Shown piece by piece: positions 1 to 64,000 of a stretch of DNA of 64,000 nt. How positions within the stretch are numbered: the stretch's first letter is position 1; every line of letters begins with the position of its first letter. The position numbers were made by a program, and so were the translations under genes. This DNA comes from an uncultured Pseudomonadales bacterium. Its GTDB lineage: Bacteria; Patescibacteriota; Microgenomatia; UBA1400; MFAQ01. The notes beneath the pieces were generated by a model. It searched no databases and had not been told where the DNA came from. It saw nothing but the letters and a program-made list of their open reading frames with translations. The stretch spans positions 100 to 64,099 of the forward strand of contig CAZARR010000005.1 in NCBI GenBank assembly GCA_964487665.1, in the 5' to 3' direction.

Positions 1-114
1 ATGGCGACAATTTCCTTGAGGGCGCCGTTTATGATCGGAGCTATGGTGGTAGCAATCGCGGTCTGGTTGTCGATAAAAATTTTACAAAAGCCGCATCTGG
101 TGAGAGCGTTTTGA

Positions 115-657
115 GTGGGGATAGGCCACAATAGTTGTAAAATAGGAATGGTGATGCAGGATAAAATAAGAAAAAAAGCACAAGAAATTGCACTAAAGTT
201 TAACCCCGAGGGGATGACCCCTTTCCCATTTGAAAAACTGCAAGAACAAATCGAGGATTTGGATATTTACATTGTTGATTTGGAGGAGGGGGTGAGTGGA
301 GTAATCAGTTTTGACAAAGATGCCAATGAGTTTAGTGTTTTTGTTCACGAGGATGATCCAGAGCCAAAAAGGAATTTTACTATCGCTCATGAATTGGGAC
401 ATTATTATTTGCACGCAAGCGAGGTAAAGAGGCAAGAGGTGCTAGTGGATTATTCCCAAAAAAAAGACCCGACATCAGGCCCTTCAAAGATGGATCAGGA
501 AGCTGATCTCTTTGCCAGCGAGCTGTTGATTCCTGAACAGTTGGCGTTTAAAGCGTGGTCAGATCTAAATGATATTGGTGCATGCGCAGAAGTTTTCAAT
601 GTCCCCATTGGTCGCATGGTACGACGGTTGTCGAATTTAGGACTTTTTCAGGAATGA
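115..657 (+). CDS. ImmA/IrrE-family zinc metallopeptidase domain protein
   Basis: HEXXH motif in IAHELGHYYLH, typical of ImmA/IrrE (DUF955) peptidases. The start may instead be the ATG at 151 (MVMQDK). Confidence 0.6.
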   Translation: MGIGHNSCKIGMVMQDKIRKKAQEIALKFNPEGMTPFPFEKLQEQIEDLDIYIVDLEEGVSGVISFDKDANEFSVFVHEDDPEPKRNFTIAHELGHYYLHASEVKRQEVLVDYSQKKDPTSGPSKMDQEADLFASELLIPEQLAFKAWSDLNDIGACAEVFNVPIGRMVRRLSNLGLFQE

Positions 658-1124
658 CAGACAAGATAATTTATCTTAAAAAACTAAAGACAAAGGCAAA
701 ACCTGGGTCTTTGATCACCGCCCAAAAAGGAAATGTGAAAAATTCAGCGTTGGACGAAATCGACAGAAGAAAAGAAGAATTAAAAAATCAATCTCTTGAG
801 CAGGATATTCGACTGAAAAAGAATACCTTAAATATATTATTTTTATTTTTAGGCGGAGAGACGTTGTTGGTATTTATTTATGCCTATTTGCAGGCGATAA
901 GAGCTAAGGGTTTTGCCCTGGAGGAATGGAGTTTCAAGCTGTTGATTAGCGCTACGCTGTTGCAAATTACTTACATGCTTCAGATGGCAGTGAAACACCT
1001 GTTTCCTACTTCTTCGGGTTCGAAAGGTGAAGGCGAACCAGCCGACGCAAAATCGCCCCCCCTCGCCTTAAGGGCATCGTTGAAGGTAAGATCGCAAATT
1101 TTGACTTGCTGTCTACCTTTATGA
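654..1124 (+). CDS. hypothetical coiled-coil/membrane protein, translationally coupled to the ImmA-like gene
   Basis: The track ORF is 582..1124. The likely start is ATG 654 (MTDKIIY), overlapping the upstream stop as ATGA. Lys/Glu-rich coiled-coil segment followed by hydrophobic helices. No recognisable family. Confidence 0.35.
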   Translation: MTDKIIYLKKLKTKAKPGSLITAQKGNVKNSALDEIDRRKEELKNQSLEQDIRLKKNTLNILFLFLGGETLLVFIYAYLQAIRAKGFALEEWSFKLLISATLLQITYMLQMAVKHLFPTSSGSKGEGEPADAKSPPLALRASLKVRSQILTCCLPL

Positions 1125-1477
1125 TGATTCCTAGTTTTTATTACCAAGTCCGAAAGGAAAAGATGGGACGAGATGGAGACTTTTTTTATTTTCGATAGCA
1201 ATAAATGGTGTCGATGAGCCTTTCCGCTTAGCTCAGAATGGGTGATATCGAGAAAGTCCTTTGCGACGATCAGCTTGTCAGTAAAGAAATTAAAGGGGAA
1301 GCGCGAGCGAAAGGTGGCGCGTTTATGTTTTACTTGGCGTTTTTTGCTTGGGGAATACTTTACCTGCTGGCGGAGGCAACCAACAAACTGGTGAAAATTA
1401 TATTCACGGTTGATAAGTCTGTGCAAACAGCCACAACCTTGAGTTAGCACCTTACTTAAATATATTAACAGGTTTTG

Positions 1478-2140
1478 CTACCAGTTGATGGGGGAAAGTC
1501 CGTTTAAGATCAAAAATGTGTTCGTTTGGCTAAAAGGGTGGCTGCCAAAAAAACCAGAATGTGCTGAAAAAGGCGATGGGTGAGCTGATTTGATCACAAG
1601 GTGTTTATCAGTGTTAATTTTTGTCCCTTTGTCTTGGGCGTATCTACCCCAGAGAATAAAGACTAAGTTATCTTTTTGGTCTGATAAATTCTGGATAACT
1701 GCGTCGGTAAATTGCTCCCAGCCCTTGTTTTGGTGTGAGCTCGGATTATTGGCGCGAACAGTGAGGGTGGCGTTGAGAAGCAGTACTCCCTGTCTGGCCC
1801 AGTCGGACAAATCACCGGACGATTTTCGCAAGATACCCAGATCGTCATAAAGCTCTTTAAATATGTTTTGCAGAGAGGGAGGCAAAGCTACGCCCGGGTT
1901 GACAGAAAATGACAGGCCATTGGCTTGTTTGGGTCCGTGATAGGGGTCCTGACCGAGAATCACCACTTTGACCTGATCAAATGGACATTGATCAAAGGCG
2001 GAAAAGATAAATTTTGCAGGCGGATAAACTTGTGTTGATCGATATTCACTTTTGACAAATTGGGTGAGTTTTTCAAAGTAATCAGAGTCAAATTCTGCAC
2101 TCAGGGCTTTTTGCCAGCTTTTTTCGATCCGAACTTGCAC
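1478..2140 (-). CDS. ung: uracil-DNA glycosylase (family 1)
   Basis: Signature VKVVILGQDPYHG, and HPSP-type motif AHPSPFSAH. The track ORF extends to 2305, but homology to Ung begins near LVQVRIEKSW. A GTG at 2138-2140 is a plausible start. Confidence 0.85.
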   Translation of the reverse strand: MQVRIEKSWQKALSAEFDSDYFEKLTQFVKSEYRSTQVYPPAKFIFSAFDQCPFDQVKVVILGQDPYHGPKQANGLSFSVNPGVALPPSLQNIFKELYDDLGILRKSSGDLSDWARQGVLLLNATLTVRANNPSSHQNKGWEQFTDAVIQNLSDQKDNLVFILWGRYAQDKGTKINTDKHLVIKSAHPSPFSAHSGFFGSHPFSQTNTFLILNGLSPINW

Positions 2141-2189
2141 AAGTGTGATTGTACTAGTTTGGGTCAGTTCGGTGGGGTAGAATGTCGAT

Positions 2190-2684
2190 GTGGAACCTAA
2201 AACTGCCCAGCAACGACTTGAGAAGTATATTGCAAGGAAGGTTGCGTCAGGCCAATTGGTGGATCCTGAGGACCTGAGATTGTTGGATAGAACTCGAGTT
2301 CGCACAGAAAAGGCAGGGGGGGAGGTAAGGTTGGTGGGGGATTATCAAAATTCTGAGGGGTTTGAGTCTAGGGTTGGGGGAGGGTGTCTAGGTTGGGCAA
2401 ACGAATATTATTTGATTAGAACATCTTCGATTGTCCACCACATAGGAGTCTTTAAGGTTTTAGAAGAAGAGTATTCGTTAAGAAATATTGAAGCATTAAC
2501 AATGGAGCAGGGGTTTTGGCAAAGGGTCTTTAATTACGGTACCATCCATTTTTTCAGCCCAGTTTTAAAGCAGGAATATTATTTAAATAATATTAATCGA
2601 CCAAAGGAAGTTAGGGATTTAATTGATGGAATTGTTCACTCTAACAAGTCGGGGAAAAGTGAGAAGATTATTTTTCGTAGGTAA
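2190..2684 (+). CDS. hypothetical protein with bacterial PH (bPH_2/YdbT-like) domain
   Basis: YYLIRTSS ... IEALTMEQGFWQRVFNYGTIHF resembles the bPH_2 consensus (yiTnrR ... iqsv.veQgflqR.fglGtl). No overlap with ung once ung is trimmed to its homologous start. Confidence 0.45.
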   Translation: MEPKTAQQRLEKYIARKVASGQLVDPEDLRLLDRTRVRTEKAGGEVRLVGDYQNSEGFESRVGGGCLGWANEYYLIRTSSIVHHIGVFKVLEEEYSLRNIEALTMEQGFWQRVFNYGTIHFFSPVLKQEYYLNNINRPKEVRDLIDGIVHSNKSGKSEKIIFRR

Positions 2685-2827
2685 TGATGTCAGGGGAAGG
2701 GATTGTTTGGGACACTATAATATTACTCGCTTACCCTAGTGATTTGACCGGAGTTACCGCCTAGTATTTTTAATAATATTAATAGCTAAGATTATGGAAG
2801 AGAATATATGATGTTAATATTAGAACT

Positions 2828-3919
2828 GTGAAGATTGGGATTGTCGGTTTACCGAATGTAGGGAAGAGTACGCTTTTTAATGCCCTACTAAAAAAGCAAG
2901 CGGCTTTTGCGGCCAATTTTCCTTTTGCCACCATTGAACCAAATGTGGGCGTGGTTCCTGTGCCTGATGAAAGATTGAAACAGTTGGCCAAAGTGGTCAA
3001 TACAGAGAAAATTGTTCCGGCTACGGTTGAATTTGTGGATATTGCTGGTTTGGTTAAGGGAGCGTCCAAAGGCGAGGGGTTGGGTAACAAATTTTTGTCG
3101 CATATTCGAGAAGTAAATGTAATCTGTCATGTAATTCGAGACTTTGCTGATACAAATGTAGTTCAAACAGGTAGCGGGAATGCGGTTGATGATTTCTTGG
3201 TGGTTGAAACCGAGTTACAGCTGGCAGATATGGAAACATTGCTTAAACAGACTGAACCAAAAGGAAAGGTTCAAAGGGCTGAGTTAGTTCGATTCGAGGG
3301 AATAAAAAAGTTGATTGCTGGTTTGGTGAAAGGGTTATCGGCTAGGGATGTGTTACTTTCGGATGAAGAAAGAGCCTTGACCAACGACTTAATGCTGCTT
3401 ACAGCCAAGAAGATTGTGATTGCAGTAAATATTGGCGAGGATTTGGTGGGCCAGTTTGGACTTATCGCCAAGGAAGTTGGCGAAAATTTGCAATTGGCAG
3501 GGGTGAAAGTCGAAAATACGATTGTCTTGCCGATTTGTGCAAAAATGGAGGAGGAATTAGCAGAATTCGATGATAGTGAAAAACGTAGATACTTAAAAGA
3601 GGTGGGTTTGTCTGAAACGGGATTGGAAAGGTTGATCGAGGTGTCATATGGTCAGTTGGGTTTGATCAGTTTTTTAACGGCGGGGGAGAAAGAAGTAAGA
3701 GCCTGGACTATTGTAAATGGAACCAAAGCGCCTCAGGCCGCCGGAGTGATACATTCTGACTTTGAAACGAAATTTATCAAGGCAAAGGTTTGCAATTTTG
3801 TTGATTTTATCCGCTTGGGTGGCTGGAAAAAGTCGGCCGAGGAGGGTAAGGTAAGAATTGAAGGCAAGGAATATACGATCAAAGAGGGCGATGTGGTTGA
3901 GTACATGATTGGCAGTTAG
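2828..3919 (+). CDS. ychF: ribosome-binding ATPase YchF (Obg-family GTPase)
   Basis: MKIGIVGLPNVGKSTLFNALL P-loop. Full-length YchF/OLA1 architecture with C-terminal TGS-like region. Confidence 0.95.
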   Translation: MKIGIVGLPNVGKSTLFNALLKKQAAFAANFPFATIEPNVGVVPVPDERLKQLAKVVNTEKIVPATVEFVDIAGLVKGASKGEGLGNKFLSHIREVNVICHVIRDFADTNVVQTGSGNAVDDFLVVETELQLADMETLLKQTEPKGKVQRAELVRFEGIKKLIAGLVKGLSARDVLLSDEERALTNDLMLLTAKKIVIAVNIGEDLVGQFGLIAKEVGENLQLAGVKVENTIVLPICAKMEEELAEFDDSEKRRYLKEVGLSETGLERLIEVSYGQLGLISFLTAGEKEVRAWTIVNGTKAPQAAGVIHSDFETKFIKAKVCNFVDFIRLGGWKKSAEEGKVRIEGKEYTIKEGDVVEYMIGS

Positions 3920-3937
3920 TGCTTATTCGTGTAAAAT

Positions 3938-4228
3938 ATGGCAGCAATGAGTAAAAGTGCAGCCTACGAGTTGGTGGTGATGTTTGCCGCGGAAAAGAAC
4001 GATGTAATGGCGGAAAAGTCAGTCGCCGATAAATGTAAAAAGAATGATCTTAAGGTTCTTTCTGTCGACAAGTGGGGGGTGAAGACGCTCGCTTACCCGA
4101 TTAACAAACAAAACAAGGCTTTGTATTTGTTCTACAAACTAGAAGGTATGGGTAGTGGTGCCAAGGCATTAGCAGCCGAGTTGAAATCTGACGAGGATAT
4201 TATAAGGTATTTGTTAATTAAAAATTAA
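3938..4228 (+). CDS. rpsF: 30S ribosomal protein S6
   Basis: 96 aa, S6-like N-terminus (YELVVMF). Conserved rpsF-ssb-rpsR gene order. Confidence 0.85.
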   Translation: MAAMSKSAAYELVVMFAAEKNDVMAEKSVADKCKKNDLKVLSVDKWGVKTLAYPINKQNKALYLFYKLEGMGSGAKALAAELKSDEDIIRYLLIKN

Positions 4229-4239
4229 GGATAACAAAC

Positions 4240-4779
4240 ATGAGCGCCAGAAGTTTGAACAAAGTGATTTTGATAGGAAACTTAACTAAGGATCCTGAGC
4301 TTAGGTATACGCCTTCGGGGACAGCGGTTTGCTCTTTTAGTGTTGCCACCAATCGTGACTGGGTAGACCCGAATGGACAGAAACAGGAAGAGGTTGAGTT
4401 TACGAGAGTAGTTGCCTGGAGCAAACTGGCCGAAATTTGTTCTCAGCTATTGAATAAGGGTAGAAAGGTGTATGTTGAAGGACGTTTAAGGACAAGGGCT
4501 TGGAAGTCGCAAGATGGACAGGATAGACAAGTGACGGAGGTGGTGATAAGTGAGATGATTGCCTTAGGAGATCCAAAGGGTGGGGCTTCTTATCAGGGTG
4601 GTGAACCGACTGCTGCTTATGATGATAACGCTGTGGCAGCGGATCAGGCCACTAGCGCTGAGGCTGTTAACCCCGAAGAGGTATTTGTTCCTGATGAAGA
4701 GGTTGTCAAGGACGAAAAACCACCCAAAACCAAGAAAAAAAGTATGGCTGAAGAAGTGGCCGACGATATTCCGTTCTAA
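4240..4779 (+). CDS. ssb: single-stranded DNA-binding protein
   Basis: OB-fold N-terminus (VILIGNLTKDPELRYTPSG), acidic C-terminal tail ending DDIPF. Confidence 0.95.
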   Translation: MSARSLNKVILIGNLTKDPELRYTPSGTAVCSFSVATNRDWVDPNGQKQEEVEFTRVVAWSKLAEICSQLLNKGRKVYVEGRLRTRAWKSQDGQDRQVTEVVISEMIALGDPKGGASYQGGEPTAAYDDNAVAADQATSAEAVNPEEVFVPDEEVVKDEKPPKTKKKSMAEEVADDIPF

Positions 4780-4791
4780 TTTATAGATAAT

Positions 4792-5025
4792 ATGCAACCA
4801 ATAAAGAAAAAAATAAGAAGAAGTAACAAGCCGTGCTATTACTGCACTGCAAAGACAGAACCTGATTACAAAAATATTGAAAGTTTACAGGTGGCTCTGT
4901 CTAATAAACAGAGGATAGTATCAAGATTATTAACTGGCGTATGCCAAAAACACCAGAGGCGCGTGGCTCGGGAAATAAAGCGGTCGCGACATCTGGCTTT
5001 TCTTCCTTTTGTGGGTAGGCTTTAA
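4792..5025 (+). CDS. rpsR: 30S ribosomal protein S18
   Basis: CYYC ... PDYKN ... RIVSRLLTGVCQKHQRRVAREIKRSRHLAFLP matches the S18 consensus. Confidence 0.9.
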   Translation: MQPIKKKIRRSNKPCYYCTAKTEPDYKNIESLQVALSNKQRIVSRLLTGVCQKHQRRVAREIKRSRHLAFLPFVGRL

Positions 5026-6260
5026 TGAAGTTGTCCAAGATTAGATCTGCCCTAATAATCTTGATTTTGGTTTTGCTTTCTGGTGGAATAGGATTTTCTC
5101 AGGGCAAAAAAAGTGTTTTGGTAAGAATCTCGGATGGCAAGTCGTCCTCGTTGATTGAAGACAAAAGTGCTGCGGCTAATCTAGATTTGTTTTGGGAGGT
5201 TTGGCACAAACTAGAAAGAAGTTACTTGGAACCGTCGGCCATTGATACCAAAAAAATGGTTTACGGAGCTATCAAGGGGATGACTGCAGCTTTGGATGAT
5301 CCATACACATCCTTCTTGCCACCGACGGATAACAATAGAACCAAGGAGGATTTATCTGGTGAGTTTAATGGGATTGGAATCCAACTTGGTTTTATCGAAA
5401 AGACTTTGGCTGTAATGTCGCCGCTTCCTAACAATCCTGCGATTAAGGCAGGGATTAGATCACGTGACTTAATTCTAAAAATAAAAGATAGTGAAAAAAA
5501 CATCGATAAGGACACCCAAGGGATGAGCTTGTCCGAGGCAATGGAGTTAATCAGGGGTAAAAAGGGTACAAGCGTAACCTTAACGGTCCTGCACGAGGGG
5601 GATAAGGAAACGAAGGAAATAAGTGTGATACGAGACACGATTAATGTGGTCTCGGTTGAATTGGTGTGGAAAGAAAATAGTGTGGGTAAAAAAGTGGCGT
5701 GGTTAAAAGTGTTAAGGTTTGGTGAGAAGACGACTTCCGAGTGGGAGAAGGCGGTGGGCGAGGTTGCAATGAAACGAAAAAGCGATAGCAGGTTTGGTGG
5801 AGTTGTCTTGGACTTGAGAAACAATCCAGGAGGATTTTTAAAGGGTGCAGTTGATTTGGCCTCGGAGTTTGTCGCTGATGGGGTGATTGTTCAGCAACAG
5901 GGTAAGGATACTACGGAAAAGTTTGAAGTCGATAGACAGGGGAAATTAATTGGTGTACCACTTGTAATTTTAGTTAATCAGGGATCTGCAAGTGCGAGCG
6001 AGATATTGGCTGGAGCATTACGCGAGAGACTGGGTGTAAAAATTGTGGGCGAGAATACATTCGGAAAGGGCACGGTTCAAGAGGCTCAGGAACTTGCGGG
6101 TGGCGCCGGCCTTCATGTGACAGTAGCTCGATGGCTATTGCCATCTGGTAAAAATATTCACAAAGAAGGATTAAAGCCTGATATTGAAATAAAGTACCAA
6201 GCCAAAGAGGGAGATTCCGAGTATGATAATCAGATTGATCGAGCGGTTGAAATTTTGTAG
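5025..6260 (+). CDS. ctpA: carboxy-terminal processing peptidase (S41 family) with PDZ domain
   Basis: N-terminal signal/TM segment. GIGIQLGF PDZ region. LDLRNNPGGFL S41 active-site region. Confidence 0.85.
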   Translation: MKLSKIRSALIILILVLLSGGIGFSQGKKSVLVRISDGKSSSLIEDKSAAANLDLFWEVWHKLERSYLEPSAIDTKKMVYGAIKGMTAALDDPYTSFLPPTDNNRTKEDLSGEFNGIGIQLGFIEKTLAVMSPLPNNPAIKAGIRSRDLILKIKDSEKNIDKDTQGMSLSEAMELIRGKKGTSVTLTVLHEGDKETKEISVIRDTINVVSVELVWKENSVGKKVAWLKVLRFGEKTTSEWEKAVGEVAMKRKSDSRFGGVVLDLRNNPGGFLKGAVDLASEFVADGVIVQQQGKDTTEKFEVDRQGKLIGVPLVILVNQGSASASEILAGALRERLGVKIVGENTFGKGTVQEAQELAGGAGLHVTVARWLLPSGKNIHKEGLKPDIEIKYQAKEGDSEYDNQIDRAVEIL

Positions 6261-6284
6261 AGATTAAGGTTTAATGGTGTTCTG

Positions 6285-7454
6285 ATGAGAAACTTTTTTT
6301 TAGGTTTGTTGTTGTCGGTTTTGGTGTTGTTTTCGGCGGTAGGCGGAGCTTTGGCTGACAGATTGTTTGTGATTAGGCCATTGGACTCCTTGGTGGCCAG
6401 AGTAGATAGCCGGTCGGTGGTGGGGGGAAGTAAAAATAGAGGAGGAGATGTAAAAGTAATTACGGAACAAAATCTGGTAATTGACGTTGCCAAAAAGGCT
6501 AGTCCGGCGGTAGTTACCGTAAGTGTGGTTGCAAAGACAATGCCGATGCAGGGTTTTAGTATCGGACCATTTGGTAGGATACAGTTCCCCGATGCCAAGG
6601 AGGAGCAGATTAAGCGTGATATCGGAAGTGGTTTTATTATTAGTAAGGACGGGTTAGTGGTGACAAACAGACATGTGGTGTCGGAGCAGAATGTTTCTTA
6701 CAAGGTGGTGACAAAGGATGACAAAGAGTACGAAGTAAAGAACATCTACCGTGATCCTGTAAATGATTTGGCAATCCTAAAAATTGATGGTGGAAATAAA
6801 ACTTTTGACAGTGTCGAGATGGGGGATTCCGATACTTTGCAAGTGGGGCAATATGTGGTGGCGATTGGGACTGCTTTAGGCGAATTTCGGCACACAGTAA
6901 CCCAGGGAGTAATTTCGGGTTTAGGGCGAGGCATAACTGCTGGAGATGGACTGGGGCAGTCAGTCGAACAGCTGGACAATATAATCCAAACTGACGCGGC
7001 TATTAATCCTGGTAATTCGGGTGGTCCGTTGTTGAATTCTGAGGGGCAAGTGATCGGGGTAAACGCGGCAATGGCGGGAAATGCACAAAGTGTTGGGTTT
7101 GCTATTCCTATTAATGTAGTCAAGGAATCAATTGATAATTTCGCCAAGAGTGGAGAATTTAACCGTGCCTTTTTTGGGGTAAGGTACCAGATGATAGATA
7201 GAGAGACCGCATTACTTAACAAATTACCCGAGGGAGCTTATGTAGTAGAAGTGGTGGCAAACTCATCGGCCGAAAAAGCTGGAATAGAAAAAGGTGACAT
7301 CTTGGTCTCTGTTGAAGGAACAAGGGTGGGGGAGATAAAGGGAGGTTTGGCGGGGGCTATTTCCAAGAAAAAAGTGGGTGACGTAGTTACAGTCGAATAT
7401 TGGAGGGATGGGAGTACAAAAGAAGTAAAAGTTACTTTGAAAGTAGCTGAGTAG
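6285..7454 (+). CDS. htrA: HtrA/DegP-family serine protease with C-terminal PDZ domain
   Basis: [19 protein letters not shown] (His region) and GNSGGPLLN (catalytic Ser). N-terminal TM segment. Confidence 0.9.
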
Positions 7455-8352
7455 TGTCGAGGAAGACTTGGTCAAGATCGCCTTCGATGATTTCCTTGAG
7501 ACTGTACCAGCTTTTATCTATGCGATGGTCAGTGAGTCGGTTTTGAGAAAAGTTGTAAGTTTTAATTTTTTCTGATCGCATACCCGAACCTATGGCGCTG
7601 CGACCTTGTTGAATTGTTTTCTGGCGTTCCAAGTCCTGCATTTCCCATAGTTTTGAGCGAAGTAGGTCAAGAGCTATTTCGCGGTTACGAAATTGGTTTC
7701 GCTCTTCACGGACACTTATTATGATATTGGTTGGTTTGTGAAGTAACCGGACGGCGGTATTGACTTTGTTGACGTTTTGACCCCCCGGGCCGCCGGCTCG
7801 AGAAAACTGCCATTCTAAATCAGATTCGACAACTTCGAGTAATTTGGCGCTAATTTGTGGAAGTACGGCTACGGTGGCGGTAGAGGTGTGGACTCGTCCC
7901 TGAGATTCTGTCTCGGGAACGCGTTGAACACGATGGACACCTGCCTCGATAATGAATGTGTCATACGGTGAGTCGGGCCAGTCAGTTTTTGAACCCTGGC
8001 TAATTTTGAATATGTTTTCGTCCAGTAGCTCGGTTACAAAACGGTGCTTTTCGCAAAAGCGAAGATACATTCGCATTAGATCGCTAGCAAATATTTTGGC
8101 TTCGTCTCCTCCAGTAGCTGGCCTAATTTCCAGTATGGCAGGGTAACGAGTGGTTAACGCGTCAACAGATTGATTGTCGTCAGATTGATTAACGGCGGGC
8201 TGAGACCCCTGTTGTAGTTGTTCGATTTGTTTTTGCAAACGGGCAATTTCTTCTGTGGCAAGACTAGCAAATTCGGTATCCTTAAGTAGAGACTGATTTC
8301 GAGCGATCTCGGCTTGCAAGCGAGATATTTCCTGTTGCAGGTAGTCAATCAT
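7432..8352 (-). CDS. prfA: peptide chain release factor 1
   Basis: GGQ motif ([17 protein letters not shown]). Tripeptide anticodon of PxT type ([13 protein letters not shown]) indicates RF1 rather than RF2 (SPF). Confidence 0.85.
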
Positions 8353-8377
8353 AGATTAGTTTGATTGTAAGGGAAAC

Positions 8378-8677
8378 TTACTTGGGTTGCACCTTGGCGG
8401 AGGTAAGCATGTCTTTGAGGCTGTGAAATTCTGGTTGGGGAGCGTTGCGCTGATTTTTCTTTTTTGTGTAATTGACAGCAGCCGCTTGCCTTTTGAGGAA
8501 TTTATCAACATTGCCCAGAGTGTCGACAAACTTCAATTCTCCAGTAAAGAAAGGGTGACACTTGGAGCAAATATCTACGGTTATTGCTGGTAAAGTGGAA
8601 CCGGTGACAAAAGTGTTACCGCAGGCACATTTGACGGCACAATCGGTGTGGTATTGGGGGTGAGTATTGGCTTTCAC
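8378..8677 (-). CDS. rpmE: 50S ribosomal protein L31
   Basis: MKANTHPQY ... CxCG ... [10 protein letters not shown], the L31 zinc-ribbon consensus. Confidence 0.85.
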
Positions 8678-8686
8678 GAGGTCAAA

Positions 8687-9607
8687 TTATAGCACACGGG
8701 GTTTGCGTTCGGAGAAAAATACCCCGAAAATAATGGCCACAAAACAAAGCATGGTAAACAAAGATACTGATTCTTTTAGCCAGAAAAAGGCGAGAGGAAT
8801 TGTAAAAACAGGTTCAAGGTAAGTGAAAATGGCGGCTTTAGAGGCGGGAATAGCTTTTTGCCCCTCGGTGCGTGCCCAAAAACTGATTAGAGAGCCAAAA
8901 ATTGCCATATACAAAATTCCAGGAACAGAGATAAGTAAGTTGTCAAGGTTAAGCGGGGTAGAAGCTGGGAAGGCGTTTATCAAGGCCAAGACCGCAAAGA
9001 TAGGAAGACTAACTAGGTATGAAACTAGACTCACGTGAGTAGAATCGGGTTTGATTTTTTTGGCATAAATTAAATATGCGACCCAAAAAATGTTACTAAG
9101 AATAATTAGTATGTTTCCGGCAAGAGATTTGATGGCCAATGGATAAAAGTGTCCATCAATAATTAGCGGTGAAAGTGCCACACCTAGTGTAGCTACAGTG
9201 GCGATTGCCAGCCCGATCTTCTCATTTCTATTAATGCGTTCTTTTAGAAATAGACTGCTAGCTGCAACAGCTAGTAGTGGACTAGAGGCGGCAATTATTG
9301 CTGCCTCAAGAGAGCTTGTGAGTGTTAACCCTAGGAATAATGGAATTAAACAAAGCGGAATACCAAGGATACCTAATAATATTAGTGGGGGTAATTGTTT
9401 AAGTCTTAATTTTGGTCCGTTAAATAGGAATAAATAATAATAAAGAGTCACCATACCGGCAATTGCGAATCGAAAAAGAAGAAAGTATGAAAGGGAAATC
9501 GAATTAAGGGTGTGTTTAATAATTGGGGGTGCAATTCCCCAAAGAAATGCGGAAATAAGGAGCAACGCATACGATCGTGAAATGGGAGAGTTAATTGTAG
9601 AAGACAT
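8687..9607 (-). CDS. EamA/DMT-family transporter (10-TM membrane protein)
   Basis: Two repeated five-helix hydrophobic halves typical of the drug/metabolite transporter superfamily. Confidence 0.55.
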   Translation of the reverse strand: MSSTINSPISRSYALLLISAFLWGIAPPIIKHTLNSISLSYFLLFRFAIAGMVTLYYYLFLFNGPKLRLKQLPPLILLGILGIPLCLIPLFLGLTLTSSLEAAIIAASSPLLAVAASSLFLKERINRNEKIGLAIATVATLGVALSPLIIDGHFYPLAIKSLAGNILIILSNIFWVAYLIYAKKIKPDSTHVSLVSYLVSLPIFAVLALINAFPASTPLNLDNLLISVPGILYMAIFGSLISFWARTEGQKAIPASKAAIFTYLEPVFTIPLAFFWLKESVSLFTMLCFVAIIFGVFFSERKPRVL

Positions 9608-10808
9608 CGGGCAGTTTATCGATCTCGTCTAGTTGATAACTTTTTTGCTCACGAGTGGTCAGGTTTTTGATTACCATGGAATTATTAGCCAGTTCGTCAG
9701 GTCCCACAATCGCGACAAATGGTATGCTCTTTCTGTCGGCATACTTGAGCTGTTTGTCGATTTTCAAACTTGGGTTGGGAAATAGCTCACAATTAATTCC
9801 ATTAGCGCGAAAGTTACTGGCCAGTTGTGAACTTAGCGAGAGTAATTCCGGGGAGAAAATTGTGACTAATATTTTACTATTGGTTTTTTTATTTGGTAAA
9901 AGGCCGAATTGGTCAGCCGCCTCTAAAGTACGGTCAAAGCCTATTCCGAATCCGGTACCGGGAATTTTTTGCCCTGAAATTTTTTCTACTAAATTATCAA
10001 ATCTTTCACCACCCAATACTGATCCAGACTCGAATCCTGGAATAGTCACTTCCCAAATTGGACCAGTGGAATAAGAGAAGGATCGTGCCAAAGTGGGTTC
10101 GAAACGGAACCAAGATGGGTCAAATCCAGATTGGGAGAGATAATTAAAAATTATCTCGATAGTTTGGTTAGGTTTAAGTTTTTTCGCAATTTCCATAAAA
10201 TTTTGAGCTTCTGTTAGGCTGATACCCTTAGTTATCATGTCTTCGATAACTCCACTAGCGCCGATTTTTTCTAGTTTGTCCAATGAAACGATAGCTGAAT
10301 AGGGAAGACTAGATAACAATGACCTGTCATTGACCAGAACCTGGACTTGTCTAAATCCAAGGCGACGATAGACATCTAGTGAAAGGGCGATTACTTCTGC
10401 GTCGGCGATAGGGGAACTAACACCAAAGATATCCGCGTCACATTGTGTAAATTCTCGATAACGGCCTCGCTGTGTGTTTTCGGCTCTAAACGCAGGTTGA
10501 ATTTGGTAGCGTCGGAAGGGCATAGGCAGGGATTGACTGTATTGGCCAACAACCCGACAGGTGGGGACAGTCTGGTCATAACGTAAAGCCACCTGACGAC
10601 CGCCGTTATCTTCAAATTTAAAGAATAGCTTCTCATCATCACCAATCTGGCCGGCGAAAAGCTCTAGTGGTTCAATGGTTGGCGTTTCGATAGGATCGTA
10701 ACCCCAAAGTTCGAAAATTCCGGCGATTTTGTCGCGGAGCCATTTTCGTTTGAGGGCTTCCTGGGGGAGAAAGTCGCGAAAGCCCTTGAGCGTTTGTGGA
10801 AGATTCAT
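9591..10808 (-). CDS. hisS: histidine--tRNA ligase
   Basis: N-terminus LKGFRDFLPQEA ... class II motifs (RYDQTVP, FRRYQIQPAFRAE), C-terminal anticodon-binding domain. Confidence 0.9.
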   Translation of the reverse strand: MNLPQTLKGFRDFLPQEALKRKWLRDKIAGIFELWGYDPIETPTIEPLELFAGQIGDDEKLFFKFEDNGGRQVALRYDQTVPTCRVVGQYSQSLPMPFRRYQIQPAFRAENTQRGRYREFTQCDADIFGVSSPIADAEVIALSLDVYRRLGFRQVQVLVNDRSLLSSLPYSAIVSLDKLEKIGASGVIEDMITKGISLTEAQNFMEIAKKLKPNQTIEIIFNYLSQSGFDPSWFRFEPTLARSFSYSTGPIWEVTIPGFESGSVLGGERFDNLVEKISGQKIPGTGFGIGFDRTLEAADQFGLLPNKKTNSKILVTIFSPELLSLSSQLASNFRANGINCELFPNPSLKIDKQLKYADRKSIPFVAIVGPDELANNSMVIKNLTTREQKSYQLDEIDKLPDVFYN

Positions 10809-10836
10809 AAGTATAATTCTAGCAAGTAAATAATTA

Positions 10837-11283
10837 TTAACCTAGAAGATCATTTGAGGCTAAATCATCGAGGTTTTGAACCTGGAATTTTCCGAGCCTA
10901 CGCTTACCAAAATAGATGAATGGAACCGTAGCGTTTTTAGAGGTTATAAAATCCTTATTGGTGTCGCCCAAATAGTACGTTTGCAAGGAACCTGATATTT
11001 TAATTAAGTATTGTATTGCAGCCGGGTTCGGTTTACTTGGAAGTTGTGAACCTGATGTAACCACAAACATTTTTGAAATAATTGTGTTCAAGATGTTAAG
11101 TTTGCTCAGGATATTAATTGTTTCGGATTGTGTTGCCCCAGTAAAAACTGATAACAGATAACCCTTTTCCTGAATTTTTATCAAACTATCTCTGTTCCCA
11201 TTAAGAGTGGGCGGTCTCATGTTTTTCACGAGAGTTCCCTGAAGATCAAATATCAGTAATTTGTTTATCATACCTCTTTCCAT
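10837..11283 (-). CDS. HAD-superfamily hydrolase-like protein (short)
   Basis: N-terminal LLIFDLQGTLV (HAD motif I: DxDGT-like), later YYLGDTNKDF (motif IV-like). Only 148 aa. Confidence 0.4.
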   Translation of the reverse strand: MERGMINKLLIFDLQGTLVKNMRPPTLNGNRDSLIKIQEKGYLLSVFTGATQSETINILSKLNILNTIISKMFVVTSGSQLPSKPNPAAIQYLIKISGSLQTYYLGDTNKDFITSKNATVPFIYFGKRRLGKFQVQNLDDLASNDLLG

Positions 11284-12608
11284 CTCAATGGTAAGTTGAA
11301 ACCAGCATCGTTTATTAGTGGTGTTTGGCCGTATGTAGCCATAACACCAAGAACTTGTTTGCTAGAAATCCAAATACAAATTTTTTCAAATAGAGCGTCT
11401 GGTTGGGTAATGCGTCTGGCCCTATTGTCAACACAAACGAGACCCTGAGTTGTAGAAACCGTAAGGGGTTGAAAAATATACTTGCTCGGATCATTAAGAA
11501 GCGAAAATTCATCTTTTGTTTCAAGTATTCTGACCCCATTGAGTGACTCAGAACTGATGGGTTTTGCGACTACTGGGAGGCTTGTTTGTGGTGGAGCTGT
11601 CGAGGTGTTGATAAATGTGTCAGGTGCTAATCTGTAGAGTTTTTCCAGCGAATCCTTTTGGTCTAGTGCTCTGAATTGGGACGGAGCTAAAAGTAACCCT
11701 TGCTGCTGGGCCTGAATTATTGCCTCGACTGCCTTTTGTTCTCCGGCAGATTGGTTAGTCATTGTAAACGAACCGTCGAAATAGAGTGTTGATACCACAA
11801 TATTACTTTTTGTAACAAGACAACCGGAATCGGCTAATCTTAAATCCCTCAAGGGGCTAACAACTACTTGGGTAAAGCGGGATGTAGCCTCGAGATAAGC
11901 GGCAAGACAGTAGATTTCATCACGTTGACAGCTGGTAGTCTGGTCACAGTAGGCAAGACCAATTGGTCCCCGAGATTTGGCGTTTGCCAATTGTTCAGAA
12001 AAAATTTTGATGGGCTTGGTAAAACTACCAAGGCCATAAATATCGTAGAAGGCTTGGAGGGCTCCGATATTGTCGACCCAGCACGGATTAATTTCGATTA
12101 TTTTGACTCTATTGTCAGGTTGTCGGATAACGTCGACGCGAGCCATTGGTAAACCTAGGGGCATTTCTTCAAGTGCTTGAGCCAGATACCAAATTTTTTC
12201 CGGAAAATTGGTGGGGAGTATTATCGTAGCCGGGTATTCGGTAGTCTTTTCAGGAAAAGCAAAGTTGAAAACGTAATCGCCATAGCTTGCACCTCGCTCT
12301 TTTAGGCAGACAAAAAGCTTTGCTGCCATCTGTAATTTCTCTAGACCTAAACCGTCAGGGATAAACATCGATTCTTTAAACCTTGACCTGTTCGCGCTAC
12401 GCCATTGGGCTTGACGTTTCCGGGCAACCCTGAGTTCTTTCCACAATACTCTTTCCGTTTTTGACGGAGCCAAGCTGCGGCTGAGCGCTTGTCCCAATAG
12501 ATTGATATCGGCGTTAATTTGTGTCTGGTACCCTAACGAGTCGGCCTTTCTTCTCAGGTCATCAAGTTGGCCACGAGTGGGGTAGCTTACTGTCTCTTTA
12601 TTCTTCAT
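11268..12608 (-). CDS. hypothetical protein, possible ATP-grasp-like fold
   Basis: 446-aa ORF with no confident family. The segment RVDVIRQPDNRVKIIEINPCW is reminiscent of the ATP-grasp C-lobe. Confidence 0.3.
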   Translation of the reverse strand: MKNKETVSYPTRGQLDDLRRKADSLGYQTQINADINLLGQALSRSLAPSKTERVLWKELRVARKRQAQWRSANRSRFKESMFIPDGLGLEKLQMAAKLFVCLKERGASYGDYVFNFAFPEKTTEYPATIILPTNFPEKIWYLAQALEEMPLGLPMARVDVIRQPDNRVKIIEINPCWVDNIGALQAFYDIYGLGSFTKPIKIFSEQLANAKSRGPIGLAYCDQTTSCQRDEIYCLAAYLEATSRFTQVVVSPLRDLRLADSGCLVTKSNIVVSTLYFDGSFTMTNQSAGEQKAVEAIIQAQQQGLLLAPSQFRALDQKDSLEKLYRLAPDTFINTSTAPPQTSLPVVAKPISSESLNGVRILETKDEFSLLNDPSKYIFQPLTVSTTQGLVCVDNRARRITQPDALFEKICIWISSKQVLGVMATYGQTPLINDAGFNLPLRWKEV

Positions 12609-12673
12609 CGTTCCAAAAGTAATTAATAAAAATTACTTGTGAAGAACGAGGGTTTTTGATGGCTGTTAAGCCA

Positions 12674-12696
12674 TAAAAAAAGACCGCCCGCGGTCC
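12674..12696 (-). terminator. rho-independent terminator hairpin (GACCGC-CC-GCGGTC) with flanking T/A runs
   Basis: Perfect 6-bp GC stem at 12683-12696, flanked by A7 on the plus strand (T7 on the minus strand). Lies downstream of minus-strand gene 12887..13546. A second hairpin CAAGCC-N7-GGCTTG is adjacent. Confidence 0.45.
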
Positions 12697-12886
12697 CATC
12701 TTCTTTTTCAAGCCTTATGGGGGCTTGAACGCTTGGTCCCGACTCTAGGTTGTGCCTGACATCAGGTGCTTGTCTTTTTACGGCTGCAAGTCGTTCCGTC
12801 TGGTATTTTGCCAGCTGCTCCCGGGTCGTGACTCCGGTAATAGCGCATTTAGTTAAGTTGTGGCGAGTATTTTAGGCAATTGACCG

Positions 12887-13546
12887 TTATTTGTCAAATT
12901 TGGCCTTGAGAAGGGTGTACTGCTTATTTTTGCTGTCGCTAGTTACGATGGCAGTAACTTTGCTAGAGGTCGTGGAACTATTGATTGTTGGAGTAAAGTT
13001 TCTAGGAAAGATAACTTTTATCTCTGTCTGGTCCGGGCGGAGTATAGAAAAAACGCGTGTCTTGGTATCGACTGTGGTTACAGTACCAAATACAGGCATG
13101 CGTGTGGCGATAGCAACCGAGGGTTGGCCAATGTTGATAATGCGACGAGCAATAACAATATCCGAACCCATCTGGCGTTCACCAATGATAATTATCTTCC
13201 CGTTTAGTGATAGGTCTTTGATAGTAATGTTTTTGTTATTATCGAGAATAGTTGTGGAGTTTTGAATAGCAATTTGTAGGTTTTCATTCTTCTTAGTTGT
13301 GACCAGCAAATTATTACTGTTGATTGAATCAACGGTAGTTACAACACCAATTAGGTTCTGGCTTATGGCCACAGCCGAAGATTGGGCGTTTTTGTCGATA
13401 GTGTCTTTAATTTTGTCGACAACTTCCTTGGTTATTTCTTGGCTACTTGTTGCCTCGGGAGTGGTGGCCGCAAATGTGATTATTTGATGACTGAGACATA
13501 GGAAAGAAAAAATAATAATGGTAGTAATGTTAGTCAGGTGTTTCAT
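12887..13546 (-). CDS. hypothetical secreted protein (N-terminal signal peptide)
   Basis: Hydrophobic N-terminus (IIIFSFLCLSHQIITFA). Thr/Ser/Asn-rich, low complexity. Confidence 0.45.
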   Translation of the reverse strand: MKHLTNITTIIIFSFLCLSHQIITFAATTPEATSSQEITKEVVDKIKDTIDKNAQSSAVAISQNLIGVVTTVDSINSNNLLVTTKKNENLQIAIQNSTTILDNNKNITIKDLSLNGKIIIIGERQMGSDIVIARRIINIGQPSVAIATRMPVFGTVTTVDTKTRVFSILRPDQTEIKVIFPRNFTPTINSSTTSSKVTAIVTSDSKNKQYTLLKAKFDK

Positions 13547-13992
13547 AAAGTTGAGGTGGTGTAAATAACCGTTACCGTTTGATCCTCTTGAGTGGAGCCA
13601 ATAATGGTCGTGACTCTAATTTCATTTTCTCCACCAACCAAGCTGATATTAGTTTCGTAGTTACCTTTGTTGTCCGAAGTTACGATTGTCTCCGAGCCCT
13701 CATATATAACTGTAAGATCGCTGTTCGCAGGCGCTTTTCCTCTGACAATGATATTTTTTTCAAACAAAACCGACTGATCTTGGGGGTAGGTAATGGTTAG
13801 TTTGGCCGTGGGTGGTGTGGGGGCGGCAGTAACTGTGGCCAGAGAGCTTGTTTGCTCCGTTGCCTTGGGAAGGTTAGTGGTAATTGCCTTTTGCGTTGCT
13901 TCCTTTGCAATCTTTAGACCGTAAAGTATTACAGTTCCAAGAATGGCGCCTATGACAATTGCGAAAACTATTTCTTTACGCATCAAGCGCAA
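13543..13992 (-). CDS. hypothetical membrane-anchored protein
   Basis: Single N-terminal TM (FAIVIGAILGTVILYGL) followed by a Thr-rich linker and a beta-rich domain. Stop/start coupled with the downstream secreted-protein gene. Confidence 0.45.
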   Translation of the reverse strand: MRLMRKEIVFAIVIGAILGTVILYGLKIAKEATQKAITTNLPKATEQTSSLATVTAAPTPPTAKLTITYPQDQSVLFEKNIIVRGKAPANSDLTVIYEGSETIVTSDNKGNYETNISLVGGENEIRVTTIIGSTQEDQTVTVIYTTSTL

Positions 13993-14045
13993 AGATAACA
14001 GTTTATGGGAGCGAATTCAACTGGGTGTATGCTAAGATAAGGGCA

Positions 14046-14714
14046 ATGGTCGAGATTGTTTATTTGGGTCATTCGTGTTTTAAGATAAAATCAGGCAAAT
14101 TACCAACGGTGTTAATTGATCCATTTGATCCCAAGGTGGTGGGATTGGGACTTCCCAAACAGGATGCCGATATTGTATGTATTTCTCATCAACATGAAGA
14201 TCACAATTGTAGTTTGGTAGTTTCTGGGGCAACAGGACGGGAAGCTCCATTTGTTATCGATAGGCCGGGCGAGTATGAAATCGGTGGGGTTGAGGTCAGG
14301 ATGGTCAACACATTTCATGATAATAAAGAAGGAGATGAGCGCGGAAAGAATTTAGTCTGTGTAGTGAGAATAGATGGAGTTTTTGTGGTACACCTGGGTG
14401 ACTTGGGACATTCTTTGTCAGACAAGAAAGTCGAAGAGATTGGTTATACGGACGTGTTGATGATTCCAGTGGGTGGTATATATACAATTCCAATTAAGGA
14501 GGCTGTGGGGGTGATTAACCAGCTGGATCCAGGAATAGTGGTACCAATGCATTACAAAGTCGAAGGTCTGGTTTTGCCACGCGCTTCTGAGATGAATACT
14601 GTTGACGAATTTTTGAAGATTTACGGTGTTCAAGACCCAGTTCGCGAGAAAAAACTAAAAGTAAGTGCGGACTCTTTACCCGAAAATACTATTGTTGAAG
14701 TGTTAGAAGTCTAA
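14046..14714 (+). CDS. metallo-beta-lactamase-fold metal-dependent hydrolase (UPF0173-like)
   Basis: VEIVYLGHSCFKI ... CISHQHEDH, the MBL fold HxHxDH motif. The track ORF begins at 13959; the homologous start is likely M at 14046. Confidence 0.7.
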   Translation: MVEIVYLGHSCFKIKSGKLPTVLIDPFDPKVVGLGLPKQDADIVCISHQHEDHNCSLVVSGATGREAPFVIDRPGEYEIGGVEVRMVNTFHDNKEGDERGKNLVCVVRIDGVFVVHLGDLGHSLSDKKVEEIGYTDVLMIPVGGIYTIPIKEAVGVINQLDPGIVVPMHYKVEGLVLPRASEMNTVDEFLKIYGVQDPVREKKLKVSADSLPENTIVEVLEV

Positions 14715-14722
14715 TATTTTGT

Positions 14723-16033
14723 ATGGCTATTAGGATTCCACCGCATTCGGACGAGGCGGAAAGGAGTGTGTTGGGAGCGCTTCTTATTGACCGAGACGCG
14801 GTGGTAGAGGTAATAGACAAGCTTTCGGCTGACATGTTTTATGATCAAGCTAGGGGCAAAATTTTTGGGGCTATCAAAGTACTTTATGAAAATCGTGACC
14901 CGATAGATGTGGTGACAGTGGGGGACAGATTAAAATCGGATAAAGTCTTAAAGGATGTTGGTGGTGTATCGATCTTGACGGAGTTAGCCGGTGGCGTGCC
15001 AACTACCGCGCACGTAGGCAAGTATGCCAAGATAGTTAAAGAAAACTATGTAAAACGCCAAATGGTTTCGTTGGCTGCCGATCTGACGGAGATGGTCCTC
15101 GACGAAGGGAGTGATCTTGATCAGGTATTGGATAGGGCAGAGCAGTCGGTGTTTTCAATCAGTCAAAAAAATGTCAACACGGGGTTTGTGGCGATAAAAG
15201 ATGCCTTGGCGGAAAGTTTTGATAGGCTTGATGAGCTGCATAAATCTGGTGGGGGGCTGCGGGGGATTCCCACGGGTTTTACCGACCTCGACGACGCTTT
15301 GGCGGGTATGCAAGAGAGTAACTTAATTATATTAGCTGCGCGACCTGGAGTGGGGAAAACAAGTCTGGCGCTAAACATTGCTCACTATGCTGCCGTAGAG
15401 AAAAAGATTCCAGTAGGCGTATTTTCACTAGAAATGAGTAATTTGGAATTGGTGGATCGCTTGTTGGTGGCCCAGGCGAATATTGACGCATGGAAGATGA
15501 AAACAGGTAATCTGAAAGATGACGACTGGTTGGCTATGTCCGAAGCGATGGGGGTACTGGCTGACTCGCCACTTTTTATAGATGATACGCCCGGGCAATC
15601 TATATTACAGATGAGGACAAAAGCAAGAAGGTTACAGTCTGATTCTGGGATAAAGTTATTGGTGGTTGATTATCTCCAATTAGCTGTTGGCGACGGAAAA
15701 TACGAAAGTAGAGTTCAAGAGGTGGGGGCGATATCACAGGGGCTGAAAAATTTGGCTCGTGAATTAAAAATTCCGGTTTTGGCATTGTCCCAGTTATCAC
15801 GAGCAGTAGAAAGTAGAGGAGAAAAAATTCCTCAGCTTTCTGATTTGCGAGAATCGGGCAGCATCGAACAGGACGCTGATGTGGTGATGTTTTTGTTTAA
15901 GCCAGACGAAGAAAATTTGGAGGATTACAAGCTGAACATTGCCAAGCACAGGAATGGTCCACTGAGAACTATTGAATTGCACTTCCGTGGAGACAGAATT
16001 AGGTTTTACGGTGCGGAGCGGGGTAGGAACTAG
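14723..16033 (+). CDS. dnaB: replicative DNA helicase DnaB
   Basis: IPPHSDEAERSVLGALLID N-terminus. Walker A ARPGVGKTSLAL. RecA-like C-terminal domain. No intein. Confidence 0.95.
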   Translation: MAIRIPPHSDEAERSVLGALLIDRDAVVEVIDKLSADMFYDQARGKIFGAIKVLYENRDPIDVVTVGDRLKSDKVLKDVGGVSILTELAGGVPTTAHVGKYAKIVKENYVKRQMVSLAADLTEMVLDEGSDLDQVLDRAEQSVFSISQKNVNTGFVAIKDALAESFDRLDELHKSGGGLRGIPTGFTDLDDALAGMQESNLIILAARPGVGKTSLALNIAHYAAVEKKIPVGVFSLEMSNLELVDRLLVAQANIDAWKMKTGNLKDDDWLAMSEAMGVLADSPLFIDDTPGQSILQMRTKARRLQSDSGIKLLVVDYLQLAVGDGKYESRVQEVGAISQGLKNLARELKIPVLALSQLSRAVESRGEKIPQLSDLRESGSIEQDADVVMFLFKPDEENLEDYKLNIAKHRNGPLRTIELHFRGDRIRFYGAERGRN

Positions 16034-16524
16034 TCTGCAATTATCGAGGATACTTTTGGGAGTGCGACGCGTAGGTAGTCGACTGATTTCATGGCAATGG
16101 AATAGCGTTTGTCCCCGGCGTTGAAAATAATGGTTTTGTGTTCGAATAGCGTTTGATCTGCAATTATTTCTAAACCAAACAAATTACCAAATGGAGGTAC
16201 GCCACCTAGTTCTATTCCGTGGGTCAGGTTGATAACCTCTTCTGGGGTTGCTAGCCGAATATCTTTGGCACCTAGGAGGCATTTGACTCTACGGTTGTCA
16301 AAACGAGTATCACCAGGAAGAACAAACATGGCGAATTTTTGGTTCAGCGGTGAAAATTTGATTCTGACTATCATAGCTTTGGCGCCCTGACTAATCGAAT
16401 AGTCTGGTCTGACTTTTGATGCCTCGAGACTGGTCTTTACCGGTTCGTGTTCAAAAGTTTCGAACCAGCAGTTATTATTTTTGAGTAGCTTAACAATGGT
16501 TGAGACAGTGGGGTGGTACTTCAT
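16030..16524 (-). CDS. ybaK: YbaK/ProX-family aminoacyl-tRNA deacylase
   Basis: GIELGGVPPFG motif and the overall YbaK fold signature. Start trimmed to M (MKYHP) to avoid overlap with tRNA-Leu. Confidence 0.7.
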   Translation of the reverse strand: MKYHPTVSTIVKLLKNNNCWFETFEHEPVKTSLEASKVRPDYSISQGAKAMIVRIKFSPLNQKFAMFVLPGDTRFDNRRVKCLLGAKDIRLATPEEVINLTHGIELGGVPPFGNLFGLEIIADQTLFEHKTIIFNAGDKRYSIAMKSVDYLRVALPKVSSIIAD

Positions 16525-16551
16525 TGGCAATTTAGTGTTTTTGAAAACTTG

Positions 16552-16637
16552 TGCCGGGGGAGGGGGTCGAACCCTCACGAGGTTTGAGCCTCATAGGTTT
16601 TTGAGACCTACGCGTCTGCCAGTTCCGCCACCTCGGC
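16552..16637 (-). tRNA. tRNA-Leu(CAA), type II with long variable arm
   Basis: Cloverleaf read by eye on the minus strand. Acceptor GCCGAGG/CCCCGGC has one A:C mismatch. D-arm GGCGGAACTGGCAGACGC. Anticodon loop CUCAAAA gives CAA. Long variable arm GAGGCUCAAACCUC. T-arm GAGGGTTCGACCCCCTC. Discriminator A. No encoded CCA. Confidence 0.75.
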
Positions 16638-16677
16638 AAGCAGAGCTATTTTAGCATCTGTGAGGTAAAATATATTT

Positions 16678-17244
16678 ATGATTGATGTTAATGCTCTAAA
16701 GGTTGGAGTAACTTTCGTGGATGGAGGTGCCCCGTTCAAGGTGATGAAGTATGACTTTACCAAGATGGGGAGGGGTAATGCGACTATTAAAGTTAAAGCA
16801 AAAAATTTATTTACAGGGGCTATAGTCACCAAAGGTTTTATTTCAGGAAACAGAGTTGAAGACATTACTCTGGTAAAAAAACATCTTCAGTATCTATATA
16901 AAGACGAGAAGTACTTATTTTTGATGGACCCAATCAGCTTTGAGCAGGTGGAAATTCCCGTGGAGGTTTGTGGACCTGATGTTGAGTATTTGGTTGAGGG
17001 GGAAAAGGCCTGGGTCCTTTATTGGGAGGATAGGGTTCTTGGCGTTGAGATTCCTGCCTCTGTAGTACTAAAAGTAGTGGAAGCGGAGCCCGGGGTAAAA
17101 GGTAATAGTGTTGGCAACGTGATGAAGAATGCGATACTGGAAAGTGGAAAAAAGATTATGGTCCCCCTTTTTGTTCAGGTTGGCGAGTTAGTCAAAGTAA
17201 ATACAGAAGAGGGGACGTACATTGGTCGAGTCAACGAAGGTTAG
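16678..17244 (+). CDS. efp: elongation factor P
   Basis: VGVTFVDGGAPFKVMKYDFTKMGRGNATIKVKAKNLFTG, the canonical EF-P N-terminus with three OB-like domains. Confidence 0.95.
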   Translation: MIDVNALKVGVTFVDGGAPFKVMKYDFTKMGRGNATIKVKAKNLFTGAIVTKGFISGNRVEDITLVKKHLQYLYKDEKYLFLMDPISFEQVEIPVEVCGPDVEYLVEGEKAWVLYWEDRVLGVEIPASVVLKVVEAEPGVKGNSVGNVMKNAILESGKKIMVPLFVQVGELVKVNTEEGTYIGRVNEG

Positions 17245-17684
17245 CGCAAAATGTAAACCAGAACAATGGTGACAATCTGCGGAATCAGACCGCGGAATAT
17301 TTGTGGCGTCGAGCGGTGGAAAAACTTGTGAAATTTAGCATGCTCTTTTATGGGAAAAAACTTCCAGCCAAGGAACAGAAAGGGAAATTCGAGAAAGTCA
17401 GGTAGTAAAGCGAAAAACCAACCAAGCCAGGGGAGAATTGAGAATGGTTGTTTGTAGTTAAAAAATAGGTAGACAAGCAAAACTGAGGCTGGTAAATCGA
17501 TAAATATCTCCTGTAAAAATGCCGCACGTTTACTTTTGAGCTTTTTCGAAAGGCCTTGTCCTACGTCCCAGTGGAGAATATAGTCTTCAAGATAGTGCGA
17601 GGTCAGTGTCAGCGGGACGGCAAGTAATGGGTTGAATTTGGAAAATATTAAGGCTCCTGTGGCAGCGTGGGCGATTGAGAGCAT
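17241..17684 (-). CDS. hypothetical membrane protein
   Basis: 147 aa, 4 predicted TM helices. No family recognised. Confidence 0.4.
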   Translation of the reverse strand: MLSIAHAATGALIFSKFNPLLAVPLTLTSHYLEDYILHWDVGQGLSKKLKSKRAAFLQEIFIDLPASVLLVYLFFNYKQPFSILPWLGWFFALLPDFLEFPFLFLGWKFFPIKEHAKFHKFFHRSTPQIFRGLIPQIVTIVLVYILR

Positions 17685-17709
17685 GTTTTTTTAGTATACT
17701 ATAGACACA

Positions 17710-18432
17710 ATGAATTGGCCGGTACTACTTGACCTGGGTACAGTAAAAATTTATAGCTCGGGTTTGTTTGCGGTGTTGTCGTTTTTGTGGGGAATATTCG
17801 TGGTAAGTAAAAAGGCTAGAGAAGAACATCTTAGCCTGGCAACTGTTTACGATAGTGGAGTGATCAGTTTACTGGCAGTGGTCGTGATAATGAGAGCGGC
17901 TTTTTTTCTGGGTTTGAGAAATGCTTCTATAGAAATAGGATTGATCGGAGGGGTGTTAACTGGCGCAACTTTCTTGTCCTTTCGAGAGGAGAGGAAACTG
18001 TTTGATGTTTTGGACTTGATGGTTTTGGGCGGAATACTGGCTTTAGCTTGGGAATATTTAGGGTTTTTTTGGTCAGGTGCTGCAAGGATTTTTTTGTATA
18101 TAGGGAATTTTGGATTTGCGATTGACAGATTTTTGTTATTGGCACTATATTTCCTAACCGGATTTTTGATCCTGTGGCGACTAGAGACGATATATCGAAC
18201 ATTTATGTGGTACAGAGCCGGAAAATCATCAGCCAAGAGTGGTTTTGTAGTAGGAACAGCACTGTTCCTCGTGGGTCTTAGATTTTTGATATTGCCGGGT
18301 TCGTTGGTTGGAGTGGTATTCGGTTGGGTAATGGTAGTTGGGTCGATAATACTAATTTACCTTCGGTCTGGGCGGAAGATAGGAAATGACCTAAGGCAAT
18401 CGTATAAAAGTTTACGTAGACATAACCGGTAA
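17710..18432 (+). CDS. lgt: prolipoprotein diacylglyceryl transferase-like
   Basis: N-terminus PVLLDLGTVKIYSSGLFAVLSFLWGIFVVSKKA parallels E. coli Lgt [40 protein letters not shown] and IGNF(x) signature-like segments. Clustered with lspA. Confidence 0.65.
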   Translation: MNWPVLLDLGTVKIYSSGLFAVLSFLWGIFVVSKKAREEHLSLATVYDSGVISLLAVVVIMRAAFFLGLRNASIEIGLIGGVLTGATFLSFREERKLFDVLDLMVLGGILALAWEYLGFFWSGAARIFLYIGNFGFAIDRFLLLALYFLTGFLILWRLETIYRTFMWYRAGKSSAKSGFVVGTALFLVGLRFLILPGSLVGVVFGWVMVVGSIILIYLRSGRKIGNDLRQSYKSLRRHNR

Positions 18433-18457
18433 GGTAATGTAAACTTCGCATAAGTAT

Positions 18458-18832
18458 ATGGATAAAATTAAGTTTCCCGCCGATCTGCTTCGTCCGCTGA
18501 GGAATTATTTATTAGGTGAAAAGAAGAAACTTGTTAAAGTCAAAAAGAAGCGCGACAAAGATGATCCCTACAAAAATGAGTGGGGTGGTGAGGACGATCC
18601 GGCGATAGACACAGAGGTGAGTGAGATAATTAACCATGATCAAGTGAGTGCGGAGAGAAAGGAGGCCAGCAGGGCGATTATATCTATAAGAAAAGCGTTA
18701 ACCAAGATGAAGTTGGGAACGTACGGAATATGTGAGGGGTGCGGAAGTATGATTGATACCGATCGCCTGGCCATTAATCCTACAGCAGATTTGTGTGTAG
18801 AATGCGAGAAAAAGCGCGAAAAAAGGAAGTAA
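18458..18832 (+). CDS. DksA/TraR-family C4-type zinc-finger protein
   Basis: C-terminal CEGCGSMI ... CVECE four-cysteine zinc finger, preceded by a coiled-coil region. Confidence 0.7.
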   Translation: MDKIKFPADLLRPLRNYLLGEKKKLVKVKKKRDKDDPYKNEWGGEDDPAIDTEVSEIINHDQVSAERKEASRAIISIRKALTKMKLGTYGICEGCGSMIDTDRLAINPTADLCVECEKKREKRK

Positions 18833-18858
18833 ACTGGTCTAGGTTGTTTTGGGCAATA

Positions 18859-19209
18859 ATGTTTGTGCTGATCGAGTTCGGGTTGCAGTTGCAGTTTTTT
18901 TCAAAAGATGTGGGTATTTCGAACCGGGGGATTGCTTTTGGGCTGGGGGTAATCTGGAATAAGACGGTTGCCGGTTTGGGGATCGTGGTTATGTTGATCG
19001 TCTTCCGATGGATTTTGTCTGGTGGCAGGGGCTGGTTTTTTTTGTGGACGGGAGGTTTGGCAAATTTATTAACGAGATTTGTCTTGGGAAGTGTGCGGGA
19101 TTATATAAACCTACTTGGGATATTATGGGTGAACCTCGCCGATATATTAATTTCAATAGGAGTGATGTTAATATTGGTGAGTGGAAAAAAAGATTCAGAT
19201 CCTGTATGA
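18859..19209 (+). CDS. lspA: lipoprotein signal peptidase II
   Basis: NRGIAFG and VRDYINLL ... WVNLADILISIGVMLIL match LspA conserved boxes. The track ORF starts at 18793. The true start is ATG 18859 or TTG 18844 (RBS AAAGGAAG upstream). Confidence 0.65.
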   Translation: MFVLIEFGLQLQFFSKDVGISNRGIAFGLGVIWNKTVAGLGIVVMLIVFRWILSGGRGWFFLWTGGLANLLTRFVLGSVRDYINLLGILWVNLADILISIGVMLILVSGKKDSDPV

Positions 19210-19891
19210 AAGTGACGATTTGATTGTATTCAACAAACCGGCTGGTTATAGTGTGAATAAAATAGGAAGAGGAGAAATGAGTATCCAAAGCTGGGTCGAA
19301 AAGAATAGTATGGTAAATACCGATGGTACTGGTAAACTTTTCCGTAGCAGAGTTGGGATGTGTCATAGGCTTGATAAAGAAACTACAGGTTGTCTGGTTT
19401 TTGCCAAAAACGAGGCTAGTATGAATTTTGTTATGGATCAATTTAGAAAAAGAAAGATTAGAAAGGTGTATTTAGCACTAGTGCATGGTGTGCTAGATCC
19501 AGTTATTGGTTCGGTAAATCTGCCTTTGAGACGGAACAAAAAAGGTGGACAGATTAAATTCGAGATTGGTTATGATGGTAAAAGGGCTAGTACGAGTTGG
19601 AAAGTAATCAAGTCTGGAAAAATACGCGGTTTCCCGGTGAGTTTGGTAGAGTTACGACCTATTTCAGGAAGGACACATCAGATAAGGGTCCACATGGCGA
19701 GTTTGTCGCACCCAATTTTTGGAGACGCCGTATATTTAAGTAGGCGTCAGTCGGATGAAGACCGCAAATTGATCGGCCATCATTATTTACATGCAAGTAA
19801 AATTGGGCTAAATAGTCTTGGCGGTAAATCTATTTTGGTCGAGGCCCCAATCGATAAGGAAGAAAAAAAGATATTGTCGATGCTAGAATGA
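19181..19891 (+). CDS. RluA-family pseudouridine synthase
   Basis: Catalytic motif HRLDKETTGCLVFAKN. Length and C-terminal region fit RluA/RluD. Confidence 0.85.
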   Translation: MEKKIQILYESDDLIVFNKPAGYSVNKIGRGEMSIQSWVEKNSMVNTDGTGKLFRSRVGMCHRLDKETTGCLVFAKNEASMNFVMDQFRKRKIRKVYLALVHGVLDPVIGSVNLPLRRNKKGGQIKFEIGYDGKRASTSWKVIKSGKIRGFPVSLVELRPISGRTHQIRVHMASLSHPIFGDAVYLSRRQSDEDRKLIGHHYLHASKIGLNSLGGKSILVEAPIDKEEKKILSMLE

Positions 19892-19896
19892 AATAG

Positions 19897-21546
19897 ATGG
19901 TTGGCAATCAAATTTTGATTAGTTTGTTTCTGTTGCTTTTCTTTGCACTTGTCGGGTTAACAATAGCAAAAAAGATTTCGGTCCCCGCCTTGGTAGGGTA
20001 TTTAGCTATGGGGATGCTACTGAAGTATTTTGCTGACTTGATGTTGGTGGGGTTTGACGTTGGTATTGTAGACCAGTTCGCAAAAATCGGAGTAACTTTG
20101 CTGTTATTTTTATTGGGAATTGAATTTGAGGTAAAAAATCTTACTAGGTTTGGTGGAGTAGGGTGGTGGGGCAGCCTAATCCAAATGGTTGGGTGTTTTG
20201 TTATCGGGATAATCCTATTACTGTATTTAGGTTTGGGTTTTGTTCCCAGCATGGTGTTTGCGGGCTCATTGTCAATAAGTTCGACAGCACTGGGGGTAAA
20301 ATTGCTGGTAGATCGGCGAAAATTGGATTCCGTTGAGGGAAAAATTTTGACGTCATGGCTGTTGGTCCAAGATGTTGCGGTAATTCCCATATTATTAACA
20401 ATGTCATTATTATCCGGAAATAATAGTGTAAGGTTATTCGGTCTTACCGCTGTGTTTGTGGCGATTGTAATTTTTAAAAAATACGGGAGGATTCTGTTTG
20501 ATTATTTTGCAAGAGTTGGTGGAATGGAGGCGTTAGTAATGTTGTCTGTCGTGGTGGGACTTGGCTACGGACTTTTGTTTGAGTATTGCGGATTGAGTAT
20601 GGCTTTGGGTGGTTTTGTGGCAGGCGTGTTGTTATCTGAGACAAGCGAGCGTTACGAAATTTTCGCTAGGTTGTCTCCGGTACGCGACTTGTTTGCTGGT
20701 ATTTTCTTCTTATCGATCGGTTTCTTGGTTTCGTTCAGGGTGATGGCAATTAATTTTGCTTTAATCATGGCAGTTGTACTGCTGTTTGGCTTGTTAAAGT
20801 TTTTCTTTGGAATTATCTTGACCTTGTTTCAGCGTGTGTATTACAAGGCTAGCCTAGGGGTGGCATTGGGTCTTTTTGGGGCCGGGGAGTTTGCTTTTGT
20901 GATTGGTGCTTTAGCTTGGTCTGAGAATTTAATAGATTACGAGGGTATGTCAGTGTTGGTGGCTGTGGTAGTGCTAAGTATGTTGTTGGCTTCAATTTTG
21001 GGCATGACTGAATATAGGGTACAAATTATTCTGAAAGGTGTTCTGCTTCGTTTGGGAGGAAAGAACTGGTTGGAGGGACCAAGTAGGCATGAAAAGCTGT
21101 ATATGATTAATGGTCATATAATAATCTTGGGGCACGGTAGGATGGGAGGATTTTTAGTTAAAAAGTTGTTAGAGCAGTTTGATTCAGACAAACTGGTGGT
21201 GGTTGATAACAGTATTGATGAGGTTGAAACTCTTTCAAAAAATAATATTAGTTCAGTCTATGGGGATTGTGTCGAGGGAGATATTTTAAATGCGGCGGGT
21301 ATCGAACGAGCGCGAATGCTGGTAATTACTGTTCCGGGGGTAGATTTGGCCAAAAGAGCGGTAATGCTTGCTAAATCGGTAAACCCTAATATCTATATTG
21401 TGGCCAGGGCTCACTCCAGTGATGATAAAAAGCAATTGATACAGAGTGGCGTTGATAGGGTCGTGTTGGTTGAGGAATCGGCTGGTAGGCTGCTATACGG
21501 CCACATCAAAATAAAATATGGATCTAGAAATCGGGGGGTAGTATGA
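19897..21546 (+). CDS. CPA2-family cation:proton antiporter (KefB-like) with C-terminal RCK/TrkA-N domain
   Basis: About 12 TM helices, followed by IIILGHGRMGGFLVKKLL Rossmann (TrkA-N) motif. Confidence 0.85.
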   Translation: MVGNQILISLFLLLFFALVGLTIAKKISVPALVGYLAMGMLLKYFADLMLVGFDVGIVDQFAKIGVTLLLFLLGIEFEVKNLTRFGGVGWWGSLIQMVGCFVIGIILLLYLGLGFVPSMVFAGSLSISSTALGVKLLVDRRKLDSVEGKILTSWLLVQDVAVIPILLTMSLLSGNNSVRLFGLTAVFVAIVIFKKYGRILFDYFARVGGMEALVMLSVVVGLGYGLLFEYCGLSMALGGFVAGVLLSETSERYEIFARLSPVRDLFAGIFFLSIGFLVSFRVMAINFALIMAVVLLFGLLKFFFGIILTLFQRVYYKASLGVALGLFGAGEFAFVIGALAWSENLIDYEGMSVLVAVVVLSMLLASILGMTEYRVQIILKGVLLRLGGKNWLEGPSRHEKLYMINGHIIILGHGRMGGFLVKKLLEQFDSDKLVVVDNSIDEVETLSKNNISSVYGDCVEGDILNAAGIERARMLVITVPGVDLAKRAVMLAKSVNPNIYIVARAHSSDDKKQLIQSGVDRVVLVEESAGRLLYGHIKIKYGSRNRGVV

Positions 21547-22475
21547 GGAGGTGGGTTTTGGTATTGGGAGTTTTGTGGATTTGTTTGGTCGTGTTATTCT
21601 ACTTTTACAGAGGAGTAATGGAGTTTAGAAAATATAATTGGTTATTTTCGAATTTTGGTATTAATATAATGACTTTGGGGAAAGAAAGAGCCGTCCTACA
21701 ATTGCTAAAAGAGAACGAGGGCTTGTGCGAGTATGTCGACATACCAATGAACTTGGTGGTTGAAATGGGAAATGGAAGAAACCAAATAGCCCTCAGTTCC
21801 TTATGGGAGGCACGGAAATACGAACAAGGGGGTGTGTTGGGTCGAGATACCATGATAGACGCAGCGAGCCGCTCGTTTGGAATACCTATTCAGGTGGTTT
21901 TTCTGGCGACAAATTCGAGCATGGATTTTGATGCTGAGAACTTGGCTAATTCGCTTTGGGTGTTTTCAAGGAAAAGTGCTGGAGCTAGTTTGTGGAAAAA
22001 AGCGGCCTTGTATGTTTTTTCAAACAAAATGCTAACGAAATGTCAATTTGTTCCTTCTAATATATCTGAGCGAGTCTTCAAGAAAGAAAAGCAGGCGGAT
22101 GGACAAGTGGTGACGAAGATTGACCCAGAAGTAATGCGTTTGTGGGCAACTAGAAGGTGGTATGTTGATTCTATCGCATCGGCAAGGCCGTCTGTGTATG
22201 TTACCAACGCAAGTGGTGTTGAGGGAATTGGTAGAAGTTGGGGGTTAATGCTCGAAATATCTGGCTTCAAGGTTATTAGGGTTGATGCAGAGAGTGTAGG
22301 TACTAATGGGGGTGGAGGTTGTTTTGTTTCCCAAAATAGTGACAAAAATGGTAAGAAAGAAAGGGATATCTCGTATCGGTACTTGCTCGATTATCTTGGT
22401 TGTGAAAAGGGGGATGGGGGAGTTAAAAGGGGAACGACGGAGTCTGATTTTAATATCGTGGTTGGAAGGGAATAA
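21543..22475 (+). CDS. hypothetical membrane-anchored protein with LytR_C-like C-terminal domain
   Basis: N-terminal TM. C-terminal YVTNASGVEGIGRSWGLMLEISGFKVIRVDAE resembles the LytR C-terminal domain consensus (v.NgtgvaGlA ... L ... Gf.v). Confidence 0.4.
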   Translation: MRRWVLVLGVLWICLVVLFYFYRGVMEFRKYNWLFSNFGINIMTLGKERAVLQLLKENEGLCEYVDIPMNLVVEMGNGRNQIALSSLWEARKYEQGGVLGRDTMIDAASRSFGIPIQVVFLATNSSMDFDAENLANSLWVFSRKSAGASLWKKAALYVFSNKMLTKCQFVPSNISERVFKKEKQADGQVVTKIDPEVMRLWATRRWYVDSIASARPSVYVTNASGVEGIGRSWGLMLEISGFKVIRVDAESVGTNGGGGCFVSQNSDKNGKKERDISYRYLLDYLGCEKGDGGVKRGTTESDFNIVVGRE

Positions 22476-22487
22476 AAGGAGTTTTGT

Positions 22488-23240
22488 TTATTCTTCCTCG
22501 GGAAGGTAGTTGTCGTCATATATTTCTAATGGAATTTCGTTTAGGTTTGGGTTGTGGTGAGAGGGGATATGCACAGATTGAGTCTCGAAAGAAGGCTGAC
22601 CTTTAAATTTTCGGACGCGCCTTATTTCGATAATAAAGACTTCTACTTCGTTGCTGCCGACAGACTTGATCATAAACTGATACCTGTTCCCTGCACGAAT
22701 TAATTTACCCAAAAGAAGGCAAAAATCGTCTGTAAATCTTCCGATGTATTGATTTTGATTGTTTACGAGTTTGACAATTCGGCCGTTACATTTTACAGAA
22801 AGTTCTTGACCAACACAGAGTTGGGCCAATACGCTGGGCTCCGCGAGCTTTACCAGTTTAACGATTTTTGTTTTACCGGGTTCCTCGATAAAACTAATGG
22901 CGACTTGCTTGTGTGGTGTTCCAGTCGTAGTGGGTGTGGAGTTGGTTTTGATCATACTTTTGACTCGGCTAAGATTGTTAGTGGCGATATTGTTGAGGGG
23001 ATCTAGAGAAAGTATGTGTAGCAGCGTGTTTTCGGCAATTTTTAATTGACCAGACTCGATATATGCTTTCGCCAAACGATTGAGAGCGGGAATGTTGTCG
23101 GGGCTCTGATCGAGAATTGCCTGATTATTTTCGATTGCTACTTGCCATTCGCCAGTTGAGGCGGCCTTGATGCCTAATCTTTCAAGTATATAGATATCTT
23201 GCATCAGGAGAAATATATAGTGATTTGTTGTTATAATCAA
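22488..23240 (-). CDS. hypothetical protein with TPR-like N-terminal repeats
   Basis: ALNRLAKAYIESGQLKIAENTLLHILSLDP TPR-like helices. C-terminal half unassigned. Confidence 0.4.
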   Translation of the reverse strand: MIITTNHYIFLLMQDIYILERLGIKAASTGEWQVAIENNQAILDQSPDNIPALNRLAKAYIESGQLKIAENTLLHILSLDPLNNIATNNLSRVKSMIKTNSTPTTTGTPHKQVAISFIEEPGKTKIVKLVKLAEPSVLAQLCVGQELSVKCNGRIVKLVNNQNQYIGRFTDDFCLLLGKLIRAGNRYQFMIKSVGSNEVEVFIIEIRRVRKFKGQPSFETQSVHIPSHHNPNLNEIPLEIYDDNYLPEEE

Positions 23241-23247
23241 GACGCTT

Positions 23248-23778
23248 ATGTCGGGTCATTCAAAATGGTCGGGAATAAAACACAAAAAAGCCATTGAGGA
23301 TGCGAAAAAAGGGAAGACCTTTACAAAGTTAGCTCGGCAGATTTATGTTGCAGTAAGACAGTTCGGAAGTGGGGATCCTGGTAAAAATTTCGCGTTGCGA
23401 GCAGCATTGGATGAGGCAAAAACGATGAACATGCCTTCTGATAATGTGCGACGTGCTATTGACAAGGCATTGGGGATTAGTGATGGGAAAAACAGCAACG
23501 AAGAAGTTGTTTACGAGGGATATGGTCCGGGTGGTGTGGGAATTATGGTTACTATTACGACTGATAATAAAAATAGATCTGGATCGGAAATTAGGGGAAT
23601 GTTCGAAAAAGCTGGCGGGTCGTTGGGTGGGCCAGGAAGTGTTGGTTACTTAAGGTCAATTAACCCGCCAGTTTTTGTAAACTTGTCAGGCAATGATTTA
23701 GTTGCATGCATCAATCTGTTAAGTGCGCTAGAGGAGTTTGAAGAGACCGTAGAGGTGTGGTCAAACTTAAAACAATAA
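23248..23778 (+). CDS. YebC/PmpR-family protein, shortened (176 aa)
   Basis: MSGHSKWSGIKHKKAIEDAKKGKTFTKL ... YEGYGPGGVGIMV ... matches YebC. About 65 aa of the usual middle domain appear to be absent. Confidence 0.75.
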   Translation: MSGHSKWSGIKHKKAIEDAKKGKTFTKLARQIYVAVRQFGSGDPGKNFALRAALDEAKTMNMPSDNVRRAIDKALGISDGKNSNEEVVYEGYGPGGVGIMVTITTDNKNRSGSEIRGMFEKAGGSLGGPGSVGYLRSINPPVFVNLSGNDLVACINLLSALEEFEETVEVWSNLKQ

Positions 23779-23795
23779 AGTGACTCTTTATTTAT

Positions 23796-24623
23796 ATGAA
23801 TAAACGAATTCGGTTTGTAAGTTTAAGTTTGGTATTGACAGTTGTTACAGCCATTGGGGGTTTGTTAACAGGCGATTTTCGGATTATTGCAGTTCTAGTA
23901 ACTAGTTTGGCAGCATATATTTTGACCTGCTGGGTGTTGTTTGACGATTTGAAGGGGGTCGAGTGGTTTGTGTTGGGGATACTGCCGGTGTTGTATACAT
24001 TGGGTGTAAATACATTCCTCTTTTTTGTTCCCGAAGTTTTTCCAAGCATACTTGGAGCCCGATTTGATATTAACACGGCTAGGTTTATTGGGTTAATTGT
24101 GAAGACAGTTTTATTGACAATTTATGCGATAGGTTTTTATGCGATTCTTCTGACGGTTAATATTTTTTCAGTATCATCGATCAGGACTATTCAGCTGGCT
24201 CGAGCGGCAAGATCTGTGGGTTTTATTATGTCTTTGATATCGGCAATTTTTTTGTTTAATGTCATTTTTAGTCTGAGGTTGGTCTTTTACGCTAACATTT
24301 TGGTAGTGTTGCCGATAGTTTTTTTACTGTCCTTCCTTTGTCTTTGGTCAATAAATTTTCGTATGGCAAATTTAAAGGAGGAGGCTCGATTGGCAGGATT
24401 AATTTCGGTTTTGGTTGCTCAAGTGACTGGAGTCATATCATTTTGGCCAACAAAACCACTAGTTTCGGCATTTATTCTGTTGTCTGCTTTTTACTGCTTA
24501 TTGGGGGTATTCGAGAGGAGGTTGTCAAATAAATATTTTGTAGGATATTATCCGGAATATATGGTCTTTTTTGTTTTGGTTATTGTTGGAGTATTTTTAA
24601 CTGCCAGTTGGAGAAATTATTAG
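23796..24623 (+). CDS. hypothetical polytopic membrane protein
   Basis: 275 aa, about 8 hydrophobic helices. No family recognised. Confidence 0.45.
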   Translation: MNKRIRFVSLSLVLTVVTAIGGLLTGDFRIIAVLVTSLAAYILTCWVLFDDLKGVEWFVLGILPVLYTLGVNTFLFFVPEVFPSILGARFDINTARFIGLIVKTVLLTIYAIGFYAILLTVNIFSVSSIRTIQLARAARSVGFIMSLISAIFLFNVIFSLRLVFYANILVVLPIVFLLSFLCLWSINFRMANLKEEARLAGLISVLVAQVTGVISFWPTKPLVSAFILLSAFYCLLGVFERRLSNKYFVGYYPEYMVFFVLVIVGVFLTASWRNY

Positions 24624-25258
24624 TATCCGTTGAGCAAGAGTAGAGTATAGGCCTATAACTGAATACCCTATAACATTATTGTTTTCACGTTCGGTGATTC
24701 TTTTCACAAATGTGGAAAACTAGCAAAGGAAGTAGGTAAGCGCTATTGATGTCATGTGATATAGTGTCGGCGTCTGCGGGGTGGAGTGCGCCAAAGATAC
24801 AAGAACACGGTAGAGGGAGCTACCTTCACTCTTGGTAATTGTCGTTTATTATTTTAGTAACGAACTAAATATATCTTCGTCAATTTTTGTTGTACACTAC
24901 TCTACTTTAATTTGTTTCAGAGAGTAGTATGTTTGTGTAAATTAACCTAGTCGCACAAGGTAACATTTACGACGTGCAAATAAAATTATTCGTAAAAAAG
25001 TGAAGTAATACTTCCCGAGTTAAAATAAGTTACAAAATCTAGATTTAGGCACAAAATAGAAACCCCTCCCCCGTTTGATTTTTCGATACGGAGAACATGT
25101 TGAGATTCGCTCCTTCAATATATTGAATCGCATTTATTTATGTGATAGATAGGTCATATTTATATTTAGAAGGCGTTTTGGGGGCATTTAAACGCCTCGG
25201 AAAAAAGCAGTAAATTGTTAAACTTGTATCTTCGCGGCGGTTGGGGTAGATTGAATGT

Positions 25259-26209
25259 ATGAAAAAAGATCATAGAGAAGATCGCGATGTGACCCTTCCA
25301 AAATTAGTAATTAGATATCTAAATCACATTGAGATAGAAAAAAATTATTCTAAATACACGATAAGAAATTACCATCATTATTTAGATTTTTTTCGTAGAT
25401 GGTTCGAAAAGAATTACCAACAAGAATACATTCGTCGGCTTACTAATGAGATGGTCAGGAATTATAGGATATATCTGTCGCGGTTTCAGAATGATCGGGG
25501 CGAGCACCTCTCCCCTATCACCCAAAGTTACTATATCATCACCTTGAGAGCGTTTTTGAAGTATCTAATAAGAAAGGGCTATAAAGCGCTGAGTCCAGAA
25601 AAAATTGATTTACCGAAGATAGATGATAGATCTATCAAGTTTTTAAATGAGGATATGTTGTATAGACTGCTAGATCAACCAGGGATTTCTAGCATTGAAG
25701 GTTTACGGGACAAAGCAATTTTGGAGGTATTGTTTTCGACGGGAATGCGTGTAAGCGAGTTGGCCAAACTTGACCGTGAGAAAATTGATTTGAAAACGAA
25801 GGAATTCGGAATAATCGGTAAAGGCAGAAAAGCCCGAGTGGTTTTTTTGAATGACCGAGCTGTGAAGTGGCTGGGAAGATTTTTGGGTATGCGTAACGAT
25901 CACTATAAACCATTGTGGATTCGGTACTCGGGTAAACATACTGACCCTTCGACCGCAGGCGAGTCATTAAGGTTGTCGGTAAGGGGAATTCAACGAATTG
26001 TAGAGAAGTATAGAAAAAAGGCTGGAGTGCCGATAAAAGTTACCCCCCATGTGATACGGCATAGTTTTGCTACAACTTTACTACAACGTGGGGCGGACCT
26101 AAGGAGTGTGCAGGAAATGCTTGGTCATAAGAATGTATCTACAACTCAGATATATACTCATGTAACCAACCCACAACTAAAGAAGGTGCACGAAAAGTAT
26201 CTAGGTTAA
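25259..26209 (+). CDS. tyrosine site-specific recombinase (XerC/XerD-like)
   Basis: N-terminal core-binding domain. C-terminal catalytic R..K..HxxR..H..Y ([39 protein letters not shown]). Confidence 0.85.
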
Positions 26210-28813
26210 GGAGGATAATTCTTTAACGTCGTTGGCTTTGTCAGTGCAAGTTATAGCGACGACCGAGTCGTCCTCTTTTGAGAGGCGCATTAAGATAACT
26301 CCTTGTGTAGGTCGCTGAAGAACTGGGATATTACGGATTGGTAGTTTAATGGCCTGGGCTGAGTTGGTAGTAATGACCAGATCTTCGGAATTTTCGGAAA
26401 CTAACATCGCTCCTGCTACCCGGCCGGTCTTCGGGCTTAGTTCGCAAACTTTTATTCCCTGCCCTCCCCGATTTTGGGCTCCATACTGATCTAATGGTGT
26501 GCGCTTACCCATTCCTTTTTCGGTAACAATCAGAAGGTCACGAAATATCTTTTTACGTTTATCTTCTGAGGTGTTGTTGGTTTGGCTAAACGTTTCCATG
26601 GTGATGACGTAATCTTCTTTCGTAAGCAAGATACCCCTGACACCCATGGTATCCCTGTCTGTAGGGCGAACGTCCGATTCGTGAAAACGGATTGATTTTC
26701 CGTATTTTGTTACGAGCAAACAGTCATCCGCACCAGATGTCTTTTTTACCCAAACAAGAGCATCGTCTTGGCTGAGTTTAATAGCGATCAGTCCATTACT
26801 TTTTATATTTGAATATTTTGAGAGCTGACTTCTTTTGACAACACCTTTTTTGGTAGTGAAAAAAAGAAAACCATTTTCGCGTTGGTCTGAATTTGCAAGA
26901 GTTAGCAGAGATTGTACGATTTCGTCAGCTTCGAGATTGATAAGATTTACGATGGCTTGGCCTTTGCTGGTTCGTGATCCATCAGGTAGTTCCCAAATTT
27001 TAAGTGAAAAGACTCGGCCTTTGTTGGTAAAGGCCATGAGCAGGTCATGTGTTCTGCAGTTGGCGATGAGGCGGATTTCGTCAGTATCTTTGACTGTCAT
27101 ACCGCTAACTCCTTTGCCACCACGTCGTTGGCTTCGAAATGCTGCCGGCGACATTCTTTTGATATAACCACTTTGAGTAAGAGTAACTATTGTTTCTTCG
27201 TTGGGGACTAGATCTTCTTCCGAGAATTCCCCAACTGGACCTTTGACTACTTTGGTCAACCGCTTGTCACCAAACTGTTCGTTAATTTGAACTAGCTCAT
27301 CCTTAATTATATTTAGAATTCTTTCTGGGTTTTTGAGATCAAGGATCAGATTTTCAATTTTATCAACCAGTTGCTTGTACTCTTCTTCAAGTTTTTGTCG
27401 TTCTAGGGCGGCCAGTTTACGAAGTTGCATGTCGAGAATGGCGATCGCCTGCAATGATGAAAGCATAAATTTGGACACCAGATTATTTTTTGCATCTTCG
27501 GTATCTCTGCTTTTTTTAATTGTTTCAATGATTTCGTCGATGTGATCTAGTGCTTTGAGAAGTCCCTCGAGTATGTGAGCTCGGTCGCGAGAGAGTCTAA
27601 GATCAAATTGGCAACGTCGCACAATTACTATTTGTCGATGTCGCACAAACTCTAATAGTATTTGCTTTAGATTTAGCAAACGTGGGCTACCTGCGGAGGT
27701 AAGGGCTACCATATTGGCTGGAAAGCTAGTCTGAAGTTCGGTGTGTTGATACAAATTATTCAAAACAGATTTTGGTCTGGCATCCCGCTTAAGATCGACG
27801 GCAATGGTCAGACCTTGACGGTCCGACTCGTCGCGTAAATCAGAAATACCTTCAATTTTCTTGTTTTTAATAAGATCGGCAATATGAGAAATAAGACGTG
27901 ATTTGTTTACTTGATATGGTAGTTCGGTAATTAGAATTTGCATTCTGCCACTTTTGTTTTCGGTGATTTCAGCCACTCCCCTAGTGACGATGTTAGCTTT
28001 GCCTGTAAGATAAAGTTGTTCAATTTCTTTTTGATCAAATATAATTCCTTTGGTGGGAAAATCTGGACCTTTGATATATTGAAGTAAGTCTGAAATTTCG
28101 CAACTTGATTCAATTTCGCCAACCAAGTATTCTGGTTTGGCTGTTTCTAGTTTTTCGTCGGATACTTGATTTGTTAGTGATACCTTTACTTTTTCGGTTA
28201 GAAAGATGGTGGCTGAGATAACTTCAGAAATGTTATGTGGAGGAATTTTGGTGGCCATTCCGACAGCAATACCCTCAGATCCCATCAATAGTAGGTTGGG
28301 TAATTTGCTTGGTAATACGGTCGGTTCTTGTTGGCTACCGTCAAAATTGTCGATAAAATTAACGGTTTTTTTATCGATATCTTCTAATAATGTGTCGGAT
28401 ATTTGAGCTAATCGAGTTTCGGTATATCGCATGGCAGCAGCAGAATCACCGTCTATTGATCCAAAATTTCCTTGTCCATCTACTAGTGGATAGCGCATGG
28501 AAAAAGTTTGTGCCAGCCTAACTAGCGCCTGGTAAACCGCTTGGTCTCCATGGGGATGAAATTTGCCCAAGACCTCCCCAACCACGCGGGCAGATTTTTT
28601 GTACGAACTTTTGTGGGTTAGATTCATTTCGCGCATGGCGTATAAAATTCGTCGATGGACCGGTTTTAGCCCATCACGTACATCAGGAAGAGCTCGGGCG
28701 ACAATTACACTCATAGCGTAATCCAAAAATGACTGTTCCATCGTAGGAATAATGTTCACGTTTTGGACGCGACCAATATCGGTGGGATCAGGAGTTTGTG
28801 GGAGTGGAGCCAT
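26201..28813 (-). CDS. gyrA: DNA gyrase subunit A
   Basis: [25 protein letters not shown]. Active-site Tyr region. C-terminal beta-pinwheel repeats. 870 aa. Confidence 0.97.
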
Positions 28814-28819
28814 TGTTTG

Positions 28820-29350
28820 TTAGCGGGACTGTTGATAACGTAATATTGATTCCTCGACAATCTTTTCGGCGACTGCCCTACTCTGCCATCCAGCTATTTT
28901 GACCCATTTGTTATTTTCGAGTTCCTTGTAATGTTCGTAAAAGTGACTGATTTTGTTTCGTAAATATTCCGGTAATTGTTCGACTGTGTCATATGAGGCA
29001 TACATTGGATCGATTTTTTTACCAGGAAAGGCAACGATTTTGGGGTCTATCCCCTCTTCATCCTGGGTTTCAATAACACCTGCAATGCGGCAGGAAATTA
29101 TTGTTCCTGTGGCGACAGGTTGGCTTGATAAGACAAGGACATCAACAGCGTCGTGGTCCTCACTCCAGGTTTGAGGTATGAAGCCATAATTAAAAGGGTA
29201 TGAAAATGCTGTGTGAAGAAAACGGTCGACGACAATAGAACCAACGTCATCGTGATACTCGTATTTGGTTGATGAGTTCATGCTGATTTCAATGACTACA
29301 TTAAACAGATTGTCTGTGTTTTTGCTTGGTATGTCGCTTAATAATGTCAT
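28820..29350 (-). CDS. ppa: inorganic pyrophosphatase (family I)
   Basis: DHDAVDVLVL, the DxDxxD metal-binding signature. 176 aa. Confidence 0.9.
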   Translation of the reverse strand: MTLLSDIPSKNTDNLFNVVIEISMNSSTKYEYHDDVGSIVVDRFLHTAFSYPFNYGFIPQTWSEDHDAVDVLVLSSQPVATGTIISCRIAGVIETQDEEGIDPKIVAFPGKKIDPMYASYDTVEQLPEYLRNKISHFYEHYKELENNKWVKIAGWQSRAVAEKIVEESILRYQQSR

Positions 29351-29374
29351 ACATTGATTATATTTGTTAATTTT

Positions 29375-31363
<1,989 letters not shown>

Positions 31364-31374
31364 TTATAAAGCGA

Positions 31375-31998
31375 TCAAGCAGCGTACAAACTTTCTACTA
31401 TGTGAAAAAAAAATGTATCAAGTGCAAGTTTTTTGTTAACGTTGGATTGTAGATCGTTTAGTAAGTGTTGGAGGTGTAAAAATATATTTTTTTTACGAAA
31501 CCCCTCCTCCGGAATAGAGTTCTTAACAAGACCTTCAATAAGTTCATCTGGGTTGCTAGTTTTCTGAATCAGATCAGTTAACGAGATAGCGTCGGAGTAT
31601 GTTTTTGGTAGCACATATTTATCAATTGGGATTTTTTCTGCGGTGGCGTAATTAGAATACTTTTTTAGTTGGCAGCGAGATGTTATTGTCGGAAGTAGTT
31701 GGTGTGGATTGGTGGTTAACATGATAATCAATTTCTCGGTTGGACATTCTTCTAAACACTTGAGAAGTGAGTTTTGTGCCGGTATTGATAATAAATCGGC
31801 GGGGTAAATTAGGTGGATTTCTAGTTCGAGCTTCGAGTTTAAAAGGCTAAGTTTGTTTTGAAGAATTTTTATAGAGTCGATCGAAATAAGTTTGTTTTCA
31901 ACGGTGGTAACTGAAGATATGGCTATGCCCGGAAAAAAATTACTGACGATTTGGTTGGGGTTTTCAATATAATGACAGTGGATGATGATAGGAGTCAT
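31375..31998 (-). CDS. holB: DNA polymerase III delta-prime-like clamp-loader subunit (short)
   Basis: LLKCLEECPTEKLIIMLTTNPHQLLPTITSRCQ matches the delta-prime LLKTLEEPP ... TLRSRC box. The track ORF runs to 32094; the internal ATG at 31998 avoids overlap with pilB. Confidence 0.55.
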   Translation of the reverse strand: MTPIIIHCHYIENPNQIVSNFFPGIAISSVTTVENKLISIDSIKILQNKLSLLNSKLELEIHLIYPADLLSIPAQNSLLKCLEECPTEKLIIMLTTNPHQLLPTITSRCQLKKYSNYATAEKIPIDKYVLPKTYSDAISLTDLIQKTSNPDELIEGLVKNSIPEEGFRKKNIFLHLQHLLNDLQSNVNKKLALDTFFFHIVESLYAA

Positions 31999-32019
31999 AT
32001 TGTCGAGTATACTGTAATT

Positions 32020-33777
32020 ATGATTCCTGCCCAGGATAATTTGCTTACGGAGTTGGTTCGAGCAGGGTTGTTGGATCAGCAGTTGGCGGAGCAAATAAAA
32101 ATAGAGTTGGCCAGAGGTGGGCGTACCGTGGAGGAGTTGGTAAAGGAAAAAGGTGTGACTGATGAGCAGCTAGTAAAAGTAAAAGCTGAGATGATGGGGG
32201 TTCCGAGTTTTGACGAAAGAATGGTTTCAATGAACCCTGAGGCACTGAATTTAGTACCAAGAGCTTTGGCGGAAAGGATGTTGATTTTCCCGATTACTTT
32301 TGACAGGCAAAGAAATGAGATGGGTGTGGCGATGGTGGACCCCAATGATGTAAAGACAATCGAGTTCTTGACAACAAAGGTGGGTATGAAAATTAAGCCA
32401 TATATGGCTACAAACAGACAAGTAGAAGACTTGATTAATGAAAAGTATTCTCAAGGGTTATCAGGGGATATTTCGGATGTACTTAGAGGAAGTAAGGAAA
32501 ATATTAACAAGGCCAAAGGGGGAGTTTCGGTCGTCTCATCTGACGAGCAGGTAATAAAACAGCCGACTGTTGTTCAGGTGGTGACGAGAATCCTCGAACA
32601 TGCAGTGCGCTCGCGAGCCAGTGATATTCACATTGAGCCTCAGGAGAATCGTATAAGAGTGAGATATCGAATAGATGGAATTTTACAGGAACGTTTGGAG
32701 TTGCCAAAAGATTTGCATGCGGCGGTCATTTCAAGAATAAAGATCCTTTCGGGGATGAAGATTGACGAAAAAAGAATTCCTCAGGACGGCCGTTTCACTT
32801 TTAGTTTGGATGATCGGGATATTGATTTGCGTATTTCTTCGCTGCCCACTATTCACGGAGAAAAAATTGTTATGCGTTTGCTGGATAAGTCTTCGAATGT
32901 GCCCAGTTTACAGGATTTGGGACTTCGAGGGGTGGCATTGAAAAATTTGGAGATGGCGATCGCAGTTCCCCATGGTATAGTGTTGATTACTGGTCCTACT
33001 GGTTCAGGAAAGACGACGACGCTTTATTCTTTGCTTACAAAAATAAACACGTCAAAGGTAAATATCGTAACCTTGGAGGACCCTGTCGAATATCAAATGC
33101 CAGGGGTAAACCAGGTCCAGGTAAACCCACAGGCTGGGTTAACCTTTGCCTCTGGACTACGGTCATTTTTGAGGCAGGATCCAAATATAATAATGGTCGG
33201 TGAAATCCGAGACGAAGAAACTGCAGATTTGGCTATTCAAGCATCACTTACTGGCCATTTAGTTTTTTCGACTGTTCATACTAATTCGGCTGCTGGAGCA
33301 CTTCCCCGTTTGATAGATATGAAGGCTGAACCTTTTTTGTTGGCAAGTTCGATAACTGCGATTGTCGGCCAGCGCGTTGTAGGGAAAATTTGTCCGACAT
33401 GCAGAGAGTCATATGTTCCCGAGCCGGCAGTAGTTCAGGATATTAAAAATACCTTGGGGAGCATGTATGACTCATGGGTCAACGCAAACCAAGAAAAAAA
33501 CATGCCTGCTCAGAAAAATGGTGCTGAATTTTTGCTATATCGAGGTAAGGGCTGCGAAGAATGTGACAATGTTGGTTATCTGGGCCGAATCGGTATTTAT
33601 GAGGTGTTGATGGTAAATGAAAAAATAGGTAAATTGATAATGGAGCGTTCGGACGCCGACAACATTGAGAAGACCGCCGTTAGCGACGGAATGGTATTAA
33701 TGAAACAGGATGGGTATTTGAAGGTGTTAGAAGGAATTAGTACTATTGAAGAAGTTTTAAGAGTGGCACAAATATGA
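32020..33777 (+). CDS. pilB: type IV pilus assembly ATPase PilB (GspE family)
   Basis: N-terminal GSPII_E N domain. Walker A LITGPTGSGKTTTLYS. Tetracysteine CPTC ... CEEC. The track ORF starts at 31951; likely start M at 32020. Confidence 0.9.
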   Translation: MIPAQDNLLTELVRAGLLDQQLAEQIKIELARGGRTVEELVKEKGVTDEQLVKVKAEMMGVPSFDERMVSMNPEALNLVPRALAERMLIFPITFDRQRNEMGVAMVDPNDVKTIEFLTTKVGMKIKPYMATNRQVEDLINEKYSQGLSGDISDVLRGSKENINKAKGGVSVVSSDEQVIKQPTVVQVVTRILEHAVRSRASDIHIEPQENRIRVRYRIDGILQERLELPKDLHAAVISRIKILSGMKIDEKRIPQDGRFTFSLDDRDIDLRISSLPTIHGEKIVMRLLDKSSNVPSLQDLGLRGVALKNLEMAIAVPHGIVLITGPTGSGKTTTLYSLLTKINTSKVNIVTLEDPVEYQMPGVNQVQVNPQAGLTFASGLRSFLRQDPNIIMVGEIRDEETADLAIQASLTGHLVFSTVHTNSAAGALPRLIDMKAEPFLLASSITAIVGQRVVGKICPTCRESYVPEPAVVQDIKNTLGSMYDSWVNANQEKNMPAQKNGAEFLLYRGKGCEECDNVGYLGRIGIYEVLMVNEKIGKLIMERSDADNIEKTAVSDGMVLMKQDGYLKVLEGISTIEEVLRVAQI

Positions 33778-34835
33778 CAGGATCAGTAATTACCCTATTA
33801 AAGAAAACAGTAGAACTAATGGGTTCTGATCTGCACATCTTGGTTGGATCGCTTCCAACTTTTAGGTTGAATGGAAAGTTAGTAAGTTGGGAGGAGGGTT
33901 CGGTGACGGAGATTGAAGATGTCGAAAGGTGGATAGGTGAGATCGTCAACGCAGAACAAAAAGAACGATTATTGAAGGAAAAAGAAATTGACCTGTCTTT
34001 TGATTTGCCCGGCGTTGCTAGATTTAGAGTGAATATTTATACCCAAAAGGGCACATACGCCATGGCATTTCGGGTGGTACCAAAGTTAATTAGATCAGTT
34101 GATGACTGGGGTTTACCGTCAATATGTCACAAATTTGCCCAATTGAGACAAGGTTTTATTTTAGTGGTAGGGCCAACGGGGCACGGTAAGAGTACCACCT
34201 TGGCATCGATCATTGAGGAAATAAACCAAAACAGATATGAACACATAATTTCGGTTGAAGACCCAATCGAATTTGTTTATGAAAGCAAAAAGTCAATTAT
34301 TTCACAGCGTGAGTTAGGTGGAGATACAAACTCGTGGGGTGTGGCCCTAAAAAGTGTCTTGCGTGAGGACCCTGATGTGGTACTTGTTGGTGAGATGAGA
34401 GACCCAGATACGATGGCTGCGGCAATTACTTTGGCCGAAACAGGCCATCTAGTATTTGCTACTTTACATACCAACTCGGCCTCGCAGACGGTAGATCGAA
34501 TCATCGACAGCTTTCCTGAGCATCAACAAGATCAAGTTAGAACACAACTGGCTTCAACATTAGAGGCCGTGCTATCGCAAAGACTTGTTCCCACCCTAGA
34601 CGGCAAAAGGGCGGTGGCTACAGAAGTATTGGTAGCAACACCCGCCGTTAGAAATTCGATTCGAGAAAGTAAGGTTCACCAGATTGATAACATTATCAGC
34701 ACCAGTGGCGAGTTCGGAATGTATTTACTCGAGAATTCACTGGCGGAACTTGTTGGTAAAGGATTGCTTGACCCACAAGTGGCAAACACCTACGCGGTTC
34801 GACCGACCGTACTAAGTCGATTGCTTTCGAAATGA
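33774..34835 (+). CDS. pilT: twitching motility/retraction ATPase PilT
   Basis: ILVVGPTGHGKSTTLAS Walker A. LVFATLHTNSASQTVDRII. 353 aa, typical PilT length. Confidence 0.9.
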   Translation: MTGSVITLLKKTVELMGSDLHILVGSLPTFRLNGKLVSWEEGSVTEIEDVERWIGEIVNAEQKERLLKEKEIDLSFDLPGVARFRVNIYTQKGTYAMAFRVVPKLIRSVDDWGLPSICHKFAQLRQGFILVVGPTGHGKSTTLASIIEEINQNRYEHIISVEDPIEFVYESKKSIISQRELGGDTNSWGVALKSVLREDPDVVLVGEMRDPDTMAAAITLAETGHLVFATLHTNSASQTVDRIIDSFPEHQQDQVRTQLASTLEAVLSQRLVPTLDGKRAVATEVLVATPAVRNSIRESKVHQIDNIISTSGEFGMYLLENSLAELVGKGLLDPQVANTYAVRPTVLSRLLSK

Positions 34836-36034
34836 AGATATTTCATTACAAGGTATCGGGTAAAGAAAATCAAATTTCTGCTGGTGAGCTTGAAGCAAAC
34901 GATTTGAATCAGGCTGCGGCAATATTGATAAGTCAAAAGTTTACTATTTTGTCTCTATCTGAAGCCGCACCCGATATAGTTTCGGAGTTGAGTGCCAGGT
35001 TTAGTAAGCCCAAACTAGAGGACGTTAGCAACTTTACCAGGCAGCTATCGACTATGGTGGTATCTGGCTTGTCAATAGTCGAAGCTCTAAAAATTTTGTC
35101 CGATCAGGCAAAACCAGCCATGGCTAAAGTAATTAGGCAAGTGGGAGACGAAGTAAGTGGTGGACGAAGTTTGGCCGAGAGCATGGAAAAATTTCCTGCG
35201 GTGTTTAGTCGAGTTTATGTGGCCCTAGTCCGCGCTGGTGAGTCAGCGGGTGTACTGGACAAAGTGCTGTTGAAGTTGGCGGATACATTGGAAAAGCAAC
35301 GAGAATTTAGAGGGAAGACAAAAGGGGCAATGATCTATCCCATTATCGTTGTTTTGGGGATGGTGGGAGTGGGTTTTGTGATGATGATATTTGTGGTACC
35401 AAAAATGACAGCAATGTATCAGGACTTTGGGGCCGATTTACCTGTGCCTACAAAAATTTTAATTGGTGTAAGTAATTTTTTTGTAGGGTATTGGCCAGTT
35501 GCTTTGGCTTTGATGGTAGGAGTTGTTTGGGGGTTACGAAAGTGGGCTAAGACTGATGTGGGTGGGTTAATTATCGAAAAGGCAATGTTCAAGATGCCGA
35601 TAATTGGACCTCTTCAGTTCACGATAATTCTCACTGACTTTGCTCGAACAATGGGTCTTTTGCTTACCGCGGGTATTTCCGTGCTCGAGGGATTGAGAAT
35701 CGTAGCTGACACCATGAGTAGCCGGGTATTCCGCGACGGAGTATATGAGGCTGCAGAGCATGTGGAAAAGGGGTTGAGTATGTCAGAATCGTTGTCACGA
35801 AGCACAAAATTTCCAAGGATTTTGGGACAGATGGTAGCCGTTGGCGAACAGACTGGAAAGGTAGATGAGACTTTATCGAAACTGGCCACGTTCTATGAGC
35901 AAGAGACAGAGATAAAAGTTAAGGCATTAACCACAGCAGTTGAGCCTTTGATTATGTTGGTTTTGGGAATTGGGGTGGCTTTTATGGTATTTGCAGTGGT
36001 AATGCCGATATATAACTTGACAAGTAAGTTTTGA
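34832..36034 (+). CDS. pilC: type IV pilus inner-membrane platform protein PilC (GspF family)
   Basis: Two GspF repeats, 3 TM segments, 400 aa. Confidence 0.9.
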   Translation: MKIFHYKVSGKENQISAGELEANDLNQAAAILISQKFTILSLSEAAPDIVSELSARFSKPKLEDVSNFTRQLSTMVVSGLSIVEALKILSDQAKPAMAKVIRQVGDEVSGGRSLAESMEKFPAVFSRVYVALVRAGESAGVLDKVLLKLADTLEKQREFRGKTKGAMIYPIIVVLGMVGVGFVMMIFVVPKMTAMYQDFGADLPVPTKILIGVSNFFVGYWPVALALMVGVVWGLRKWAKTDVGGLIIEKAMFKMPIIGPLQFTIILTDFARTMGLLLTAGISVLEGLRIVADTMSSRVFRDGVYEAAEHVEKGLSMSESLSRSTKFPRILGQMVAVGEQTGKVDETLSKLATFYEQETEIKVKALTTAVEPLIMLVLGIGVAFMVFAVVMPIYNLTSKF

Positions 36035-36080
36035 TCTATCATATTGATATCTATTGCCCAGAAGGGTTACAAATTAACAA

Positions 36081-36695
36081 ATGTTTAAACAACAAATGAA
36101 GAGAAGCACAAAAGCTTTTACAATGATCGAGCTGCTGATAGTTATTGGTGTTTTAGGCATCTTGGCGGTTGGGGTACTTGCTGCTGTAGATCCGTTTGAA
36201 CAGCTAAAGAAGGCAAGGGATACAAACACCCGGTCTTCTGCGTTGGCCTTACAAACTGCGTTTGTTAGATACTACGCTACCCATGGTGAATTGCCTTGGG
36301 ATAACCTAGGTACGGGAGACTGCTTGGCCTTGTTTGGCGCTGCAAATAGAAATGCAAGTGCTATTCCAACCGGCGTTGCTGCTGACGATGAGACAAATCA
36401 TATGACTGGATCCGCCACGTCGTGTATTTCGTTGCTCGAGGCGGATGGGGAGTTAAAAAGTAATTTTGTTGAGGCTCTTGGTGGAGCCGCGGCAAGTATG
36501 TGGATAAACTCGCCAACGAGAGCTCATGTTTCCGTTTGTTTTGCCCCCCAAAGTCGGTCAATATTTGCCGAGGAAAATACGAAATTTGATCAGGCAGGGG
36601 TCGACCAAACAACCGCGCAAACAGTGGCCTGTACGACAGCTTTGAAGGCAGCTGGAACTAGTGCGATTGGTACTTGTTTTTACTGTGCGATGTAG
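36081..36695 (+). CDS. type IV pilin (prepilin-type N-terminal cleavage/methylation domain), probable major pilin
   Basis: Leader MFKQQMKRSTKA then FTMIELLIVIGVLGILAVGV (class III signal, E5). C-terminal cysteines. First pilin gene after pilC. Confidence 0.75.
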   Translation: MFKQQMKRSTKAFTMIELLIVIGVLGILAVGVLAAVDPFEQLKKARDTNTRSSALALQTAFVRYYATHGELPWDNLGTGDCLALFGAANRNASAIPTGVAADDETNHMTGSATSCISLLEADGELKSNFVEALGGAAASMWINSPTRAHVSVCFAPQSRSIFAEENTKFDQAGVDQTTAQTVACTTALKAAGTSAIGTCFYCAM

Positions 36696-36777
36696 GGTTG
36701 CCGAGTTAATACGAAATAAAACAGAGGGGTGAGAGCCCCTCTTTTTGGTTTATAAAGTTTCGCCTATACTATGAATA

Positions 36778-37578
36778 ATGATTTTGCTAATTGGAGTTGT
36801 GTTTGTTTTTGGGCTAGTGTGGGGTAGTTTTTTAAACGTGGTGATCTATAGGACTGCGAAAGGATTGTCCCCTCTTTCGGGAAGGTCAGTGTGCACAAAA
36901 TGCAAGAAACAGATTGGTTGGCGATACAACATCCCTTTGATTTCTTTTCTGTTGCTAGGTGGACGATGTCACTATTGTAGAACCAAAATTAGCTGGCAAT
37001 ATCCGATTGTAGAATTGGTGACGGGATTACTATTCGTGTGGTGGTTTCTGGGCGGACGGGTATTTTTTCAGCTGGTAGGGTCTCCTTGGCAATTAATTCA
37101 GCCCCTCTATTGGCTAGTCGTTGGTATGTTGCTTTTGGGTATCGTAGTTAGTGATTTACGCTTTGGTATAATTCCTGACGCTGTCAATTTGTCTTTGTTT
37201 ACTATAAGTTTATTTTATCGGATTTTATTGTTGTGGGGTGGAAAGTTTAGTCGTGTGGATTTTATTAATATGATAATTGCGGCTGTTGTGGTTGGTTTAT
37301 TTTTTGTTCTCCTTTGGCGAATAACAAAGCAAAGGGGTATGGGTTTGGGAGATGTAAAACTGTCCCCCAGCATGGCTTTGGTCCTGGGTTGGCCCGGAGT
37401 TTTGGTGGGTTTTTTTGTTTCGTTTGTTTCGGGGGCAGTACTGGGGCTGGGTCTAATAATACTTAAAAAAAAACGGTTTGGCCAAACCTTACCATTCGGG
37501 CCATTTCTAGTTTTTGGCATGACTGTTGCCTTACTTTGGGGTGAGCGGCTATGGGGCTGGTACATGACGCTTATGTGA
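36778..37578 (+). CDS. pilD: prepilin peptidase/N-methyltransferase PilD (A24 family)
   Basis: CxxC ... CxxC zinc motif (CTKCKKQI ... CHYCRTKI). Polytopic membrane. Catalytic Asp-containing loops. Confidence 0.85.
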   Translation: MILLIGVVFVFGLVWGSFLNVVIYRTAKGLSPLSGRSVCTKCKKQIGWRYNIPLISFLLLGGRCHYCRTKISWQYPIVELVTGLLFVWWFLGGRVFFQLVGSPWQLIQPLYWLVVGMLLLGIVVSDLRFGIIPDAVNLSLFTISLFYRILLLWGGKFSRVDFINMIIAAVVVGLFFVLLWRITKQRGMGLGDVKLSPSMALVLGWPGVLVGFFVSFVSGAVLGLGLIILKKKRFGQTLPFGPFLVFGMTVALLWGERLWGWYMTLM

Positions 37579-37590
37579 TATGCTGGTAGT

Positions 37591-38187
37591 GTGACTGGAT
37601 CTCATAGAGGTTTTACCATGGTGGAGATTTTAGTAGTGATAGGAATAATCGGTATACTATCGTCAATTGGGTTGGGAGCATTTGTGACCAGCCAGAAACG
37701 GAGTAGAGATGTACGTAGAAAATCAAATCTGGCCCAAATTGCTCGAGCATTGGAGTTGTATCAGAATGATTATTCAATTTATCCTAGTTCCGATGAAAAT
37801 GGAAATATTGTCGGTTGTGTCGACAGTCCGGATGGGTTCCCGGTAGCTTGTGCGTGGGACGGGCAACACGGATTTTCTACATATATCAACGGACAGAAAA
37901 CTACATATATGCCAATTTTACCCAGTGACCCAAACAGCTTGCTTAGATATAAATATCAAGTTTCGGTAGACCGAAAAAGTTATGTATTGATGTCGGTTTT
38001 GGAAGTGACTCAGGATAAGGACTATTTTAGTGATATTCCAATATGCGGGCTAAATGGTGGAGAGACCTGCCAGTGTAACAGCTCTGGGTCTTCGGTTGTG
38101 TGTAATTATCAATTGACCGAAGCAGGGGTATTATCCCCATCGGTCTCCCCTAGCCCGCCCCAGGGCGGCGGACCAGGATTTGAATAA
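37591..38187 (+). CDS. pilin-like protein (prepilin-type N-terminal domain)
   Basis: G|FTMVEILVVIGIIGIL class III signal sequence. Confidence 0.7.
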   Translation: MTGSHRGFTMVEILVVIGIIGILSSIGLGAFVTSQKRSRDVRRKSNLAQIARALELYQNDYSIYPSSDENGNIVGCVDSPDGFPVACAWDGQHGFSTYINGQKTTYMPILPSDPNSLLRYKYQVSVDRKSYVLMSVLEVTQDKDYFSDIPICGLNGGETCQCNSSGSSVVCNYQLTEAGVLSPSVSPSPPQGGGPGFE

Positions 38188-38192
38188 TTTAA

Positions 38193-38630
38193 ATGGATAT
38201 TAAAAAAATTGGCAAAGATAAAGGATTCACGTTAATTGAGTTGTTGGTGGTGATTGGAATTGTTGGAGTATTAACTTCACTTGTGGCTTTTAATTTTCAG
38301 CAGGCGCGACAACGGGCGCGTGATACACAAAGAAAGTTCGAATTAAAGCAGCTACAAAACGCTTTGGAGCTGTACAAAAATGATCAGAATCCTCAGGCGT
38401 TTCCAGAGAATCTAAGTTCTCTAGTGTCGACCTACATTAAGGAATTGCCCCGTGACCCAATTGAAAAAAGTTCGCCCGGTTCTTGGGAAGATTATCAATA
38501 TCTACGAACAAGTTCACTCGAGTACATCTTGAAAGCGTGTTTAGAAAATGCCGGTGACCCGCATTTACCGGCTAACCCGGATGGTTGTGCATCAGATAAG
38601 GGTAAATATTATTTACTAACGCAACCATGA
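38193..38630 (+). CDS. pilin-like protein (prepilin-type N-terminal domain)
   Basis: G|FTLIELLVVIGIVGVL. Confidence 0.7.
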   Translation: MDIKKIGKDKGFTLIELLVVIGIVGVLTSLVAFNFQQARQRARDTQRKFELKQLQNALELYKNDQNPQAFPENLSSLVSTYIKELPRDPIEKSSPGSWEDYQYLRTSSLEYILKACLENAGDPHLPANPDGCASDKGKYYLLTQP

Positions 38631-39031
38631 AAAAAAATACTGGTTTTACTTTACTAGAATTATTGGTGGTTATTGGCATAATTGCAGTGATTATAGGTAT
38701 GGGAATAGTTAGTTATTCAGCTACCCAAAAGAGAGGTAGAGATGCAAAGCGAAAAGCTGATTTGGTGGCTATTCAAGCAGCTTTGGAGCAATATTACAGT
38801 CAAAATAGTTACGTTTATCCGAGTACTTGTACTGATGCCGCTAGCTTTTTGGCCACTGCTTGGCCAGTGGACCCTAGTGGTGCAGACTACGTAGGAACTT
38901 GTTCTAGCACAGGATATTGTTTGTGTACTCCAATCTTGTTAGAGGGTGGAAATACTGCCGGGAATTCGAACAACTCATCCTGTGACATGGTTAATTCCGG
39001 ATCCTATTATTGCGTAAAAAATTTACAATGA
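38627..39031 (+). CDS. pilin-like protein (prepilin-type N-terminal domain)
   Basis: G|FTLLELLVVIGIIAVI. Confidence 0.7.
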   Translation: MKKNTGFTLLELLVVIGIIAVIIGMGIVSYSATQKRGRDAKRKADLVAIQAALEQYYSQNSYVYPSTCTDAASFLATAWPVDPSGADYVGTCSSTGYCLCTPILLEGGNTAGNSNNSSCDMVNSGSYYCVKNLQ

Positions 39032-39402
39032 AGCAGCAGAGAGGATTTACGTTCGTAGAGCTATTGGTAGTGATTACGATCATGTCTTTGTTAATGGCGG
39101 CAGCTATTGTTACCTATTCTGGTTCGGTAAAGAGTGCTAGGGATGCTCGCAGAAAGGCTGATATGGAAACAATTCGATCTGCTCTGGAATTGTGTCGAGC
39201 CAAAGATGGAAGTTATCCGGCGAGTGTAGTATCAGGCTCCCCTATTGTTTGTGGGGGCGAAACGGTACTGAGTGTTGTGCCAACTGATCCGCAGGGAGCA
39301 GCACATCCTTATGGATATAGCCGGAGTTCCCCGACTGTGTACACTCTAACTTGTACTTTTGAAGTGATTGGTAATGGAACGTGTTCGTATACACAGCCAT
39401 GA
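39028..39402 (+). CDS. pilin-like protein (prepilin-type N-terminal domain)
   Basis: MKQQRG|FTFVELLVVITIMSLL. Start moved to ATG 39028 (ATGA overlap with the upstream stop). Confidence 0.65.
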   Translation: MKQQRGFTFVELLVVITIMSLLMAAAIVTYSGSVKSARDARRKADMETIRSALELCRAKDGSYPASVVSGSPIVCGGETVLSVVPTDPQGAAHPYGYSRSSPTVYTLTCTFEVIGNGTCSYTQP

Positions 39403-39875
39403 ACAAAGCGTTCACTCTGATCGAATTACTGGTTACTAGTGCGATTATTATGGTAATTATAGGAGGGAGTTTGGTTGCCTATCATAGTTTTTCAGACAGG
39501 CAGCAGGCGCAAGCTGAATCTAAAAATATAGTAGAGCACCTACGTAGAGCTAGGGCAAAGGTTGTTACGGTGGAGGTTCCTCAGGTGATTTCTCTTGTCG
39601 GCCTAAGGGGTTTTGAGGTGACTTTTTCTGAGAATCAGGTGAGTAGCGAATACGTGGCGAACAATGGTACACGCGGTCCCAGTGGTATTTTGCCAGTTGA
39701 GATTGTAGATGGGCGAATTGTATCCACAGGAAGGGTATTTTTTTCAGCTCGGACTGGCATCGCTGATACTGCTACAAATATTGATTATTGTAGAGGAGCA
39801 AATAACCAATACAGAATAACGATTAACAGTAATGGCATCATCGATGATCCAATAGAAACTTACGTGGGATGTTAG
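39399..39875 (+). CDS. minor pilin-like protein (prepilin-type N-terminal domain)
   Basis: MNKA|FTLIELLVTSAIIMVI. Start at ATG 39399 (ATGA overlap). Confidence 0.65.
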   Translation: MNKAFTLIELLVTSAIIMVIIGGSLVAYHSFSDRQQAQAESKNIVEHLRRARAKVVTVEVPQVISLVGLRGFEVTFSENQVSSEYVANNGTRGPSGILPVEIVDGRIVSTGRVFFSARTGIADTATNIDYCRGANNQYRITINSNGIIDDPIETYVGC

Positions 39876-40279
39876 CAAAAGGACAAAAAGGGCAAACGTT
39901 AATCGAATTAATGGCTGCAGTAGCGATATTAGCCGTGGCTGTGGTCGGTTTGTTGTCGGTATTGACGGTATCGCTGAAGACAGGTAGAGTGTCTCAGGAT
40001 CGAGGGACAGCCACGAGTCTGGCAGAAGCGGAGTTGGAAAGGGTCAGAAATGTGCGAAACTCTGACCCTGTCTCTTTTTTTAGTCCCGCCTCTAGTTTGG
40101 TCACTGAGCCATGCGGATTGGATGTACCTAGTGGTTTTGGTTGTGAAGTTACGTATGAATATGAGGGGGGGTCGCCTCCTATTTATAATGAGGTAAAAGT
40201 AAGTGTTAACGTAAACTGGAGTGAGGCCGGCAATGATGAGCGTGTAATGGTTAGTTCAAACTTAACAAAAAGTGAATAA
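39869..40279 (+). CDS. minor pilin-like protein (PilV-like N-terminus)
   Basis: G|QTLIELMAAVAILAVAVVGL. Confidence 0.6.
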   Translation: MLAKGQKGQTLIELMAAVAILAVAVVGLLSVLTVSLKTGRVSQDRGTATSLAEAELERVRNVRNSDPVSFFSPASSLVTEPCGLDVPSGFGCEVTYEYEGGSPPIYNEVKVSVNVNWSEAGNDERVMVSSNLTKSE

Positions 40280-40811
40280 GTTGAGATTGAGAAAGGTATC
40301 TGGTTTTACCCTAGTTGAGTTAGTAGCGGTGATAAGTATTTTGGGTCTGTTAACTGGTGTAGTAACAATGATGATTTCAAAATCGCTACAAGGTTCGAAG
40401 CGATTAGATTATATTCGTGCGCTGGACAGTGGAAGCAAAATGGTTTTCGATAATATCAACCGTCTGTTCCGGGAAGGTACTATTGAGAGCGTTGTCAATC
40501 TAACTGGGGATGTAAAAGACCGACAGGATTGTTTAACACAAGGTCAAGTTACAGCCAAAACGGCTTTAGTAATAGGTTTGGATGGGAACGAAACTAATTT
40601 ATCTGTTGATCTTGATGGTCGGGTTGCATCGAACTCAGGGGCAATTAGTAGCAGTGACATTTCAATATCTAACTTTCGATTGGTCTGGTCGTGTATGCCG
40701 GCTCAGCCGGATGGAATAGAGATTTCGTTTGATGCGAGTGTGTTAGATGATTCAGGGCTAGTGGTTTATGGACCAAGGAGCTATTTGTATCAGGTAGTGG
40801 CAAGAAATTGA
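40272..40811 (+). CDS. minor pilin-like protein (prepilin-type N-terminal domain)
   Basis: SG|FTLVELVAVISILGLL. Confidence 0.65.
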   Translation: MNKLRLRKVSGFTLVELVAVISILGLLTGVVTMMISKSLQGSKRLDYIRALDSGSKMVFDNINRLFREGTIESVVNLTGDVKDRQDCLTQGQVTAKTALVIGLDGNETNLSVDLDGRVASNSGAISSSDISISNFRLVWSCMPAQPDGIEISFDASVLDDSGLVVYGPRSYLYQVVARN

Positions 40812-40858
40812 AGGTCTCGATAAGTGATAAGAATGAAATTTTGATATAGAATAGAATC

Positions 40859-41632
40859 GTGAGTAAGTCTGCCCAAACTGGTCAAGCTGTGATAGTGATG
40901 ATAATGTTGCTTACCCTTGTGGGAGTTGTGGCGATATCAGCAGCAAGTCGTCTAGTACCGGGTTTTCGTGATCAAGAATCGACCAACGAAAGTATCAAGG
41001 CTTTTAAGGCAGCTGAGACGGCCCTAGAGAAGGCGTTGCTGCAAAAAGGGAGTTTAACAGTGCAGGACGATAGCGGCATTAGCTATAAAGCAACTTATCA
41101 ACCGATAGAGGCTCAATCGTTTGTAACTGGGTCAGTAATTGGAAAAAGCGAAGTAATACAGGTTGAAACGGCAAGTAGTGATCCGAGTAAACCAGTTAGG
41201 GTATATTGGTCGAGTGGAAGTCTGTCGGCTGTCAAACTTGCCGATTATTGGGATGATGGAGTAAATAGTGGAGTGACTTATTATAATTTTGATTGTGATA
41301 ATGTTCGTGCTACTAGCAACAAGTTTTCGTTGGGAGAAGCAGGTGAAGTTCTAAGCGGTATAAGTTTTTCGTGCAAAACTCCACAATTAAATTTGAGCCA
41401 AGGCTCCAAAATGTTGAGGATTACTAATTTTTATGCCGATAGCTACATTGGTATAAATGCACAGTACGATATACCAGCGCAACAAGTGGTAGTCGAGGCA
41501 TTGGGTGTGGTTGGGCCGAATGTTCAGGGTGGCGGCGTGTCTAGAAAAATTAGCTATTCCCAGAGTGCTAACAAGAGGCTCCCCTATCTGTTCGATCATG
41601 CAATATTTACCAGTTCTCAACTAGCACAGTAA
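40859..41632 (+). CDS. PilX-like minor pilin/pilus-associated protein
   Basis: MSKSAQTGQAVIVMIMLLTLVGVVAI hydrophobic N-terminus without E5, as in PilX-type proteins. 257 aa. Confidence 0.45.
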   Translation: MSKSAQTGQAVIVMIMLLTLVGVVAISAASRLVPGFRDQESTNESIKAFKAAETALEKALLQKGSLTVQDDSGISYKATYQPIEAQSFVTGSVIGKSEVIQVETASSDPSKPVRVYWSSGSLSAVKLADYWDDGVNSGVTYYNFDCDNVRATSNKFSLGEAGEVLSGISFSCKTPQLNLSQGSKMLRITNFYADSYIGINAQYDIPAQQVVVEALGVVGPNVQGGGVSRKISYSQSANKRLPYLFDHAIFTSSQLAQ

Positions 41633-41633
41633 T

Positions 41634-42638
41634 ATGGCTGATTTTTTTGCTCTGGATATTGGCAGCACAATTATCAAAGTCGTTGCTTTGAAGGGAAAAA
41701 GGGTTCGGGATATTGGGATGGTACCCAATCCCCTGGGGGTTGTCGGTTGGCAAGTGGGGGCTGAACAAAGGCAGGTGTTGGTAACCGCGATTAAAAGCTT
41801 ACTCAGTAGCCTGCGAATAAAGACGAAAAAAGTGGTTGTTGGTGTTCCGGAGTCCTTGGTATATAGCAAAATAATGTCTTTTCCGGTAATTTCGACAGCC
41901 GAATTGGCATCAGCAATTAGATGGCAGGCCGACCAAGATATTCCGTTGGCTCACGATAAGATGGAATTGTCTTGGGCAATTATTGATAAGCCGGTCAGGA
42001 GGAGTGGAGATGAAAAAATGGATGTGGCGGTGGTCGCCGTGTCAAAGGAAACATCTCAAGGATTGGTAGGTTTGATGGATCTTTGTGGTCTTGAGCCTCT
42101 AAGAGCCGAAAATGACGGAGTAGCTTTGGTACGGTGGGCAAACAGTACGGGAATTGGTGGAAATGTCTTGGTTCTTGATGTCGGTGCTAGTTCAACAAAG
42201 ATGGTATATCTGTCAAATTCAAAAGTACGATTTATTTACCAATACCCAGTGGCTGGATTGGCTTTGACTAGAGCGATAATGCAGGAGTTCGGTTTAAATA
42301 TGTTACAGGCAGAGCAATATAAAGGTGTCTATGGTCTTGACTCTAACCAACTTGAGGGCAGGTTGGCAAAGGCAATGGATCCAGTGCTGAGCACATTGTT
42401 ACTCGAGATTTCAAAAATTATTGCTACATTTGGTGCGGATACAAAGACAGCCATAGAGAGGGTGGTGGTGGTGGGTGGTTCGGGATATACAAAATCAATA
42501 CTTCCTAAATTTTCAGAAAAAATTGGTTTGGAGGTGGTGGTTGCTGATGTGTTCGCCGGATATGAGTTGGACAGTCAGATCGCAAACTATTCCTTGGGTT
42601 TTGCTGTTGCTTTGGGGTTGGCAATTGATGAACGATAA
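41634..42638 (+). CDS. pilM: type IV pilus assembly protein PilM (actin-like ATPase fold)
   Basis: FALDIGSTIIKVV N-terminal phosphate-1 motif. VLDVGASSTKMV phosphate-2. 334 aa. Confidence 0.8.
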   Translation: MADFFALDIGSTIIKVVALKGKRVRDIGMVPNPLGVVGWQVGAEQRQVLVTAIKSLLSSLRIKTKKVVVGVPESLVYSKIMSFPVISTAELASAIRWQADQDIPLAHDKMELSWAIIDKPVRRSGDEKMDVAVVAVSKETSQGLVGLMDLCGLEPLRAENDGVALVRWANSTGIGGNVLVLDVGASSTKMVYLSNSKVRFIYQYPVAGLALTRAIMQEFGLNMLQAEQYKGVYGLDSNQLEGRLAKAMDPVLSTLLLEISKIIATFGADTKTAIERVVVVGGSGYTKSILPKFSEKIGLEVVVADVFAGYELDSQIANYSLGFAVALGLAIDER

Positions 42639-42641
42639 ACC

Positions 42642-43190
42642 ATGAAGATAAATTTACTATCTATAAAACCAGACCGTTTTGGTAAAGCTCAGAGAATACG
42701 AATTGCAAACAGGTGGTTAATCAAGGTTGTTCTGGTGTCATTGGCTACAACGTTTGTTGTTGTACTCGGTTTGTTGCTTTTTTATTCATACTCAGTACGA
42801 TCAAAGGAAGTCGAGTTAGCCAATTTGAAAAAAAGTTATGAAGGAAGAGTAGACGAGGTGGTGCGATATGTTGGTGTAAAAGTCATGGTCGCTCAGGTAG
42901 AAAAGATTATTGGTAGTCGCGGAAATTACCCTTCGTTGGTGCGGAATGCTTACAAGATCTTTCCTGAGAATGTATTGATCACACAAACTTCATTTGACCA
43001 GCTGGGTAATATAAAGATTTCTGGGAAAACTGATAGCGTGATTGGTTATCGGGATTTTCTAGATTTTTTCCGGACTGTATCGGCAAGAGATGATTTTATG
43101 TTTTCGAATGTAGTACAGGATGGACTTACCTATAGTGACGGCGGCCAGGTTGTGGTGAATATTAAAATGAGGTTGAAAGGAAAAAAATGA
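42642..43190 (+). CDS. pilN: PilN-like pilus assembly protein (single N-terminal TM)
   Basis: Position directly after pilM. One N-terminal TM helix (VVLVSLATTFVVVLGLLLF) then a soluble domain. Confidence 0.55.
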   Translation: MKINLLSIKPDRFGKAQRIRIANRWLIKVVLVSLATTFVVVLGLLLFYSYSVRSKEVELANLKKSYEGRVDEVVRYVGVKVMVAQVEKIIGSRGNYPSLVRNAYKIFPENVLITQTSFDQLGNIKISGKTDSVIGYRDFLDFFRTVSARDDFMFSNVVQDGLTYSDGGQVVVNIKMRLKGKK

Positions 43191-43918
43191 AACCGGTGGA
43201 AGCAAAAGACAAAATAAGCGACGAGCTGCTAAAACAAACCACTCTTTTGTATCTGGCTGTGGTACTGTGTGTATTGGTGAGCTTTATGGTAATTTCCTCG
43301 AGAATAAACGTTCTTAAGAAAATGCGGGTACAGGTATCTAAATTGAATTCAGAGATTGCAGTTTTTAAAACAAGCCTAGAGACGCTAGATAAATTTGGAA
43401 GTACTGTGACTATTCAGGATCAGGATTTACTTGTTAGAGCTATACCAATAAAATTCGATCCCGGATCGGTACTAACAAATATTAGATCGATTAGCCAAAA
43501 AGCTGGGGTAAACATCACTGAATATTCCATGGGTGGGGGAAAACTGGATTCCGACCGAGGTGGAGTGGTAAAGGTTAAGTTAGATATTGTGGGAACAAGG
43601 GCCGGTCTACTTGATTTTATAGACAGGGTGGAGAACGCTTTACCGGTGGGAAACATTGTTGACTTACAAGTGTCAGAAGTAGCCAAGCTGGTTGGTCGAG
43701 GGGCGAGTAGCTCAGACAGTATGAGTTTGGGTCTGACAATAGAATACTCATACTTCCAAGTACCCAAGTTAGCAGATACTAACTTAAAAAATTATCTTTT
43801 ATCTGATCAAAATTTGGCCACGATCCAAACCATTCGGGGATTTGCATCCAATAGCCCGGAAATTACCAGAGGTGGAGTCGGGGTTCGGGGCGGAAATAGA
43901 AATTTGTTTGAAGATTAG
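43187..43918 (+). CDS. pilO: PilO-like pilus assembly protein
   Basis: Position after pilN. N-terminal TM plus coiled coil, then alpha/beta domain. Confidence 0.45.
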   Translation: MKPVEAKDKISDELLKQTTLLYLAVVLCVLVSFMVISSRINVLKKMRVQVSKLNSEIAVFKTSLETLDKFGSTVTIQDQDLLVRAIPIKFDPGSVLTNIRSISQKAGVNITEYSMGGGKLDSDRGGVVKVKLDIVGTRAGLLDFIDRVENALPVGNIVDLQVSEVAKLVGRGASSSDSMSLGLTIEYSYFQVPKLADTNLKNYLLSDQNLATIQTIRGFASNSPEITRGGVGVRGGNRNLFED

Positions 43919-44196
43919 GACTCCGGTTGTGTCTCTGTAGATGTCGTTTCGGGTGTGGACGAATTTTCGTCGACCAGATCTACACTAACCCGTGTACCAT
44001 TTTTTACAGCCATAATTCTAACAAGTTGGCGGATTGCTTTAATAACTTTTCCCTGTTTGCCGATAACACGGCCCATATCCTCTGGGTGTACCTTGATGCT
44101 GAGTATGATTCCGTCTGTTACCTGTTCTTCGCTAATTTGAACATCCTCAGGGTGGTTGACGATATGGGGAATAACGTACTCAAGAAGTTGTTTCAT
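43915..44196 (-). CDS. KH-domain RNA-binding protein (UPF0109/YlqC-like)
   Basis: GRVIGKQGKVIKAIRQL KH GxxG motif. Conserved position downstream of rpsP. Confidence 0.75.
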   Translation of the reverse strand: MKQLLEYVIPHIVNHPEDVQISEEQVTDGIILSIKVHPEDMGRVIGKQGKVIKAIRQLVRIMAVKNGTRVSVDLVDENSSTPETTSTETQPES

Positions 44197-44426
44197 TTAA
44201 GTTTTTTAATTAGTTTGCTAATTGTAGGGGTCGGTAGTGCGCCTTTTTTGATCCACTCCTGGTAGAGCGAGAGATTGATATCTAGCTTGTTTTGGGGGTC
44301 GTGCGGATCATATGTGCCCAGAAGATCTATGTACTTTCCCTTAAGTTTAGAGCGAACTGGAGTAACGACTACACGGTATGATCTCTGGTTCTTTTTGCCT
44401 TTGGGGGTGAGTTTAATTTTTAGCAT
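44193..44426 (-). CDS. rpsP: 30S ribosomal protein S16
   Basis: MLKIKLTPKGKKNQRSYRVVV ... DLLGTYDP, the S16 consensus. Confidence 0.9.
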   Translation of the reverse strand: MLKIKLTPKGKKNQRSYRVVVTPVRSKLKGKYIDLLGTYDPHDPQNKLDINLSLYQEWIKKGALPTPTISKLIKKLK

Positions 44427-44434
44427 AGTGGATA

Positions 44435-45121
44435 TTATAGCAACTCGAGGGCTTTTTTCGCAGCTTGTTGTTCCGCCTCCTGTTTGTTTCTTCCTGAGCC
44501 TTGAGCAATTTGTTTGTCGTTTATTACAACTGACACGGTAAATGTTTTGCTGTGGTCTGGACCAGTGGCGGAGATTTGCTGGTAAACGGGAGAGGCGTAT
44601 CCTTGTTTTTGAGCAACCTCTTGTAGCGAGCTTTTGCTATCCTTTATTGGTTGTTGCAAAATAATTTTATTTAGAGTGGGGATTACCTTTGCATGGATAA
44701 ATTCGGAGACTGCGCTATAACCACCATCTAAATATATTGACCCGATGATTGCCTCAGTCGAGTTAGCAAGTAGCGAAGGGTTGGTTCGTCCTCCAGTGGT
44801 TTCCTCCCCCCTACTCATAAAAAGGCAGTCTCCCAAATGTAAAGCCAAAGCGACCTGGGCTAATGACTGGGTTTTGACCATTGCCGATCGGGTGGTGGTC
44901 AAGACACCCTCTGGTTCTTTTGGTCGCGAAACAAATAGATAGTCAGAGATAACCAATTCGAGAACGGCGTCCCCTAAAAATTCTAGTCTTTCGTTGGAAT
45001 TACGGTTTTTGTGTTCGTTGAGGATCGATCGGTGGGATAGAGCTTCAACAAGAATTTCCAAGTTGGAATAGTGATACCCCAATGTTTGTTGGATAGATTC
45101 GAGTTGGTTCGAGTCGGTCAC
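44435..45121 (-). CDS. rnc: ribonuclease III
   Basis: ERLEFLGDAVLELVISDYLF signature. C-terminal dsRBD (QEVAQKQGYASPVYQ ... AEQQAAKKALELL). Confidence 0.92.
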   Translation of the reverse strand: MTDSNQLESIQQTLGYHYSNLEILVEALSHRSILNEHKNRNSNERLEFLGDAVLELVISDYLFVSRPKEPEGVLTTTRSAMVKTQSLAQVALALHLGDCLFMSRGEETTGGRTNPSLLANSTEAIIGSIYLDGGYSAVSEFIHAKVIPTLNKIILQQPIKDSKSSLQEVAQKQGYASPVYQQISATGPDHSKTFTVSVVINDKQIAQGSGRNKQEAEQQAAKKALELL

Positions 45122-45127
45122 GGTTAT

Positions 45128-45487
45128 TTAGGGTCTGGTAATTTTTAGAGCGCCTGCTAATGCCCCATTAACAAAACTTCCACTACTACTGCCCCCATAG
45201 CGCTTGGCGATTTCAATGGCTTCGTCAATAATAACTTTTGTAGGGACCTTTTTTTTGAAGATAAGTTCGTAAATGGCTAATCGTAAAGCGGCTAAATCGC
45301 TGCGGTTAATTTGAATTAACGGCCATTCTGGGGCTGACTGGGTAATTATTTTATCAATCCTATTTTTGTGGGCTATAACTCTTTGAGCTAGTACAGAGTT
45401 GGGCTTATGTTCCAAAAATGAATAAGAAAAAAGACTTTTGAAGGCTCGTATTCTGCGGCGGTGACGGGGATCGGTGGCGCTCTTCAC
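45128..45487 (-). CDS. nusB: transcription antitermination factor NusB
   Basis: RHRRRIRAFKSLFSY ... LAALRLAIYEL ... IDEAIEIAKRYG ... FVNGALAG. Confidence 0.85.
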   Translation of the reverse strand: MKSATDPRHRRRIRAFKSLFSYSFLEHKPNSVLAQRVIAHKNRIDKIITQSAPEWPLIQINRSDLAALRLAIYELIFKKKVPTKVIIDEAIEIAKRYGGSSSGSFVNGALAGALKITRP

Positions 45488-45496
45488 AATATCTTG

Positions 45497-45649
45497 TTAT
45501 TCTTTGGAGCAATTGGGGCAGATGAAATGTGGTCGTTTTGGTTTGCCACAATTTTTACAGGTGACGGTTGGCAGGTTGGATAGTTTGATAGCTGCCCGTC
45601 TTTTACCCTGGCGTCGAGTGGAGTGTTTTCTTTTTGGTGTTGCGGCCAT
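45497..45649 (-). CDS. rpmF: 50S ribosomal protein L32 (50 aa; below ORF-track length cutoff)
   Basis: Manual minus-strand translation: MAATPKRKHSTRRQGKRRAAIKLSNLPTVTCKNCGKPKRPHFICPNCSKE. L32 consensus KRKxSxxRRxxRR ... LxxCxxCG ... H ... CxxCG. Confidence 0.75.
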   Translation of the reverse strand: MAATPKRKHSTRRQGKRRAAIKLSNLPTVTCKNCGKPKRPHFICPNCSKE

Positions 45650-45659
45650 TGTGCATATT

Positions 45660-47585
45660 TTACCAGTCTTCTATTCCCTGGGCAATCCGATGTCCATGAG
45701 GTGATGAAAGTAGCCTTGAGGCTCTTTGTTTTGCTTCTAAAAAAAGTTTTCGGTCCCAAAAGTGACGTAGACGAAAACATGAGTGTCCGTGTTGACGTGT
45801 TCCGGCAATGTCCCCCGCCCCTCTAAGTTTCAAATCAATTTTTGCTAGTTTTAGGCCATTGTGATATTTTTGCAGAGTTTGAAGTCGCTCGTTTTCCAGT
45901 TGTGATTCTGTGCCTGCAATCAGAAAGAAGTAGCCACGGATAGAGTGTCGGGCCAAGCGTCCACGGAGTTGGTGGAGTTGGGCGAGACCAAATTGTTCTG
46001 CCTGATAGACAAACATAATGTCGGCATCGGGAATATCAATTCCTACTTCGATCAGAGAGGTCGATATGAGGATGCAATTTTTGAGAGATATAAAATTTTT
46101 AATCGTTTCTTGTTTTTGTTTATTTGGTTGTTCGCCGTGCAGACTCAATATGGGAAACAGAGAGCCAAACCTAGTTTGGTAGTAGTGTGAAATGGACTCG
46201 ACTGAGAATTTACCATCGTGAATTTTGGGGCAAACAACGAAAACTTTTTTACCTGCAAAAAGCATTTTTCTGAGCCAGGCGGAGCTACGGCTCTCATCTT
46301 TTTTACTAATCAAGTGGGTTGAAACCCTAGATTGTTTGCGGTGAGGCGCTTTGAGCGTGGTAATTTTTACATCGCCCAAAAGACCTAATGCCAGTGTCCG
46401 GGGTATTGGTGTGGCACTCATGTTTGTTACATGTGGTGCTGGGGAACGTTGGGCAAGTATTTCTTTATGATTCACTCCAAAACGGTGCTGTTCATCGATA
46501 AAAATACTAGATATTGGTGAAGTGAGTGACGCTGGTAGCTGATTAAGTAGCGAATGGGTACCAATGAACACACAAGGGTGTGAGGGTGCTTGAGCTAGTT
46601 TTGATTGTGAGGTAATTAACTTTATTTGGGTTGGAAAATAGCGATCAAAAGTTAAGAAGTGCTGTTGGGCAAGAATTGTGGTAGGAGCCATTAGGCAAAA
46701 CGACGTTCGATTGGTTAAACATTGAGCTGCACAAAACACAGCAATAACAGTTTTCCCAGAACCTGTTTCACCTTGAATTAGGCGGTGCTGTGGTCTTGAT
46801 TTTTCGAGGTCAGAATAAATTAGGTTTATAACTCTTTCTTGAGATTGTGTTAAGGTAAATGGAAGCTTGTTTTTAAGATTATTGTGAGTATTTGCGTCTA
46901 TATGTAGCTCAAGTGAGGAACCTAACTTGAGAGCTTCGATTTGGTTTTTCAAGTTTATTTTTAAGTGTTCAAAAGACGATAAATGGATATCTGCTAAATT
47001 TGATTTTGCGACACTTGGTGGAAAGTGGATGTATTGTAATGCACGGTGAATGTTTGACTGGGCAACTGGATAATAAAACTCATATTTCGAGAGTGTGTAT
47101 TTGATTATTTTTCGAAGCCACTTGGAAGTTATTCCTTCGGTTTGAGGATACACGGGAACCAGGCCTTGTGTGTGTAGCAACTCGGGACCGTATTCTTCTA
47201 TTTGCGGATTGATAAAGACGAGTTTTTTGTTAAAAAAACTAGTCTTTCCTGCCAAAGCATATTGTGTATCTGGGCGAATTAATTTTCTTTGATAGGGTGC
47301 GTTAAACCAAAGTATTGGTACGGTCCCAGATTTGTCGATGGCACGAAAATAGGTAATACCTTTCCCCTTTTGGGTAAATGTATTTCTCTCAAATTCGATT
47401 CGACAAATTAAAGATGAGAATCTATTTGGTTGAAGATTTGAAATATGGGATATTTTGCTGAAGTCAAGATATCTTGTTGGGTAATACTTGGCTAAGTCTT
47501 CTATTGTATGGATACCAAGTTTTGATAGAAGTTGTTGTTTTTGGGGTCCTACTCCGGGTATGTCAGTTACTGGGACGGAGTTCAT
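45660..47585 (-). CDS. recG: ATP-dependent DNA helicase RecG
   Basis: N-terminal wedge/HhH region. GETGSGKTVIAVF Walker A. DEQHRFGV. Helicase C motifs. Confidence 0.92.
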   Translation of the reverse strand: MNSVPVTDIPGVGPQKQQLLSKLGIHTIEDLAKYYPTRYLDFSKISHISNLQPNRFSSLICRIEFERNTFTQKGKGITYFRAIDKSGTVPILWFNAPYQRKLIRPDTQYALAGKTSFFNKKLVFINPQIEEYGPELLHTQGLVPVYPQTEGITSKWLRKIIKYTLSKYEFYYPVAQSNIHRALQYIHFPPSVAKSNLADIHLSSFEHLKINLKNQIEALKLGSSLELHIDANTHNNLKNKLPFTLTQSQERVINLIYSDLEKSRPQHRLIQGETGSGKTVIAVFCAAQCLTNRTSFCLMAPTTILAQQHFLTFDRYFPTQIKLITSQSKLAQAPSHPCVFIGTHSLLNQLPASLTSPISSIFIDEQHRFGVNHKEILAQRSPAPHVTNMSATPIPRTLALGLLGDVKITTLKAPHRKQSRVSTHLISKKDESRSSAWLRKMLFAGKKVFVVCPKIHDGKFSVESISHYYQTRFGSLFPILSLHGEQPNKQKQETIKNFISLKNCILISTSLIEVGIDIPDADIMFVYQAEQFGLAQLHQLRGRLARHSIRGYFFLIAGTESQLENERLQTLQKYHNGLKLAKIDLKLRGAGDIAGTRQHGHSCFRLRHFWDRKLFLEAKQRASRLLSSPHGHRIAQGIEDW

Positions 47586-47725
47586 TATCTAAAGAAAAGA
47601 GGCAGTATTGATGAAGCTACCAAAATCAATGAACCGATGAAAATAATGGCCGTCATGATTTTTCGTCTTCGTTTGGTCATGGGTTACTTGGACAAGATAT
47701 ATAATCTTGGTAAGATTATAAAACA

Positions 47726-50230
47726 GTGTATAGAACACGCCGAGGAAGTGTCAAATGGTTTTCGTGGTGGAGGCTGGCTAAGCTGTTGATTTTTCCGTTG
47801 GTTGGGAGTGTTGTTGTGGCTGGGGTTGCGTTTGCCTGGTATGCAAGAGACTTGCCTGACCCCAACTCTGTCCGTCGAAGGGATGGTTATTCCTCAGTAA
47901 TTTTTGATCGGAGTGGAAACGAAAGGCTGTATGACATTTATGTTGATGCAAACAGGAAGTTTACATCTCTTACGGATGTCCCAATGTACATGAGGCAAGC
48001 GACCATTGCGATCGAAGATAAGGATTTTTATAAACATCAAGGGTTTGATCCATTAACAATGTTGAGGATAGTGAAAAATATTGCAGTTAAGCACCGTCTG
48101 ATTGGCGGATCAACCCTGACCCAGCAGTTAGTAAAAAATGTTTTACTTACAAATGAACGGAAGTTAAGTCGAAAAATCCGGGAGTTCGTGTTGGCAGTTA
48201 GAATCGAAAAAAGGTTTGGTAAAGACGAGATATTACAAATGTATTTGAATGAGGCACCTTATGGTGGGACAACATGGGGAATTTCGTCCGCTGCACAGGT
48301 ATATTTCGGTAAAGATGTAAAGGACCTAGATTTGGTTGAAAGTATTATCTTGGCGGGTATGCCTCAGGCCCCAAGTAAATTTTCGCCATTTGGTCAATAT
48401 CCAAGGTCATTTGTAATGAGAGCAACAGATGTAGCCAGACGTATGCGCGAGGATGGATATATTACCAAAGAACAAGAAAATGAAGTATTGGCAGAGTTAC
48501 CAAAAATTGAATTTAGTAAGACGGGTAAGGGCATCAAGGCGCCCCACTTTGTAATGTATGTGAAAAATCAACTCGAGAGTATGTTTAGCGAGGAGTTGAT
48601 TTCTGGTGGTGGGCTTAGAGTAATTACTACTCTGGACTATGATCTACAGAAAGAAGCGGAAAAAATTGTTGGAGAAGAGATTGCAAAAGTTTCTACAAAG
48701 TTAGATATATCCAATGGAGCGGTAATTGTTATGGACACAAACACCGGTGAGTTGTTGTCAATGGTGGGGTCCAAGGATTATTATGACAAAAGTATTGATG
48801 GTGAGGTTAACGTTACCACCAGACAAAGGCAACCGGGATCGGCAATCAAACCATTGGTTTATGCGGTAGCCCTTTCAAAGGGATATTCCCCTGCTAGTGT
48901 TTTGGCAGATGTAAATACAAAATTCCCGGGTAAAGATGAGAATAATTTCTATGAGCCGAAAAATTATGACGGTAAAGAACATGGGTTGATTCATCTTCGC
49001 CAAGCACTGGCAAGTTCGATTAATATTCCTGCTGTTAAATTGACGGCATTGGTGGGTGTTGATTCTGTGTTAAGCCAAGGATATCGAATGGGGCTGAGCA
49101 CGTTGGCACCCACACAGGAGAACCAATCTCGTTTGGGACTTTCAATGGCGCTTGGAGGTGGGGAAGTAAAACTAATTGATATTGTTGGTGCGTATTCGGC
49201 TTTTGCTAATGGAGGTTACAAAGTTAGCCCATATGCGATTAGTCGGGTGGAAGATAAAGATGGAAAGGTGTTATACGAAAATAAGCAGCTCGAAAAAGCC
49301 AAAGTAATTGACGCAAGAATTGCATTTCTAATAAACTCTATTTTGTCAGATAACGATTCTAGATTACTAACTTTTTCGCCAAATTCGTATTTAAACTTGG
49401 GAAGTAGGCCGGTTGCTGTTAAAACAGGCACGACTAACGATATGCGAGATAATTGGACGATTGGTTGGTCAAAGGATATGTCAGTAGGGGTATGGGTGGG
49501 AAACAATGACAATAGGCCGATGAAGAATCTTGCGAGCGGTGTGTCTGGGGCAGCCCCTATTTGGCGAAGGATAATGCTAGAGGTGCTAACAAAACACCCT
49601 GATAAACCATTCTTTCAGCCAGATGCAATTAGTCAGTTAGAAGTGGATAAGGTTTCTGGTGCATTGGCTCATGATGGTTTTCCTAGCTATAAAGAGTTTT
49701 TTTTGAAGGAACTTGTACCACTGACTGAAGATAAAATACATTTGAAAATTAAGGTTTGTCGAAATGATCCGGATAAAGTGCCATCGCAGGAATTGGTTGA
49801 TCGTGGTGAGTATGATACTAGGGAAGCAGTTTTAATTAGGGAAACGGACCCAATTTCGGGCAAAGACCTGTGGCAACAAGCGATTGATAGGTGGGTAAGC
49901 GAGCAACCGGGGAATTTATTTAAGATTCCAAGCGAGGGCTGCGGTGCGAGTCAGACTGAGTTTCGTGCCGATTTTGACAGCCCCAAAGATGGAGAAAGAG
50001 TAAACGGCGAAGAGGTAAATGTTCGGTTGACGTTTAGTGATGTGGCAAAGGTAAGCTGGGCAGATTTGTATATAGATGGGATTGTAGAGCAAAGATTCGA
50101 AAAAGCTCCGTTTGAAAAAAGTTATAAGTTAACCACCGGTACACATGAATTGAAAGTTATTGCAAAGACGAGTGATGATAAGCAGGTAGAAAAGTCAATA
50201 AGATTTGGCTTCAATGCAGACGTAAATTAA
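47726..50230 (+). CDS. class A penicillin-binding protein (PBP1A: glycosyltransferase + transpeptidase)
   Basis: N-terminal TM. GT51 motifs (ATIAIEDKDFYKHQG, RKIREFVLAVRIE). Transpeptidase SxxK (GSAIKP), SxN, KTGT. Confidence 0.9.
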   Translation: MYRTRRGSVKWFSWWRLAKLLIFPLVGSVVVAGVAFAWYARDLPDPNSVRRRDGYSSVIFDRSGNERLYDIYVDANRKFTSLTDVPMYMRQATIAIEDKDFYKHQGFDPLTMLRIVKNIAVKHRLIGGSTLTQQLVKNVLLTNERKLSRKIREFVLAVRIEKRFGKDEILQMYLNEAPYGGTTWGISSAAQVYFGKDVKDLDLVESIILAGMPQAPSKFSPFGQYPRSFVMRATDVARRMREDGYITKEQENEVLAELPKIEFSKTGKGIKAPHFVMYVKNQLESMFSEELISGGGLRVITTLDYDLQKEAEKIVGEEIAKVSTKLDISNGAVIVMDTNTGELLSMVGSKDYYDKSIDGEVNVTTRQRQPGSAIKPLVYAVALSKGYSPASVLADVNTKFPGKDENNFYEPKNYDGKEHGLIHLRQALASSINIPAVKLTALVGVDSVLSQGYRMGLSTLAPTQENQSRLGLSMALGGGEVKLIDIVGAYSAFANGGYKVSPYAISRVEDKDGKVLYENKQLEKAKVIDARIAFLINSILSDNDSRLLTFSPNSYLNLGSRPVAVKTGTTNDMRDNWTIGWSKDMSVGVWVGNNDNRPMKNLASGVSGAAPIWRRIMLEVLTKHPDKPFFQPDAISQLEVDKVSGALAHDGFPSYKEFFLKELVPLTEDKIHLKIKVCRNDPDKVPSQELVDRGEYDTREAVLIRETDPISGKDLWQQAIDRWVSEQPGNLFKIPSEGCGASQTEFRADFDSPKDGERVNGEEVNVRLTFSDVAKVSWADLYIDGIVEQRFEKAPFEKSYKLTTGTHELKVIAKTSDDKQVEKSIRFGFNADVN

Positions 50231-50798
50231 CCTGTTTTTTTAGTAAAAGCAAATACTCTTCGTTCGAGCTTTTTTGTCCAACAAGTGGCGATTTGGTTTG
50301 CGAAACGATTGACAAACCCAAAGATCGAATGTTTGACATGGTGTCTTCTAAAACTTGTGCCACCAGTTCAGGACGTAGTTGTCCTCGACATATTTGGTGT
50401 GGCTGAGCTTCGTAATGTGTTTTGACCAAAGTAATTATTATTCCTGATGGTTTTAGGTGCTTGATGGCGTTCGGAAGGATGTTTTTTTGTTTTGTCCATG
50501 AGACATCAATAGTGACGAGATCAACAGGGTTTGGGATTTGTACGTTCATTGCGTTTGTTCTTTCGTGAACTTCGACGCGCGGATCTTGACGTAGTTTCCA
50601 GGCCAGAACTCCATAGCCGGTTTCAACTGAGTAGACTTTACTTGCTCCATGTTGTAGCAGGCAATCTACAAAGCCTCCGATGTTACTACCAAAGTCAGCG
50701 CAAGTGTATCCTAATATATTTAGCTTAAAAAAAGAAATCGCATAATCAAGTTTGTACCCTGCTCTGCCGACAAAAGAAAGGTCAGAAATTTTGGTCAA
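50211..50798 (-). CDS. TlyA-like FtsJ-fold rRNA 2'-O-methyltransferase (no S4 domain)
   Basis: SFVGRAGYKLDYAISFF ... CADFGSNIGGFVDCLLQHGASKVYSVE, a SAM-binding FtsJ/TlyA pattern. Confidence 0.7.
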   Translation of the reverse strand: MTKISDLSFVGRAGYKLDYAISFFKLNILGYTCADFGSNIGGFVDCLLQHGASKVYSVETGYGVLAWKLRQDPRVEVHERTNAMNVQIPNPVDLVTIDVSWTKQKNILPNAIKHLKPSGIIITLVKTHYEAQPHQICRGQLRPELVAQVLEDTMSNIRSLGLSIVSQTKSPLVGQKSSNEEYLLLLKKQVNLRLH

Positions 50799-52782
50799 GT
50801 CGACGTAATTTATTTTTTATTTGCGTAGCCTCTTTTTCTGAAAGATTTTTGCTTACGTCGAGGATGGAAATTCGAAATGTGTGTTGGTTGTGGAACGATT
50901 CTTTAAAAATAACCCTTGAAATTCTTGGATCGGTTCGATAAATATTCTCAATTAATTCCCCAATAGGTAATGAGCTTTTAAGGGTAATGTCCTCGACAAG
51001 GGTTGGAAAACTTGGTAAGGATTTTAAATTTCTTTGCACAATAAACTGTCCGGTCAGTATTGAAATGTCTAGATCAATAAGAATAAGTTTGTGGGTGAGT
51101 GGTAATTGAAAAGCTAATAGGGTTTGATTTGAAATTTGTCCGATGTGGCCTATGATTGTGCTTCCTGTACCTATAATTGCAGTTTGTGTTTTTTCAAATG
51201 GTCCATATAAAGAATTTAATTTAGTAAAGTGAATATCGGCGGCATTAAAATGCTTAAATATATTCTCTAAATATCCTTTTGCAGTAAGATAATCGTCACC
51301 ATAAAAAGCCATTGCTAAGGATGGTTTTTCATATGGTAAAGCGCTATTGGTGTTTTTTGTGTATATTTGTGAAACCTCGAATATCCTGATTGGAGGGTCT
51401 ACTTTTCCTTTGTTGAGGCTGATGGTTTCTATTAAACTAGGAATTAAACTGGGTCGCATGATTGAGTTGTCGATGGAGAGCGGGTTTGTTACTTTAACCA
51501 AATTTTCAGAAGTTAATTGTGAAAACTTAAGTAATTGTGGAGAAATAAGTGAGTGTGAATAAATCTCGGTTAAGCCAAGATTGGCAATGTATGATCGAAC
51601 GTCGTACTCCCTCTGTAGTTGGTGATTAGAATTACTCGGGGCTGATGATAAAGAGGGAATTTTTCCAGATAAACGAAAATAACCATAAACACGCGAAATT
51701 TCCTCAGCAATATCATGGGGCAGCTTACAATCATTGATCCGCCACGACGGGACTCTTACGATGAGCTGTTTGGTATTAAGTAGGTTGAGCTTAAATCCAA
51801 GTGACTTTAGGGATGAATTGATCACATTTCGAGGAACACTTTCACCGATGAGGTTGGTAAGCCAATCGATATCAAGTTTAATTGACTGTTGAGGTATGGG
51901 ATTGGGGTAGATATCTATGATTTTGCTGGCTACTATACCGTGGCAGTGTTTGCGAATCAATCGAATTCCAGCATAGAGCGTCGGTAAAACAAGTTCTGGA
52001 TCTGGTTCTTTCTCAAAAATTTGAGCGGCGAGGGTTCTCTCTTGAGTATATAGCGAGGTGGTGCGGATTCTGTGGGGGTCGTAAGTCTGGACAAACAACA
52101 CAGCTCTAGAGGTGTTTTCATCAACCTCGCTATTTTTTGCACCCATAATTCCACAAAGGTCAATCAGCTGGCCAGAACCATCTTCAATGACAATATCATC
52201 CCCACGAAGGACATGAGAACGATTATCCAAAGTAGTAACCATCTCCCCATTCTTACTCGTGCGTAGTTTCATTGTGGACCCTTTAATCTTGTCGTAGTCA
52301 AATATATGGACTGGCTGGCCGTAAAGAAGTGTCAAATAGTTGGTTATGTCGACCAAATTATTTTGGGCTCGAATTGAACATGATTCGAGCTGGTTACTAA
52401 TCATGTTTGGGCTTGGTTTGATCTTGATAGAATCCAAAATAATGGCACAGAAGCGTTTTGCCAGAGATCCATCAATAATTTGGACGTTTAGAGGAAGATT
52501 GTTTTGTGTCGGAGTTGAAATAGGTTCCACGCGGGGTGATTTGAATTTGGCTTTGTAACCAAATCTTGGAAGTATTGCTGATGCTTCACGAGCTATTCCG
52601 AGGGCTGAGGCAGAATCGATTCGATTGGTGATTATTTCGATATCGTAAATATAATCATCTTTGGTTTTTGTTAAGTTGTCGACAGTGGGTCCACAGACTG
52701 ATAAACAATCAGCCAATTGTTGAGGCGATGCTGTGGTTTTTAGAAATTGACAAATTAGCGAGTGTGTTGTTTTGATATCCAT
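50782..52782 (-). CDS. pheT: phenylalanine--tRNA ligase beta subunit (short form)
   Basis: Directly downstream of pheS. B3/B4, B5 and class-II-like C-terminal regions. The track ORF reaches 52839; start trimmed to ATG 52782 (MDIKTT). Shorter than the typical ~800 aa. Confidence 0.8.
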   Translation of the reverse strand: MDIKTTHSLICQFLKTTASPQQLADCLSVCGPTVDNLTKTKDDYIYDIEIITNRIDSASALGIAREASAILPRFGYKAKFKSPRVEPISTPTQNNLPLNVQIIDGSLAKRFCAIILDSIKIKPSPNMISNQLESCSIRAQNNLVDITNYLTLLYGQPVHIFDYDKIKGSTMKLRTSKNGEMVTTLDNRSHVLRGDDIVIEDGSGQLIDLCGIMGAKNSEVDENTSRAVLFVQTYDPHRIRTTSLYTQERTLAAQIFEKEPDPELVLPTLYAGIRLIRKHCHGIVASKIIDIYPNPIPQQSIKLDIDWLTNLIGESVPRNVINSSLKSLGFKLNLLNTKQLIVRVPSWRINDCKLPHDIAEEISRVYGYFRLSGKIPSLSSAPSNSNHQLQREYDVRSYIANLGLTEIYSHSLISPQLLKFSQLTSENLVKVTNPLSIDNSIMRPSLIPSLIETISLNKGKVDPPIRIFEVSQIYTKNTNSALPYEKPSLAMAFYGDDYLTAKGYLENIFKHFNAADIHFTKLNSLYGPFEKTQTAIIGTGSTIIGHIGQISNQTLLAFQLPLTHKLILIDLDISILTGQFIVQRNLKSLPSFPTLVEDITLKSSLPIGELIENIYRTDPRISRVIFKESFHNQHTFRISILDVSKNLSEKEATQIKNKLRRLDQNF

Positions 52783-52783
52783 G

Positions 52784-53815
52784 TTAGTTTTGTCTAAGGT
52801 AGCGTAAATCTTGAAGATAAATATCTCGTAAGTTGTCAATAGATTGGTGTTTCATCATTAGTACCCTTTCCACTCCCCATCCAAAGGCAAAACCCGAGTA
52901 AATATTTGGGTCGACTTTGCCGTTTATTAATACTTGTGGGTGGACCATTCCTGCCCCACCAAGCTCTAACCAACCGGATTTACATACCTTGCATTTTTTG
53001 TTTCGAATAGTTCCTTGTCCTAGGCAGATACTGCAGTTGATATCTACTTCGAATGATGGTTCGGTAAATTGAAAATGATGGGGACGTAACCGAATTTTTC
53101 GGTCTGGACCAAAAAACCGATTGACAAAATAATTAGTTGTACCAATAAGGTGAGTGATGTTGATATTGCGGTCGATTAGCAGGCCTTCAAACTGGTGAAA
53201 CATTGAGGAGTGACGATTGGAAGATTGTCGGCGGTATGTTTTGCCAATGTTAATCATCCTAATTGGTGGATTTTTGACTAACTCCATTTCGCGAAGCTGT
53301 CCGTTGCTGGTATGTGCAGTAAGAACTGTGTTTTCGTCAACATAGAAGGTTTCCTGATCATCGCGAGCTGGATGGTTTTTGGGGATATTTAAGCCCTCTG
53401 CGTAATACCAATCGTTTTCAATTTCTCGGTAACGGCGACGCACAAAACCGAGACTGTTAAATATGTCTTCAATTTCTTTGATAGTTTGAGTAATTATGTG
53501 TAGATAACCTAGGGGTATTTCTCTTCCGGGTGTAGTAACATCGATTAACTCTTGTTGAGTAGAAAGTAGTGTTTCTTTTTGAGATATTGAATTTTCTAGA
53601 TTGTGCTTAAGTGTGTTGAACTTTTGGCCCAGTAGGGCTTTTTGCCCGTGAGAAAGCTGACGAAACATTGTATTTAGAAGACCATTCTTGCCAATGTACT
53701 TAGCGCGAAGATTATCCAAAGTAGCAAGAGACGTTATTCCAGCTACTTCATGATTGAACTGGGAAATAATTGTTTCGAATCGGGTGTCTGGTAGCATCTG
53801 TATGGATGATAACAA
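52784..53815 (-). CDS. pheS: phenylalanine--tRNA ligase alpha subunit
   Basis: FTEPSFEVDI, GWLELGGAGMVHPQVL and GFAFGWGVERVLMM class II motifs. Confidence 0.93.
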   Translation of the reverse strand: MLSSIQMLPDTRFETIISQFNHEVAGITSLATLDNLRAKYIGKNGLLNTMFRQLSHGQKALLGQKFNTLKHNLENSISQKETLLSTQQELIDVTTPGREIPLGYLHIITQTIKEIEDIFNSLGFVRRRYREIENDWYYAEGLNIPKNHPARDDQETFYVDENTVLTAHTSNGQLREMELVKNPPIRMINIGKTYRRQSSNRHSSMFHQFEGLLIDRNINITHLIGTTNYFVNRFFGPDRKIRLRPHHFQFTEPSFEVDINCSICLGQGTIRNKKCKVCKSGWLELGGAGMVHPQVLINGKVDPNIYSGFAFGWGVERVLMMKHQSIDNLRDIYLQDLRYLRQN

Positions 53816-53860
53816 AAAAGCTCCCTCTTTGGGGAGCTAAAGTCACCACTCCCCATTGAA

Positions 53861-54214
53861 CTAGCTGTTGATAAATTGAAATACTTTGGTAAAAATGTCG
53901 GGCTTGGTAGATGCCAGTTGGGATAGTATTTTTCGGTCGAGGGTGACGTTTTTTACCTTAAGCGAATTAATGAAACGAGAATATGACAAGGGGTTTGCTT
54001 GGGAAAGTAGTCCGGCCTTGATTCGAATTTGCCAAAGTCGTCGGAAATCACGCTTGCGACGTTTGCGTCCAAAAAAAGCGTATTCACCGGCGTGGAGGAC
54101 GGCCTCGTGAGCTACCTTGTAAAGACGGTGTTTGCTCATCCGGTACCCTTTGGCTAAACCCAAAACCTTTTTGTGACGGAATCGACGTTCACTGCCTGTT
54201 TTTACTCTGGACAT
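53861..54214 (-). CDS. rplT: 50S ribosomal protein L20
   Basis: MSRVKTGSERRFRHKKVLGLAKGY ... typical L20. Confidence 0.93.
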   Translation of the reverse strand: MSRVKTGSERRFRHKKVLGLAKGYRMSKHRLYKVAHEAVLHAGEYAFFGRKRRKRDFRRLWQIRIKAGLLSQANPLSYSRFINSLKVKNVTLDRKILSQLASTKPDIFTKVFQFINS

Positions 54215-54226
54215 TTTAAAAAGATA

Positions 54227-54427
54227 TTATTGATTGTGTAACATTGATCGTATTTTTTTAGCGAAGGCACCGGTTACTTCAATGTAGTGTCGAAAACGTC
54301 GAATGGCCTTTTTACTTTTACGTCGACGCAGGTGGCGCATGGTTGGTGTACGACGCAAAACTTTGCCTGTGGCGGTAACTTTGAACCTTTTTGCAACGAT
54401 TTTTCTAGTTTTCTGTTTTGATTTCAT
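54227..54427 (-). CDS. rpmI: 50S ribosomal protein L35
   Basis: MKSKQKTRKIVAKRFKVTATGKVLRR ... the basic L35 consensus. Start trimmed to the second ATG to clear infC. Confidence 0.8.
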   Translation of the reverse strand: MKSKQKTRKIVAKRFKVTATGKVLRRTPTMRHLRRRKSKKAIRRFRHYIEVTGAFAKKIRSMLHNQ

Positions 54428-54428
54428 G

Positions 54429-54932
54429 CTATTTATTGGGCTTAATTTGGGCAATTAGGAGCTTGCCCATAAGCTTTGGTGGTTCGACCAGAGTACTGAC
54501 GTCTTTAAGTTGCTCAATGGCTTTGGCCAAAAGCTGTTCACCAAACTGCTTTCTGGTGATTTCTCTGCCGGAGAATTTTACCACTAGTTTGACCCTATTG
54601 CCATTGGAAAGGAAGTCTCTAACCCTGTTTAGGCGGATATTTATATCGTTGTCCTCCATAAACGGACCAAAACGAATTTCTTTGGTATCTTGGGTGGTTT
54701 TTTGACCGAGACGTTGCTTCTTTTCTTCTTGATAGCGAAATTTTACAAAGTCGACAATGCGGGCTACGGGGGGTGTAGCACCGGCCGCAACCTCAACCAG
54801 GTCCATGTCTAAGCTTTGGGCTTTGGCAATTGCTTCAGGGGTTGGTAAAACTCCAATTTGCTTGCCTTCGTGGTCAATGACCCGAACAGAAGAAGCTTTA
54901 ATATACTGGTTAATCCGGTAAAACTTACTCAA
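54429..54932 (-). CDS. infC: translation initiation factor IF-3
   Basis: INQYIKASSVRVIDHEGKQIGVL ... DLVEVA ... PVARIVDF. Confidence 0.9.
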   Translation of the reverse strand: MSKFYRINQYIKASSVRVIDHEGKQIGVLPTPEAIAKAQSLDMDLVEVAAGATPPVARIVDFVKFRYQEEKKQRLGQKTTQDTKEIRFGPFMEDNDINIRLNRVRDFLSNGNRVKLVVKFSGREITRKQFGEQLLAKAIEQLKDVSTLVEPPKLMGKLLIAQIKPNK

Positions 54933-54943
54933 GATTTGGTTGG

Positions 54944-56212
54944 TTAAAGTAACTTTTGATCAATTTCGATCTTGATTTTAGCAATAAAAGCTTGCAAAGT
55001 CATCTGTCCGAGGTCAGGTTGGTTCCGGGAACGTACAGAAACGATGTTTTGGGATTGTTCTTTTTCGCCTAAAATTAGCATATAAGGAATTTTTTGCGCT
55101 TGAGAGTTGTGGATTTTTTTGCCCAGAGTTTCTGCTGATTGGTCAAGCTCGGTGCGAATGTTTAGGGATTTTAAGCTCTCATCAACCTGTTTGGCATAAG
55201 GCAATATTTTGTCGGAAATGGGAAGCAAGGCAACCTGAACCGGAGAAAGCCAGGTTGGAAGTGAACCCGCAAAATGTTCCAATAAAAAGGCCGCGACTCT
55301 CTCGATAGCACCAATACTTGAACGGTGAATAACAATTGCCATTTGTTCGAGACCATCAGCACCAATAAATTTAAGATTAAACCTTTCAGGCATTACAAAA
55401 TCGTACTGGACGGTAAAGGCAGTTTCTTCGACTCCGGTTATCTTTTTCATTTGTATATCAATTTTTGGTCCATAAAAAGCAGCTTCGTCTGCTGCCTCGA
55501 AATAATCAGCGTTTCTTTCGACTAGAGAGTGGCGGAGTAGGTCTTCCGCGTCATCCCAGCCTTGTGGATCGTCAACGTATTTAGTTGTGTTTTTTCTGTC
55601 GCCAAGAGAGAGTCTATATCTGTAGTTACTACCAGGTTTCAGGCCAAATGTTTTTGCTACAAAATCAATTAAATTCAGGGCTCCTTTAATTTCCTCTTTA
55701 GCCTGTGCTTTGTTGGCGCAAATAATATGTGAATCGGCCAAACAAAAAGATCTGACTCGGGTGAGTCCAGATAATACCCCAGAAAGCTCGTACCGGTATA
55801 GCTTGGCGATCTCTGCAATCCGCATGGGTAATTCCTTGTAACTACGAGGCTGTGAGAGGAAGAGTTCAAAGTGGTGAGGGCAGGTCATAGGACGAAGCAT
55901 ATATTCTTCATCGTCAATTTTGATGGGGGCATACATTGTTTCTTTGTAGTAAGGGTAGTGGCCGGATTTTTTGTACAAATCAATTTTTCCGATATCTGGG
56001 GTGTAAACATGTTGGTAGCCCCATTTGAGTTCTGTATCCACCACAAAGTGTTCTAGTTCCCTTCTAAATGTGGCACCTTTTGCAGTCCACAAAGGCAATC
56101 CTTTGCCGACCACATCTGAGAATGTAAATAATCCTAATTCTCGACCCATTACTCGGTGATCACGGGGGTCAAGGGATTCGCTTTCTTGATGGTCTTGGTT
56201 TATTGTTTGCAT
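54944..56212 (-). CDS. thrS: threonine--tRNA ligase, minimal form (catalytic + anticodon-binding domains only)
   Basis: HRSSIGAIERVAAFLLEHFAGSLPTWLSPVQVALLPISDK parallels ThrRS motif 3 and the anticodon-binding domain. 422 aa versus ~640 in full-length enzymes (N1/N2 editing domains absent). Heads the thrS-infC-rpmI-rplT-pheST cluster. Confidence 0.88.
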   Translation of the reverse strand: MQTINQDHQESESLDPRDHRVMGRELGLFTFSDVVGKGLPLWTAKGATFRRELEHFVVDTELKWGYQHVYTPDIGKIDLYKKSGHYPYYKETMYAPIKIDDEEYMLRPMTCPHHFELFLSQPRSYKELPMRIAEIAKLYRYELSGVLSGLTRVRSFCLADSHIICANKAQAKEEIKGALNLIDFVAKTFGLKPGSNYRYRLSLGDRKNTTKYVDDPQGWDDAEDLLRHSLVERNADYFEAADEAAFYGPKIDIQMKKITGVEETAFTVQYDFVMPERFNLKFIGADGLEQMAIVIHRSSIGAIERVAAFLLEHFAGSLPTWLSPVQVALLPISDKILPYAKQVDESLKSLNIRTELDQSAETLGKKIHNSQAQKIPYMLILGEKEQSQNIVSVRSRNQPDLGQMTLQAFIAKIKIEIDQKLL

Positions 56213-56237
56213 TTGATTATATTTTTAATAAAAAACC

Positions 56238-56295
56238 ACCTTCGATTGCAGGATCCCGTAAGGGAGGTTCCATCCTGCTTACCAGTGGTGGTCTC
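56238..56295. promoter_or_regulatory. nested stem-loop (ACCACC ... GCAGGAT-CCC-GUAA-GGG-AGGUUCC-AUCCUGC ... GGUGGU) in the thrS 5' leader
   Basis: Perfect complementarity of outer (ACCACC/GGTGGT) and inner (GCAGGAT/ATCCTGC) stems. CCC/GGG closes a GTAA (GNRA) loop on the plus strand. Located 26-83 nt upstream of the thrS start. Confidence 0.3.
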
Positions 56296-56494
56296 TTGAT
56301 TGTCAGATTGGGGCTGACTCCCCTGCTTCTTTATGGTTGGTGTCCATATTCTAACGAAGCATTTCAGTTGTAATGGCAGTATAAGACTTGTTACGTTGTT
56401 ATTTCAAGTGGTGGTGTTATTCTAGCATTTGCTCGAACCCTTTTTGAACTGGCAAAACCGCTCCGCTTTCTTAATTCCGAACAAGTTTCGTTTG

Positions 56495-56601
56495 GTGGTC
56501 TTCTTTAGAGAAATTCTAACCTATTTCCGACAGAATTATTAACAGCGGAGCTCACCGCTCCGCGTGCGCGCCCCCACCCGCGCACGCCTCGCGGTTCGCA
56601 C
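56495..56601. repeat. IR-A (107 bp, GC-rich, contains two internal perfect hairpins)
   Basis: Reverse complement of 61036-61142 with a single mismatch. Internal palindromes CGGAGC-TCACC-GCTCCG and GCGTGCGCG-CCCCCACC-CGCGCACGC. Confidence 0.9.
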
Positions 56602-56969
56602 TATTTGTATTTTCGCTCGGTTTCCCTCGCTACGTGCTAACGCCCGCTTTGCACGCGATTTTTAAGAAAAGCGGTATCCCGTCCTCAAAGTCGAAGCTTC
56701 GCAACTCCATTTCGGTCGGGATATATTTGCCTTACGGCAAAGTGGCGATATTCATCACCACATTTATATGTTCGCCACAAGATCACATCTAGTGATTGTG
56801 GCGAAACTGTTCTCAAGATATGGCTCGCTCCACTCGCCATTAAATACCCACTGATTAGGAATCGATTTTATCAGTGGGTATTTATGCCTTGAGACAGTTT
56901 TTGTCTCTCAGTCGTGGGCCGATTTCCAGAGAGATGATACCTCTTACGTTTTTCCTCGAATGAAGTTGT

Positions 56970-57758
56970 TTATAAATTCTTAATCTGTAAAGAATCTGAG
57001 GATATAGCTTCATATATACACTTTATTTTTCTCATTTTAAGTTTATCTATAAAGATTTTTCTTTGTGCGCTCACTCGGACATAAGCATCAATTACAGCTT
57101 TTGTTGGAATAACTGGATTATTTTCATTCACCTCCCTATCTTTCAGCCGGGATAATGAAGCATCAAGGGAAGCCAAAATATCAACCACATAAATTATTTT
57201 GTATTCATTCTTAATTGCCATGTTGATTATCATTTCCAGATCTTCAACATATTCAAGTGTTCTTTCTGTGATGAAGCTTTTTCTTAATGAGAATATCTTC
57301 TCATACGTCCAAAGGGTCACAAAATACGCTTCAAGATCGTACTGATTATCTTTTGTTCCTGTTATGGCAAACTTTTTTAGTTTACTCCGTATGTTGTCTG
57401 GTCCAATTACTCCTGACTTTATTTTGAAAACATTTTTAATAAAAGTTGATTTCCCCGCTCCGGGCTGGCCTCTCACTATTATTACGGATGGTGATAATTT
57501 ATGACCCAACTTTTTTTGTATAATGGTTTCAATTTTTTTCAAGTTATTATTATTCTCCTGAATTAACTCATAGGTGATTTTTTTATGAAATATTTGTCTT
57601 AGAGGAACCCAGTTGCTATGGAGCTTTAAAGTTTCATAAGTTTCGTCCCAGTCATTCTTTTGCCAGTCTTTTTTAAGATTCGAAAAAAGTTTAAATGTTT
57701 CTAGGTTGGGAAACAACCATAATTTGACGTTATTAAGAAAATATAAAAAAGCTTCCAT
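56970..57758 (-). CDS. P-loop NTPase/kinase-like protein (zeta-toxin/AAA_33-like Walker A)
   Basis: Walker A IVRGQPGAGKSTFIKN roughly 105 aa from the N-terminus. Walker B-like IIYVVDI. 262 aa. Confidence 0.5.
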   Translation of the reverse strand: MEAFLYFLNNVKLWLFPNLETFKLFSNLKKDWQKNDWDETYETLKLHSNWVPLRQIFHKKITYELIQENNNNLKKIETIIQKKLGHKLSPSVIIVRGQPGAGKSTFIKNVFKIKSGVIGPDNIRSKLKKFAITGTKDNQYDLEAYFVTLWTYEKIFSLRKSFITERTLEYVEDLEMIINMAIKNEYKIIYVVDILASLDASLSRLKDREVNENNPVIPTKAVIDAYVRVSAQRKIFIDKLKMRKIKCIYEAISSDSLQIKNL

Positions 57759-58508
57759 CTATTTCACAGCAGTAATTAAAAAAGGATCCGATATTACAGA
57801 TATTTCTCCGTTGACAAATAACTCATCAATTCTGCTCATGTCTTTCTCAGGATCAAAGTCTCTTATTATTGGTGCCATTGTGAAGATCGTGATAATGTCT
57901 TCCCGTGTGTAGCTTTTATTAAAGCTGAATTGAGAGTATGAAAATGTTTGCGGTTTCTCTTTTCTTAATTTTTCAATGTATATCAGAGGATCAGTCAGCT
58001 TCATTCTTTTTGTAAATAGTTCGGTAATTCCACCGAATCCCTTAAGTAATCCATATTCTTTAAAAATAAACAGACCTCCTGGTTTTAATACCCGAAACAC
58101 CTCAGAAAAAGAAAAATTAGTAGCTAATTTATTAGTTATCACATCAAAATAATTATCCTCAAAAGGTAAAGAAAAGTTATCTCCGTAAACTATTTTTATT
58201 TGAGGAAAATCTTTGCATTTTGCGGATGCCTCTGTGACCATTTTTTCTGATAAATCTATACCATATAAACTTTTCCCCTTAATATTTTGTAGATTCTTAA
58301 TTATTTCGGTAAGTACATAGCCATTGCCTGTGCCGATATCTAACAACTTTCCTAAGTCAAATTCGTTCAGATGATTGGCCGCCAACTTAATTAAAGAGCT
58401 TGTTGTATCATCTGTGGCTTGATGTGAACCATAAAATGATTCTCTCGTCTTGACTACCTTATTGGTGTAAAAAGACGCACTGGAATTATTGTCTTGCGAT
58501 CGGTTCAT
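57759..58508 (-). CDS. class I SAM-dependent methyltransferase
   Basis: Motif I LLDIGTGNGYVLTEI. Acidic motif II YGIDLSE. Motif post-II VLKPGGLFIF. The track ORF extends to 58610; start likely M at 58508. Confidence 0.7.
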   Translation of the reverse strand: MNRSQDNNSSASFYTNKVVKTRESFYGSHQATDDTTSSLIKLAANHLNEFDLGKLLDIGTGNGYVLTEIIKNLQNIKGKSLYGIDLSEKMVTEASAKCKDFPQIKIVYGDNFSLPFEDNYFDVITNKLATNFSFSEVFRVLKPGGLFIFKEYGLLKGFGGITELFTKRMKLTDPLIYIEKLRKEKPQTFSYSQFSFNKSYTREDIITIFTMAPIIRDFDPEKDMSRIDELFVNGEISVISDPFLITAVK

Positions 58509-59310
58509 ACTTTGTGGCCTTAACAATAATTGTCCCAGGAATTCTCCGCAGATGCTCATAACTGAAAGGATTGGCTTTTGGGTTACCAACGTACCTCGAT
58601 CTGGTGGCAAAATTATTTGACCTTTCCTCTAAAATTGGCTCAGGTTCTAATAAATTATTGATTACGAATCCAGCTTTGATGACAGACATGACATAATCAG
58701 AAACAGTTTTAAATGATCCGGTCATTGTGGCAGAAATGTTGTCTTCCGGAAACTCGTATTGCCAAGTCTTCATTTCACGATCAAAATAATTATTAAGGAT
58801 AAAGTTATCTTCACTATTCCAATAACCGTGATCTCTAACCGGATGGTCGGCGCTAAAAACTAAAGATCCATTCGGTTTTAATAATCTAAACATTTGTCTC
58901 ATCACACTTTCAAGTGAATCCACGGTCATGCAATATTGAAGAGCAAATGCAGAAACCACCAAATCAAAGGATTCAGGACCAAAATGCTTTTCTACTTCTT
59001 CAAAGTTGCCTTGAACAAATTCAACTATGGCTTTTTCAGATATGGCAAGTTCTTTTCCGTGTTTTAACTGCTCTTCGGATATGTCAAATGCGGTGACTTC
59101 TGCTCCGCGTTTCGATAGAAAAATAGAATTTTGGGCAGATCCAGAACCTAACTCTAAGACTTTCTTGCCCTTAACAGTGCCAAGCAACGTATCTAAATCA
59201 CTCGAATCGCAAAGCGGACCCCAGTAGTATTTATTAGTCTTAATATCGTATCTTTTTTGATAGCTTTTGGATATCTGTTCCCAACCTTCTTTGTTATCAA
59301 GCCTTTTCAT
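58486..59310 (-). CDS. class I SAM-dependent methyltransferase (Methyltransf_11/25-like)
   Basis: Motif I VLELGSGSAQNSIFLSKRGAEVTAFDISEEQL. LLKPNGSLVFS. 274 aa. Confidence 0.75.
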   Translation of the reverse strand: MKRLDNKEGWEQISKSYQKRYDIKTNKYYWGPLCDSSDLDTLLGTVKGKKVLELGSGSAQNSIFLSKRGAEVTAFDISEEQLKHGKELAISEKAIVEFVQGNFEEVEKHFGPESFDLVVSAFALQYCMTVDSLESVMRQMFRLLKPNGSLVFSADHPVRDHGYWNSEDNFILNNYFDREMKTWQYEFPEDNISATMTGSFKTVSDYVMSVIKAGFVINNLLEPEPILEERSNNFATRSRYVGNPKANPFSYEHLRRIPGTIIVKATKYEPIARQ

Positions 59311-60418
59311 TGTTCAATATCATCTGGTAATAATGCTTAATTTTTGAATAAGCATCATTTAGTGTGTTTCCAATTCCAAGTTCTCCATGAAACCTAAGTA
59401 TCATAAATCCATTGTTCTTTTGCAGATGAGGAACAGTTGGAATAATTGCATCAAAACTCCCATATCGGACATACTCAGGTGTTTTATATTCTTCAAGTGC
59501 GTCGGAATAAGTCATGGGACCGCAATGTGAATGGGCTATGGCATTTGTTCCAGTAGTTTGATAATAGACAATGTGCATTGGCGTATCACATGAAGGCATT
59601 TTTTCACCACACCAAGCGACTTTATCTTTAGTTTTTAGATTGATAAGAGTTAAATCTTGAAGAGCAAGGTTTCCCAATCTGCTTCCTGTGCTCGTGATTA
59701 GAGCCCAGTTATCGTCTACTCTAATACTGTAATTGCCATTGGTCGAAAAATTGGTTCTATCTTTTTCTTGTGTTTCTCCTAGTGTTCTAAAAACTTCATA
59801 ATATTTCTTCCTGGAATTATTTAAGAGTTCAAGTGTTTGTGGGTCTGACATCTGTTCCGAATCAAAAATGATTTTTGACTCTTCTATATAAAGTCTATCC
59901 AGAGCCCTCCTGTAATCCATCATGGAAACTTTTTCTTTGGTTATATTGGGCCAAATAATGATCACGCCCCAACTTTCTAATTTCTTAAGTGACTCCATAG
60001 TTTGAGGATGATTCCACATATCTTTGTTAAATGCTGGTATAACCAAGACTCTTTTTTTCTTGCCGATAGCGGTTGCTACTAAAGTGGTTGGATAGTTATC
60101 TGCAATACCAAGAGCGATTTTGTTAAACGTGTTAAACGTGCACGGAGCAACAATTACGATATCTTCTTCGGGAATGGACCTTCTTGGACCATGCCAATTA
60201 AAATCCTCATGGATATTATCCGAGAATTTTTTAAGCGGTTCGATAATATTTAAGGCTTTCTCGGTTGGGAATAGGTGGACGTTGCATCCCTGGCCAATCA
60301 GTTCATCCGCCATTTCTGCAATTTTTTCTATCTTTCCGGCAGCTGTGACAACCAAATATACAGTCTTCCCGGAGATTGTTTGTCTTGGAATTTTTATCAG
60401 ATGCTCATTCATTTCCAA
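59297..60418 (-). CDS. fusion protein: N-terminal HFCD-type flavoprotein (EpiD/CoaC-like) + C-terminal class II aldolase/adducin-like domain
   Basis: N-terminal GKTVYLVVTAAGKIEK ... IVIVAPCTFNTFNKIALGIADNYPTTLV ... VLVIPAFNKDMW matches the Flavoprotein (PF02441) consensus. C-terminal IAHSHCGPMTY resembles the class II aldolase HxH metal-binding region. Confidence 0.6.
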   Translation of the reverse strand: MEMNEHLIKIPRQTISGKTVYLVVTAAGKIEKIAEMADELIGQGCNVHLFPTEKALNIIEPLKKFSDNIHEDFNWHGPRRSIPEEDIVIVAPCTFNTFNKIALGIADNYPTTLVATAIGKKKRVLVIPAFNKDMWNHPQTMESLKKLESWGVIIIWPNITKEKVSMMDYRRALDRLYIEESKIIFDSEQMSDPQTLELLNNSRKKYYEVFRTLGETQEKDRTNFSTNGNYSIRVDDNWALITSTGSRLGNLALQDLTLINLKTKDKVAWCGEKMPSCDTPMHIVYYQTTGTNAIAHSHCGPMTYSDALEEYKTPEYVRYGSFDAIIPTVPHLQKNNGFMILRFHGELGIGNTLNDAYSKIKHYYQMILNNEKA

Positions 60419-60951
60419 AGTTTTCTGGCTTTTAATATTTCGTATGACAAAATTGGAATAACTGTTGGTGTCGTCATAAAAGGTAAAGCACAGGGAATGG
60501 TGATTTTTTCATCCATCAGTGCCAGCTGATCTTTGGAGAGGCCATTGGCTCCGCCGATCATAATTACATCATTGTCCAGCCATTCAAAATCTAAAGCATT
60601 ATCTCCTCCATTGGGGACTGTGGCTACAAGACGGAACCCCTGTCTTTTTAATTCTTCAAGTGAATTCTCTCGCCTCGGAATGGCATCTACATCATTTTTA
60701 GTTAAGTTCCAGGATTCCACCTTGGAAGCTACTTTAGGGTGAGAAAAGTCAAGAGTTACCCCAATCATTTCAAAACCAACGTGCGGCACACCAACTTTTG
60801 TTGCCAAAGAAACTTGAGCCGCCTGAGCAATATCAAAAGGTTTATCTAGGTTCACCAGGGCAAACCGGACTGGCGGAACGACACATCGTTTCTCCCACTC
60901 ACTCCAGGAGCTTAGAGAATTTTCTAAGCCGTATTCTTGGTTTATTTCCAT
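60409..60951 (-). CDS. SPOUT-class (SpoU/TrmH/TrmL-like) RNA 2'-O-methyltransferase
   Basis: IMIGGANGLSKDQLALMDEKITIP (motif 2-like) and TTPTVIPILSYEIL (motif 3-like). 180 aa minimal SPOUT. Confidence 0.55.
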   Translation of the reverse strand: MEINQEYGLENSLSSWSEWEKRCVVPPVRFALVNLDKPFDIAQAAQVSLATKVGVPHVGFEMIGVTLDFSHPKVASKVESWNLTKNDVDAIPRRENSLEELKRQGFRLVATVPNGGDNALDFEWLDNDVIMIGGANGLSKDQLALMDEKITIPCALPFMTTPTVIPILSYEILKARKLWK

Positions 60952-61035
60952 GTTGTTAATTTTAGCACAGATTTGATAGATATTCAGCTTATAGGCTGTT
61001 AATTTTTGCGTTTTCTGGTCGAGCCAACTCTTTGA

Positions 61036-61142
61036 GTGCGAACCGCGAGGCGTGCGCGAGTGGGGGCGCGCACGCGGAGCGGTGAGCTCCGCTGTTAATA
61101 ATTCTGTCGGAAATAGGTTAGAATTTCTCTAAAGAAGACCAC
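61036..61142. repeat. IR-A' (107 bp), inverted copy of IR-A
   Basis: Reverse complement of 56495-56601 (106/107). Shares its last 4 bp (CCAC) with the start of IR-B. Confidence 0.9.
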
Positions 61143-61227
61143 AATAATAGAGGTTCGCCCTGCTGGGGCGGCAGTCGCCCGCGCGAGAGCGGCCGCGCGG
61201 AGCGATACAAACGGCTTTTTGTATTCG
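61139..61227. repeat. IR-B (89 bp, GC-rich, several internal palindromes)
   Basis: Identical to the reverse complement of 63873-63961. Internal palindromes GGGCG-GCAGT-CGCCC, CGCGCG ... CGCGCG and ATACAAA ... TTTGTAT. Confidence 0.9.
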
Positions 61228-61309
61228 GGTCTAAAAAGATAGACAGAAAACGCAAAAATATAAATAGGTAAAACCTGTTTCTCTTCAGTTTCGGGAAATA
61301 TATGGTTAA

Positions 61310-62341
61310 ATGGTAATTAAGGTGAAATATATTGCCTACTGCCGGAAGAGTACTGATGAGAAAGACAAACAGGTTTTGAGTATTGAGTCGCAGATCGCGG
61401 AGTTAGAGGAGTTTGCCGGAAAGGAGAAACTGGAAGTTGTTTCCTGGATTGTAGAGAGCAAGACGGCCAGGGTTCCGGGGAGACCCAAGTTTGAGGAAGC
61501 TTTGAGATTGGTTGAATCCGGGAAAGCCGATGGACTTTTCGCCTGGCATCCAGACCGTCTTGCCAGAAATTCGGTAGATGGCGGTAGAATCATTTACTTA
61601 CTGGATACCGGCAAACTCCTTAATCTTAAATTCCCGACGTTCTGGTTTGAGAACACGCCCCAAGGCAAGTTTATGCTGAATATTGCCTTCGGCCAATCTA
61701 AGTATTACGTAGATAACCTAAGTGAGAATGTCAGCCGTGGATTAAGACAGAAGATTAGAAATGGAATCTGGCCAAGCAAAGCCCCTCACGGCTACTTTAA
61801 CTGTCCTCAAACCAGGACGATCAAGGTGGACAAGAAAAAATCAATAGTGGTCAAACAAGCTTTTGAATTGTTCGCGACAGGGAAATACAGTTACCACGAA
61901 ATTGGTAAGTTTCTCGCCTCTCACGGAATTCACGGCAGATCTCGGGAAGTATTACATCAGTCTGTGGTTAAAACCATGCTCACCAATCCCTTTTACATCG
62001 GTATCCTCGTCTATTCTGGCGAGAAATACAAAGGCAGTCACCAACAATTCATTGGGAGAGACTTGTTTGACCAAGTTCAAGAGCAGGTCAAGTATAAAAG
62101 TAAACCCCGGAAACATGGTCACAACTTTGCCTTTACTGGTTTAATTAAATGCCGTGAATGCGGAGGGGCAATTACGGCCGAGGAACACATCAAGCACTAT
62201 CCTACGACCCGTGGTGAGGTCAGATATGTTTACTACCGCTGTTCCAAGAAAATGGGTGTGAGATGTTCTCAGCCATATCTTGCCGAAGATAAATTGGTAA
62301 AGCAAATCTGGCTTAATTTAAGTTATGTGTTGGTAATTTAG
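61310..62341 (+). pseudogene. large serine recombinase, N-terminal fragment (resolvase catalytic domain + recombinase domain + zinc ribbon), interrupted by IS insertion
   Basis: YIAYCRKSTDEKDKQVLSIESQ (catalytic Ser region). LFAWHPDRLARN. Recombinase domain. Zinc ribbon CRECGG ... YYRCSKK ... C. The frame diverges after LVKQI exactly at the IS left end. Confidence 0.8.
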
Positions 62342-63440
62342 CCGTTTGGCGGGTAAAAACGAGTTAAGTACAGGTACCAGGAAATAAGATTCTCTTTGCT
62401 TGTTTGGGTCATGCCACGGTGGATCAATATTTTGTTGTCAAGCTGGGAGTAGGAGCCTTCGGAGCTGTTGTTGTCTTTGGGGAGATTGGGGTAGCGAAAG
62501 TAGGTAAACATGTGAGGGAGCGCTTGATAGAGATGCTGGTAGCTTTGACGCAAGTACGGGTGGGTGTACCACCACTTAGGAGTCTTTCGCTCAGGATCGT
62601 CATTGAACGTTTTTGTTGTAAAGAATTGGTAATGCCGTTTGTAGAGACGGATAAACCAGCGGATGAAGATTTTGGCTTCGTAAGTGGTAGTGATTTTGTT
62701 GATATGGGAGGCAAGGAGTAGTAGGTCTTTTCCCGCCTCTGTTTGGGGGTGTTGGGTTAAGAGAGTTTGGATTCTGGTTTGGATATGGACGAGACAACGC
62801 TGCACGGGGACAGATAAGCTGCTGCAGGCAGAAAACATGGCTTTCTTGCCGTCAAAGATGGCTACCTTGAGTGGGTATCCTGCCTCAACCAAATACTCAA
62901 TATCAGCCTTAATCACGGCGAGGTATTCCCCACCCGCTAGAGACCAATAAATGAGCCCTAACTTGGTATCGCGATAGGTAATGAGACAGCGGTCACCAAA
63001 CCAGTCAGCATCGATTAAAAGGTAACCAGTACAATCGCTCCAACTGGCAGTAGTTTTGAGCTTAACAAAGTAGGTTTGAGAGGTGGGAGGTGAAGCCAAA
63101 TATTGCTGGAATCTAATACTTAACGAGGGGACTGATAGGCCAGAGAGCTCACTTAAGTAGGCTAGGGTTGACGTATGTCGCACCCACTGGCAAAATAAAC
63201 GGAATAGCTTGCGACTGGAGACTCTTTCTTTATTGCCCAAACTGAAACAGGAGTGGCAATTAGAGCAATAAAATCGACACTTCCCCTTACTAGTTTTTCC
63301 CCACTTTATAGCTGGGTTTTGACACTGTGGGCAGTGGTGAAAACGCTTGTTTTTTTCATGGGTAGATATTTTAGACGCATATTAGTGCGATAACAAGGAA
63401 AAAACAACCATTTTCACCAACACTTAAGTTAAATTAAACC
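62310..63440. mobile_element. insertion sequence (1131 bp) with ~27-bp imperfect terminal inverted repeats and 8-bp target-site duplication GCAAATCT
   Basis: TSD copies at 62302-62309 and 63441-63448. Left end GGCTTAATTTAAGTTATGTGTTGGTAA. Right end (reverse complement) GGTTTAATTTAACTTAAGTGTTGGTGAA (23/27). Encodes one transposase ORF. Inserted within the serine recombinase gene. Confidence 0.75.
62338..63240 (-). CDS. IS transposase (DDE-type candidate; QRCLVH motif reminiscent of IS256/Mutator-family, family uncertain)
   Basis: 300-aa ORF filling the IS. Candidate acidic residues in LLIDADWFGD and VAIFDGKKA. VQRCLVHIQTR motif. Confidence 0.55.
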   Translation of the reverse strand: MGNKERVSSRKLFRLFCQWVRHTSTLAYLSELSGLSVPSLSIRFQQYLASPPTSQTYFVKLKTTASWSDCTGYLLIDADWFGDRCLITYRDTKLGLIYWSLAGGEYLAVIKADIEYLVEAGYPLKVAIFDGKKAMFSACSSLSVPVQRCLVHIQTRIQTLLTQHPQTEAGKDLLLLASHINKITTTYEAKIFIRWFIRLYKRHYQFFTTKTFNDDPERKTPKWWYTHPYLRQSYQHLYQALPHMFTYFRYPNLPKDNNSSEGSYSQLDNKILIHRGMTQTSKENLISWYLYLTRFYPPNG

Positions 63441-63872
63441 GCAAATCTCCGCTTGTATATCAGATATTGCCCTTCCGCACTCCTGGGCGAAGAGATGGTT
63501 TACCTGGGCTGAAGAAGAGGTAGAAAAAGACCGGCAAAGTTGTGACAAGATAACAATTCAGGTCAGGGGTGAATTAAAACAGATCGAGGAGAAAACCGAC
63601 AGACTGCTTGACCTGTATCTTGAACAGAATTTAGCTGAAGAAATCTACAAGAAGAAGCAAAACCAACTATTTGAGGAGAAGACAAAACTCATGGCTCAAA
63701 TTGAAAAGAGTAAAGGAGGAGGTTCGATCTGGCTCGAACCAATGAAAGAATTTATAGATTGCGCCCTGCAGGCGCAAAAAATCGCGCGCAAAGAATATAC
63801 AAATGGCAAAATCTGCGATTTTGCCAAAAGAGTTGGCTCGACCTATCTTTTAGACAGGGGAAAAATTAGAGT

Positions 63873-63961
63873 CGAATACAAAAAGCCGTTTGTATCGCTC
63901 CGCGCGGCCGCTCTCGCGCGGGCGACTGCCGCCCCAGCAGGGCGAACCTCTATTATTGTGG
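63873..63961. repeat. IR-B' (89 bp), inverted copy of IR-B, abutting tRNA-Val 3' end
   Basis: Perfect reverse complement of 61139-61227. Its terminal GTGG overlaps the last 3 nt of the tRNA. Confidence 0.9.
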
Positions 63962-64000
63962 ACGATGCTGGAGTCGAACCAGCGACCTCTGCAATGTCAA
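63959..64000 (-). tRNA. tRNA-Val(GAC), 3' portion (truncated by window end)
   Basis: Minus strand reads ...UUGACAU-UGCAG-AGGUC-GCUGG-UUCGACU-CCAGC-AUCGUCC-A. T-arm GCUGG/CCAGC with loop UUCGACU. Anticodon loop UUGACAU gives GAC. Discriminator A. The 5' half lies beyond 64000. Confidence 0.6.

Follow-up and report, generated by a model that had tools for sequence, protein, structure and literature searches.

The integrases of phiC31, Bxb1, A118/LI and SPbeta (SprA) are large serine recombinases (LSRs) with the same architecture (Resolvase, Recombinase, zinc ribbon and coiled-coil region) as the LSR of the element family considered here; both have a short crossover core, and in both integration yields attL and attR. 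However, the family targets T-arm DNA at tRNA 3' ends generally, with no recognisable second half-site; its arms are 60–160 nt long and bear conserved hairpins and T-arm-like boxes, versus canonical sites of 40–50 bp; a predicted complete inverted attP stays in the integrated element; the family lacks a conserved gene for a directionality factor; and it is almost absent from viral contigs. Tn4451/Tn4453 (TnpX) and Tn5397 (TndX) are small elements with a single LSR, a circular intermediate and no separate directionality factor, and the family would need a similar movement without such a factor. To our knowledge, these elements have no long inverted repeats, internal attP or tRNA specificity, and their end dinucleotides differ. 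In the Hin, Gin, Cin and Pin systems, as in the family, the recombinase gene lies in a segment with inverted sites and both orientations occur in nature; however, these systems rely on a small serine invertase, sites of 26 bp and an enhancer bound by Fis, and do not in themselves constitute mobile elements, whereas the family has an LSR, att-type sites, tRNA insertion and one strongly predominant orientation. Two inverted target-bearing repeats separating two unique segments, one of them with the recombinase gene, are found in the yeast 2-micron plasmid (Flp/FRT), whose isomers arise by inversion; unlike the family, the plasmid has a tyrosine recombinase, replicates without integrating, and shows its isomers at equal frequency.

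Islander-type tRNA islands share with the family insertion at the 3' part of a tRNA gene and variable cargo (PMC4383910), but they use tyrosine integrases and leave a direct repeat of part of the tRNA, whereas in the family the crossover lies in the last 2–9 nt of the tRNA, direct repetition is limited to the core, and the arms are inverted repeats. The integrase gene of Mx8 spans attP (PMC4383910), as do the 'suicidal' integrase genes of the SSV type (PMC7253208). In Mx8 IntP and the SSV integrases, as in the family LSR, the site is inside the recombinase ORF, integration alters or splits the gene, and tRNA genes are the targets; however, the former are tyrosine recombinases, and the family LSR exchanges a short C-terminal tail only. 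Unlike Mx8 and SSV, the family carries an inverted spare of the missing part, so that inversion could rebuild the gene; no description of such a spare copy was found in open-access papers and preprints.

The window, i.e. the whole 64,000-nt stretch of DNA analysed here, contains at 56495–63961 what is very probably one copy of this integrative element family with an inverted spare attP, the best explanation overall of the sequence features described below. The preliminary description reported two pairs of inverted repeats, of 107 bp (106/107) and 89 bp (89/89). Both were confirmed and extended: IR-A (56495–56602) is the reverse complement of IR-A' (61035–61142) over 108 nt with a single mismatch at 56578, and IR-B (61139–61234) pairs with IR-B' (63866–63961) over 96 nt, the 89 nt nearest the core being exact. 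The coordinates also bear out the reported contiguity of the central arms, IR-A' and IR-B overlapping by CCAC (61139–61142), and the presence of GTGG at both outer ends (56496–56499 and 63958–63961). No other repeats of at least 35 nt were found in the window, and arm pieces of 31–32 nt occur within it at the IR-A and IR-B positions only, with shuffled sequences expected to give 0. GC hairpins are located at 56562–56587 (IR-A), 61050–61075 (IR-A', with a G-rich loop) and 61178–61200 (IR-B). The GC content is 0.42 in the window, 0.57 in IR-A (0.76 in the GC-rich half, 0.33 in the core-proximal half) and 0.62 in IR-B (0.81 in its central portion); the value of 65–70% given earlier for the repeats holds for the hairpin halves alone and not for whole arms.

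The three junctions of the element can be read as recombinase-type sites sharing a short core, CCAC in the window copy. The right end (J3), tRNA.core.B, would be attL, its tRNA half forming a B-type half-site in which 17 nt separate the T-loop TTCGA from the core; attR would be the left end (J1), A'.core.host; and a putative complete inverted attP, A'.core.B, with A' as the P-type half-site, is situated between the cargo and the LSR gene (J2). Two repeat pairs are present because an inverted copy of attP is kept inside the element: one pair is the P arm, in attR (IR-A) and internal attP (IR-A'), and the other the P' arm, in internal attP (IR-B) and attL (IR-B'). The long repeats are thus a consequence of this internal copy and not transposon-like termini, and the earlier remark that known serine-recombinase elements lack terminal inverted repeats of ~100 bp stands. 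The assignment of the ends follows from the offset of the T-loop motif. Of 24 A' arms, 20 have a TTCGA-like motif at 21–22 nt from the core (in the window, T-loop-mimic half-sites are at 56499–56521 in IR-A and 61116–61138 in IR-A'), versus 17 nt for the T-loop TTC[GA]A in 20 of 23 tRNA arms. According to PMC3783163, large serine integrases likewise have a distal motif common to attP and attB half-sites and offset by 4–5 bp, the attB zinc-ribbon-domain motif sitting 5 bp closer to the centre than in attP; the 4–5 nt offset between the predicted tRNA and A' half-sites matches this rule. Across elements the core, as three-way identity, spans 2–9 nt, most commonly 4. The earlier suggestion that the shared tetranucleotide is a recombination core is supported, the repeats being att-site arms.

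The left neighbour is thrS, as proposed before (54944–56212, minus strand; TIGR00418 of NCBIfam, 472 bits with a cut-off of 384; Pfam tRNA-synt_2b and HGTP_anticodon), followed downstream by infC (IF3) and rplT (L20). The host region upstream of thrS (56213–56494, minus strand) would be the 'X' half of the original target; it has no recombinase motif, and no positional motif was found in the X arms of 24 elements. On the right, the 3' part of tRNA-Val(GAC) (63959–64000, minus strand; T-loop DNA at 63970–63980) provides the candidate B-type half-site. The last 42 nt, cut by the window edge, give a partial Rfam match (E=0.24), and L001, L002 and L101–L103 (L-numbers, as in L053, denote genome loci of relatives), which share arms with the window, have a complete tRNA-Val(GAC) at the equivalent junction; the right boundary given earlier is confirmed. 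A search for an empty tRNA-Val|thrS site gave 0 matches.

Analysis of relatives points to an element family that inserts directly after tRNA 3' ends and whose LSR reads tRNA T-arm DNA. The layout [IR-A cargo IR-A'][IR-B recombinase IR-B'] at a tRNA 3' end recurs at more than 30 independent loci, mostly in Patescibacteria MAGs; a survey of 80 genome loci yielded 26 complete double-repeat elements, with further ones in L088–L104. Of 8000 candidates scored, 7697 proteins belong to the LSR family at E≤1e-20, and species-representative genomes contain 593 or more of its loci. At least 13 types of tRNA adjoin the elements, and the cargo varies from 0.56 to 8 kb, with unrelated contents and no universal gene. 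Insertion polymorphism was seen in tRNA arrays: tRNA-Val(TAC) and tRNA-Phe are adjacent in L033 and parted by an element in L016, while tRNA-Leu(GAG) and tRNA-Val(TAC) are adjacent in L016 and parted in L033. Moreover, a complete unit in L053 (877–4565) is inserted in another LSR gene; the sequence hit is T-loop-like, its TTCGA lies at a distance of 18 nt from the junction, and the outer LSR ORF resumes beyond the insertion. The inserted unit is the entire double-repeat structure. Together with the att anatomy, the range of tRNA types and the polymorphism support the earlier hypothesis of a tRNA-targeting integrative element. Several copies per genome or contig occur in L006/L051, L033 and L104, and the layout is present on chromosome-scale contigs of 0.9–1.8 Mb (L009, L025, L060). 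The arms are 96–100% identical within one element, but their sequences are particular to each element, the variable parts diverging strongly even between elements with LSRs 72–83% identical. Many MAG contigs end within the arms.

The cargo of the window copy consists, as first described, of five co-directional ORFs between IR-A and IR-A', all on the minus strand (56970–60951): a Zeta-toxin/AAA_33-like kinase (56970–57758), two SAM methyltransferases (57759–58610 and 58486–59310), a flavoprotein–class II aldolase fusion (59297–60418) and a SpoU-like ORF of weak assignment (60409–60951). Conserved backbone lies around it. Just inside IR-A, positions 56603–56662 are ~85–92% identical to L101 despite unrelated cargo and begin with an n-like box (56603–56620; CGAGCGAAAATACAAAT on the minus strand), which resembles promoter-like boxes of the CGCAAAAAT type and recurs at the equivalent place in relatives. 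A structured RNA-like motif follows at 56690–56935 (minus strand), with multiple hairpins, minus-strand GNRA loops and a loop reading AAAAUUUUCUCCUAA in relatives and AAAAUCGAUUCCUAA in the window copy. RNAalifold predicts 60 pairs in its alignment, compensatory change being present in 20; 13 of 29 pairs were changed on both sides, and 95.9% of cells were paired, versus 24–48% when slid. A covariance model matches 56800–56899 with 98 bits, and no Rfam family matched 56690–56935. On either side of the internal attP are the C box (61001–61017, AATTTTTGCGTTTTCTG) and its inverted copy C' (61244–61259, plus strand, CAGAAAACGCAAAAAT), the latter promoter- or operator-like and upstream of the recombinase gene, 20–60 nt from the start codon in relatives. 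The T-arm-like m box (61017–61032, GGTCGAGCCAACTCTT) is found on the IR-A' (J2) side in 20 of 27 elements and on the J1 side in none.

The LSR gene has the Pfam domains Resolvase, Recombinase and Zn_ribbon_recom and, as noted earlier, extends from between the B arms through IR-B'; what had been missed is that an insertion sequence of 1131 bp splits it. Codons 1–333 occupy 61310–62309 (plus strand), and the 3' part (63449–64000, plus strand) continues through IR-B' and the core into tRNA antisense, with no stop codon before the window end. The IS (62310–63440, minus strand) has 25-nt terminal inverted repeats (62310–62334 and 63416–63440), an 8-bp target duplication, GCAAATCT (62302–62309 and 63441–63448), and a transposase ORF of 300 aa (62338–63240) with matches to IS1249 and the IS256 Zn-variant of NCBIfam below cut-off. 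The LSR frame is restored once the IS is taken out; as long as the IS splits the gene, the window copy is immobile on its own. Two boxes in the 3' part, TGGCTCGAACC (63730–63740) and AAGAGTTGGCTCGACC (63828–63843, the window variant of the GGCTCGAAC box), are DNA-constrained as judged by codon-level constraint.

In all 27 elements the A arm is read by the LSR ORF in a single frame up to a stop, so the ORF appears to cross the core, with the native last ~14 codons and stop codon within the A arm. The tail encoded there follows the pattern x[FY]x[KQE][IV]RT[YHQ]F[KR].. and is mostly 11–17 aa long; its spacing from the GSN codons varies (40, 44, 47, 48, 54 or 55 codons), and tRNA-antisense tails occur in two different frames. 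The putative coding status of the tail rests on frame and on indels in multiples of 3, representing few independent events, in a P half-site that is also DNA-constrained. Since the ORF crosses the core, ordinary integration would swap the last ~14 codons for tRNA-antisense sequence. The inverted internal attP would preserve the native 3' end as a spare, and inversion of the LSR module between the B arms would reconnect the gene to it. Such a module was found in L097, where the LSR 3' end leads into B^rc.core.A and then the m and C boxes, and the ORF ends in the native tail; in L091, L063 and L073, tRNA.B is followed by the LSR 5' side. In L105 and L089 the LSR 3' end leads into A and then the left-end backbone of the cargo, as would be the case in an excised circle or after integration via the internal attP. 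Flipping of the LSR module is rare (about 8 of ~100); in ~72 of 74 modules the gene points with its 3' end towards the tRNA. According to PMC3783163, attP and attL are not a pair that canonical serine integrases recombine, so inversion would need atypical behaviour or RecA. Of the two invertible segments hypothesised earlier, only the LSR module is flipped in a few relatives; the cargo module was flipped in none of 27 elements by one marker and none of 10 by another, although 0/27 does not differ statistically from the low flip rate of the LSR module. Nothing points to the switching of an external promoter, and the hypothesis of inversion as a control of the cargo operon is only partly supported.

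The internal attP could instead be the second attP of a free circle with two inverted copies, much like the two FRT-bearing repeats of the yeast 2-micron plasmid, the rebuilding of the tail being incidental; either copy would integrate, or both would allow cassette exchange between convergent tRNA genes. Excision between the element ends would by construction yield two inverted attP copies, and the end-to-end junction is indeed seen in L105 and L089. Moreover, L035 has a lone LSR module flanked by a convergent pair of tRNA-Glu genes, each side reading tRNA.B, the product predicted if a double crossover took place or if the internal attP recombined with a second tRNA. We nevertheless consider this reading unlikely, as equivalent copies predict that both orientations should be common, contrary to the bias seen; the copies differ, the m box flanking P in the internal attP but P' in the end-joined one; and no circular contig was found, IMG/VR giving only 4 weak matches.

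A cis-regulatory or decoy function of the internal attP, which would stabilise the integrated state, also seems improbable. Bound LSR would repress the divergent boxes or be diverted from excision to harmless inversion. The position of the site between C and C', which remain inverted copies of each other even in subfamilies with another box sequence, the closeness of C' to the LSR start and the extra m box flanking attP are consistent with such a role. However, the promoter assignments are consensus matches only, an operator or decoy needs no arms of 60–160 nt identical to the element ends at 96–100%, and the conservation of the frame read into the A arm is left unexplained.

There is little to recommend the view that the layout is the footprint of a folded single-stranded circle integrating in the manner of CTX phage or integron attC sites. 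The strands of the inverted attP copies would pair into one duplex attP, one strand would be cut and inserted, replication would complete the process, and the uncut strand would be left as the internal inverted attP. Cutting one strand of this dumbbell at the core, followed by insertion into the top strand of the target, would give the observed arm order and account for arm identity and fixed orientation; the arm hairpins have compensating stems, and the J2 region folds strongly as single-stranded DNA (z = -5.1). But serine recombinases cut duplex sites through both strands, a double-strand exchange involving a dumbbell would cap the chromosome ends with hairpins, the elements encode no relaxase or rolling-circle function, and the existing flipped isomers are not predicted. 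We give hardly any credence to a domesticated, non-mobile DNA-inversion switch over the cargo operon: the LSR gene lies, hin-like, within a segment bounded by inverted repeats and is flipped in some relatives, but the insertion polymorphism in conserved tRNA arrays, the nested insertion in another LSR gene, the many tRNA targets with unrelated cargo, the several copies per genome or contig and the never-flipped cargo module contradict it. Finally, a generic REP/MITE-like family, as one earlier hypothesis had it, or an assembly artefact is practically excluded, since the arms, although GC-rich, hairpin-forming and a place where many MAG contigs break, have no additional copies in the window, are element-specific and confined to the same three junctions of each element, and recur in this layout in dozens of independent assemblies, including the contigs of 0.9–1.8 Mb.

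We thus favour an integrative element with an inverted spare attP, belonging to a family that is widespread and, as far as open-access papers and preprints go, apparently undescribed. From this arrangement we infer that the internal attP serves as a spare LSR 3' end. Integration via the end-joined attP, with loss of the native tail to tRNA-antisense sequence, would be the usual, stable state; inversion of the LSR module would act as a switch between a resting and an active LSR, and a separate directionality factor would then be unnecessary.

The double-repeat structure at 56495-63961 belongs to a family of large serine recombinase (LSR) elements that have canonical-looking att logic and target the 3' ends of tRNA genes. 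The window's copy is 7.5 kb long (6.3 kb without an insertion sequence, IS) and lies between thrS and tRNA-Val(GAC) in the usual orientation; thrS, its left neighbor, is followed by infC and rplT. Both pairs of long inverted repeats reported in the preliminary description were recovered, at 56495-56602 and 61035-61142 (IR-A and IR-A', 108 nt with one mismatch) and at 61139-61234 and 63866-63961 (IR-B and IR-B', 96 nt, of which the 89 nt nearest the core are exact). As had also been described, the four arms share a tetranucleotide, CCAC being the overlap of the central arms and GTGG standing at the outer ends. Besides the two arm pairs, no other repeats of 35 nt or longer were found in the 64-kb window, nor did it contain extra copies of arm pieces (0 expected by chance). 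The repeats had been called GC-rich, which holds for the hairpin halves (GC content 0.76-0.81) but not for the core-proximal half of IR-A, which is AT-rich (0.33). The window closes with 42 nt from the 3' portion of a minus-strand tRNA gene, whose assignment to tRNA-Val(GAC) was corroborated by relatives in which the same arms adjoin a complete tRNA-Val(GAC). A promoter-like sequence, TTAATA-18-TAGAAT, which matches at the consensus level only, occurs in the A' arm (61095-61124, plus strand), where it reads toward the core, and again at the left end (56542-56513, minus strand), where it would point into the thrS leader.

Module 1, the cargo between the A arms, carries the expected five co-directional ORFs, all on the minus strand. 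They encode a zeta-toxin-like kinase, two SAM methyltransferases, a fusion of a flavoprotein with a class II aldolase, and a protein with a weak SpoU-like match. In module 2, between the B arms, the proposed LSR was identified by Pfam domains PF00239 (1.9e-22), PF07508 (8.3e-14) and PF13408 (2.6e-10) on a 343-aa part of the protein. The gene is interrupted by an IS overlooked in the preliminary description (62310-63440, 1131 bp), which is flanked by an 8-bp target duplication, GCAAATCT, ends in inverted repeats of 25 nt, and carries a transposase ORF (300 aa, minus strand) whose NCBIfam IS1249 and IS256 Zn-variant matches fall below the cut-off; the window holds a single copy of it. Deletion of the IS gives one LSR ORF, which reads across IR-B' and the core and enters the tRNA antisense; the restored protein of 504 aa aligns end to end with family members. 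Residues R12, K13 and S14 and the zinc-ribbon columns C281, C284, C311 and C319 are invariant in the family alignment, and by its Resolvase, Recombinase and zinc-ribbon domains the predicted enzyme is a member of the LSR family, in which a coiled coil is inserted in the zinc beta-ribbon. A conserved small gene beside the recombinase was not found across the family elements. The arms of the window's copy are nearly intact; since its recombinase gene is split by the IS, this copy is probably immobile unless served in trans.

The restored LSR has thousands of relatives; exact-protein look-ups for the LSR fragment of the window, its ThrRS and the 98%-identical P0005 matched no record. The closest three that were retrieved have LSRs 72-83% identical to that of the window; in all of them a 76-89-nt inverted repeat, 99-100% identical, surrounds the LSR gene, the right arm adjoins a tRNA 3' end (Val-GAC twice, Ile-GAT once), and an A'-like sequence precedes the left arm. 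A family survey with one genome per species yielded at least 593 loci, and 80 of them were retrieved for layout analysis. The complete order, IR-A, cargo, IR-A', IR-B, LSR, IR-B' and tRNA, was present in 26 of the 80, the majority of the incomplete loci being cut by contig ends, frequently within an arm; more complete elements came from metagenomes and from L101 and L104. The adjoining tRNA genes include those for Val, Tyr, Lys, Arg, Gln, Trp, Pro, Leu, Ser, Gly, Glu, Ala, and Ile. Cargo varies from 0.56 to 8 kb, with no gene common to all elements, and a small XRE-type regulator and restriction-modification-like genes were seen repeatedly. Judging by record titles, the hosts are chiefly Patescibacteria MAGs, with a few others, including a 1.8-Mb contig labelled Ignavibacteriota. 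Only four weak or partial relatives were found in IMG/VR, and given this near-absence it is not a phage family. Dispersed repeats of the MITE or REP type, one of the initial suggestions, were rejected: instead of many gene-independent copies there are four arms only in 64 kb, and the arms, which vary from element to element, are found at the three junctions in every case.

Several further observations concern individual loci. Defense-like cargo with type I/IIG restriction-modification genes occurs in close relatives (L101, 620-8176; L104, 12520-20593), and in L001 genes for a CD-NTase and a Cap15-like protein (13244-14760) lie outside the element, ~8 kb past its tRNA side. Decayed copies in L090 (1836-2110) and L099 (611-885) consist only of tRNA-Val(GAC), a B arm and the last ~44 recombinase codons, with the structured RNA motif described below ~1 kb beyond. 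Many MAG contigs begin or stop within B arms (L013, L028, L031, L051, L057, L070, L076, L078), and L057 consists of precisely one recombinase module together with its bounding repeats.

The three junctions of 24 elements, namely the left end (J1), the central meeting of the A' and B arms (J2) and the right end at the tRNA (J3), were aligned on identity boundaries. J2 reads A'.core.B, J3 reads tRNA.core.B, and J1 reads A'.core.X, where X is far-side host sequence; the core comprises 2-9 nt, most commonly 4, and matches the extreme end of the tRNA. In 20 of 23 tRNA arms the T-loop sequence TTC[GA]A stands 17 nt from the core, and in 20 of 24 A' arms a TTCGA-like motif stands 21-22 nt from it, the offset between the two being +4 or +5 in all scorable loci. 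One account of serine integrases places the zinc-ribbon-domain motif of attB 5 bp nearer the center than that of attP (PMC3783163), and the putative half-sites of this family display such an offset. B arms have a weaker motif, GGA[AGT], 5-9 nt from the core (14/24), and no positional motif was detected in the X arms of the 24 elements. With the A arms as P and the B arms as P', we read J3 as attL, J1 as attR, and J2 as a complete inverted attP between cargo and recombinase, and we consider this identification of the element and its three sites quite probable. It accounts for the two long inverted repeats, because J2 shares the P arm with J1 and the P' arm with J3. Two separate transposons bounded by terminal inverted repeats, each with a palindromic attP, were considered and rejected: the P/B-type offset fits the three-site arrangement too, and within each pair the cores stand in inverted orientation and lack a palindromic dinucleotide, so that a serine recombinase could invert each module, not excise it. 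The arms evolve in concert within an element. In the covariation check, the GC hairpin of the B arm was invariant within the window's subfamily and the variable part of the arm did not align; a hairpin with a G-rich loop, not universal, was present in 17 of 39 A' arms, with at least six different compensating stems.

What inserts is the whole double-repeat unit, including the internal inverted attP. In L053 (508-5595) an entire element (877-4565) is nested in another LSR gene of the same family, whose ORF continues past the insertion (residues 5-127 lie to its left and 123-468 to its right). The element entered DNA that encodes the conserved AFGQSKYY and that in antisense is T-loop-like, with TTCGA 18 nt from the junction; the family therefore carries a pseudo-target in its own gene. 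Within conserved tRNA arrays, tRNA-Val(TAC) and tRNA-Phe adjoin in L033 and have an element between them in L016, and tRNA-Leu(GAG) and tRNA-Val(TAC) adjoin in L016 and have an element between them in L033. Presence/absence polymorphism with a precisely restorable target thus characterizes the family as integrative, but not the window's own copy, since a query with the 3' half of its tRNA-Val gave 0 empty-site matches in metagenome contigs. At one tRNA-Lys in L104 (6467-11600), a chain was found in which a B2-bounded module with LSR2 is followed by an A-bounded cargo, a B1-bounded module with LSR1, and another A-type arm; the second element sits between the tRNA and the older one, and LSR1 has a native A-arm tail. 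This looks like a second insertion at an occupied tRNA site that was still usable, which fits the absence of a specific second half-site.

The recombinase ORF spans the core. In the usual arrangement it crosses B' and the core, enters tRNA antisense sequence, and there acquires tails of arbitrary sequence, 2-73 aa long and in two frames. With B' joined to an A arm, the ORF keeps one frame in all 27 elements (27/27). The T-loop mimic is then translated as I/V-R-T, and a stop codon closes this A-arm tail, which in most elements has 11-17 codons; the predicted native tail of the window's copy is VFFREILTYFRQNY. The spacing between the GSN codons and this tail, measured by translation, is 40, 44, 47, 48, 54 or 55 codons, and the length changes past the last conserved protein motif are all multiples of three, as expected of a coding tail. 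These observations suggest that the A-arm tail is coding, although the P half-site is constrained as DNA anyway and the independent events are few. Native-tailed proteins are present in databases from L097, L104 (P0041), and L105 (P0020). Integrase genes that span attP are known from Mx8 (PMC4383910) and, as 'suicidal' tyrosine integrases, from the SSV type (PMC7253208).

Rare isomers of the layout exist. The LSR 3' end faces the tRNA in ~72 of 74 testable modules, and the tRNA is on the 5' side in 3 of 69. In L097, B'.core.A adjoins the LSR 3' end, and beyond it come the short boxes m and C that otherwise lie near J2; to judge from this order, its recombinase module is flipped in place. L091, L063 and L073 have tRNA.B followed by the 5' side of the LSR gene. 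In L105 and L089 the LSR 3' end leads through an A arm into the left-end backbone of the cargo, a junction that would be expected for an excised circle or for integration via the internal attP. In L035 (9796-11582), two convergent tRNA-Glu genes flank a lone recombinase module; each of its sides reads tRNA.core.B, and an A' arm is missing. Recombination of the internal attP with a second tRNA gene would be expected to give this product. No flipped cargo module was detected by the m box (0/27), and the orientation was the usual one in 8/8 cases by the XRE gene and in 10/10 by the RNA motif; because flipped recombinase modules are few, this difference between the two modules is not statistically significant. 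A 'P x B only' pairing rule, attractive because it would account for flipping being confined to the recombinase module, is likewise statistically unsupported (0/27 against ~5/75).

The internal attP is flanked by a short inverted repeat, C/C' (61001-61017 and 61244-61259 in the window), whose inversion relation is kept despite sequence change between subfamilies. C' lies just 5' of the LSR start, and for this reason the two boxes resemble a divergent pair of promoters or operators. A T-arm-like box, GTTCGAGCCGA, directly adjoins the outer side of A' at J2 in 20 of 27 elements and at J1 in 0. In the window, GTTCGAGCC boxes occur at 61017-61032, 63730-63740 and 63828-63843; the latter two, GGCTCGAAC, ~104 nt apart in the LSR 3' coding region, repeat the T-arm-like box on the antisense strand. 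Their codons are nearly fixed across 67 loci (GGC in 64/67 versus 35% background, TCG in 67/67 versus 14%, CTC in 53/57 versus 17%), and the adjacent proline codon varies freely. The near-invariance of otherwise uncommon codons points to a constraint at the DNA level, and the LSR-internal boxes may be accessory binding sites.

Just inside IR-A, a structured RNA-like motif of ~240 nt is found in the window (56690-56935, minus strand; covariance-model match 56800-56899) and in 13 loci (L004, L009, L011, L012, L088-L090, L093, L095, L096, L099, L101, L105), always at the cargo end adjoining IR-A and pointing outward. It forms multiple hairpins, with GNRA loops on the minus strand and a CUCCU-containing loop. 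Both partners have changed in 13 of the 29 pairs tested, and 95.9% of cells were paired versus 24-48% with the partners slid, the counts being taken from a model-fitted alignment, which favors the structure. A scan of the window at Rfam gathering thresholds returned tRNA-Leu only, and a scan of 56000-64000 at E<=5 returned nothing beyond the truncated tRNA and a miRNA match attributable to chance; neither scan assigned the arms or the motif to a family. On inspection the alignments showed no evident loop that matches the element-specific cores, so that RNA-guided targeting by this motif appears unlikely.

Known recombinase systems differ from this layout. Hin/Gin-type invertases are small (~190 aa, with a C-terminal HTH) and act with an enhancer on ~26-bp inverted sites, whereas the enzyme here is a ~520-aa LSR with att-type arms of 60-160 nt. 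The IS607 family has a small serine recombinase with an N-terminal MerR-like HTH and usually tnpB; the architecture found here is that of an LSR, and no tnpB-like gene is present in the element. Compared with described serine-integrase elements, this family is distinguished by a generic tRNA T-arm target, long structured arms with extra boxes, an internal inverted attP, an ORF that crosses attP, and no conserved partner gene. Full-text searches of open-access papers and preprints yielded no description of this layout.

Serine integrases recombine attP with attB only, unless a directionality factor is present. In a possible cycle of the element, the two ends of the free form would be joined into attP, which would complete the recombinase gene; integration at a tRNA would then split off the native tail and leave a stable state. 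The unoccupied target would read ...GCATCGTCCACCAAACGAAACTTG.... The internal inverted attP would keep a second P arm, and with it the native 3' end, in reserve, and inversion at the B arms, by the recombinase or by RecA, would rebuild the recombinase gene, now downstream of the tRNA; the inverted orientation would be the sole arrangement in which such a spare leaves the recombinase gene safe from deletion. We propose this role of the internal attP, a spare copy enabling the gene to be rebuilt, only tentatively and below even confidence. That the element in this way sets its own direction by DNA inversion, with no directionality factor, and has a generic target consisting of T-arm DNA and a few matching core bases, we consider less likely than not; any tRNA gene or T-loop-like sequence could then be a landing site. 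Alternatively, the internal attP could be the second, equivalent attP of a 2-micron-like circle, or it could be a regulatory or decoy site. A footprint of a folded single-strand intermediate would resemble the observed layout in arm order alone, but integron attC and CTX phage attP sites, paired within one strand, need a tyrosine recombinase, and the enzyme here is of the serine type.

If the spare-copy reading is right, the inverted internal attP and the attP-crossing ORF would offer simple serine-recombinase elements a testable form of directionality free of protein factors, a serine counterpart of the 'suicidal integrase' paradox with the remedy built in. The family would also represent serine integrases that read a universal feature, the DNA of the tRNA T-arm, via a mimicking attP arm, which bears on how integrases choose targets and on engineering them to chosen sites. 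The elements probably fragment Patescibacteria assemblies beside tRNA genes, where their arms appear to break MAG contigs. If the reading is right, they would rank as a very abundant class of mobile DNA in Patescibacteria, a group in which such elements are poorly characterized; their variable cargo includes restriction-modification genes and XRE-type regulators.

Follow-up and report, generated by a model that had tools for sequence, protein, structure and literature searches.

A rare flavoprotein::aldolase module carried by a disabled serine-recombinase element, with a possible role in small-molecule tailoring

What does a compact set of five modification-type genes do, and why does it lie between inverted repeats? 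The question is raised by a cassette at 56970-60951 in the window, the whole 64,000-nucleotide stretch of DNA that was analysed. All five minus-strand ORFs described in a sequence-only reading proved real, with the coordinates it had given, and so did their operon-like layout: the genes overlap by 4 to 23 nt or abut, SPOUT and the fusion being joined by an ATGA stop/start overlap, and the translationally coupled set is one operon. Its GC content is 0.363, against 0.423 for the remaining window. The domain assignments all hold in Pfam and NCBIfam profile searches, that of the SPOUT protein through its family profile. The cassette represents, in the Microgenomates/WWE3 lineage, an enzyme module that is rare and has spread horizontally; Table 1 lists the cassette's features. 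MT2 most likely starts at Met35 (58508), giving about 249 aa as in its homologues; the ORF itself extends to 58610 (283 aa). The fusion probably starts with the ATG at 60412, and its NCBI product has 371 aa.

Table 1 Features of the cassette and of the element that carries it (window coordinates)
Feature	Position	Strand	Basis or remark
Host DNA separating thrS from the element (attB, left half; leader of thrS)	56213-56494		attB reconstruction
attL arm 'a' (IR-A)	56495-56602	+	last 16 codons and stop of native recombinase ORF, then GC-rich hairpins
367-nt non-coding spacer 3' of kinase	56603-56969		hairpin at 56841-56884
P-loop kinase, zeta toxin/AvrRxo1 clade, 262 aa, pI 9.5	56970-57758	-	
MT2, class I SAM methyltransferase, core partner	57759-58508	-	Methyltransf_11/25; family alignment A3
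MT1, second class I SAM methyltransferase, 274 aa	58486-59310	-	Methyltransf_11/25/31
HFCD-like flavoprotein::class II aldolase fusion, 371-373 aa	59297-60412	-	Pfam, AF2, Foldseek, motifs
Divergent TrmL-like SPOUT, 180 aa, pI 5.1	60409-60951	-	weak Pfam SpoU and family profile
83-nt region upstream of operon, presumed promoter	60952-61034	-	inside IR-A/IR-A' segment; read from sequence
Internal inverted copy of attP/recombinase 3' end (IR-A' + IR-B)	61035-61234	-	99% and 98% identity to outer arms
Large serine recombinase, N-terminal part	61310-62309	+	Resolvase, Recombinase, Zn_ribbon_recom; CcrB/XisF-like
IS256/IS1249-family IS inside recombinase	62310-63440	-	transposase 62338-63240
Large serine recombinase, C-terminal part	63449-63961	+	ends in att arm B' (63866-63961) at attR
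3' half of tRNA-Val(GAC), integration target	63962-64000	-	cut by window end

A 7.47-kb integrative element of the serine-recombinase type (56495-63961) carries the cassette and no other cargo. It was integrated into the 3' end of tRNA-Val(GAC) beside thrS by a large serine recombinase. Joining 56213-56494 to 63962-64000 restores the tRNA 3' end (...GCATCGTCCA-CCA). Short conserved blocks in the first of these segments recur in the leader of thrS at the syntenic locus L143, where the integration site is empty; the second matches, at 27 of 32 bases, the tRNA-Val(GAC) that lies upstream of that thrS. The inverted repeats said to flank the cassette exactly, at 107 bp, are indeed present, but they measure 108 nt with one mismatch (56495-56602 versus 61035-61142), and gaps of 367 nt (IR-A to the kinase stop) and 83 nt (SPOUT start to IR-A') separate them from the genes. 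A second inverted pair of 96 nt abuts the first (61139-61234 and 63866-63961). The IR-A arm has a GC content of 0.574 and carries the core GTGG at the junction; on its minus strand the internal copy reads ...YKKPFVSLRAAALARATAAPAGRTSIIVVFFREILTYFRQNY*, followed by hairpins. The repeats are the att arms plus an internal inverted copy of the element's attP/recombinase 3' end and are not a cassette feature, because the other five-gene loci lack them. Since attP lies within the recombinase's own 3' end, integration replaces its last 16 codons. The IS, the single copy in the window (NCBIfam IS1249, 5.5e-33; IS256 variant, 1.6e-30), has 25-bp terminal inverted repeats and an 8-bp target duplication, GCAAATCT, and with the IS and one of the duplicated copies taken out, the recombinase frame runs on in register. 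With this IS in its recombinase gene the element is now disabled and locked in place. Close relatives of the element were sought in a viral-contig collection, and none were found.

This arrangement bears directly on the suggestion that the segment is invertible and possibly phase-variable, with the cassette flipping by recombination between the 108-nt repeats. Near-perfect inverted repeats do flank the cassette, a second pair flanks the recombinase, which is adjacent to the cassette, and each repeat ends in the GTGG crossover core. However, the repeats are accounted for as att arms and an inverted attP copy, they are missing from other five-gene loci, and the recombinase is disrupted. Both repeat arms are identical, so inversion would leave the junction sequences unchanged, and the 83-nt upstream region would travel with the inverting operon, so that no on/off switch is apparent. 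We therefore regard phase variation as quite unlikely. The 83-nt region (60952-61034) yielded no strong consensus promoter, and for the 56603-56969 spacer we found no conservation in other five-gene loci, no protein similarity and nothing above noise in Rfam. Searches for a riboswitch, a RiPP precursor and a defence-system match likewise returned none.

For the fusion, Pfam bears out both expected domains (Flavoprotein, 75.6 bits; Aldolase_II, 53 bits), and the AF2 model (pLDDT 91.3) matches EpiD/PPC-DC and FucA/YgbL in Foldseek, EpiD being the best match of the N-domain in both sequence and fold. Invariant in the family alignment (A1) are PEED, PCTFNT..K..GIADNY, PSSE (PSCD in the window clade), HxH and HGE. 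The N-domain shares its fold and its FMN-type motif (PASANT-like PCTFNT..K.A.GIADN) with the HFCD Cys decarboxylases EpiD, MrsD, CoaC/Dfp and AtHAL3a, and it also has a variant of their PxMNxxMW..NP motif, in which the Asn is not invariant. Unlike them, it has the invariant PEED where EpiD has its catalytic His67, which itself aligns with a non-conserved column; the substrate-clamp Cys is missing; and it is joined to an aldolase domain, with neither a CoaB domain nor a precursor peptide beside it. The aldolase domain, C-terminal to the HFCD domain, has the fold and the His3 metal triad of the class II family (FucA, AraD, MtnB, DrdA, OtnC/YgbL) and retains the FucA-type phosphate-binding positions (GN.S, TxTGS and PS..) as well as the catalytic acid/base position, Glu73. 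The Tyr of a conserved EYLRYG motif may match FucA Tyr113. In the window clade, however, the acid/base pair is Cys-Asp, not Ser-Glu, and the domain is about equally distant from all characterised aldolase, epimerase, dehydratase and decarboxylase subfamilies. Every NCBIfam equivalog score falls far below its cut-off, and the fusion is accordingly neither a housekeeping CoaBC nor an MtnB. Full-length versions are rare, with about 30 clusters in 1.84 billion representatives, and a search for a published description of such a fusion found none.

The likeness to EpiD invites a RiPP reading, in which the HFCD domain would decarboxylate a C-terminal Cys in the manner of LanD, with the methyltransferases and radical SAM/SPASM enzymes modifying the precursor peptide. 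The radical SAM partner found in some relatives is closest in NCBIfam to peptide maturases (MftC, sactipeptide), in one five-gene locus (L090) the cassette is followed by an rSAM/SPASM gene and an ORF of 63 aa, and there are weak daptide methyltransferase matches. Taken together this is most improbable: the catalytic His is not conserved, the Asn is not invariant, most loci, including the window, have no radical SAM gene, and protease, transporter and leader-recognition genes are all absent. In agreement with the earlier observation that no precursor peptide ORF was seen, no small ORF near the module proved to be conserved between clades.

The aldolase half could instead point to salvage of SAM by-products. 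Here the aldolase would cleave a 5-deoxy- or 5-thio-pentulose 1-phosphate that originates from 5'-deoxyadenosine, MTA or SAH, as in the DHAP shunt, and the flavoprotein domain would dispose of the aldehyde, the module serving neighbouring SAM enzymes. The weak best matches include the MtnB, DrdA-type and ribulose-1-phosphate aldolase families, and SAM-using enzymes always surround the module. Yet no variant has a nucleosidase or phosphorylase, an MtnK-type sugar kinase or an isomerase, the methyltransferase product is SAH and not MTA or 5'-dA, and the module's patchy presence on mobile elements would have no explanation. As a whole, this reading is very unlikely.

Gene neighbourhoods show which genes belong together. 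All five, in the same order, occur on four other contigs (L009, L090, L145, L146), and co-localisation in relatives is real and more marked than the sequence alone could show; what does not stand is the idea of one invariant unit, as only MT2, SPOUT and the fusion are broadly conserved. This core trio was found at >60 loci in CPR bacteria, DPANN archaea and gut Clostridia, whereas MT1 and the kinase are features of a single CPR lineage (the MT1 orthologue in L009 is 62% identical), MT1 being found also in some variant-B operons. SPOUT adjoins the fusion in 33/33 genome loci, and MT2 orthologues adjoin the pair in 28/34 genome and 31/49 metagenome loci. In the reciprocal scan from SPOUT, the fusion is adjacent in 34/49 loci, the others being mostly contig ends or one SPOUT-only context. 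Elsewhere the trio has lineage-specific partners: NUDIX, radical SAM, an archaeal-NMNAT-like nucleotidyltransferase, a TrxR-like flavoenzyme without CxxC and extra methyltransferases. The LOG/SLOG-like match of c8 is not significant, a point against the small-molecule reading.

We tentatively favour, at somewhat less than an even chance, a module for tailoring a small molecule of the phosphorylated sugar or nucleotide type; a nucleoside or sugar-phosphate-type substrate, as first proposed, is still the best reading. In the fusion, a redox step that depends on FMN would be coupled to metal-enediolate chemistry, acting on a hydroxy-carbonyl intermediate that bears a phosphate; this chemistry might cleave or form a C-C bond, epimerise the intermediate or decarboxylate it. 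Having both domains in one polypeptide suggests that a reactive aldehyde or enol is channelled. Methyl groups would be added by SPOUT and MT2, joined in the window by MT1, and the kinase would phosphorylate a sugar hydroxyl of the product or precursor, NUDIX, NMNAT-like, TrxR-like or radical SAM enzymes presumably taking its place in other lineages. The nearest kinases to the P-loop protein (Zeta_toxin 37.4 and AAA_33 37.2 bits, both over Pfam cut-offs; XopAJ/AvrRxo1, E = 1e-11) are the NAD/sugar-nucleotide kinases AvrRxo1 and zeta. Both methyltransferases score 56-72 bits with Methyltransf_11/25, MT1 also matching TehB at 35.8 bits. Several lines lean towards a small molecule or nucleotide. 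The accessory genes (NUDIX, NMNAT-like, TrxR-like) are nucleotide-centred. The only near-full-length solved relative of MT2 is a phosphoethanolamine N-methyltransferase. The distribution is sporadic and tied to mobile elements, with foreign GC content, and, as a weak pointer, the core proteins are acidic to neutral (median pI 6.2-6.4, against 8.35 for canonical SpoU in the same operons).

The main rival, which we consider rather unlikely, is RNA modification or resistance, in which conserved positions of tRNA or rRNA would be methylated by SPOUT and the class I enzymes, perhaps as a hypermodification or to protect the ribosome against an antibiotic. The fusion would then supply or process an RNA-attached group, with the kinase and NUDIX acting on RNA ends. 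Alone, the SPOUT protein of the window scores 24.7 bits with Pfam SpoU, below the gathering score of 29.7, but its homologues have precomputed SpoU matches and the family profile reaches TrmL, RlmB and TrmH, its nearest relatives, at 5e-11 to 1e-10. To our knowledge, all characterised SPOUT enzymes act on RNA, save one on a ribosomal protein, and our search for a small-molecule precedent found none; both count against the small-molecule reading. MT2 matches RlmA and ChrB weakly, and MT c5 is a weak match for Erm and KsgA. Variant-B operons end in a canonical RlmB/TrmH-like SpoU, gut Clostridia carry the module on mobilisable elements, as resistance genes are carried, and a universal target would account for transfer across the bacterial-archaeal divide. 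The RNA reading is weakened in turn by the SPOUT protein itself. Encoded by a gene obligately paired with that of the fusion, it is a minimal TrmL-sized domain that keeps the SAM-binding knot motifs, including glycine-rich motif 2, and most of motif 3, with Trp where TrmL has ..YW, but N..G...R.A of motif 1 has become D.A...Q.A and SLN of motif 3 FLT, removing the catalytic Asn and Arg typical of RNA 2'-O-methyltransferases. The core proteins are acidic, the methyltransferase matches to RNA enzymes lie far under cut-offs and are limited to the SAM-binding core, no role in RNA methylation is known for a flavoprotein::aldolase whose sugar-phosphate site is intact, and resistance determinants are usually single genes, in contrast to the 3-10-gene operons seen here. 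Two further observations sit against a small-molecule product: the terminal canonical SpoU of variant B together with the weak RlmA, Erm and KsgA matches, and a module accompanied by neither riboswitch nor transporter.

The recombinase has the Resolvase, Recombinase and Zn-ribbon architecture of SCCmec Ccr, XisF elements, Tn4451 TnpX and serine-integrase prophages, and the element shares their site-specific insertion, short crossover core and small cargo; it differs in having attP in the recombinase 3' end and an extra inverted copy of the attP region. Compared with zeta toxin, PezT and AvrRxo1, the kinase has no adjoining antitoxin or chaperone gene, bears an N-terminal helical extension of about 85 residues (modelled with low confidence) and is the final gene of a biosynthetic-looking operon, in contrast to two-gene toxin-antitoxin pairs. 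For the small-molecule reading, the puromycin and A201A clusters may offer an analogy. In these clusters a NUDIX hydrolase occurs with several SAM methyltransferases, a ribose redox step and a self-protection enzyme, which can be a kinase, an N-acetyltransferase or an rRNA methylase; by analogy only, one enzyme of such a kind is present in each of several variants of the module. Our module would differ from them in lacking a scaffold-building enzyme (ligase, aminotransferase) and an exporter, and homology appears to hold only at the superfamily level.

The five-gene cassette is real, and its conservation is better supported than the sequence-only reading could know. At its core is a trio consisting of MT2 (a class I SAM methyltransferase), a TrmL-like SPOUT protein, and a fusion of an HFCD-type flavoprotein to a class II aldolase. 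This module is rare, hitherto undescribed and spread across domains of life, and a search of the literature on the domain combination found no account of it. All five minus-strand ORFs lie where they had been placed, and Pfam and NCBIfam searches bear out the domains proposed for the kinase, for MT2 and the second class I methyltransferase (MT1), and for both halves of the fusion. The SpoU_methylase call fared less evenly: the window protein alone scores below the gathering threshold, but the call is solid at the level of the family profile. Neighbouring cassette genes abut or overlap by 4-23 nt, with an ATGA stop/start overlap joining the SPOUT and fusion genes, and the translation start of MT2 is most likely Met35, as judged from homologues. 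The GC content of the cassette is 0.363, compared with 0.423 elsewhere in the window. A 367-nt non-coding spacer downstream of the kinase gene, without a counterpart in other five-gene loci, contains a 44-nt imperfect hairpin. A promoter and terminator scan stayed at about background level and was uninformative; in it, a weak sigma-70-like match (TTAATA-18-TAGAAT) falls in each copy of the flanking repeat arm 'a', both facing outward: one points at thrS, the other at the recombinase gene.

Features of the cassette and its carrier element, in window coordinates
Feature	Position	Strand	Basis or remark
thrS	54944-56212		ThrS, 422 aa
Integrative element	56495-63961		7.47 kb
Junction of host sequence X and arm 'a' (attL)	56494/56495		GTGG core
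IR-A (arm 'a')	56495-56602		108 nt, one mismatch to IR-A'
Sigma-70-like match	56513-56542	-	weak
Imperfect hairpin	56841-56884		44 nt
Kinase (Zeta_toxin / AAA_33)	56970-57758	-	Pfam; XopAJ/AvrRxo1 1e-11
MT2, class I methyltransferase (Methyltransf_11/25)	ORF 57759-58610	-	Pfam
MT1, class I methyltransferase (Methyltransf_11/25)	58486-59310	-	Pfam
Fusion	59297-60418	-	Flavoprotein 75.6 bits (PF02441); Aldolase_II 53 bits
SPOUT	60409-60951	-	SpoU_methylase 24.7 bits (gathering score 29.7)
IR-A'	61035-61142		
Internal attP / recombinase 3'-end copy	61035-61234	-	98-99% identical to outer arms
Sigma-70-like match	61095-61124	+	weak
IR-B	61139-61234		96 nt, two mismatches to IR-B'
Large serine recombinase, N-terminal part	61310-62341	+	Resolvase, Recombinase, Zn_ribbon_recom
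IS256/IS1249-family IS splitting recombinase gene	62310-63440	-	25-bp terminal inverted repeats; 8-bp target duplication GCAAATCT
IS transposase	62338-63240	-	
IR-B'	63866-63961		
Junction of IR-B' and tRNA (attR)	63961/63962		GTGG core
tRNA, 3' half	63962-64000	-	

A neighbourhood check found the genes together in relatives as well. All five occur in the same order in a WWE3 MAG (L009; 41-67% identity) and in three further loci (L090, L145, L146), and in part in L091. A word-indexed search returned 44 clusters homologous to the fusion, and searching 1.84 billion representatives exhaustively with an HMM gave 43 matches at E <= 1e-30, about 30 of them full length. Among the 33 genome loci with a full-length fusion, drawn from CPR bacteria (WWE3, Saccharibacteria/Nanosyncoccus, Moranii-, Paceibacterota, Berkelbacteria), DPANN archaea (Nano- and Pacearchaeota) and gut Clostridia, the SPOUT orthologue adjoins the fusion in every one; 28 also have an MT2 orthologue, the usual gene order being MT2, SPOUT, fusion. 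When metagenome contigs were scanned reciprocally, with SPOUT as the starting point, 34 of the 49 loci had an adjacent fusion gene; the remainder comprise 5 contig ends, 6 loci in one common SPOUT-alone context and 4 in other contexts. These six (L111, L113, L114, L122, L125, L126) share the genomic context of L139, where a radical SAM gene, a methyltransferase, MT2, SPOUT and the fusion are all present, a comparison that suggests partial loss of the module. Eight proteins of ~320 or ~800 aa (P0209-P0214, P0217, P0225) match the fusion profile only at positions ~110-355, from the tail of the flavoprotein domain through the linker and aldolase domain; they may be members of this aldolase subfamily with different architectures. 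Neighbourhoods of standalone flavoprotein relatives in Chloroflexota and actinomycetes show no consistent partner.

Accessory genes divide the loci into four variants. Variant A, of Saccharibacteria and others, adds one more methyltransferase and a divergent radical SAM protein of ~303 aa with CxxxCxxC and three C-terminal Cys. Variant B, of DPANN type and seen in at least 10 loci, combines MT2, a TrxR-like flavoenzyme without CxxC, SPOUT, the fusion, c8 (a 182-aa neighbour protein), an archaeal-NMNAT-like nucleotidyltransferase, one or two methyltransferases, a NUDIX protein and a canonical RlmB/TrmH-like SpoU. Variant C, of gut Clostridia, consists of a methyltransferase, NUDIX, MT2, SPOUT and the fusion beside relaxase, RepA_N, TnpV and integrase genes, and variant D, the window type, adds MT1 and the kinase. 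In the Clostridia loci L001/L002/L003, L021 and L129 the neighbours are a relaxase, NikA/MobC, RepA_N, TnpV and a tyrosine integrase, an arrangement indicating carriage on mobilisable elements. In the Clostridia loci, too, module GC is unlike that of the flanks. Downstream of the kinase gene in L090 (9933-11241) come a 63-aa ORF and a gene for a 356-aa radical SAM/SPASM protein, which is only distantly related to the variant-A radical SAM protein (23-29% identity). The c8 protein has no match in Pfam or NCBIfam; a LOG-like identity was considered for its GxGTL.E motif and set aside, the PDB profile search giving a non-significant E of 0.5-1.4. Each variant has one enzyme of a kind that serves elsewhere as self-protection from a toxic product: the window type has the kinase, L004/L020 a GNAT acetyltransferase and variant B the rRNA-type SpoU. 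This pattern could reflect a toxic nucleotide analogue, or coincidence.

The mobile setting of the window cassette differs from the one first proposed. The flanking inverted repeat is genuine, although it spans 108 nt rather than 107 bp, and a second inverted pair lies beside it, with the inner arms of both pairs abutting. The idea of an invertible cargo gives way to an IS-inactivated serine-recombinase element integrated at tRNA-Val. In-silico removal of the IS, the single copy in the window, yields one continuous recombinase frame that reaches 63961 and passes directly into a minus-strand tRNA 3' half. Read from 61234 to 61035, the minus strand encodes the same C-terminal peptide, here continued as ...GRTSIIVVFFREILTYFRQNY to a stop codon followed by GC hairpins; this stretch is an intact recombinase 3' end. 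Three junctions can be read in one orientation, namely X (host sequence between thrS and the element) to arm 'a', IR-B' to 'a' (internal, inverted), and IR-B' to the tRNA. Since a GTGG core is common to all three, IR-B'/a is attP, situated within the 3' end of the recombinase gene itself, and the outer two represent attL and attR. The reconstructed attB, made by connecting X with the tRNA side, reads ...GCATCGTCCA-CCA, a complete tRNA acceptor end. The empty site is found in a syntenic relative (L143; thrS-infC-rpmI-rplT-pheST), where tRNA-Val(GAC) precedes thrS by 184 nt, no other feature intervening, and the tRNA's 3' half is identical to the window tRNA fragment at 27/32 bases. The att junctions, the restored tRNA end and the empty site thus make the cassette the sole cargo of an integrative element that the IS, on the evidence of the split recombinase gene, has immobilised. 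Neither inverted repeats nor att-like sequence nor a recombinase occurs in the other five-gene loci checked, so the repeats are part of the carrier rather than of the cassette.

Phase variation, in which the cassette would be a segment inverted between its repeats, is improbable: with identical arms the junctions would be unchanged after inversion, and the 83-nt upstream region sits inside the segment, leaving no visible way for inversion to switch expression. Inversion between IR-B and IR-B' (61139 to 63961) would give back to the recombinase ORF both the native C-terminus and the terminator hairpins. The carrier design is unusual in placing attP within the recombinase's own 3' end and in retaining an inverted spare copy of that region. 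An assembly artefact was considered as the source of the repeats and rejected, given that the copies differ by 1 and 2 bases, that the attL/attR/attP junctions form a coherent set and that a relative has the empty site. A viral-contig collection contained no relatives of the recombinase or the att arm. ThrS comparison places the host among Microgenomates-group CPR bacteria; the window protein and its closest relatives (414-428 aa) are without the N-terminal TGS/editing (tRNA_SAD) region, whereas remoter CPR ThrS proteins of 585-600 aa have PF07973. GC skew on the plus strand is persistently and strongly positive across the window, 1-64000 (0.06-0.40 per kb), and negative only over the integrated element, at ~56-61 kb.

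As to function, the best-supported reading, which we hold tentatively, is a small-molecule route whose substrate is a phosphorylated sugar or nucleotide. It is favoured by the intact sugar-phosphate-type aldolase site of the fusion, by a kinase of the NAD/sugar-nucleotide clade, by nucleotide-centred accessories (NUDIX, NMNAT-like), by a SPOUT protein without RNA-methyltransferase catalytic residues, and by the acidity of the proteins (core proteins acidic to neutral, median pI 6.2-6.4, with SPOUT at 6.4 and the window SPOUT at 5.1; canonical variant-B SpoU, median 8.35). The AF2 model of the fusion is a confident two-domain structure (pLDDT 91.3, pTM 0.87). Foldseek matches its C-terminal domain to FucA, YgbL/OtnC and DrdA. 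As in the class II aldolase/adducin-head family, the His triad H295, H297 and H343 is invariant (H.H[CS] in 64/68), and as in FucA-type aldolases, GN.S, TSTGS and PSSE align to the FucA phosphate positions N29, T43/G44 and S71/S72 and to Glu73. PSSE is kept in 58/68 sequences; the window clade reads PSCD, a conservative Glu-to-Asp change at the Glu73 equivalent. The Tyr of a conserved EYLRYG motif may also correspond to FucA Tyr113. With the triad, the phosphate positions and the Glu73 equivalent retained, the site looks competent for a phosphorylated hydroxy-carbonyl substrate.

The N-terminal domain matches EpiD, PPC decarboxylase, CoaBC and UbiX in fold (E 1e-10 to EpiD and PPC-DC), and like the HFCD Cys decarboxylases it has an FMN-binding PASANT-type motif, with a PCTFNT..K.A.GIADNY core invariant in the family. 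Unlike in EpiD and Dfp, the catalytic His (EpiD His67 / Dfp His75) falls at a variable column where the fusion family has an invariant PEED, according to profile alignment to EpiD wild type and its H67N mutant. The substrate-binding PxMNxxMW motif, whose Asn is essential in the Cys decarboxylases, reads PAFNKDMWNHP in the window protein; in many members N is replaced by G or W by F, and N..[YMF]W occurs in 11/68. Besides the His, EpiD/CoaC systems differ in that at this locus no Cys-terminated substrate is supplied and there is no DFP/CoaB domain or conserved small ORF. The flavin domain looks like a redox module rather than a Cys decarboxylase. A RiPP role is extremely improbable: when small ORFs (18-90 aa) lying no more than 4.5 kb from the fusion were collected from ~30 loci and clustered with BLAST, only very close relatives had any in common, in keeping with the earlier remark that no precursor peptide ORF was seen.

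The main rival, RNA methylation as hypermodification or ribosome protection, is somewhat unlikely. To our knowledge, all characterised SPOUT enzymes are RNA-directed apart from one protein methyltransferase, and a literature search found no SPOUT precedent acting on a non-RNA small molecule. The family profile, built from 25 orthologues, hits structures of TrmL, RlmB and TrmH with E-values from 5e-11 (TrmL) to 1e-10, and the protein is TrmL-sized and appears to keep the glycine-rich, SAM-binding knot motif; in motif 2, G134 and G137 are invariant, with FGTExSGL in most members and GG-ANGLS in the window clade. Unlike in SpoU-type RNA 2'-O-methyltransferases, motif 1 (N..G...R.A) reads D40.A42...Q46.A48, at positions we take, from our own alignment to the TrmH motif, to be those of TrmH N35 and catalytic R41, and motif 3 (SLN) reads FLT. 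RNA methylation also gains from the canonical SpoU within variant B, and from polynucleotide kinases being near-equal structural matches of the kinase, a zeta-clade P-loop fold with its Walker A motif present, for which the Pnkp kinase domain (12.7), zeta (12.4) and PezT (11.7) come next in rank. In the characterised zeta and AvrRxo1 kinases, the substrate phosphorylated is UDP-GlcNAc or NAD (PMC5491322, PMC5087710). Unlike those systems, the window kinase has no adjacent antitoxin or chaperone gene (epsilon, PezA or Arc1): MT2 abuts it upstream, and the spacer downstream holds no ORF conserved in L009 or L090. The only near-full-length solved relative of MT2 is phosphoethanolamine N-methyltransferase, RNA methyltransferases matching its SAM-binding core only.

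Searches for known systems returned little. PADLOC gave only generic methyltransferase-domain matches to mad2 among the five proteins, with none for the fusion, SPOUT or kinase, and PHROGs only generic methyltransferase and P-loop matches. Rfam found no riboswitch or other RNA beside the module at gathering scores in the window and eight representative loci, nor at permissive E-values on 56150-61320. Salvage of SAM by-products is a very improbable role.

In a small-molecule route, the fusion would couple a flavin redox step to enediolate chemistry, the physical joining of its domains suggesting a reactive intermediate; SPOUT and the class I enzymes would transfer methyl groups, and the kinase would phosphorylate a hydroxyl. 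A more specific joint proposal, speculative and unlikely to hold in every part, is that the trio is an undescribed biosynthetic unit for a methylated, phosphorylated sugar- or nucleotide-derived metabolite, with SPOUT acting on the small molecule and the fusion channelling a reactive aldehyde or enol between its redox site and a site that forms or cleaves a C-C bond. If true, this would be the first SPOUT methyltransferase with a small-molecule substrate. The metabolite might be a nucleotide analogue with toxic or antiviral action, which would account for the differing self-protection-like enzymes (kinase, N-acetyltransferase, rRNA-type SpoU), for carriage on mobile elements, and for spread among epibiotic CPR/DPANN organisms and gut Clostridia, hosts where almost every gene kept or gained matters. 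The module raises the questions of what an HFCD flavoprotein does without its catalytic His, why it is joined to an intact class II aldolase, and whether a SPOUT knot enzyme can act beyond RNA. With three to five genes it is small enough for heterologous expression, making these questions directly testable. No known pathway contains the MT2-SPOUT-fusion trio, which, if the inference holds, would be a compact, portable pathway common to the smallest-genome symbionts (CPR, DPANN) and gut Clostridia.

Follow-up and report, generated by a model that had tools for sequence, protein, structure and literature searches.

An insertion sequence within the large serine recombinase gene of a tRNA-adjacent island in a Patescibacteria genome

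An insertion sequence (IS) was found within a large serine recombinase (LSR) gene in the window, the whole 64,000-nt stretch of DNA analyzed here, which belongs to a Patescibacteria (candidate-phyla-radiation) genome. We give a probability of about 0.9 to the explanation as a whole, namely that a mobile IS split the integrase of a tRNA-adjacent island by the steps proposed below. The insertion itself is ordinary and represents routine genome decay; the interesting part is the architecture of the 7.5-kb island (56495-63961), which lies beside a probable tRNA-Val(GAC) gene.

The interrupted recombinase gene

The IS occupies positions 62310-63440 on the minus strand (1,131 bp), its limits being set by terminal inverted repeats (TIRs) and a target duplication. 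The left TIR (62310-62336, plus strand) reads GGCTTAATTTAAGTTATGTGTTGGTAA, and the right TIR (63414-63440, identified by repeat and pattern search) reads GGTTTAATTTAACTTAAGTGTTGGTGA on the minus strand; compared with this reverse complement, the left end matches at 22 of 25 positions in the repeat finder or at 23 of 27. The TIR pattern occurred at two places in the whole window, both of them ends of the IS, with none expected from shuffled sequences, and the 64 kb contain one copy only, without further copies of the IS or of its ends. Both ends are flanked on the plus strand by the same 8-bp sequence, GCAAATCT (62302-62309 and 63441-63448). An earlier note on this DNA had described an element of 1131 bp with 27-bp imperfect TIRs and perfect direct repeats, and all of its coordinates were reproduced.

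The insertion lies in codon 330 of the LSR gene, with the catalytic, recombinase and zinc-ribbon domains encoded on one side of it and the coiled coil and the C-terminal region on the other. The 5' part (61322-62309, plus strand) comprises codons 1-329 and one nucleotide, and its Resolvase, Recombinase and Zn_ribbon_recom domains (PF00239, PF07508 and PF13408) all scored above the Pfam cut-offs. These domains had been noticed before in an open reading frame (ORF) taken to begin with the ATG at 61310, but the conserved start, kept in homologues, is the GTG at 61322 (MKYIAYCRK...). The nucleophile S10 is retained within the motif CRKSTDEKDK, and the SPbeta integrase, the best relative of solved structure, could be aligned through residue 408. 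As it stands, the ORF ends at 62341 after ten junk codons inside the IS. The 3' part (63449-63961, plus strand), delimited by the continuous frame and a gap-free alignment to the intact homologue P0001, encodes the coiled coil and the C-terminal region, its last 96 nt lying in an inverted repeat designated the P arm.

Joining 61310-62309 to 63449-64000 gave an ORF without stop to the end of the window (...KLVKQISACISDIALPHSWAKRW...), with the IS-less junction reading ...GTAAAGCAAATCTCCGCTTG.... The restored LSR was 82% identical to P0001 over 513 aa, and since this alignment contains no gaps the junction is exact. In addition, the restored protein covers 99% of several homologues of 510-590 aa and retains 112 of the 113 residues that are invariant across 30 homologues. 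The claims that the IS had inserted precisely and that its excision restores the reading frame are thus borne out, as excision in silico yields a protein typical of the family. The C-terminal segment containing KKPF, which had been regarded as typical of large serine recombinases, is indeed part of the continuous joined frame but lies inside the 96-nt inverted repeat, and beyond it the ORF is the antisense strand of the tRNA gene. The perfect duplication, the retained invariant residues and a 337-codon transposase frame that is still open in the IS support the view that the insertion is recent.

The island and its attachment sites

From left to right the island is arranged as flank, core, R arm, cargo, R' arm, core, P' arm, LSR gene, P arm, core and tRNA. 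The R arm (56495-56602, plus strand) forms the left, attL-like end, with the core GTGG at 56495-56498 and a mimic of the tRNA T-loop, TTCTAAC, at 56514-56520. It is followed by a 4.4-kb cargo module of lower G+C content (56603-61034, minus strand), delimited by Pfam matches and the composition profile, which encodes a zeta-toxin/AAA_33-like kinase, two SAM methyltransferases, a flavoprotein-class II aldolase fusion and a SpoU-like methylase. The R' arm (61035-61142, plus strand; mimic GTTAGAA at 61117-61123) is 99% complementary to the R arm, and the P' arm (61139-61234, plus strand) starts at the core CCAC at 61139-61142. The P arm (63866-63961, plus strand), the right copy of the 96-nt repeat flanking the LSR gene, is 98% complementary to P' and ends at the core GTGG at 63958-63961. 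The 108-nt and 96-nt inverted repeats therefore abut at a shared 4-nt core, and R' together with P' constitutes an inverted copy of an attP-like site, P.core.R. A 16-nt inverted repeat (61002-61017, plus strand, with its partner at 61244-61259), detected by the repeat finder, encloses this inverted attP cassette, and the sequence conserved among relatives extends leftward as far as this repeat. A 17-mer is common to 61017-61033 and the 3' end of the LSR gene.

The convergent tRNA gene, of which the window end leaves the 3' part (63959-64000, minus strand; T-loop GTCGAAC at 63973-63979), matched positions 31-71 of the Rfam tRNA model with 23.5 bits as a 5'-truncated hit. It is probably tRNA-Val(GAC), and the closest intact relatives (L001, L003 and L093-95) reside at tRNA-Val(GAC) genes with matching sequence. 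At gathering thresholds, Rfam reported only a tRNA-Leu at 16552 in the whole window; when 56100-64000 was scanned permissively, the only additions were the truncated end tRNA and one chance match, and the repeat arms matched no RNA family known to Rfam.

The LSR is a member of a large family in Patescibacteria, with at least 7,600 related recombinases among the matches listed. Near-perfect inverted repeats of 50-147 nt, ending in the 3' end of a convergent tRNA, enclose the gene in about 65 of the 85 loci surveyed, and the target tRNA genes are of many isotypes. About 35 loci, among them the closest intact relative, L093, have a further pair of repeats around a cargo module, and the cargo varies between related islands (restriction-modification genes, for example, in L093 and L006). 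The island of the window fits this family design and was probably immobilized by the IS. The design is apparently widespread and undescribed; a full-text literature search, whose incomplete coverage makes absence no proof, yielded no description of it.

The three junctions of the island relate to each other as attL (Q.R), the inverted internal attP copy (P.R) and attR (P.tRNA), and they show the half-site swap of site-specific recombination. For this reason, and because the roughly 100-nt repeats recur in independent assemblies with an arm identity of 88-100% and their outer ends always lie at a tRNA 3' end, the readings as terminal repeats of a transposon and as assembly artefacts were both rejected. 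Plain attL/attR junctions of an LSR prophage were rejected as well, for those share a short core only and not long repeats. The idea that the arms form unusually structured RNA (GC-rich hairpins) was dropped, the median z-score across 70 P arms being -1.8. Earlier, the modules had simply been called repeat-bounded; their boundaries are the predicted attachment-site arms of this LSR family itself.

The T-loop mimic occurs in the R arm and not in P. In the window, the TTCTAAC of the R arm lies 15 nt from the core and the GTCGAAC of the tRNA 11 nt from it, and a shift of the mimic by 4 or 5 bp outward was observed in 39 of 44 loci. Conservation of the left half-sites, P and Q, seems poor. For the LI integrase, a zinc-ribbon motif that is shifted by 5 bp between attP and attB has been described (PMC3783163), and the offset of 4-5 bp matches this shift, as the rules for LSRs predict. 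We propose that the LSR is the integrase of the 7.5-kb island, which would have integrated at the 3' end of the tRNA gene. Its zinc-ribbon domain probably reads the T-loop sequence of the tRNA, and the position of the R-arm mimic 4 bp further from the crossover would provide the spacing that separates attP-type from attB-type half-sites.

As the integrase ORF crosses the crossover point, integration would swap its last approximately 14 codons for antisense-tRNA sequence, and as the inverted internal attP copy is kept, both modules are bounded by near-identical inverted repeats of about 100 nt. Read through P.core.R, the LSR frame reaches a conserved stop 13-14 codons further on in 26 of 58 loci, and natural proteins carry exactly this R-side tail (P0035, P0036, P0060, P0099 and P0109), which argues that P and R act together as a single uninterrupted site. 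ORFs with a tRNA-side tail and ORFs with an R-side tail both exist, in different elements (closest pair P0034/P0035, 89% identity), and among the 85 loci there were no near-identical elements (at least 93% identity) in opposite orientation. We tentatively suggest, at somewhat under even odds, that these islands constitute an undescribed and very abundant class in Patescibacteria, in which the integrase reads the universal T-loop/CCA end of tRNA genes through a mimic in attP and in which the ORF crosses attP, such that the native tail of about 14 residues and its stop exist only in the excised circle or the flipped state. The second, inverted attP, whose role we infer from its sequence, would let the two halves invert and thereby return the tail.

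It is conceivable, if rather unlikely, that the two modules are instead independent cassettes with palindromic sites (P.core.P' and R'.core.R) that were inserted serially at the tRNA, or that they form a shufflon-like system for cargo inversion. Rows of three or four repeat-bounded modules that directly adjoin one another, some with two LSR genes (L006, L063), would be accommodated in this way, as would the differing cargo of otherwise related elements, and inverted sites can only invert the intervening DNA and never excise it. However, the R' region next to the recombinase is conserved in L001-L003 and stays with the LSR gene despite different cargo, and neither the conserved stop and natural tails behind P.core.R nor the restriction of the T-loop mimic to R agrees with separate palindromic sites.

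If the LSR acts as the island integrase, its truncation should have put an end to excision and to any inversion of the two modules by the LSR. From what is known of the domains, a break after the zinc ribbon and before the coiled coil is expected to leave the protein inactive, and the earlier suggestions that the insertion inactivates the recombinase and freezes the modules can reasonably be inferred. No other LSR gene was detected in the 64-kb window. Activity could still be supplied in trans by a related LSR encoded elsewhere in the genome.

The insertion sequence and its transposase

The transposase is encoded on the minus strand (62338-63359), as determined by frame analysis and comparison with the NCBIfam model IS1249, with an ATG at 63359-63357 and a stop at 62338-62340. 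A promoter-like site, TTGTTA-17-TAAAAT, was located upstream (63368-63396, minus strand) by a consensus scan only and is weakly supported. Three codons after the ATG lies a run of seven A residues (63350-63356, minus strand; T7 on the plus strand), a putative recoding site. The frame entered by a -1 shift comprises the 337 open codons and encodes a CPxC...CxxC zinc finger followed by the DDE/CxxH body; the N-terminal zinc finger is reached only via this shift on the A7 run. The single transposase of 300 aa reported in the earlier note does not correspond to the complete protein: the 300-aa ORF is the part downstream of the recoding site, and the full product has about 340 aa.

The transposase is probably made at a low level, the ATG and the A7 run being followed by the zinc finger and the catalytic body in the -1 frame. 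Judging from the sequence, the step needed would be either a ribosomal -1 slip on A_AAA or the addition of an extra A by transcriptional slippage, with a predicted N-terminus of MKKNKRF.... Alternatively, the start may be non-canonical rather than recoded. It is unusual for a recoding site to lie three codons after the start, and although IS elements are known to use slippage, the documented runs for transcriptional slippage consist of 8-9 A residues, so that the A7 run is shorter (PMC1088944). No A8 run was present at this site among four IS variants. On the other hand, the A7 run and the frame layout are identical in these four diverged variants, in which the zinc-finger cysteines are conserved as well, and in the homologue P0147 one uninterrupted ORF covers the equivalent N-terminus. 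The conserved A7 site suggests a lineage of IS elements that is seemingly dependent on recoding at the very start of its transposase.

The IS was compared with the IS256 family and the IS1249 group or variant Zn-binding type (NCBIfam NF033544, NF048019) and is best described as a divergent, IS1249-like member of the IS256 superfamily with a zinc finger. The IS1249 model matched residues 8-333 of the 340-aa protein (E = 2.6e-44) with 151.9 bits against a cut-off of 300, and IS256_Zn_var matched the whole reconstructed transposase (E = 4e-34) with 118.2 bits against a cut-off of 150. A Pfam search of the window transposase gave no match to Transposase_mut and no match at all. As Transposase_mut failed and both NCBIfam cut-offs were missed, the placement is loose; the designation as IS256-like can be kept at the superfamily level and not below it. 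An alignment profile of the transposase weakly matched a Mutator-family transposase (PDB 6xg8, E = 0.044).

Several features are shared with IS256 and IS1249. The TIRs of approximately 25-27 bp begin with GG and fall within the range of about 20-30 bp, and the 8-bp duplications, found at three independent insertions, agree with the 8-9 bp of these groups. The DDE transposase combines a four-cysteine zinc finger at the N-terminus with the CxxH motif QRCLVH, located between the second D and the E of the triad, in which Q187, C189, L190 and H192 are invariant in 17 homologues; the catalytic residues D117, D170 and E301 are invariant or nearly so. Members of the IS256 family are 1.2-1.5 kb long and contain a single uninterrupted transposase ORF according to the ISfinder description. 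In contrast, the IS is shorter, with 1,131 bp in all four variants, and its transposase is not a single ORF but requires the -1 shift at A7. The relatives of this transposase are moreover divided between the IS66-DDE and Mutator models, with 7 of the 17 homologues matching DDE_Tnp_IS66 and 3 matching Transposase_mut. To our knowledge, neither IS256 nor IS1249 has a conserved A7 frameshift three codons past the start.

Three other, diverged variants were found in other Patescibacteria assemblies, two of them at about 80% identity, and all four variants are exactly 1,131 bp long and have the same ends and different flanks. The two copies with about 80% identity carry 8-bp duplications of their own (GACTATTC in L004 and GCATATTT in L005). 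The best database relative is 88% identical, and the exact copy was seen once, in the window. At the level of sequence, the copies in other assemblies show that the IS is a real mobile element.

Assemblies do misjoin this IS, as contigs L088-L092 connect one variant to several different flanks that are mismatched between left and right, and many homologues are located on IS-length contigs of about 1.1-1.6 kb. It could be asked if the junctions in the LSR gene are an assembly product, one copy of an IS that is multicopy in the community having been drawn into the gene by the assembler, or represent a minority of the population, most cells having an intact recombinase. We regard this as improbable: both junctions share the same 8-bp sequence, and a chimeric path would not create a matching duplication, removal of the IS and one repeat restores the frame exactly and gap-free relative to homologues, and the identical truncated ORF of 343 aa is on record from a 70.9-kb NCBI contig.

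A reversible switch, in which precise excision of the IS restores the integrase at low frequency and renders the mobility of the island phase-variable, appears very improbable. Precise excision is known for IS256 in staphylococci, and because the two 8-bp copies are identical and neither the gene nor the IS shows other damage, precise loss would regenerate a working gene. However, the nearest intact LSR proteins, all from other genomes, reach only 82-90% identity, and as no LSR among the 85 family loci is interrupted at this site, nothing suggests a recurrent or selected arrangement. That the two LSR pieces are unrelated genes flanking the IS by chance, for which nothing speaks beyond the existence of two separate ORFs, is refuted by more than 100 full-length homologues that align colinearly and gap-free across the junction, the frames being continuous.

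Known recombination systems and implications

The integrases of Listeria A118/LI, SPbeta (SprA), phiC31 and Bxb1 have the same domain order of resolvase, recombinase, zinc ribbon and coiled coil as the LSR described here, and their sites likewise have a short shared core. The half-site motif shifted by 4-5 bp between attP- and attB-type arms has its counterpart in the description of the LI integrase. Serine integrases catalyze recombination of attP with attB, and excision requires a directionality factor. The LSR differs from these phage-type integrases in its target, the 3' end/T-arm of tRNA genes of many isotypes, in that its ORF crosses the crossover point and the integrated island keeps an inverted internal attP, and in that no candidate directionality factor was identified for it.

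In archaeal viruses of the SSV1 type, attP lies inside the integrase gene. Both systems thus have an attachment site in the integrase coding sequence, and integration alters the gene, but in SSV1 a tyrosine recombinase gene is split in two, whereas here a serine recombinase would exchange a short C-terminal tail. The Flp/FRT system of the yeast 2-micron plasmid is a flip-flop inverted-repeat system, and the predicted island circle would resemble it in having two inverted recombination regions of about 200 bp and two invertible halves; Flp, however, is of the tyrosine family and its circle does not integrate, and the inversion of the island is predicted from sequence.

As in Tn4451/Tn5397 (TnpX/TndX) and in SCCmec (Ccr), the LSR would be the sole mobility enzyme of a small cargo element, and partial NCBIfam matches were obtained to CcrB, CcrA and XisF, all far below cut-off (CcrB 106 against 900 bits). 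In those elements, by contrast, long inverted repeats are absent and tRNA 3' ends are not the target. Inverted crossover sites flanking segments are shared with Hin, Gin and Min and with shufflons, which use a serine invertase of about 190 aa dependent on Fis and an enhancer, or the tyrosine recombinase Rci, whereas the LSR here has about 500 aa.

The IS serves as a dated marker, indicating that its host island was intact until very recently. Candidate-phyla-radiation bacteria have tiny genomes, and their gene exchange is poorly known. If elements of this family indeed integrate at tRNA 3' ends via the T-loop, this would help to explain how accessory genes move in these lineages, such cargo here being restriction-modification systems, toxin-like kinases and methyltransferases. 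It would also provide a large set of compact serine integrases with a target motif conserved in nearly all genomes, a practical asset for genome engineering. If confirmed, the tail swap and the internal attP copy in inverted orientation would solve the directionality problem of serine integrases in a new way, with a built-in, factor-free coupling of the integration state to the form of the integrase.

Insertion of an IS element into the recombinase gene

The gene of the large serine recombinase (LSR) is split at codon 330 into a 5' part (61322-62309) and a 3' part (63449-63961) by an insertion sequence (IS) of 1,131 bp (62310-63440). The limits of the element were set by its terminal inverted repeats and by an 8-bp target duplication, GCAAATCT, lying directly outside both ends (62302-62309 and 63441-63448). 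The inverted repeats are imperfect (22 of 25 positions matched in a repeat search, 23 of 27 by eye), and the IS end sequence has no further occurrence within the window (chance expectation, 0). When position 62309 was joined to 63449, a continuous frame was obtained (...KLVKQISACISDIALPHSWAKRW...), which stays open up to the window end; an IS-free junction, present either in an intact allele or after precise excision, would read ...AAGCAAATCT directly followed by CCGCTTG. The joined protein contains the Resolvase, Recombinase and Zn_ribbon_recom domains and aligns without a gap to the intact homologue P0001 (513 residues, 82% identity); of 113 residues invariant across 30 homologues, it retains 112. 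An IS splitting the LSR gene, with precise, frame-restoring excision, had been claimed in the earlier note and is borne out by the end repeats, the duplication and the gapless alignment. Taken together, the restored frame, the alignment and the invariant residues indicate that the gene would have been functional until the IS arrived.

On the minus strand the element carries a 300-aa transposase ORF (62338-63240), the frame of which extends upstream through a CPxC...CxxC zinc finger and lacks a start codon. The sole ATG (63359-63357) lies in the +1 register, with seven A residues (A7; 63350-63356, -) directly behind it. After a -1 shift, or with an additional A in the mRNA, translation would read MKKNKRFHHCPQC... 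and yield a transposase of 340 aa. Thus, the single 300-aa transposase of the earlier note is found as an ORF, but the complete product would comprise 340 aa via the A7 shift. Two NCBIfam models, the IS1249 family (E = 2.6e-44, residues 8-333) and the Zn-binding type IS256 variant (E = 4e-34), matched the reconstructed transposase end to end, both below their curated cut-offs. A Pfam scan of the window transposase gave no match; in 17 of its relatives, the IS66 DDE model was detected in seven and Transposase_mut in three, and the family profile matched the structure of a Mutator-family transposase (6xg8) weakly.

Database relatives with 77-88% identity are nearly all annotated as ORFs of 281-300 aa on contigs of ~1.1-1.6 kb, and short ORFs on IS-length contigs are the signature of a multicopy IS, the N-terminus of which is missed by gene callers. 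The window variant itself was seen as a single copy. IS copies ~80% identical to it are located in L004 (a Parcubacteria MAG) and L005, and a third further variant in L088-92. Each of them is exactly 1,131 bp in length and shares the ends, the ATG-A7 layout and the zinc-finger cysteines; the ATG-A7 site, three codons into the transposase (63350-63359, -), is identical in the four diverged variants. The copies in L004 and L005 are flanked by their own 8-bp duplications (GACTATTC and GCATATTT, respectively), and P0147, a more distant relative, encodes the equivalent N-terminus (MAKNRKERCPEC...) within one frame. The other variants, their duplications, the retained ATG-A7 site and the P0147 N-terminus indicate that the element is mobile and that the frameshift is presumably a conserved feature and not damage. 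By its sequence the element would belong to a divergent IS256-superfamily lineage specific to Patescibacteria. Slippage on A runs is known from IS elements, where the documented runs comprise 8-9 A (PMC1088944), as compared with seven in the window IS; recoding at A7, by a -1 shift or an extra A in the mRNA, is the presumed mechanism.

Paired inverted repeats and putative att junctions

The LSR gene lies between two 96-nt arms in inverted orientation with 98% identity: P, the 96 nt leading up to the tRNA gene (63866-63961), and P' upstream of the LSR (61139-61234). P' is abutted by R' (61035-61142), which together with R (56495-56602) forms a second inverted pair (108 nt, 99%) enclosing a 4.4-kb cargo module of lower G+C. 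Around the crossover core GTGG three boundaries were compared by their half-sites: site 1 reads flank-GTGG-R, site 2 (as reverse complement) P-GTGG-R and site 3 P-GTGG-tRNA. This comparison revealed that site 2 consists of the left half of site 3 and the right half of site 1. A P-to-R join (...CTCTATTATTGTGGTCTTCTTTAGAG...) running straight on from the LSR 3' end would mark an inverted module or an excised circle. The three junctions appear to relate as attL, attP and attR, with the attP copy internal to the integrated element and inverted. Joining the left flank half-site Q to the tRNA, as in an empty site, would give ...GTTTCGTTTGTGGACGATGCTGG.... The tRNA is cut by the window end (positions 31 to 71 of the Rfam tRNA model) and resembles the tRNA-Val(GAC) of L001 and L003.

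Several further features were observed around these repeats. The internal attP copy is enclosed by a perfect 16-nt inverted repeat (61002-61017 / 61244-61259), and a 17-mer of the LSR 3' coding region (63827-63843) recurs inverted on the 'wrong' side of R' (61017-61033); both are kept in L001-L003 and look like traces of further rearrangement. Inside the left R arm, ~60 nt (56603-56662) are 92% conserved in L093 (304-363), where the cargo is unrelated, and may form part of a conserved island backbone at its left end. Between this end and the gene of a class II aminoacyl-tRNA synthetase (54944-56212, -), ~280 nt are untranslated (56213-56494); they contain GC-rich hairpins and, behind these on the minus strand, a run of T. 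An Rfam scan of this region gave no match, so that a leader or riboswitch, though possible, lacks support.

The design was analyzed in 85 loci, five around close or informative homologues and eighty out of one metagenome scan, and was seen in most of them, in every case bordered by the 3' end of a convergent tRNA; the loci concerned are L001-L003 and L006-L087, and also L093-95. In ~65 of the 85, the LSR gene lies within an inverted repeat of 50-147 nt (88-100% identity). The right arm has its outer end within the tRNA, which can be of almost any isotype, at 2-12 nt from the tRNA 3' end. A second repeat pair abutting the first and bounding a module of 0.7-7.5 kb was detected in ~35 loci, all those with enough left flank assembled, and the three-site relation in 33. 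Among intact relatives with sufficient flank, L093 is the closest; it is located at tRNA-Val(GAC), has all parts of the design and carries restriction-modification genes as a cargo of 8 kb. No description of this inverted-repeat/internal-attP architecture was found in the searchable literature.

In L006 (6467-11542) and L063, three or four abutting repeat-bounded modules form a chain beside a tRNA, which suggests tandem accretion of elements; L006 carries two oppositely oriented recombinase genes followed by a type I restriction-modification system. Many contigs, among them L007, L013, L015, L021, L025, L037, L046, L055, L061, L062 and L072, start or end exactly at a repeat arm, which fits assembly breaks from repeats or mixed orientations in the sampled populations.

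Integrase tails and site recognition

At least 7,650 of the 8,000 candidates scored are LSR relatives with E < 1e-20, and the named ones are from Patescibacteria, Parcubacteria and Curtissbacteria. Their C-termini are unusual: they share a conserved KKPFASLRAAALARA-like stretch, followed in most by G[IVLF]EP, which is the antisense translation of a tRNA T-arm. The LSR ORFs (P0001-P0120; window 63866-64000, +) continue into the tRNA without a stop and are read on its antisense strand, with tails of widely varying length. In a minority, the C-terminus is instead a short conserved tail specified by the R arm (..F..IRT[YH]F..N.*), and in 26 of 58 loci the LSR frame through P-core-R meets a stop 13-14 codons past the arm. 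In the window the R-type tail would be VVFFREILTYFRQNY*, so that the restored LSR would end in ...SIIVVFFREILTYFRQNY. Exactly this type of tail occurs in the natural proteins P0035, P0036, P0060, P0099 and P0109; P0035 and P0034, the latter with a tRNA-type tail, are 89% identical and diverge precisely at the core. Since both tails exist in natural proteins, both junction states occur in nature. A third conserved read-through tail (..W N x L L..), neither tRNA-derived nor R-type, is present in P0024, P0079, P0095 and P0112 and points to another class of junction partner.

The simplest model would be a circle carrying two attP regions in inverted orientation, so that both repeat pairs would go back to a single ~200-bp duplication. 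Integration via one attP would exchange the integrase tail, and inversion across the internal attP copy could give the native tail back. That the tail swap controls LSR activity is speculation.

The R arm contains a TTCGAAC-like motif mimicking the tRNA T-loop. In 39 of 44 loci, its distance from the crossover exceeds that of the genuine T-loop in the tRNA half-site by 4 or 5 bp. Within the window, the mimic TTCTAAC (56514-56520 and 61117-61123) is 15 nt and the T-loop GTCGAAC (63973-63979) 11 nt from the core. For the Listeria integrase, a matching displacement of the zinc-ribbon-domain motif has been reported between attP-type and attB-type half-sites (PMC3783163), supporting the idea that R serves as attP-type and the tRNA as attB-type half-site for the LSR. 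Even between close relatives, the P and flank halves show little conservation; site recognition may thus depend mainly on R and the tRNA.

Probable consequence of the insertion for the island

The IS is inserted directly behind the zinc-ribbon Pfam match (residues 275-333) and ahead of the coiled coil, which in serine integrases mediates synapsis and directionality (e.g. PMC3783163). The N-terminal ORF runs into ten junk codons and a stop, and no second LSR gene was found across the window. As the LSR is broken before the coiled coil and no other LSR gene is present in the window, the island (56495-63961) is probably immobile and its modules fixed, in line with what had been proposed at first reading. 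As exceptions, it could move again if the IS were lost precisely or if a related enzyme supplied the activity in trans.
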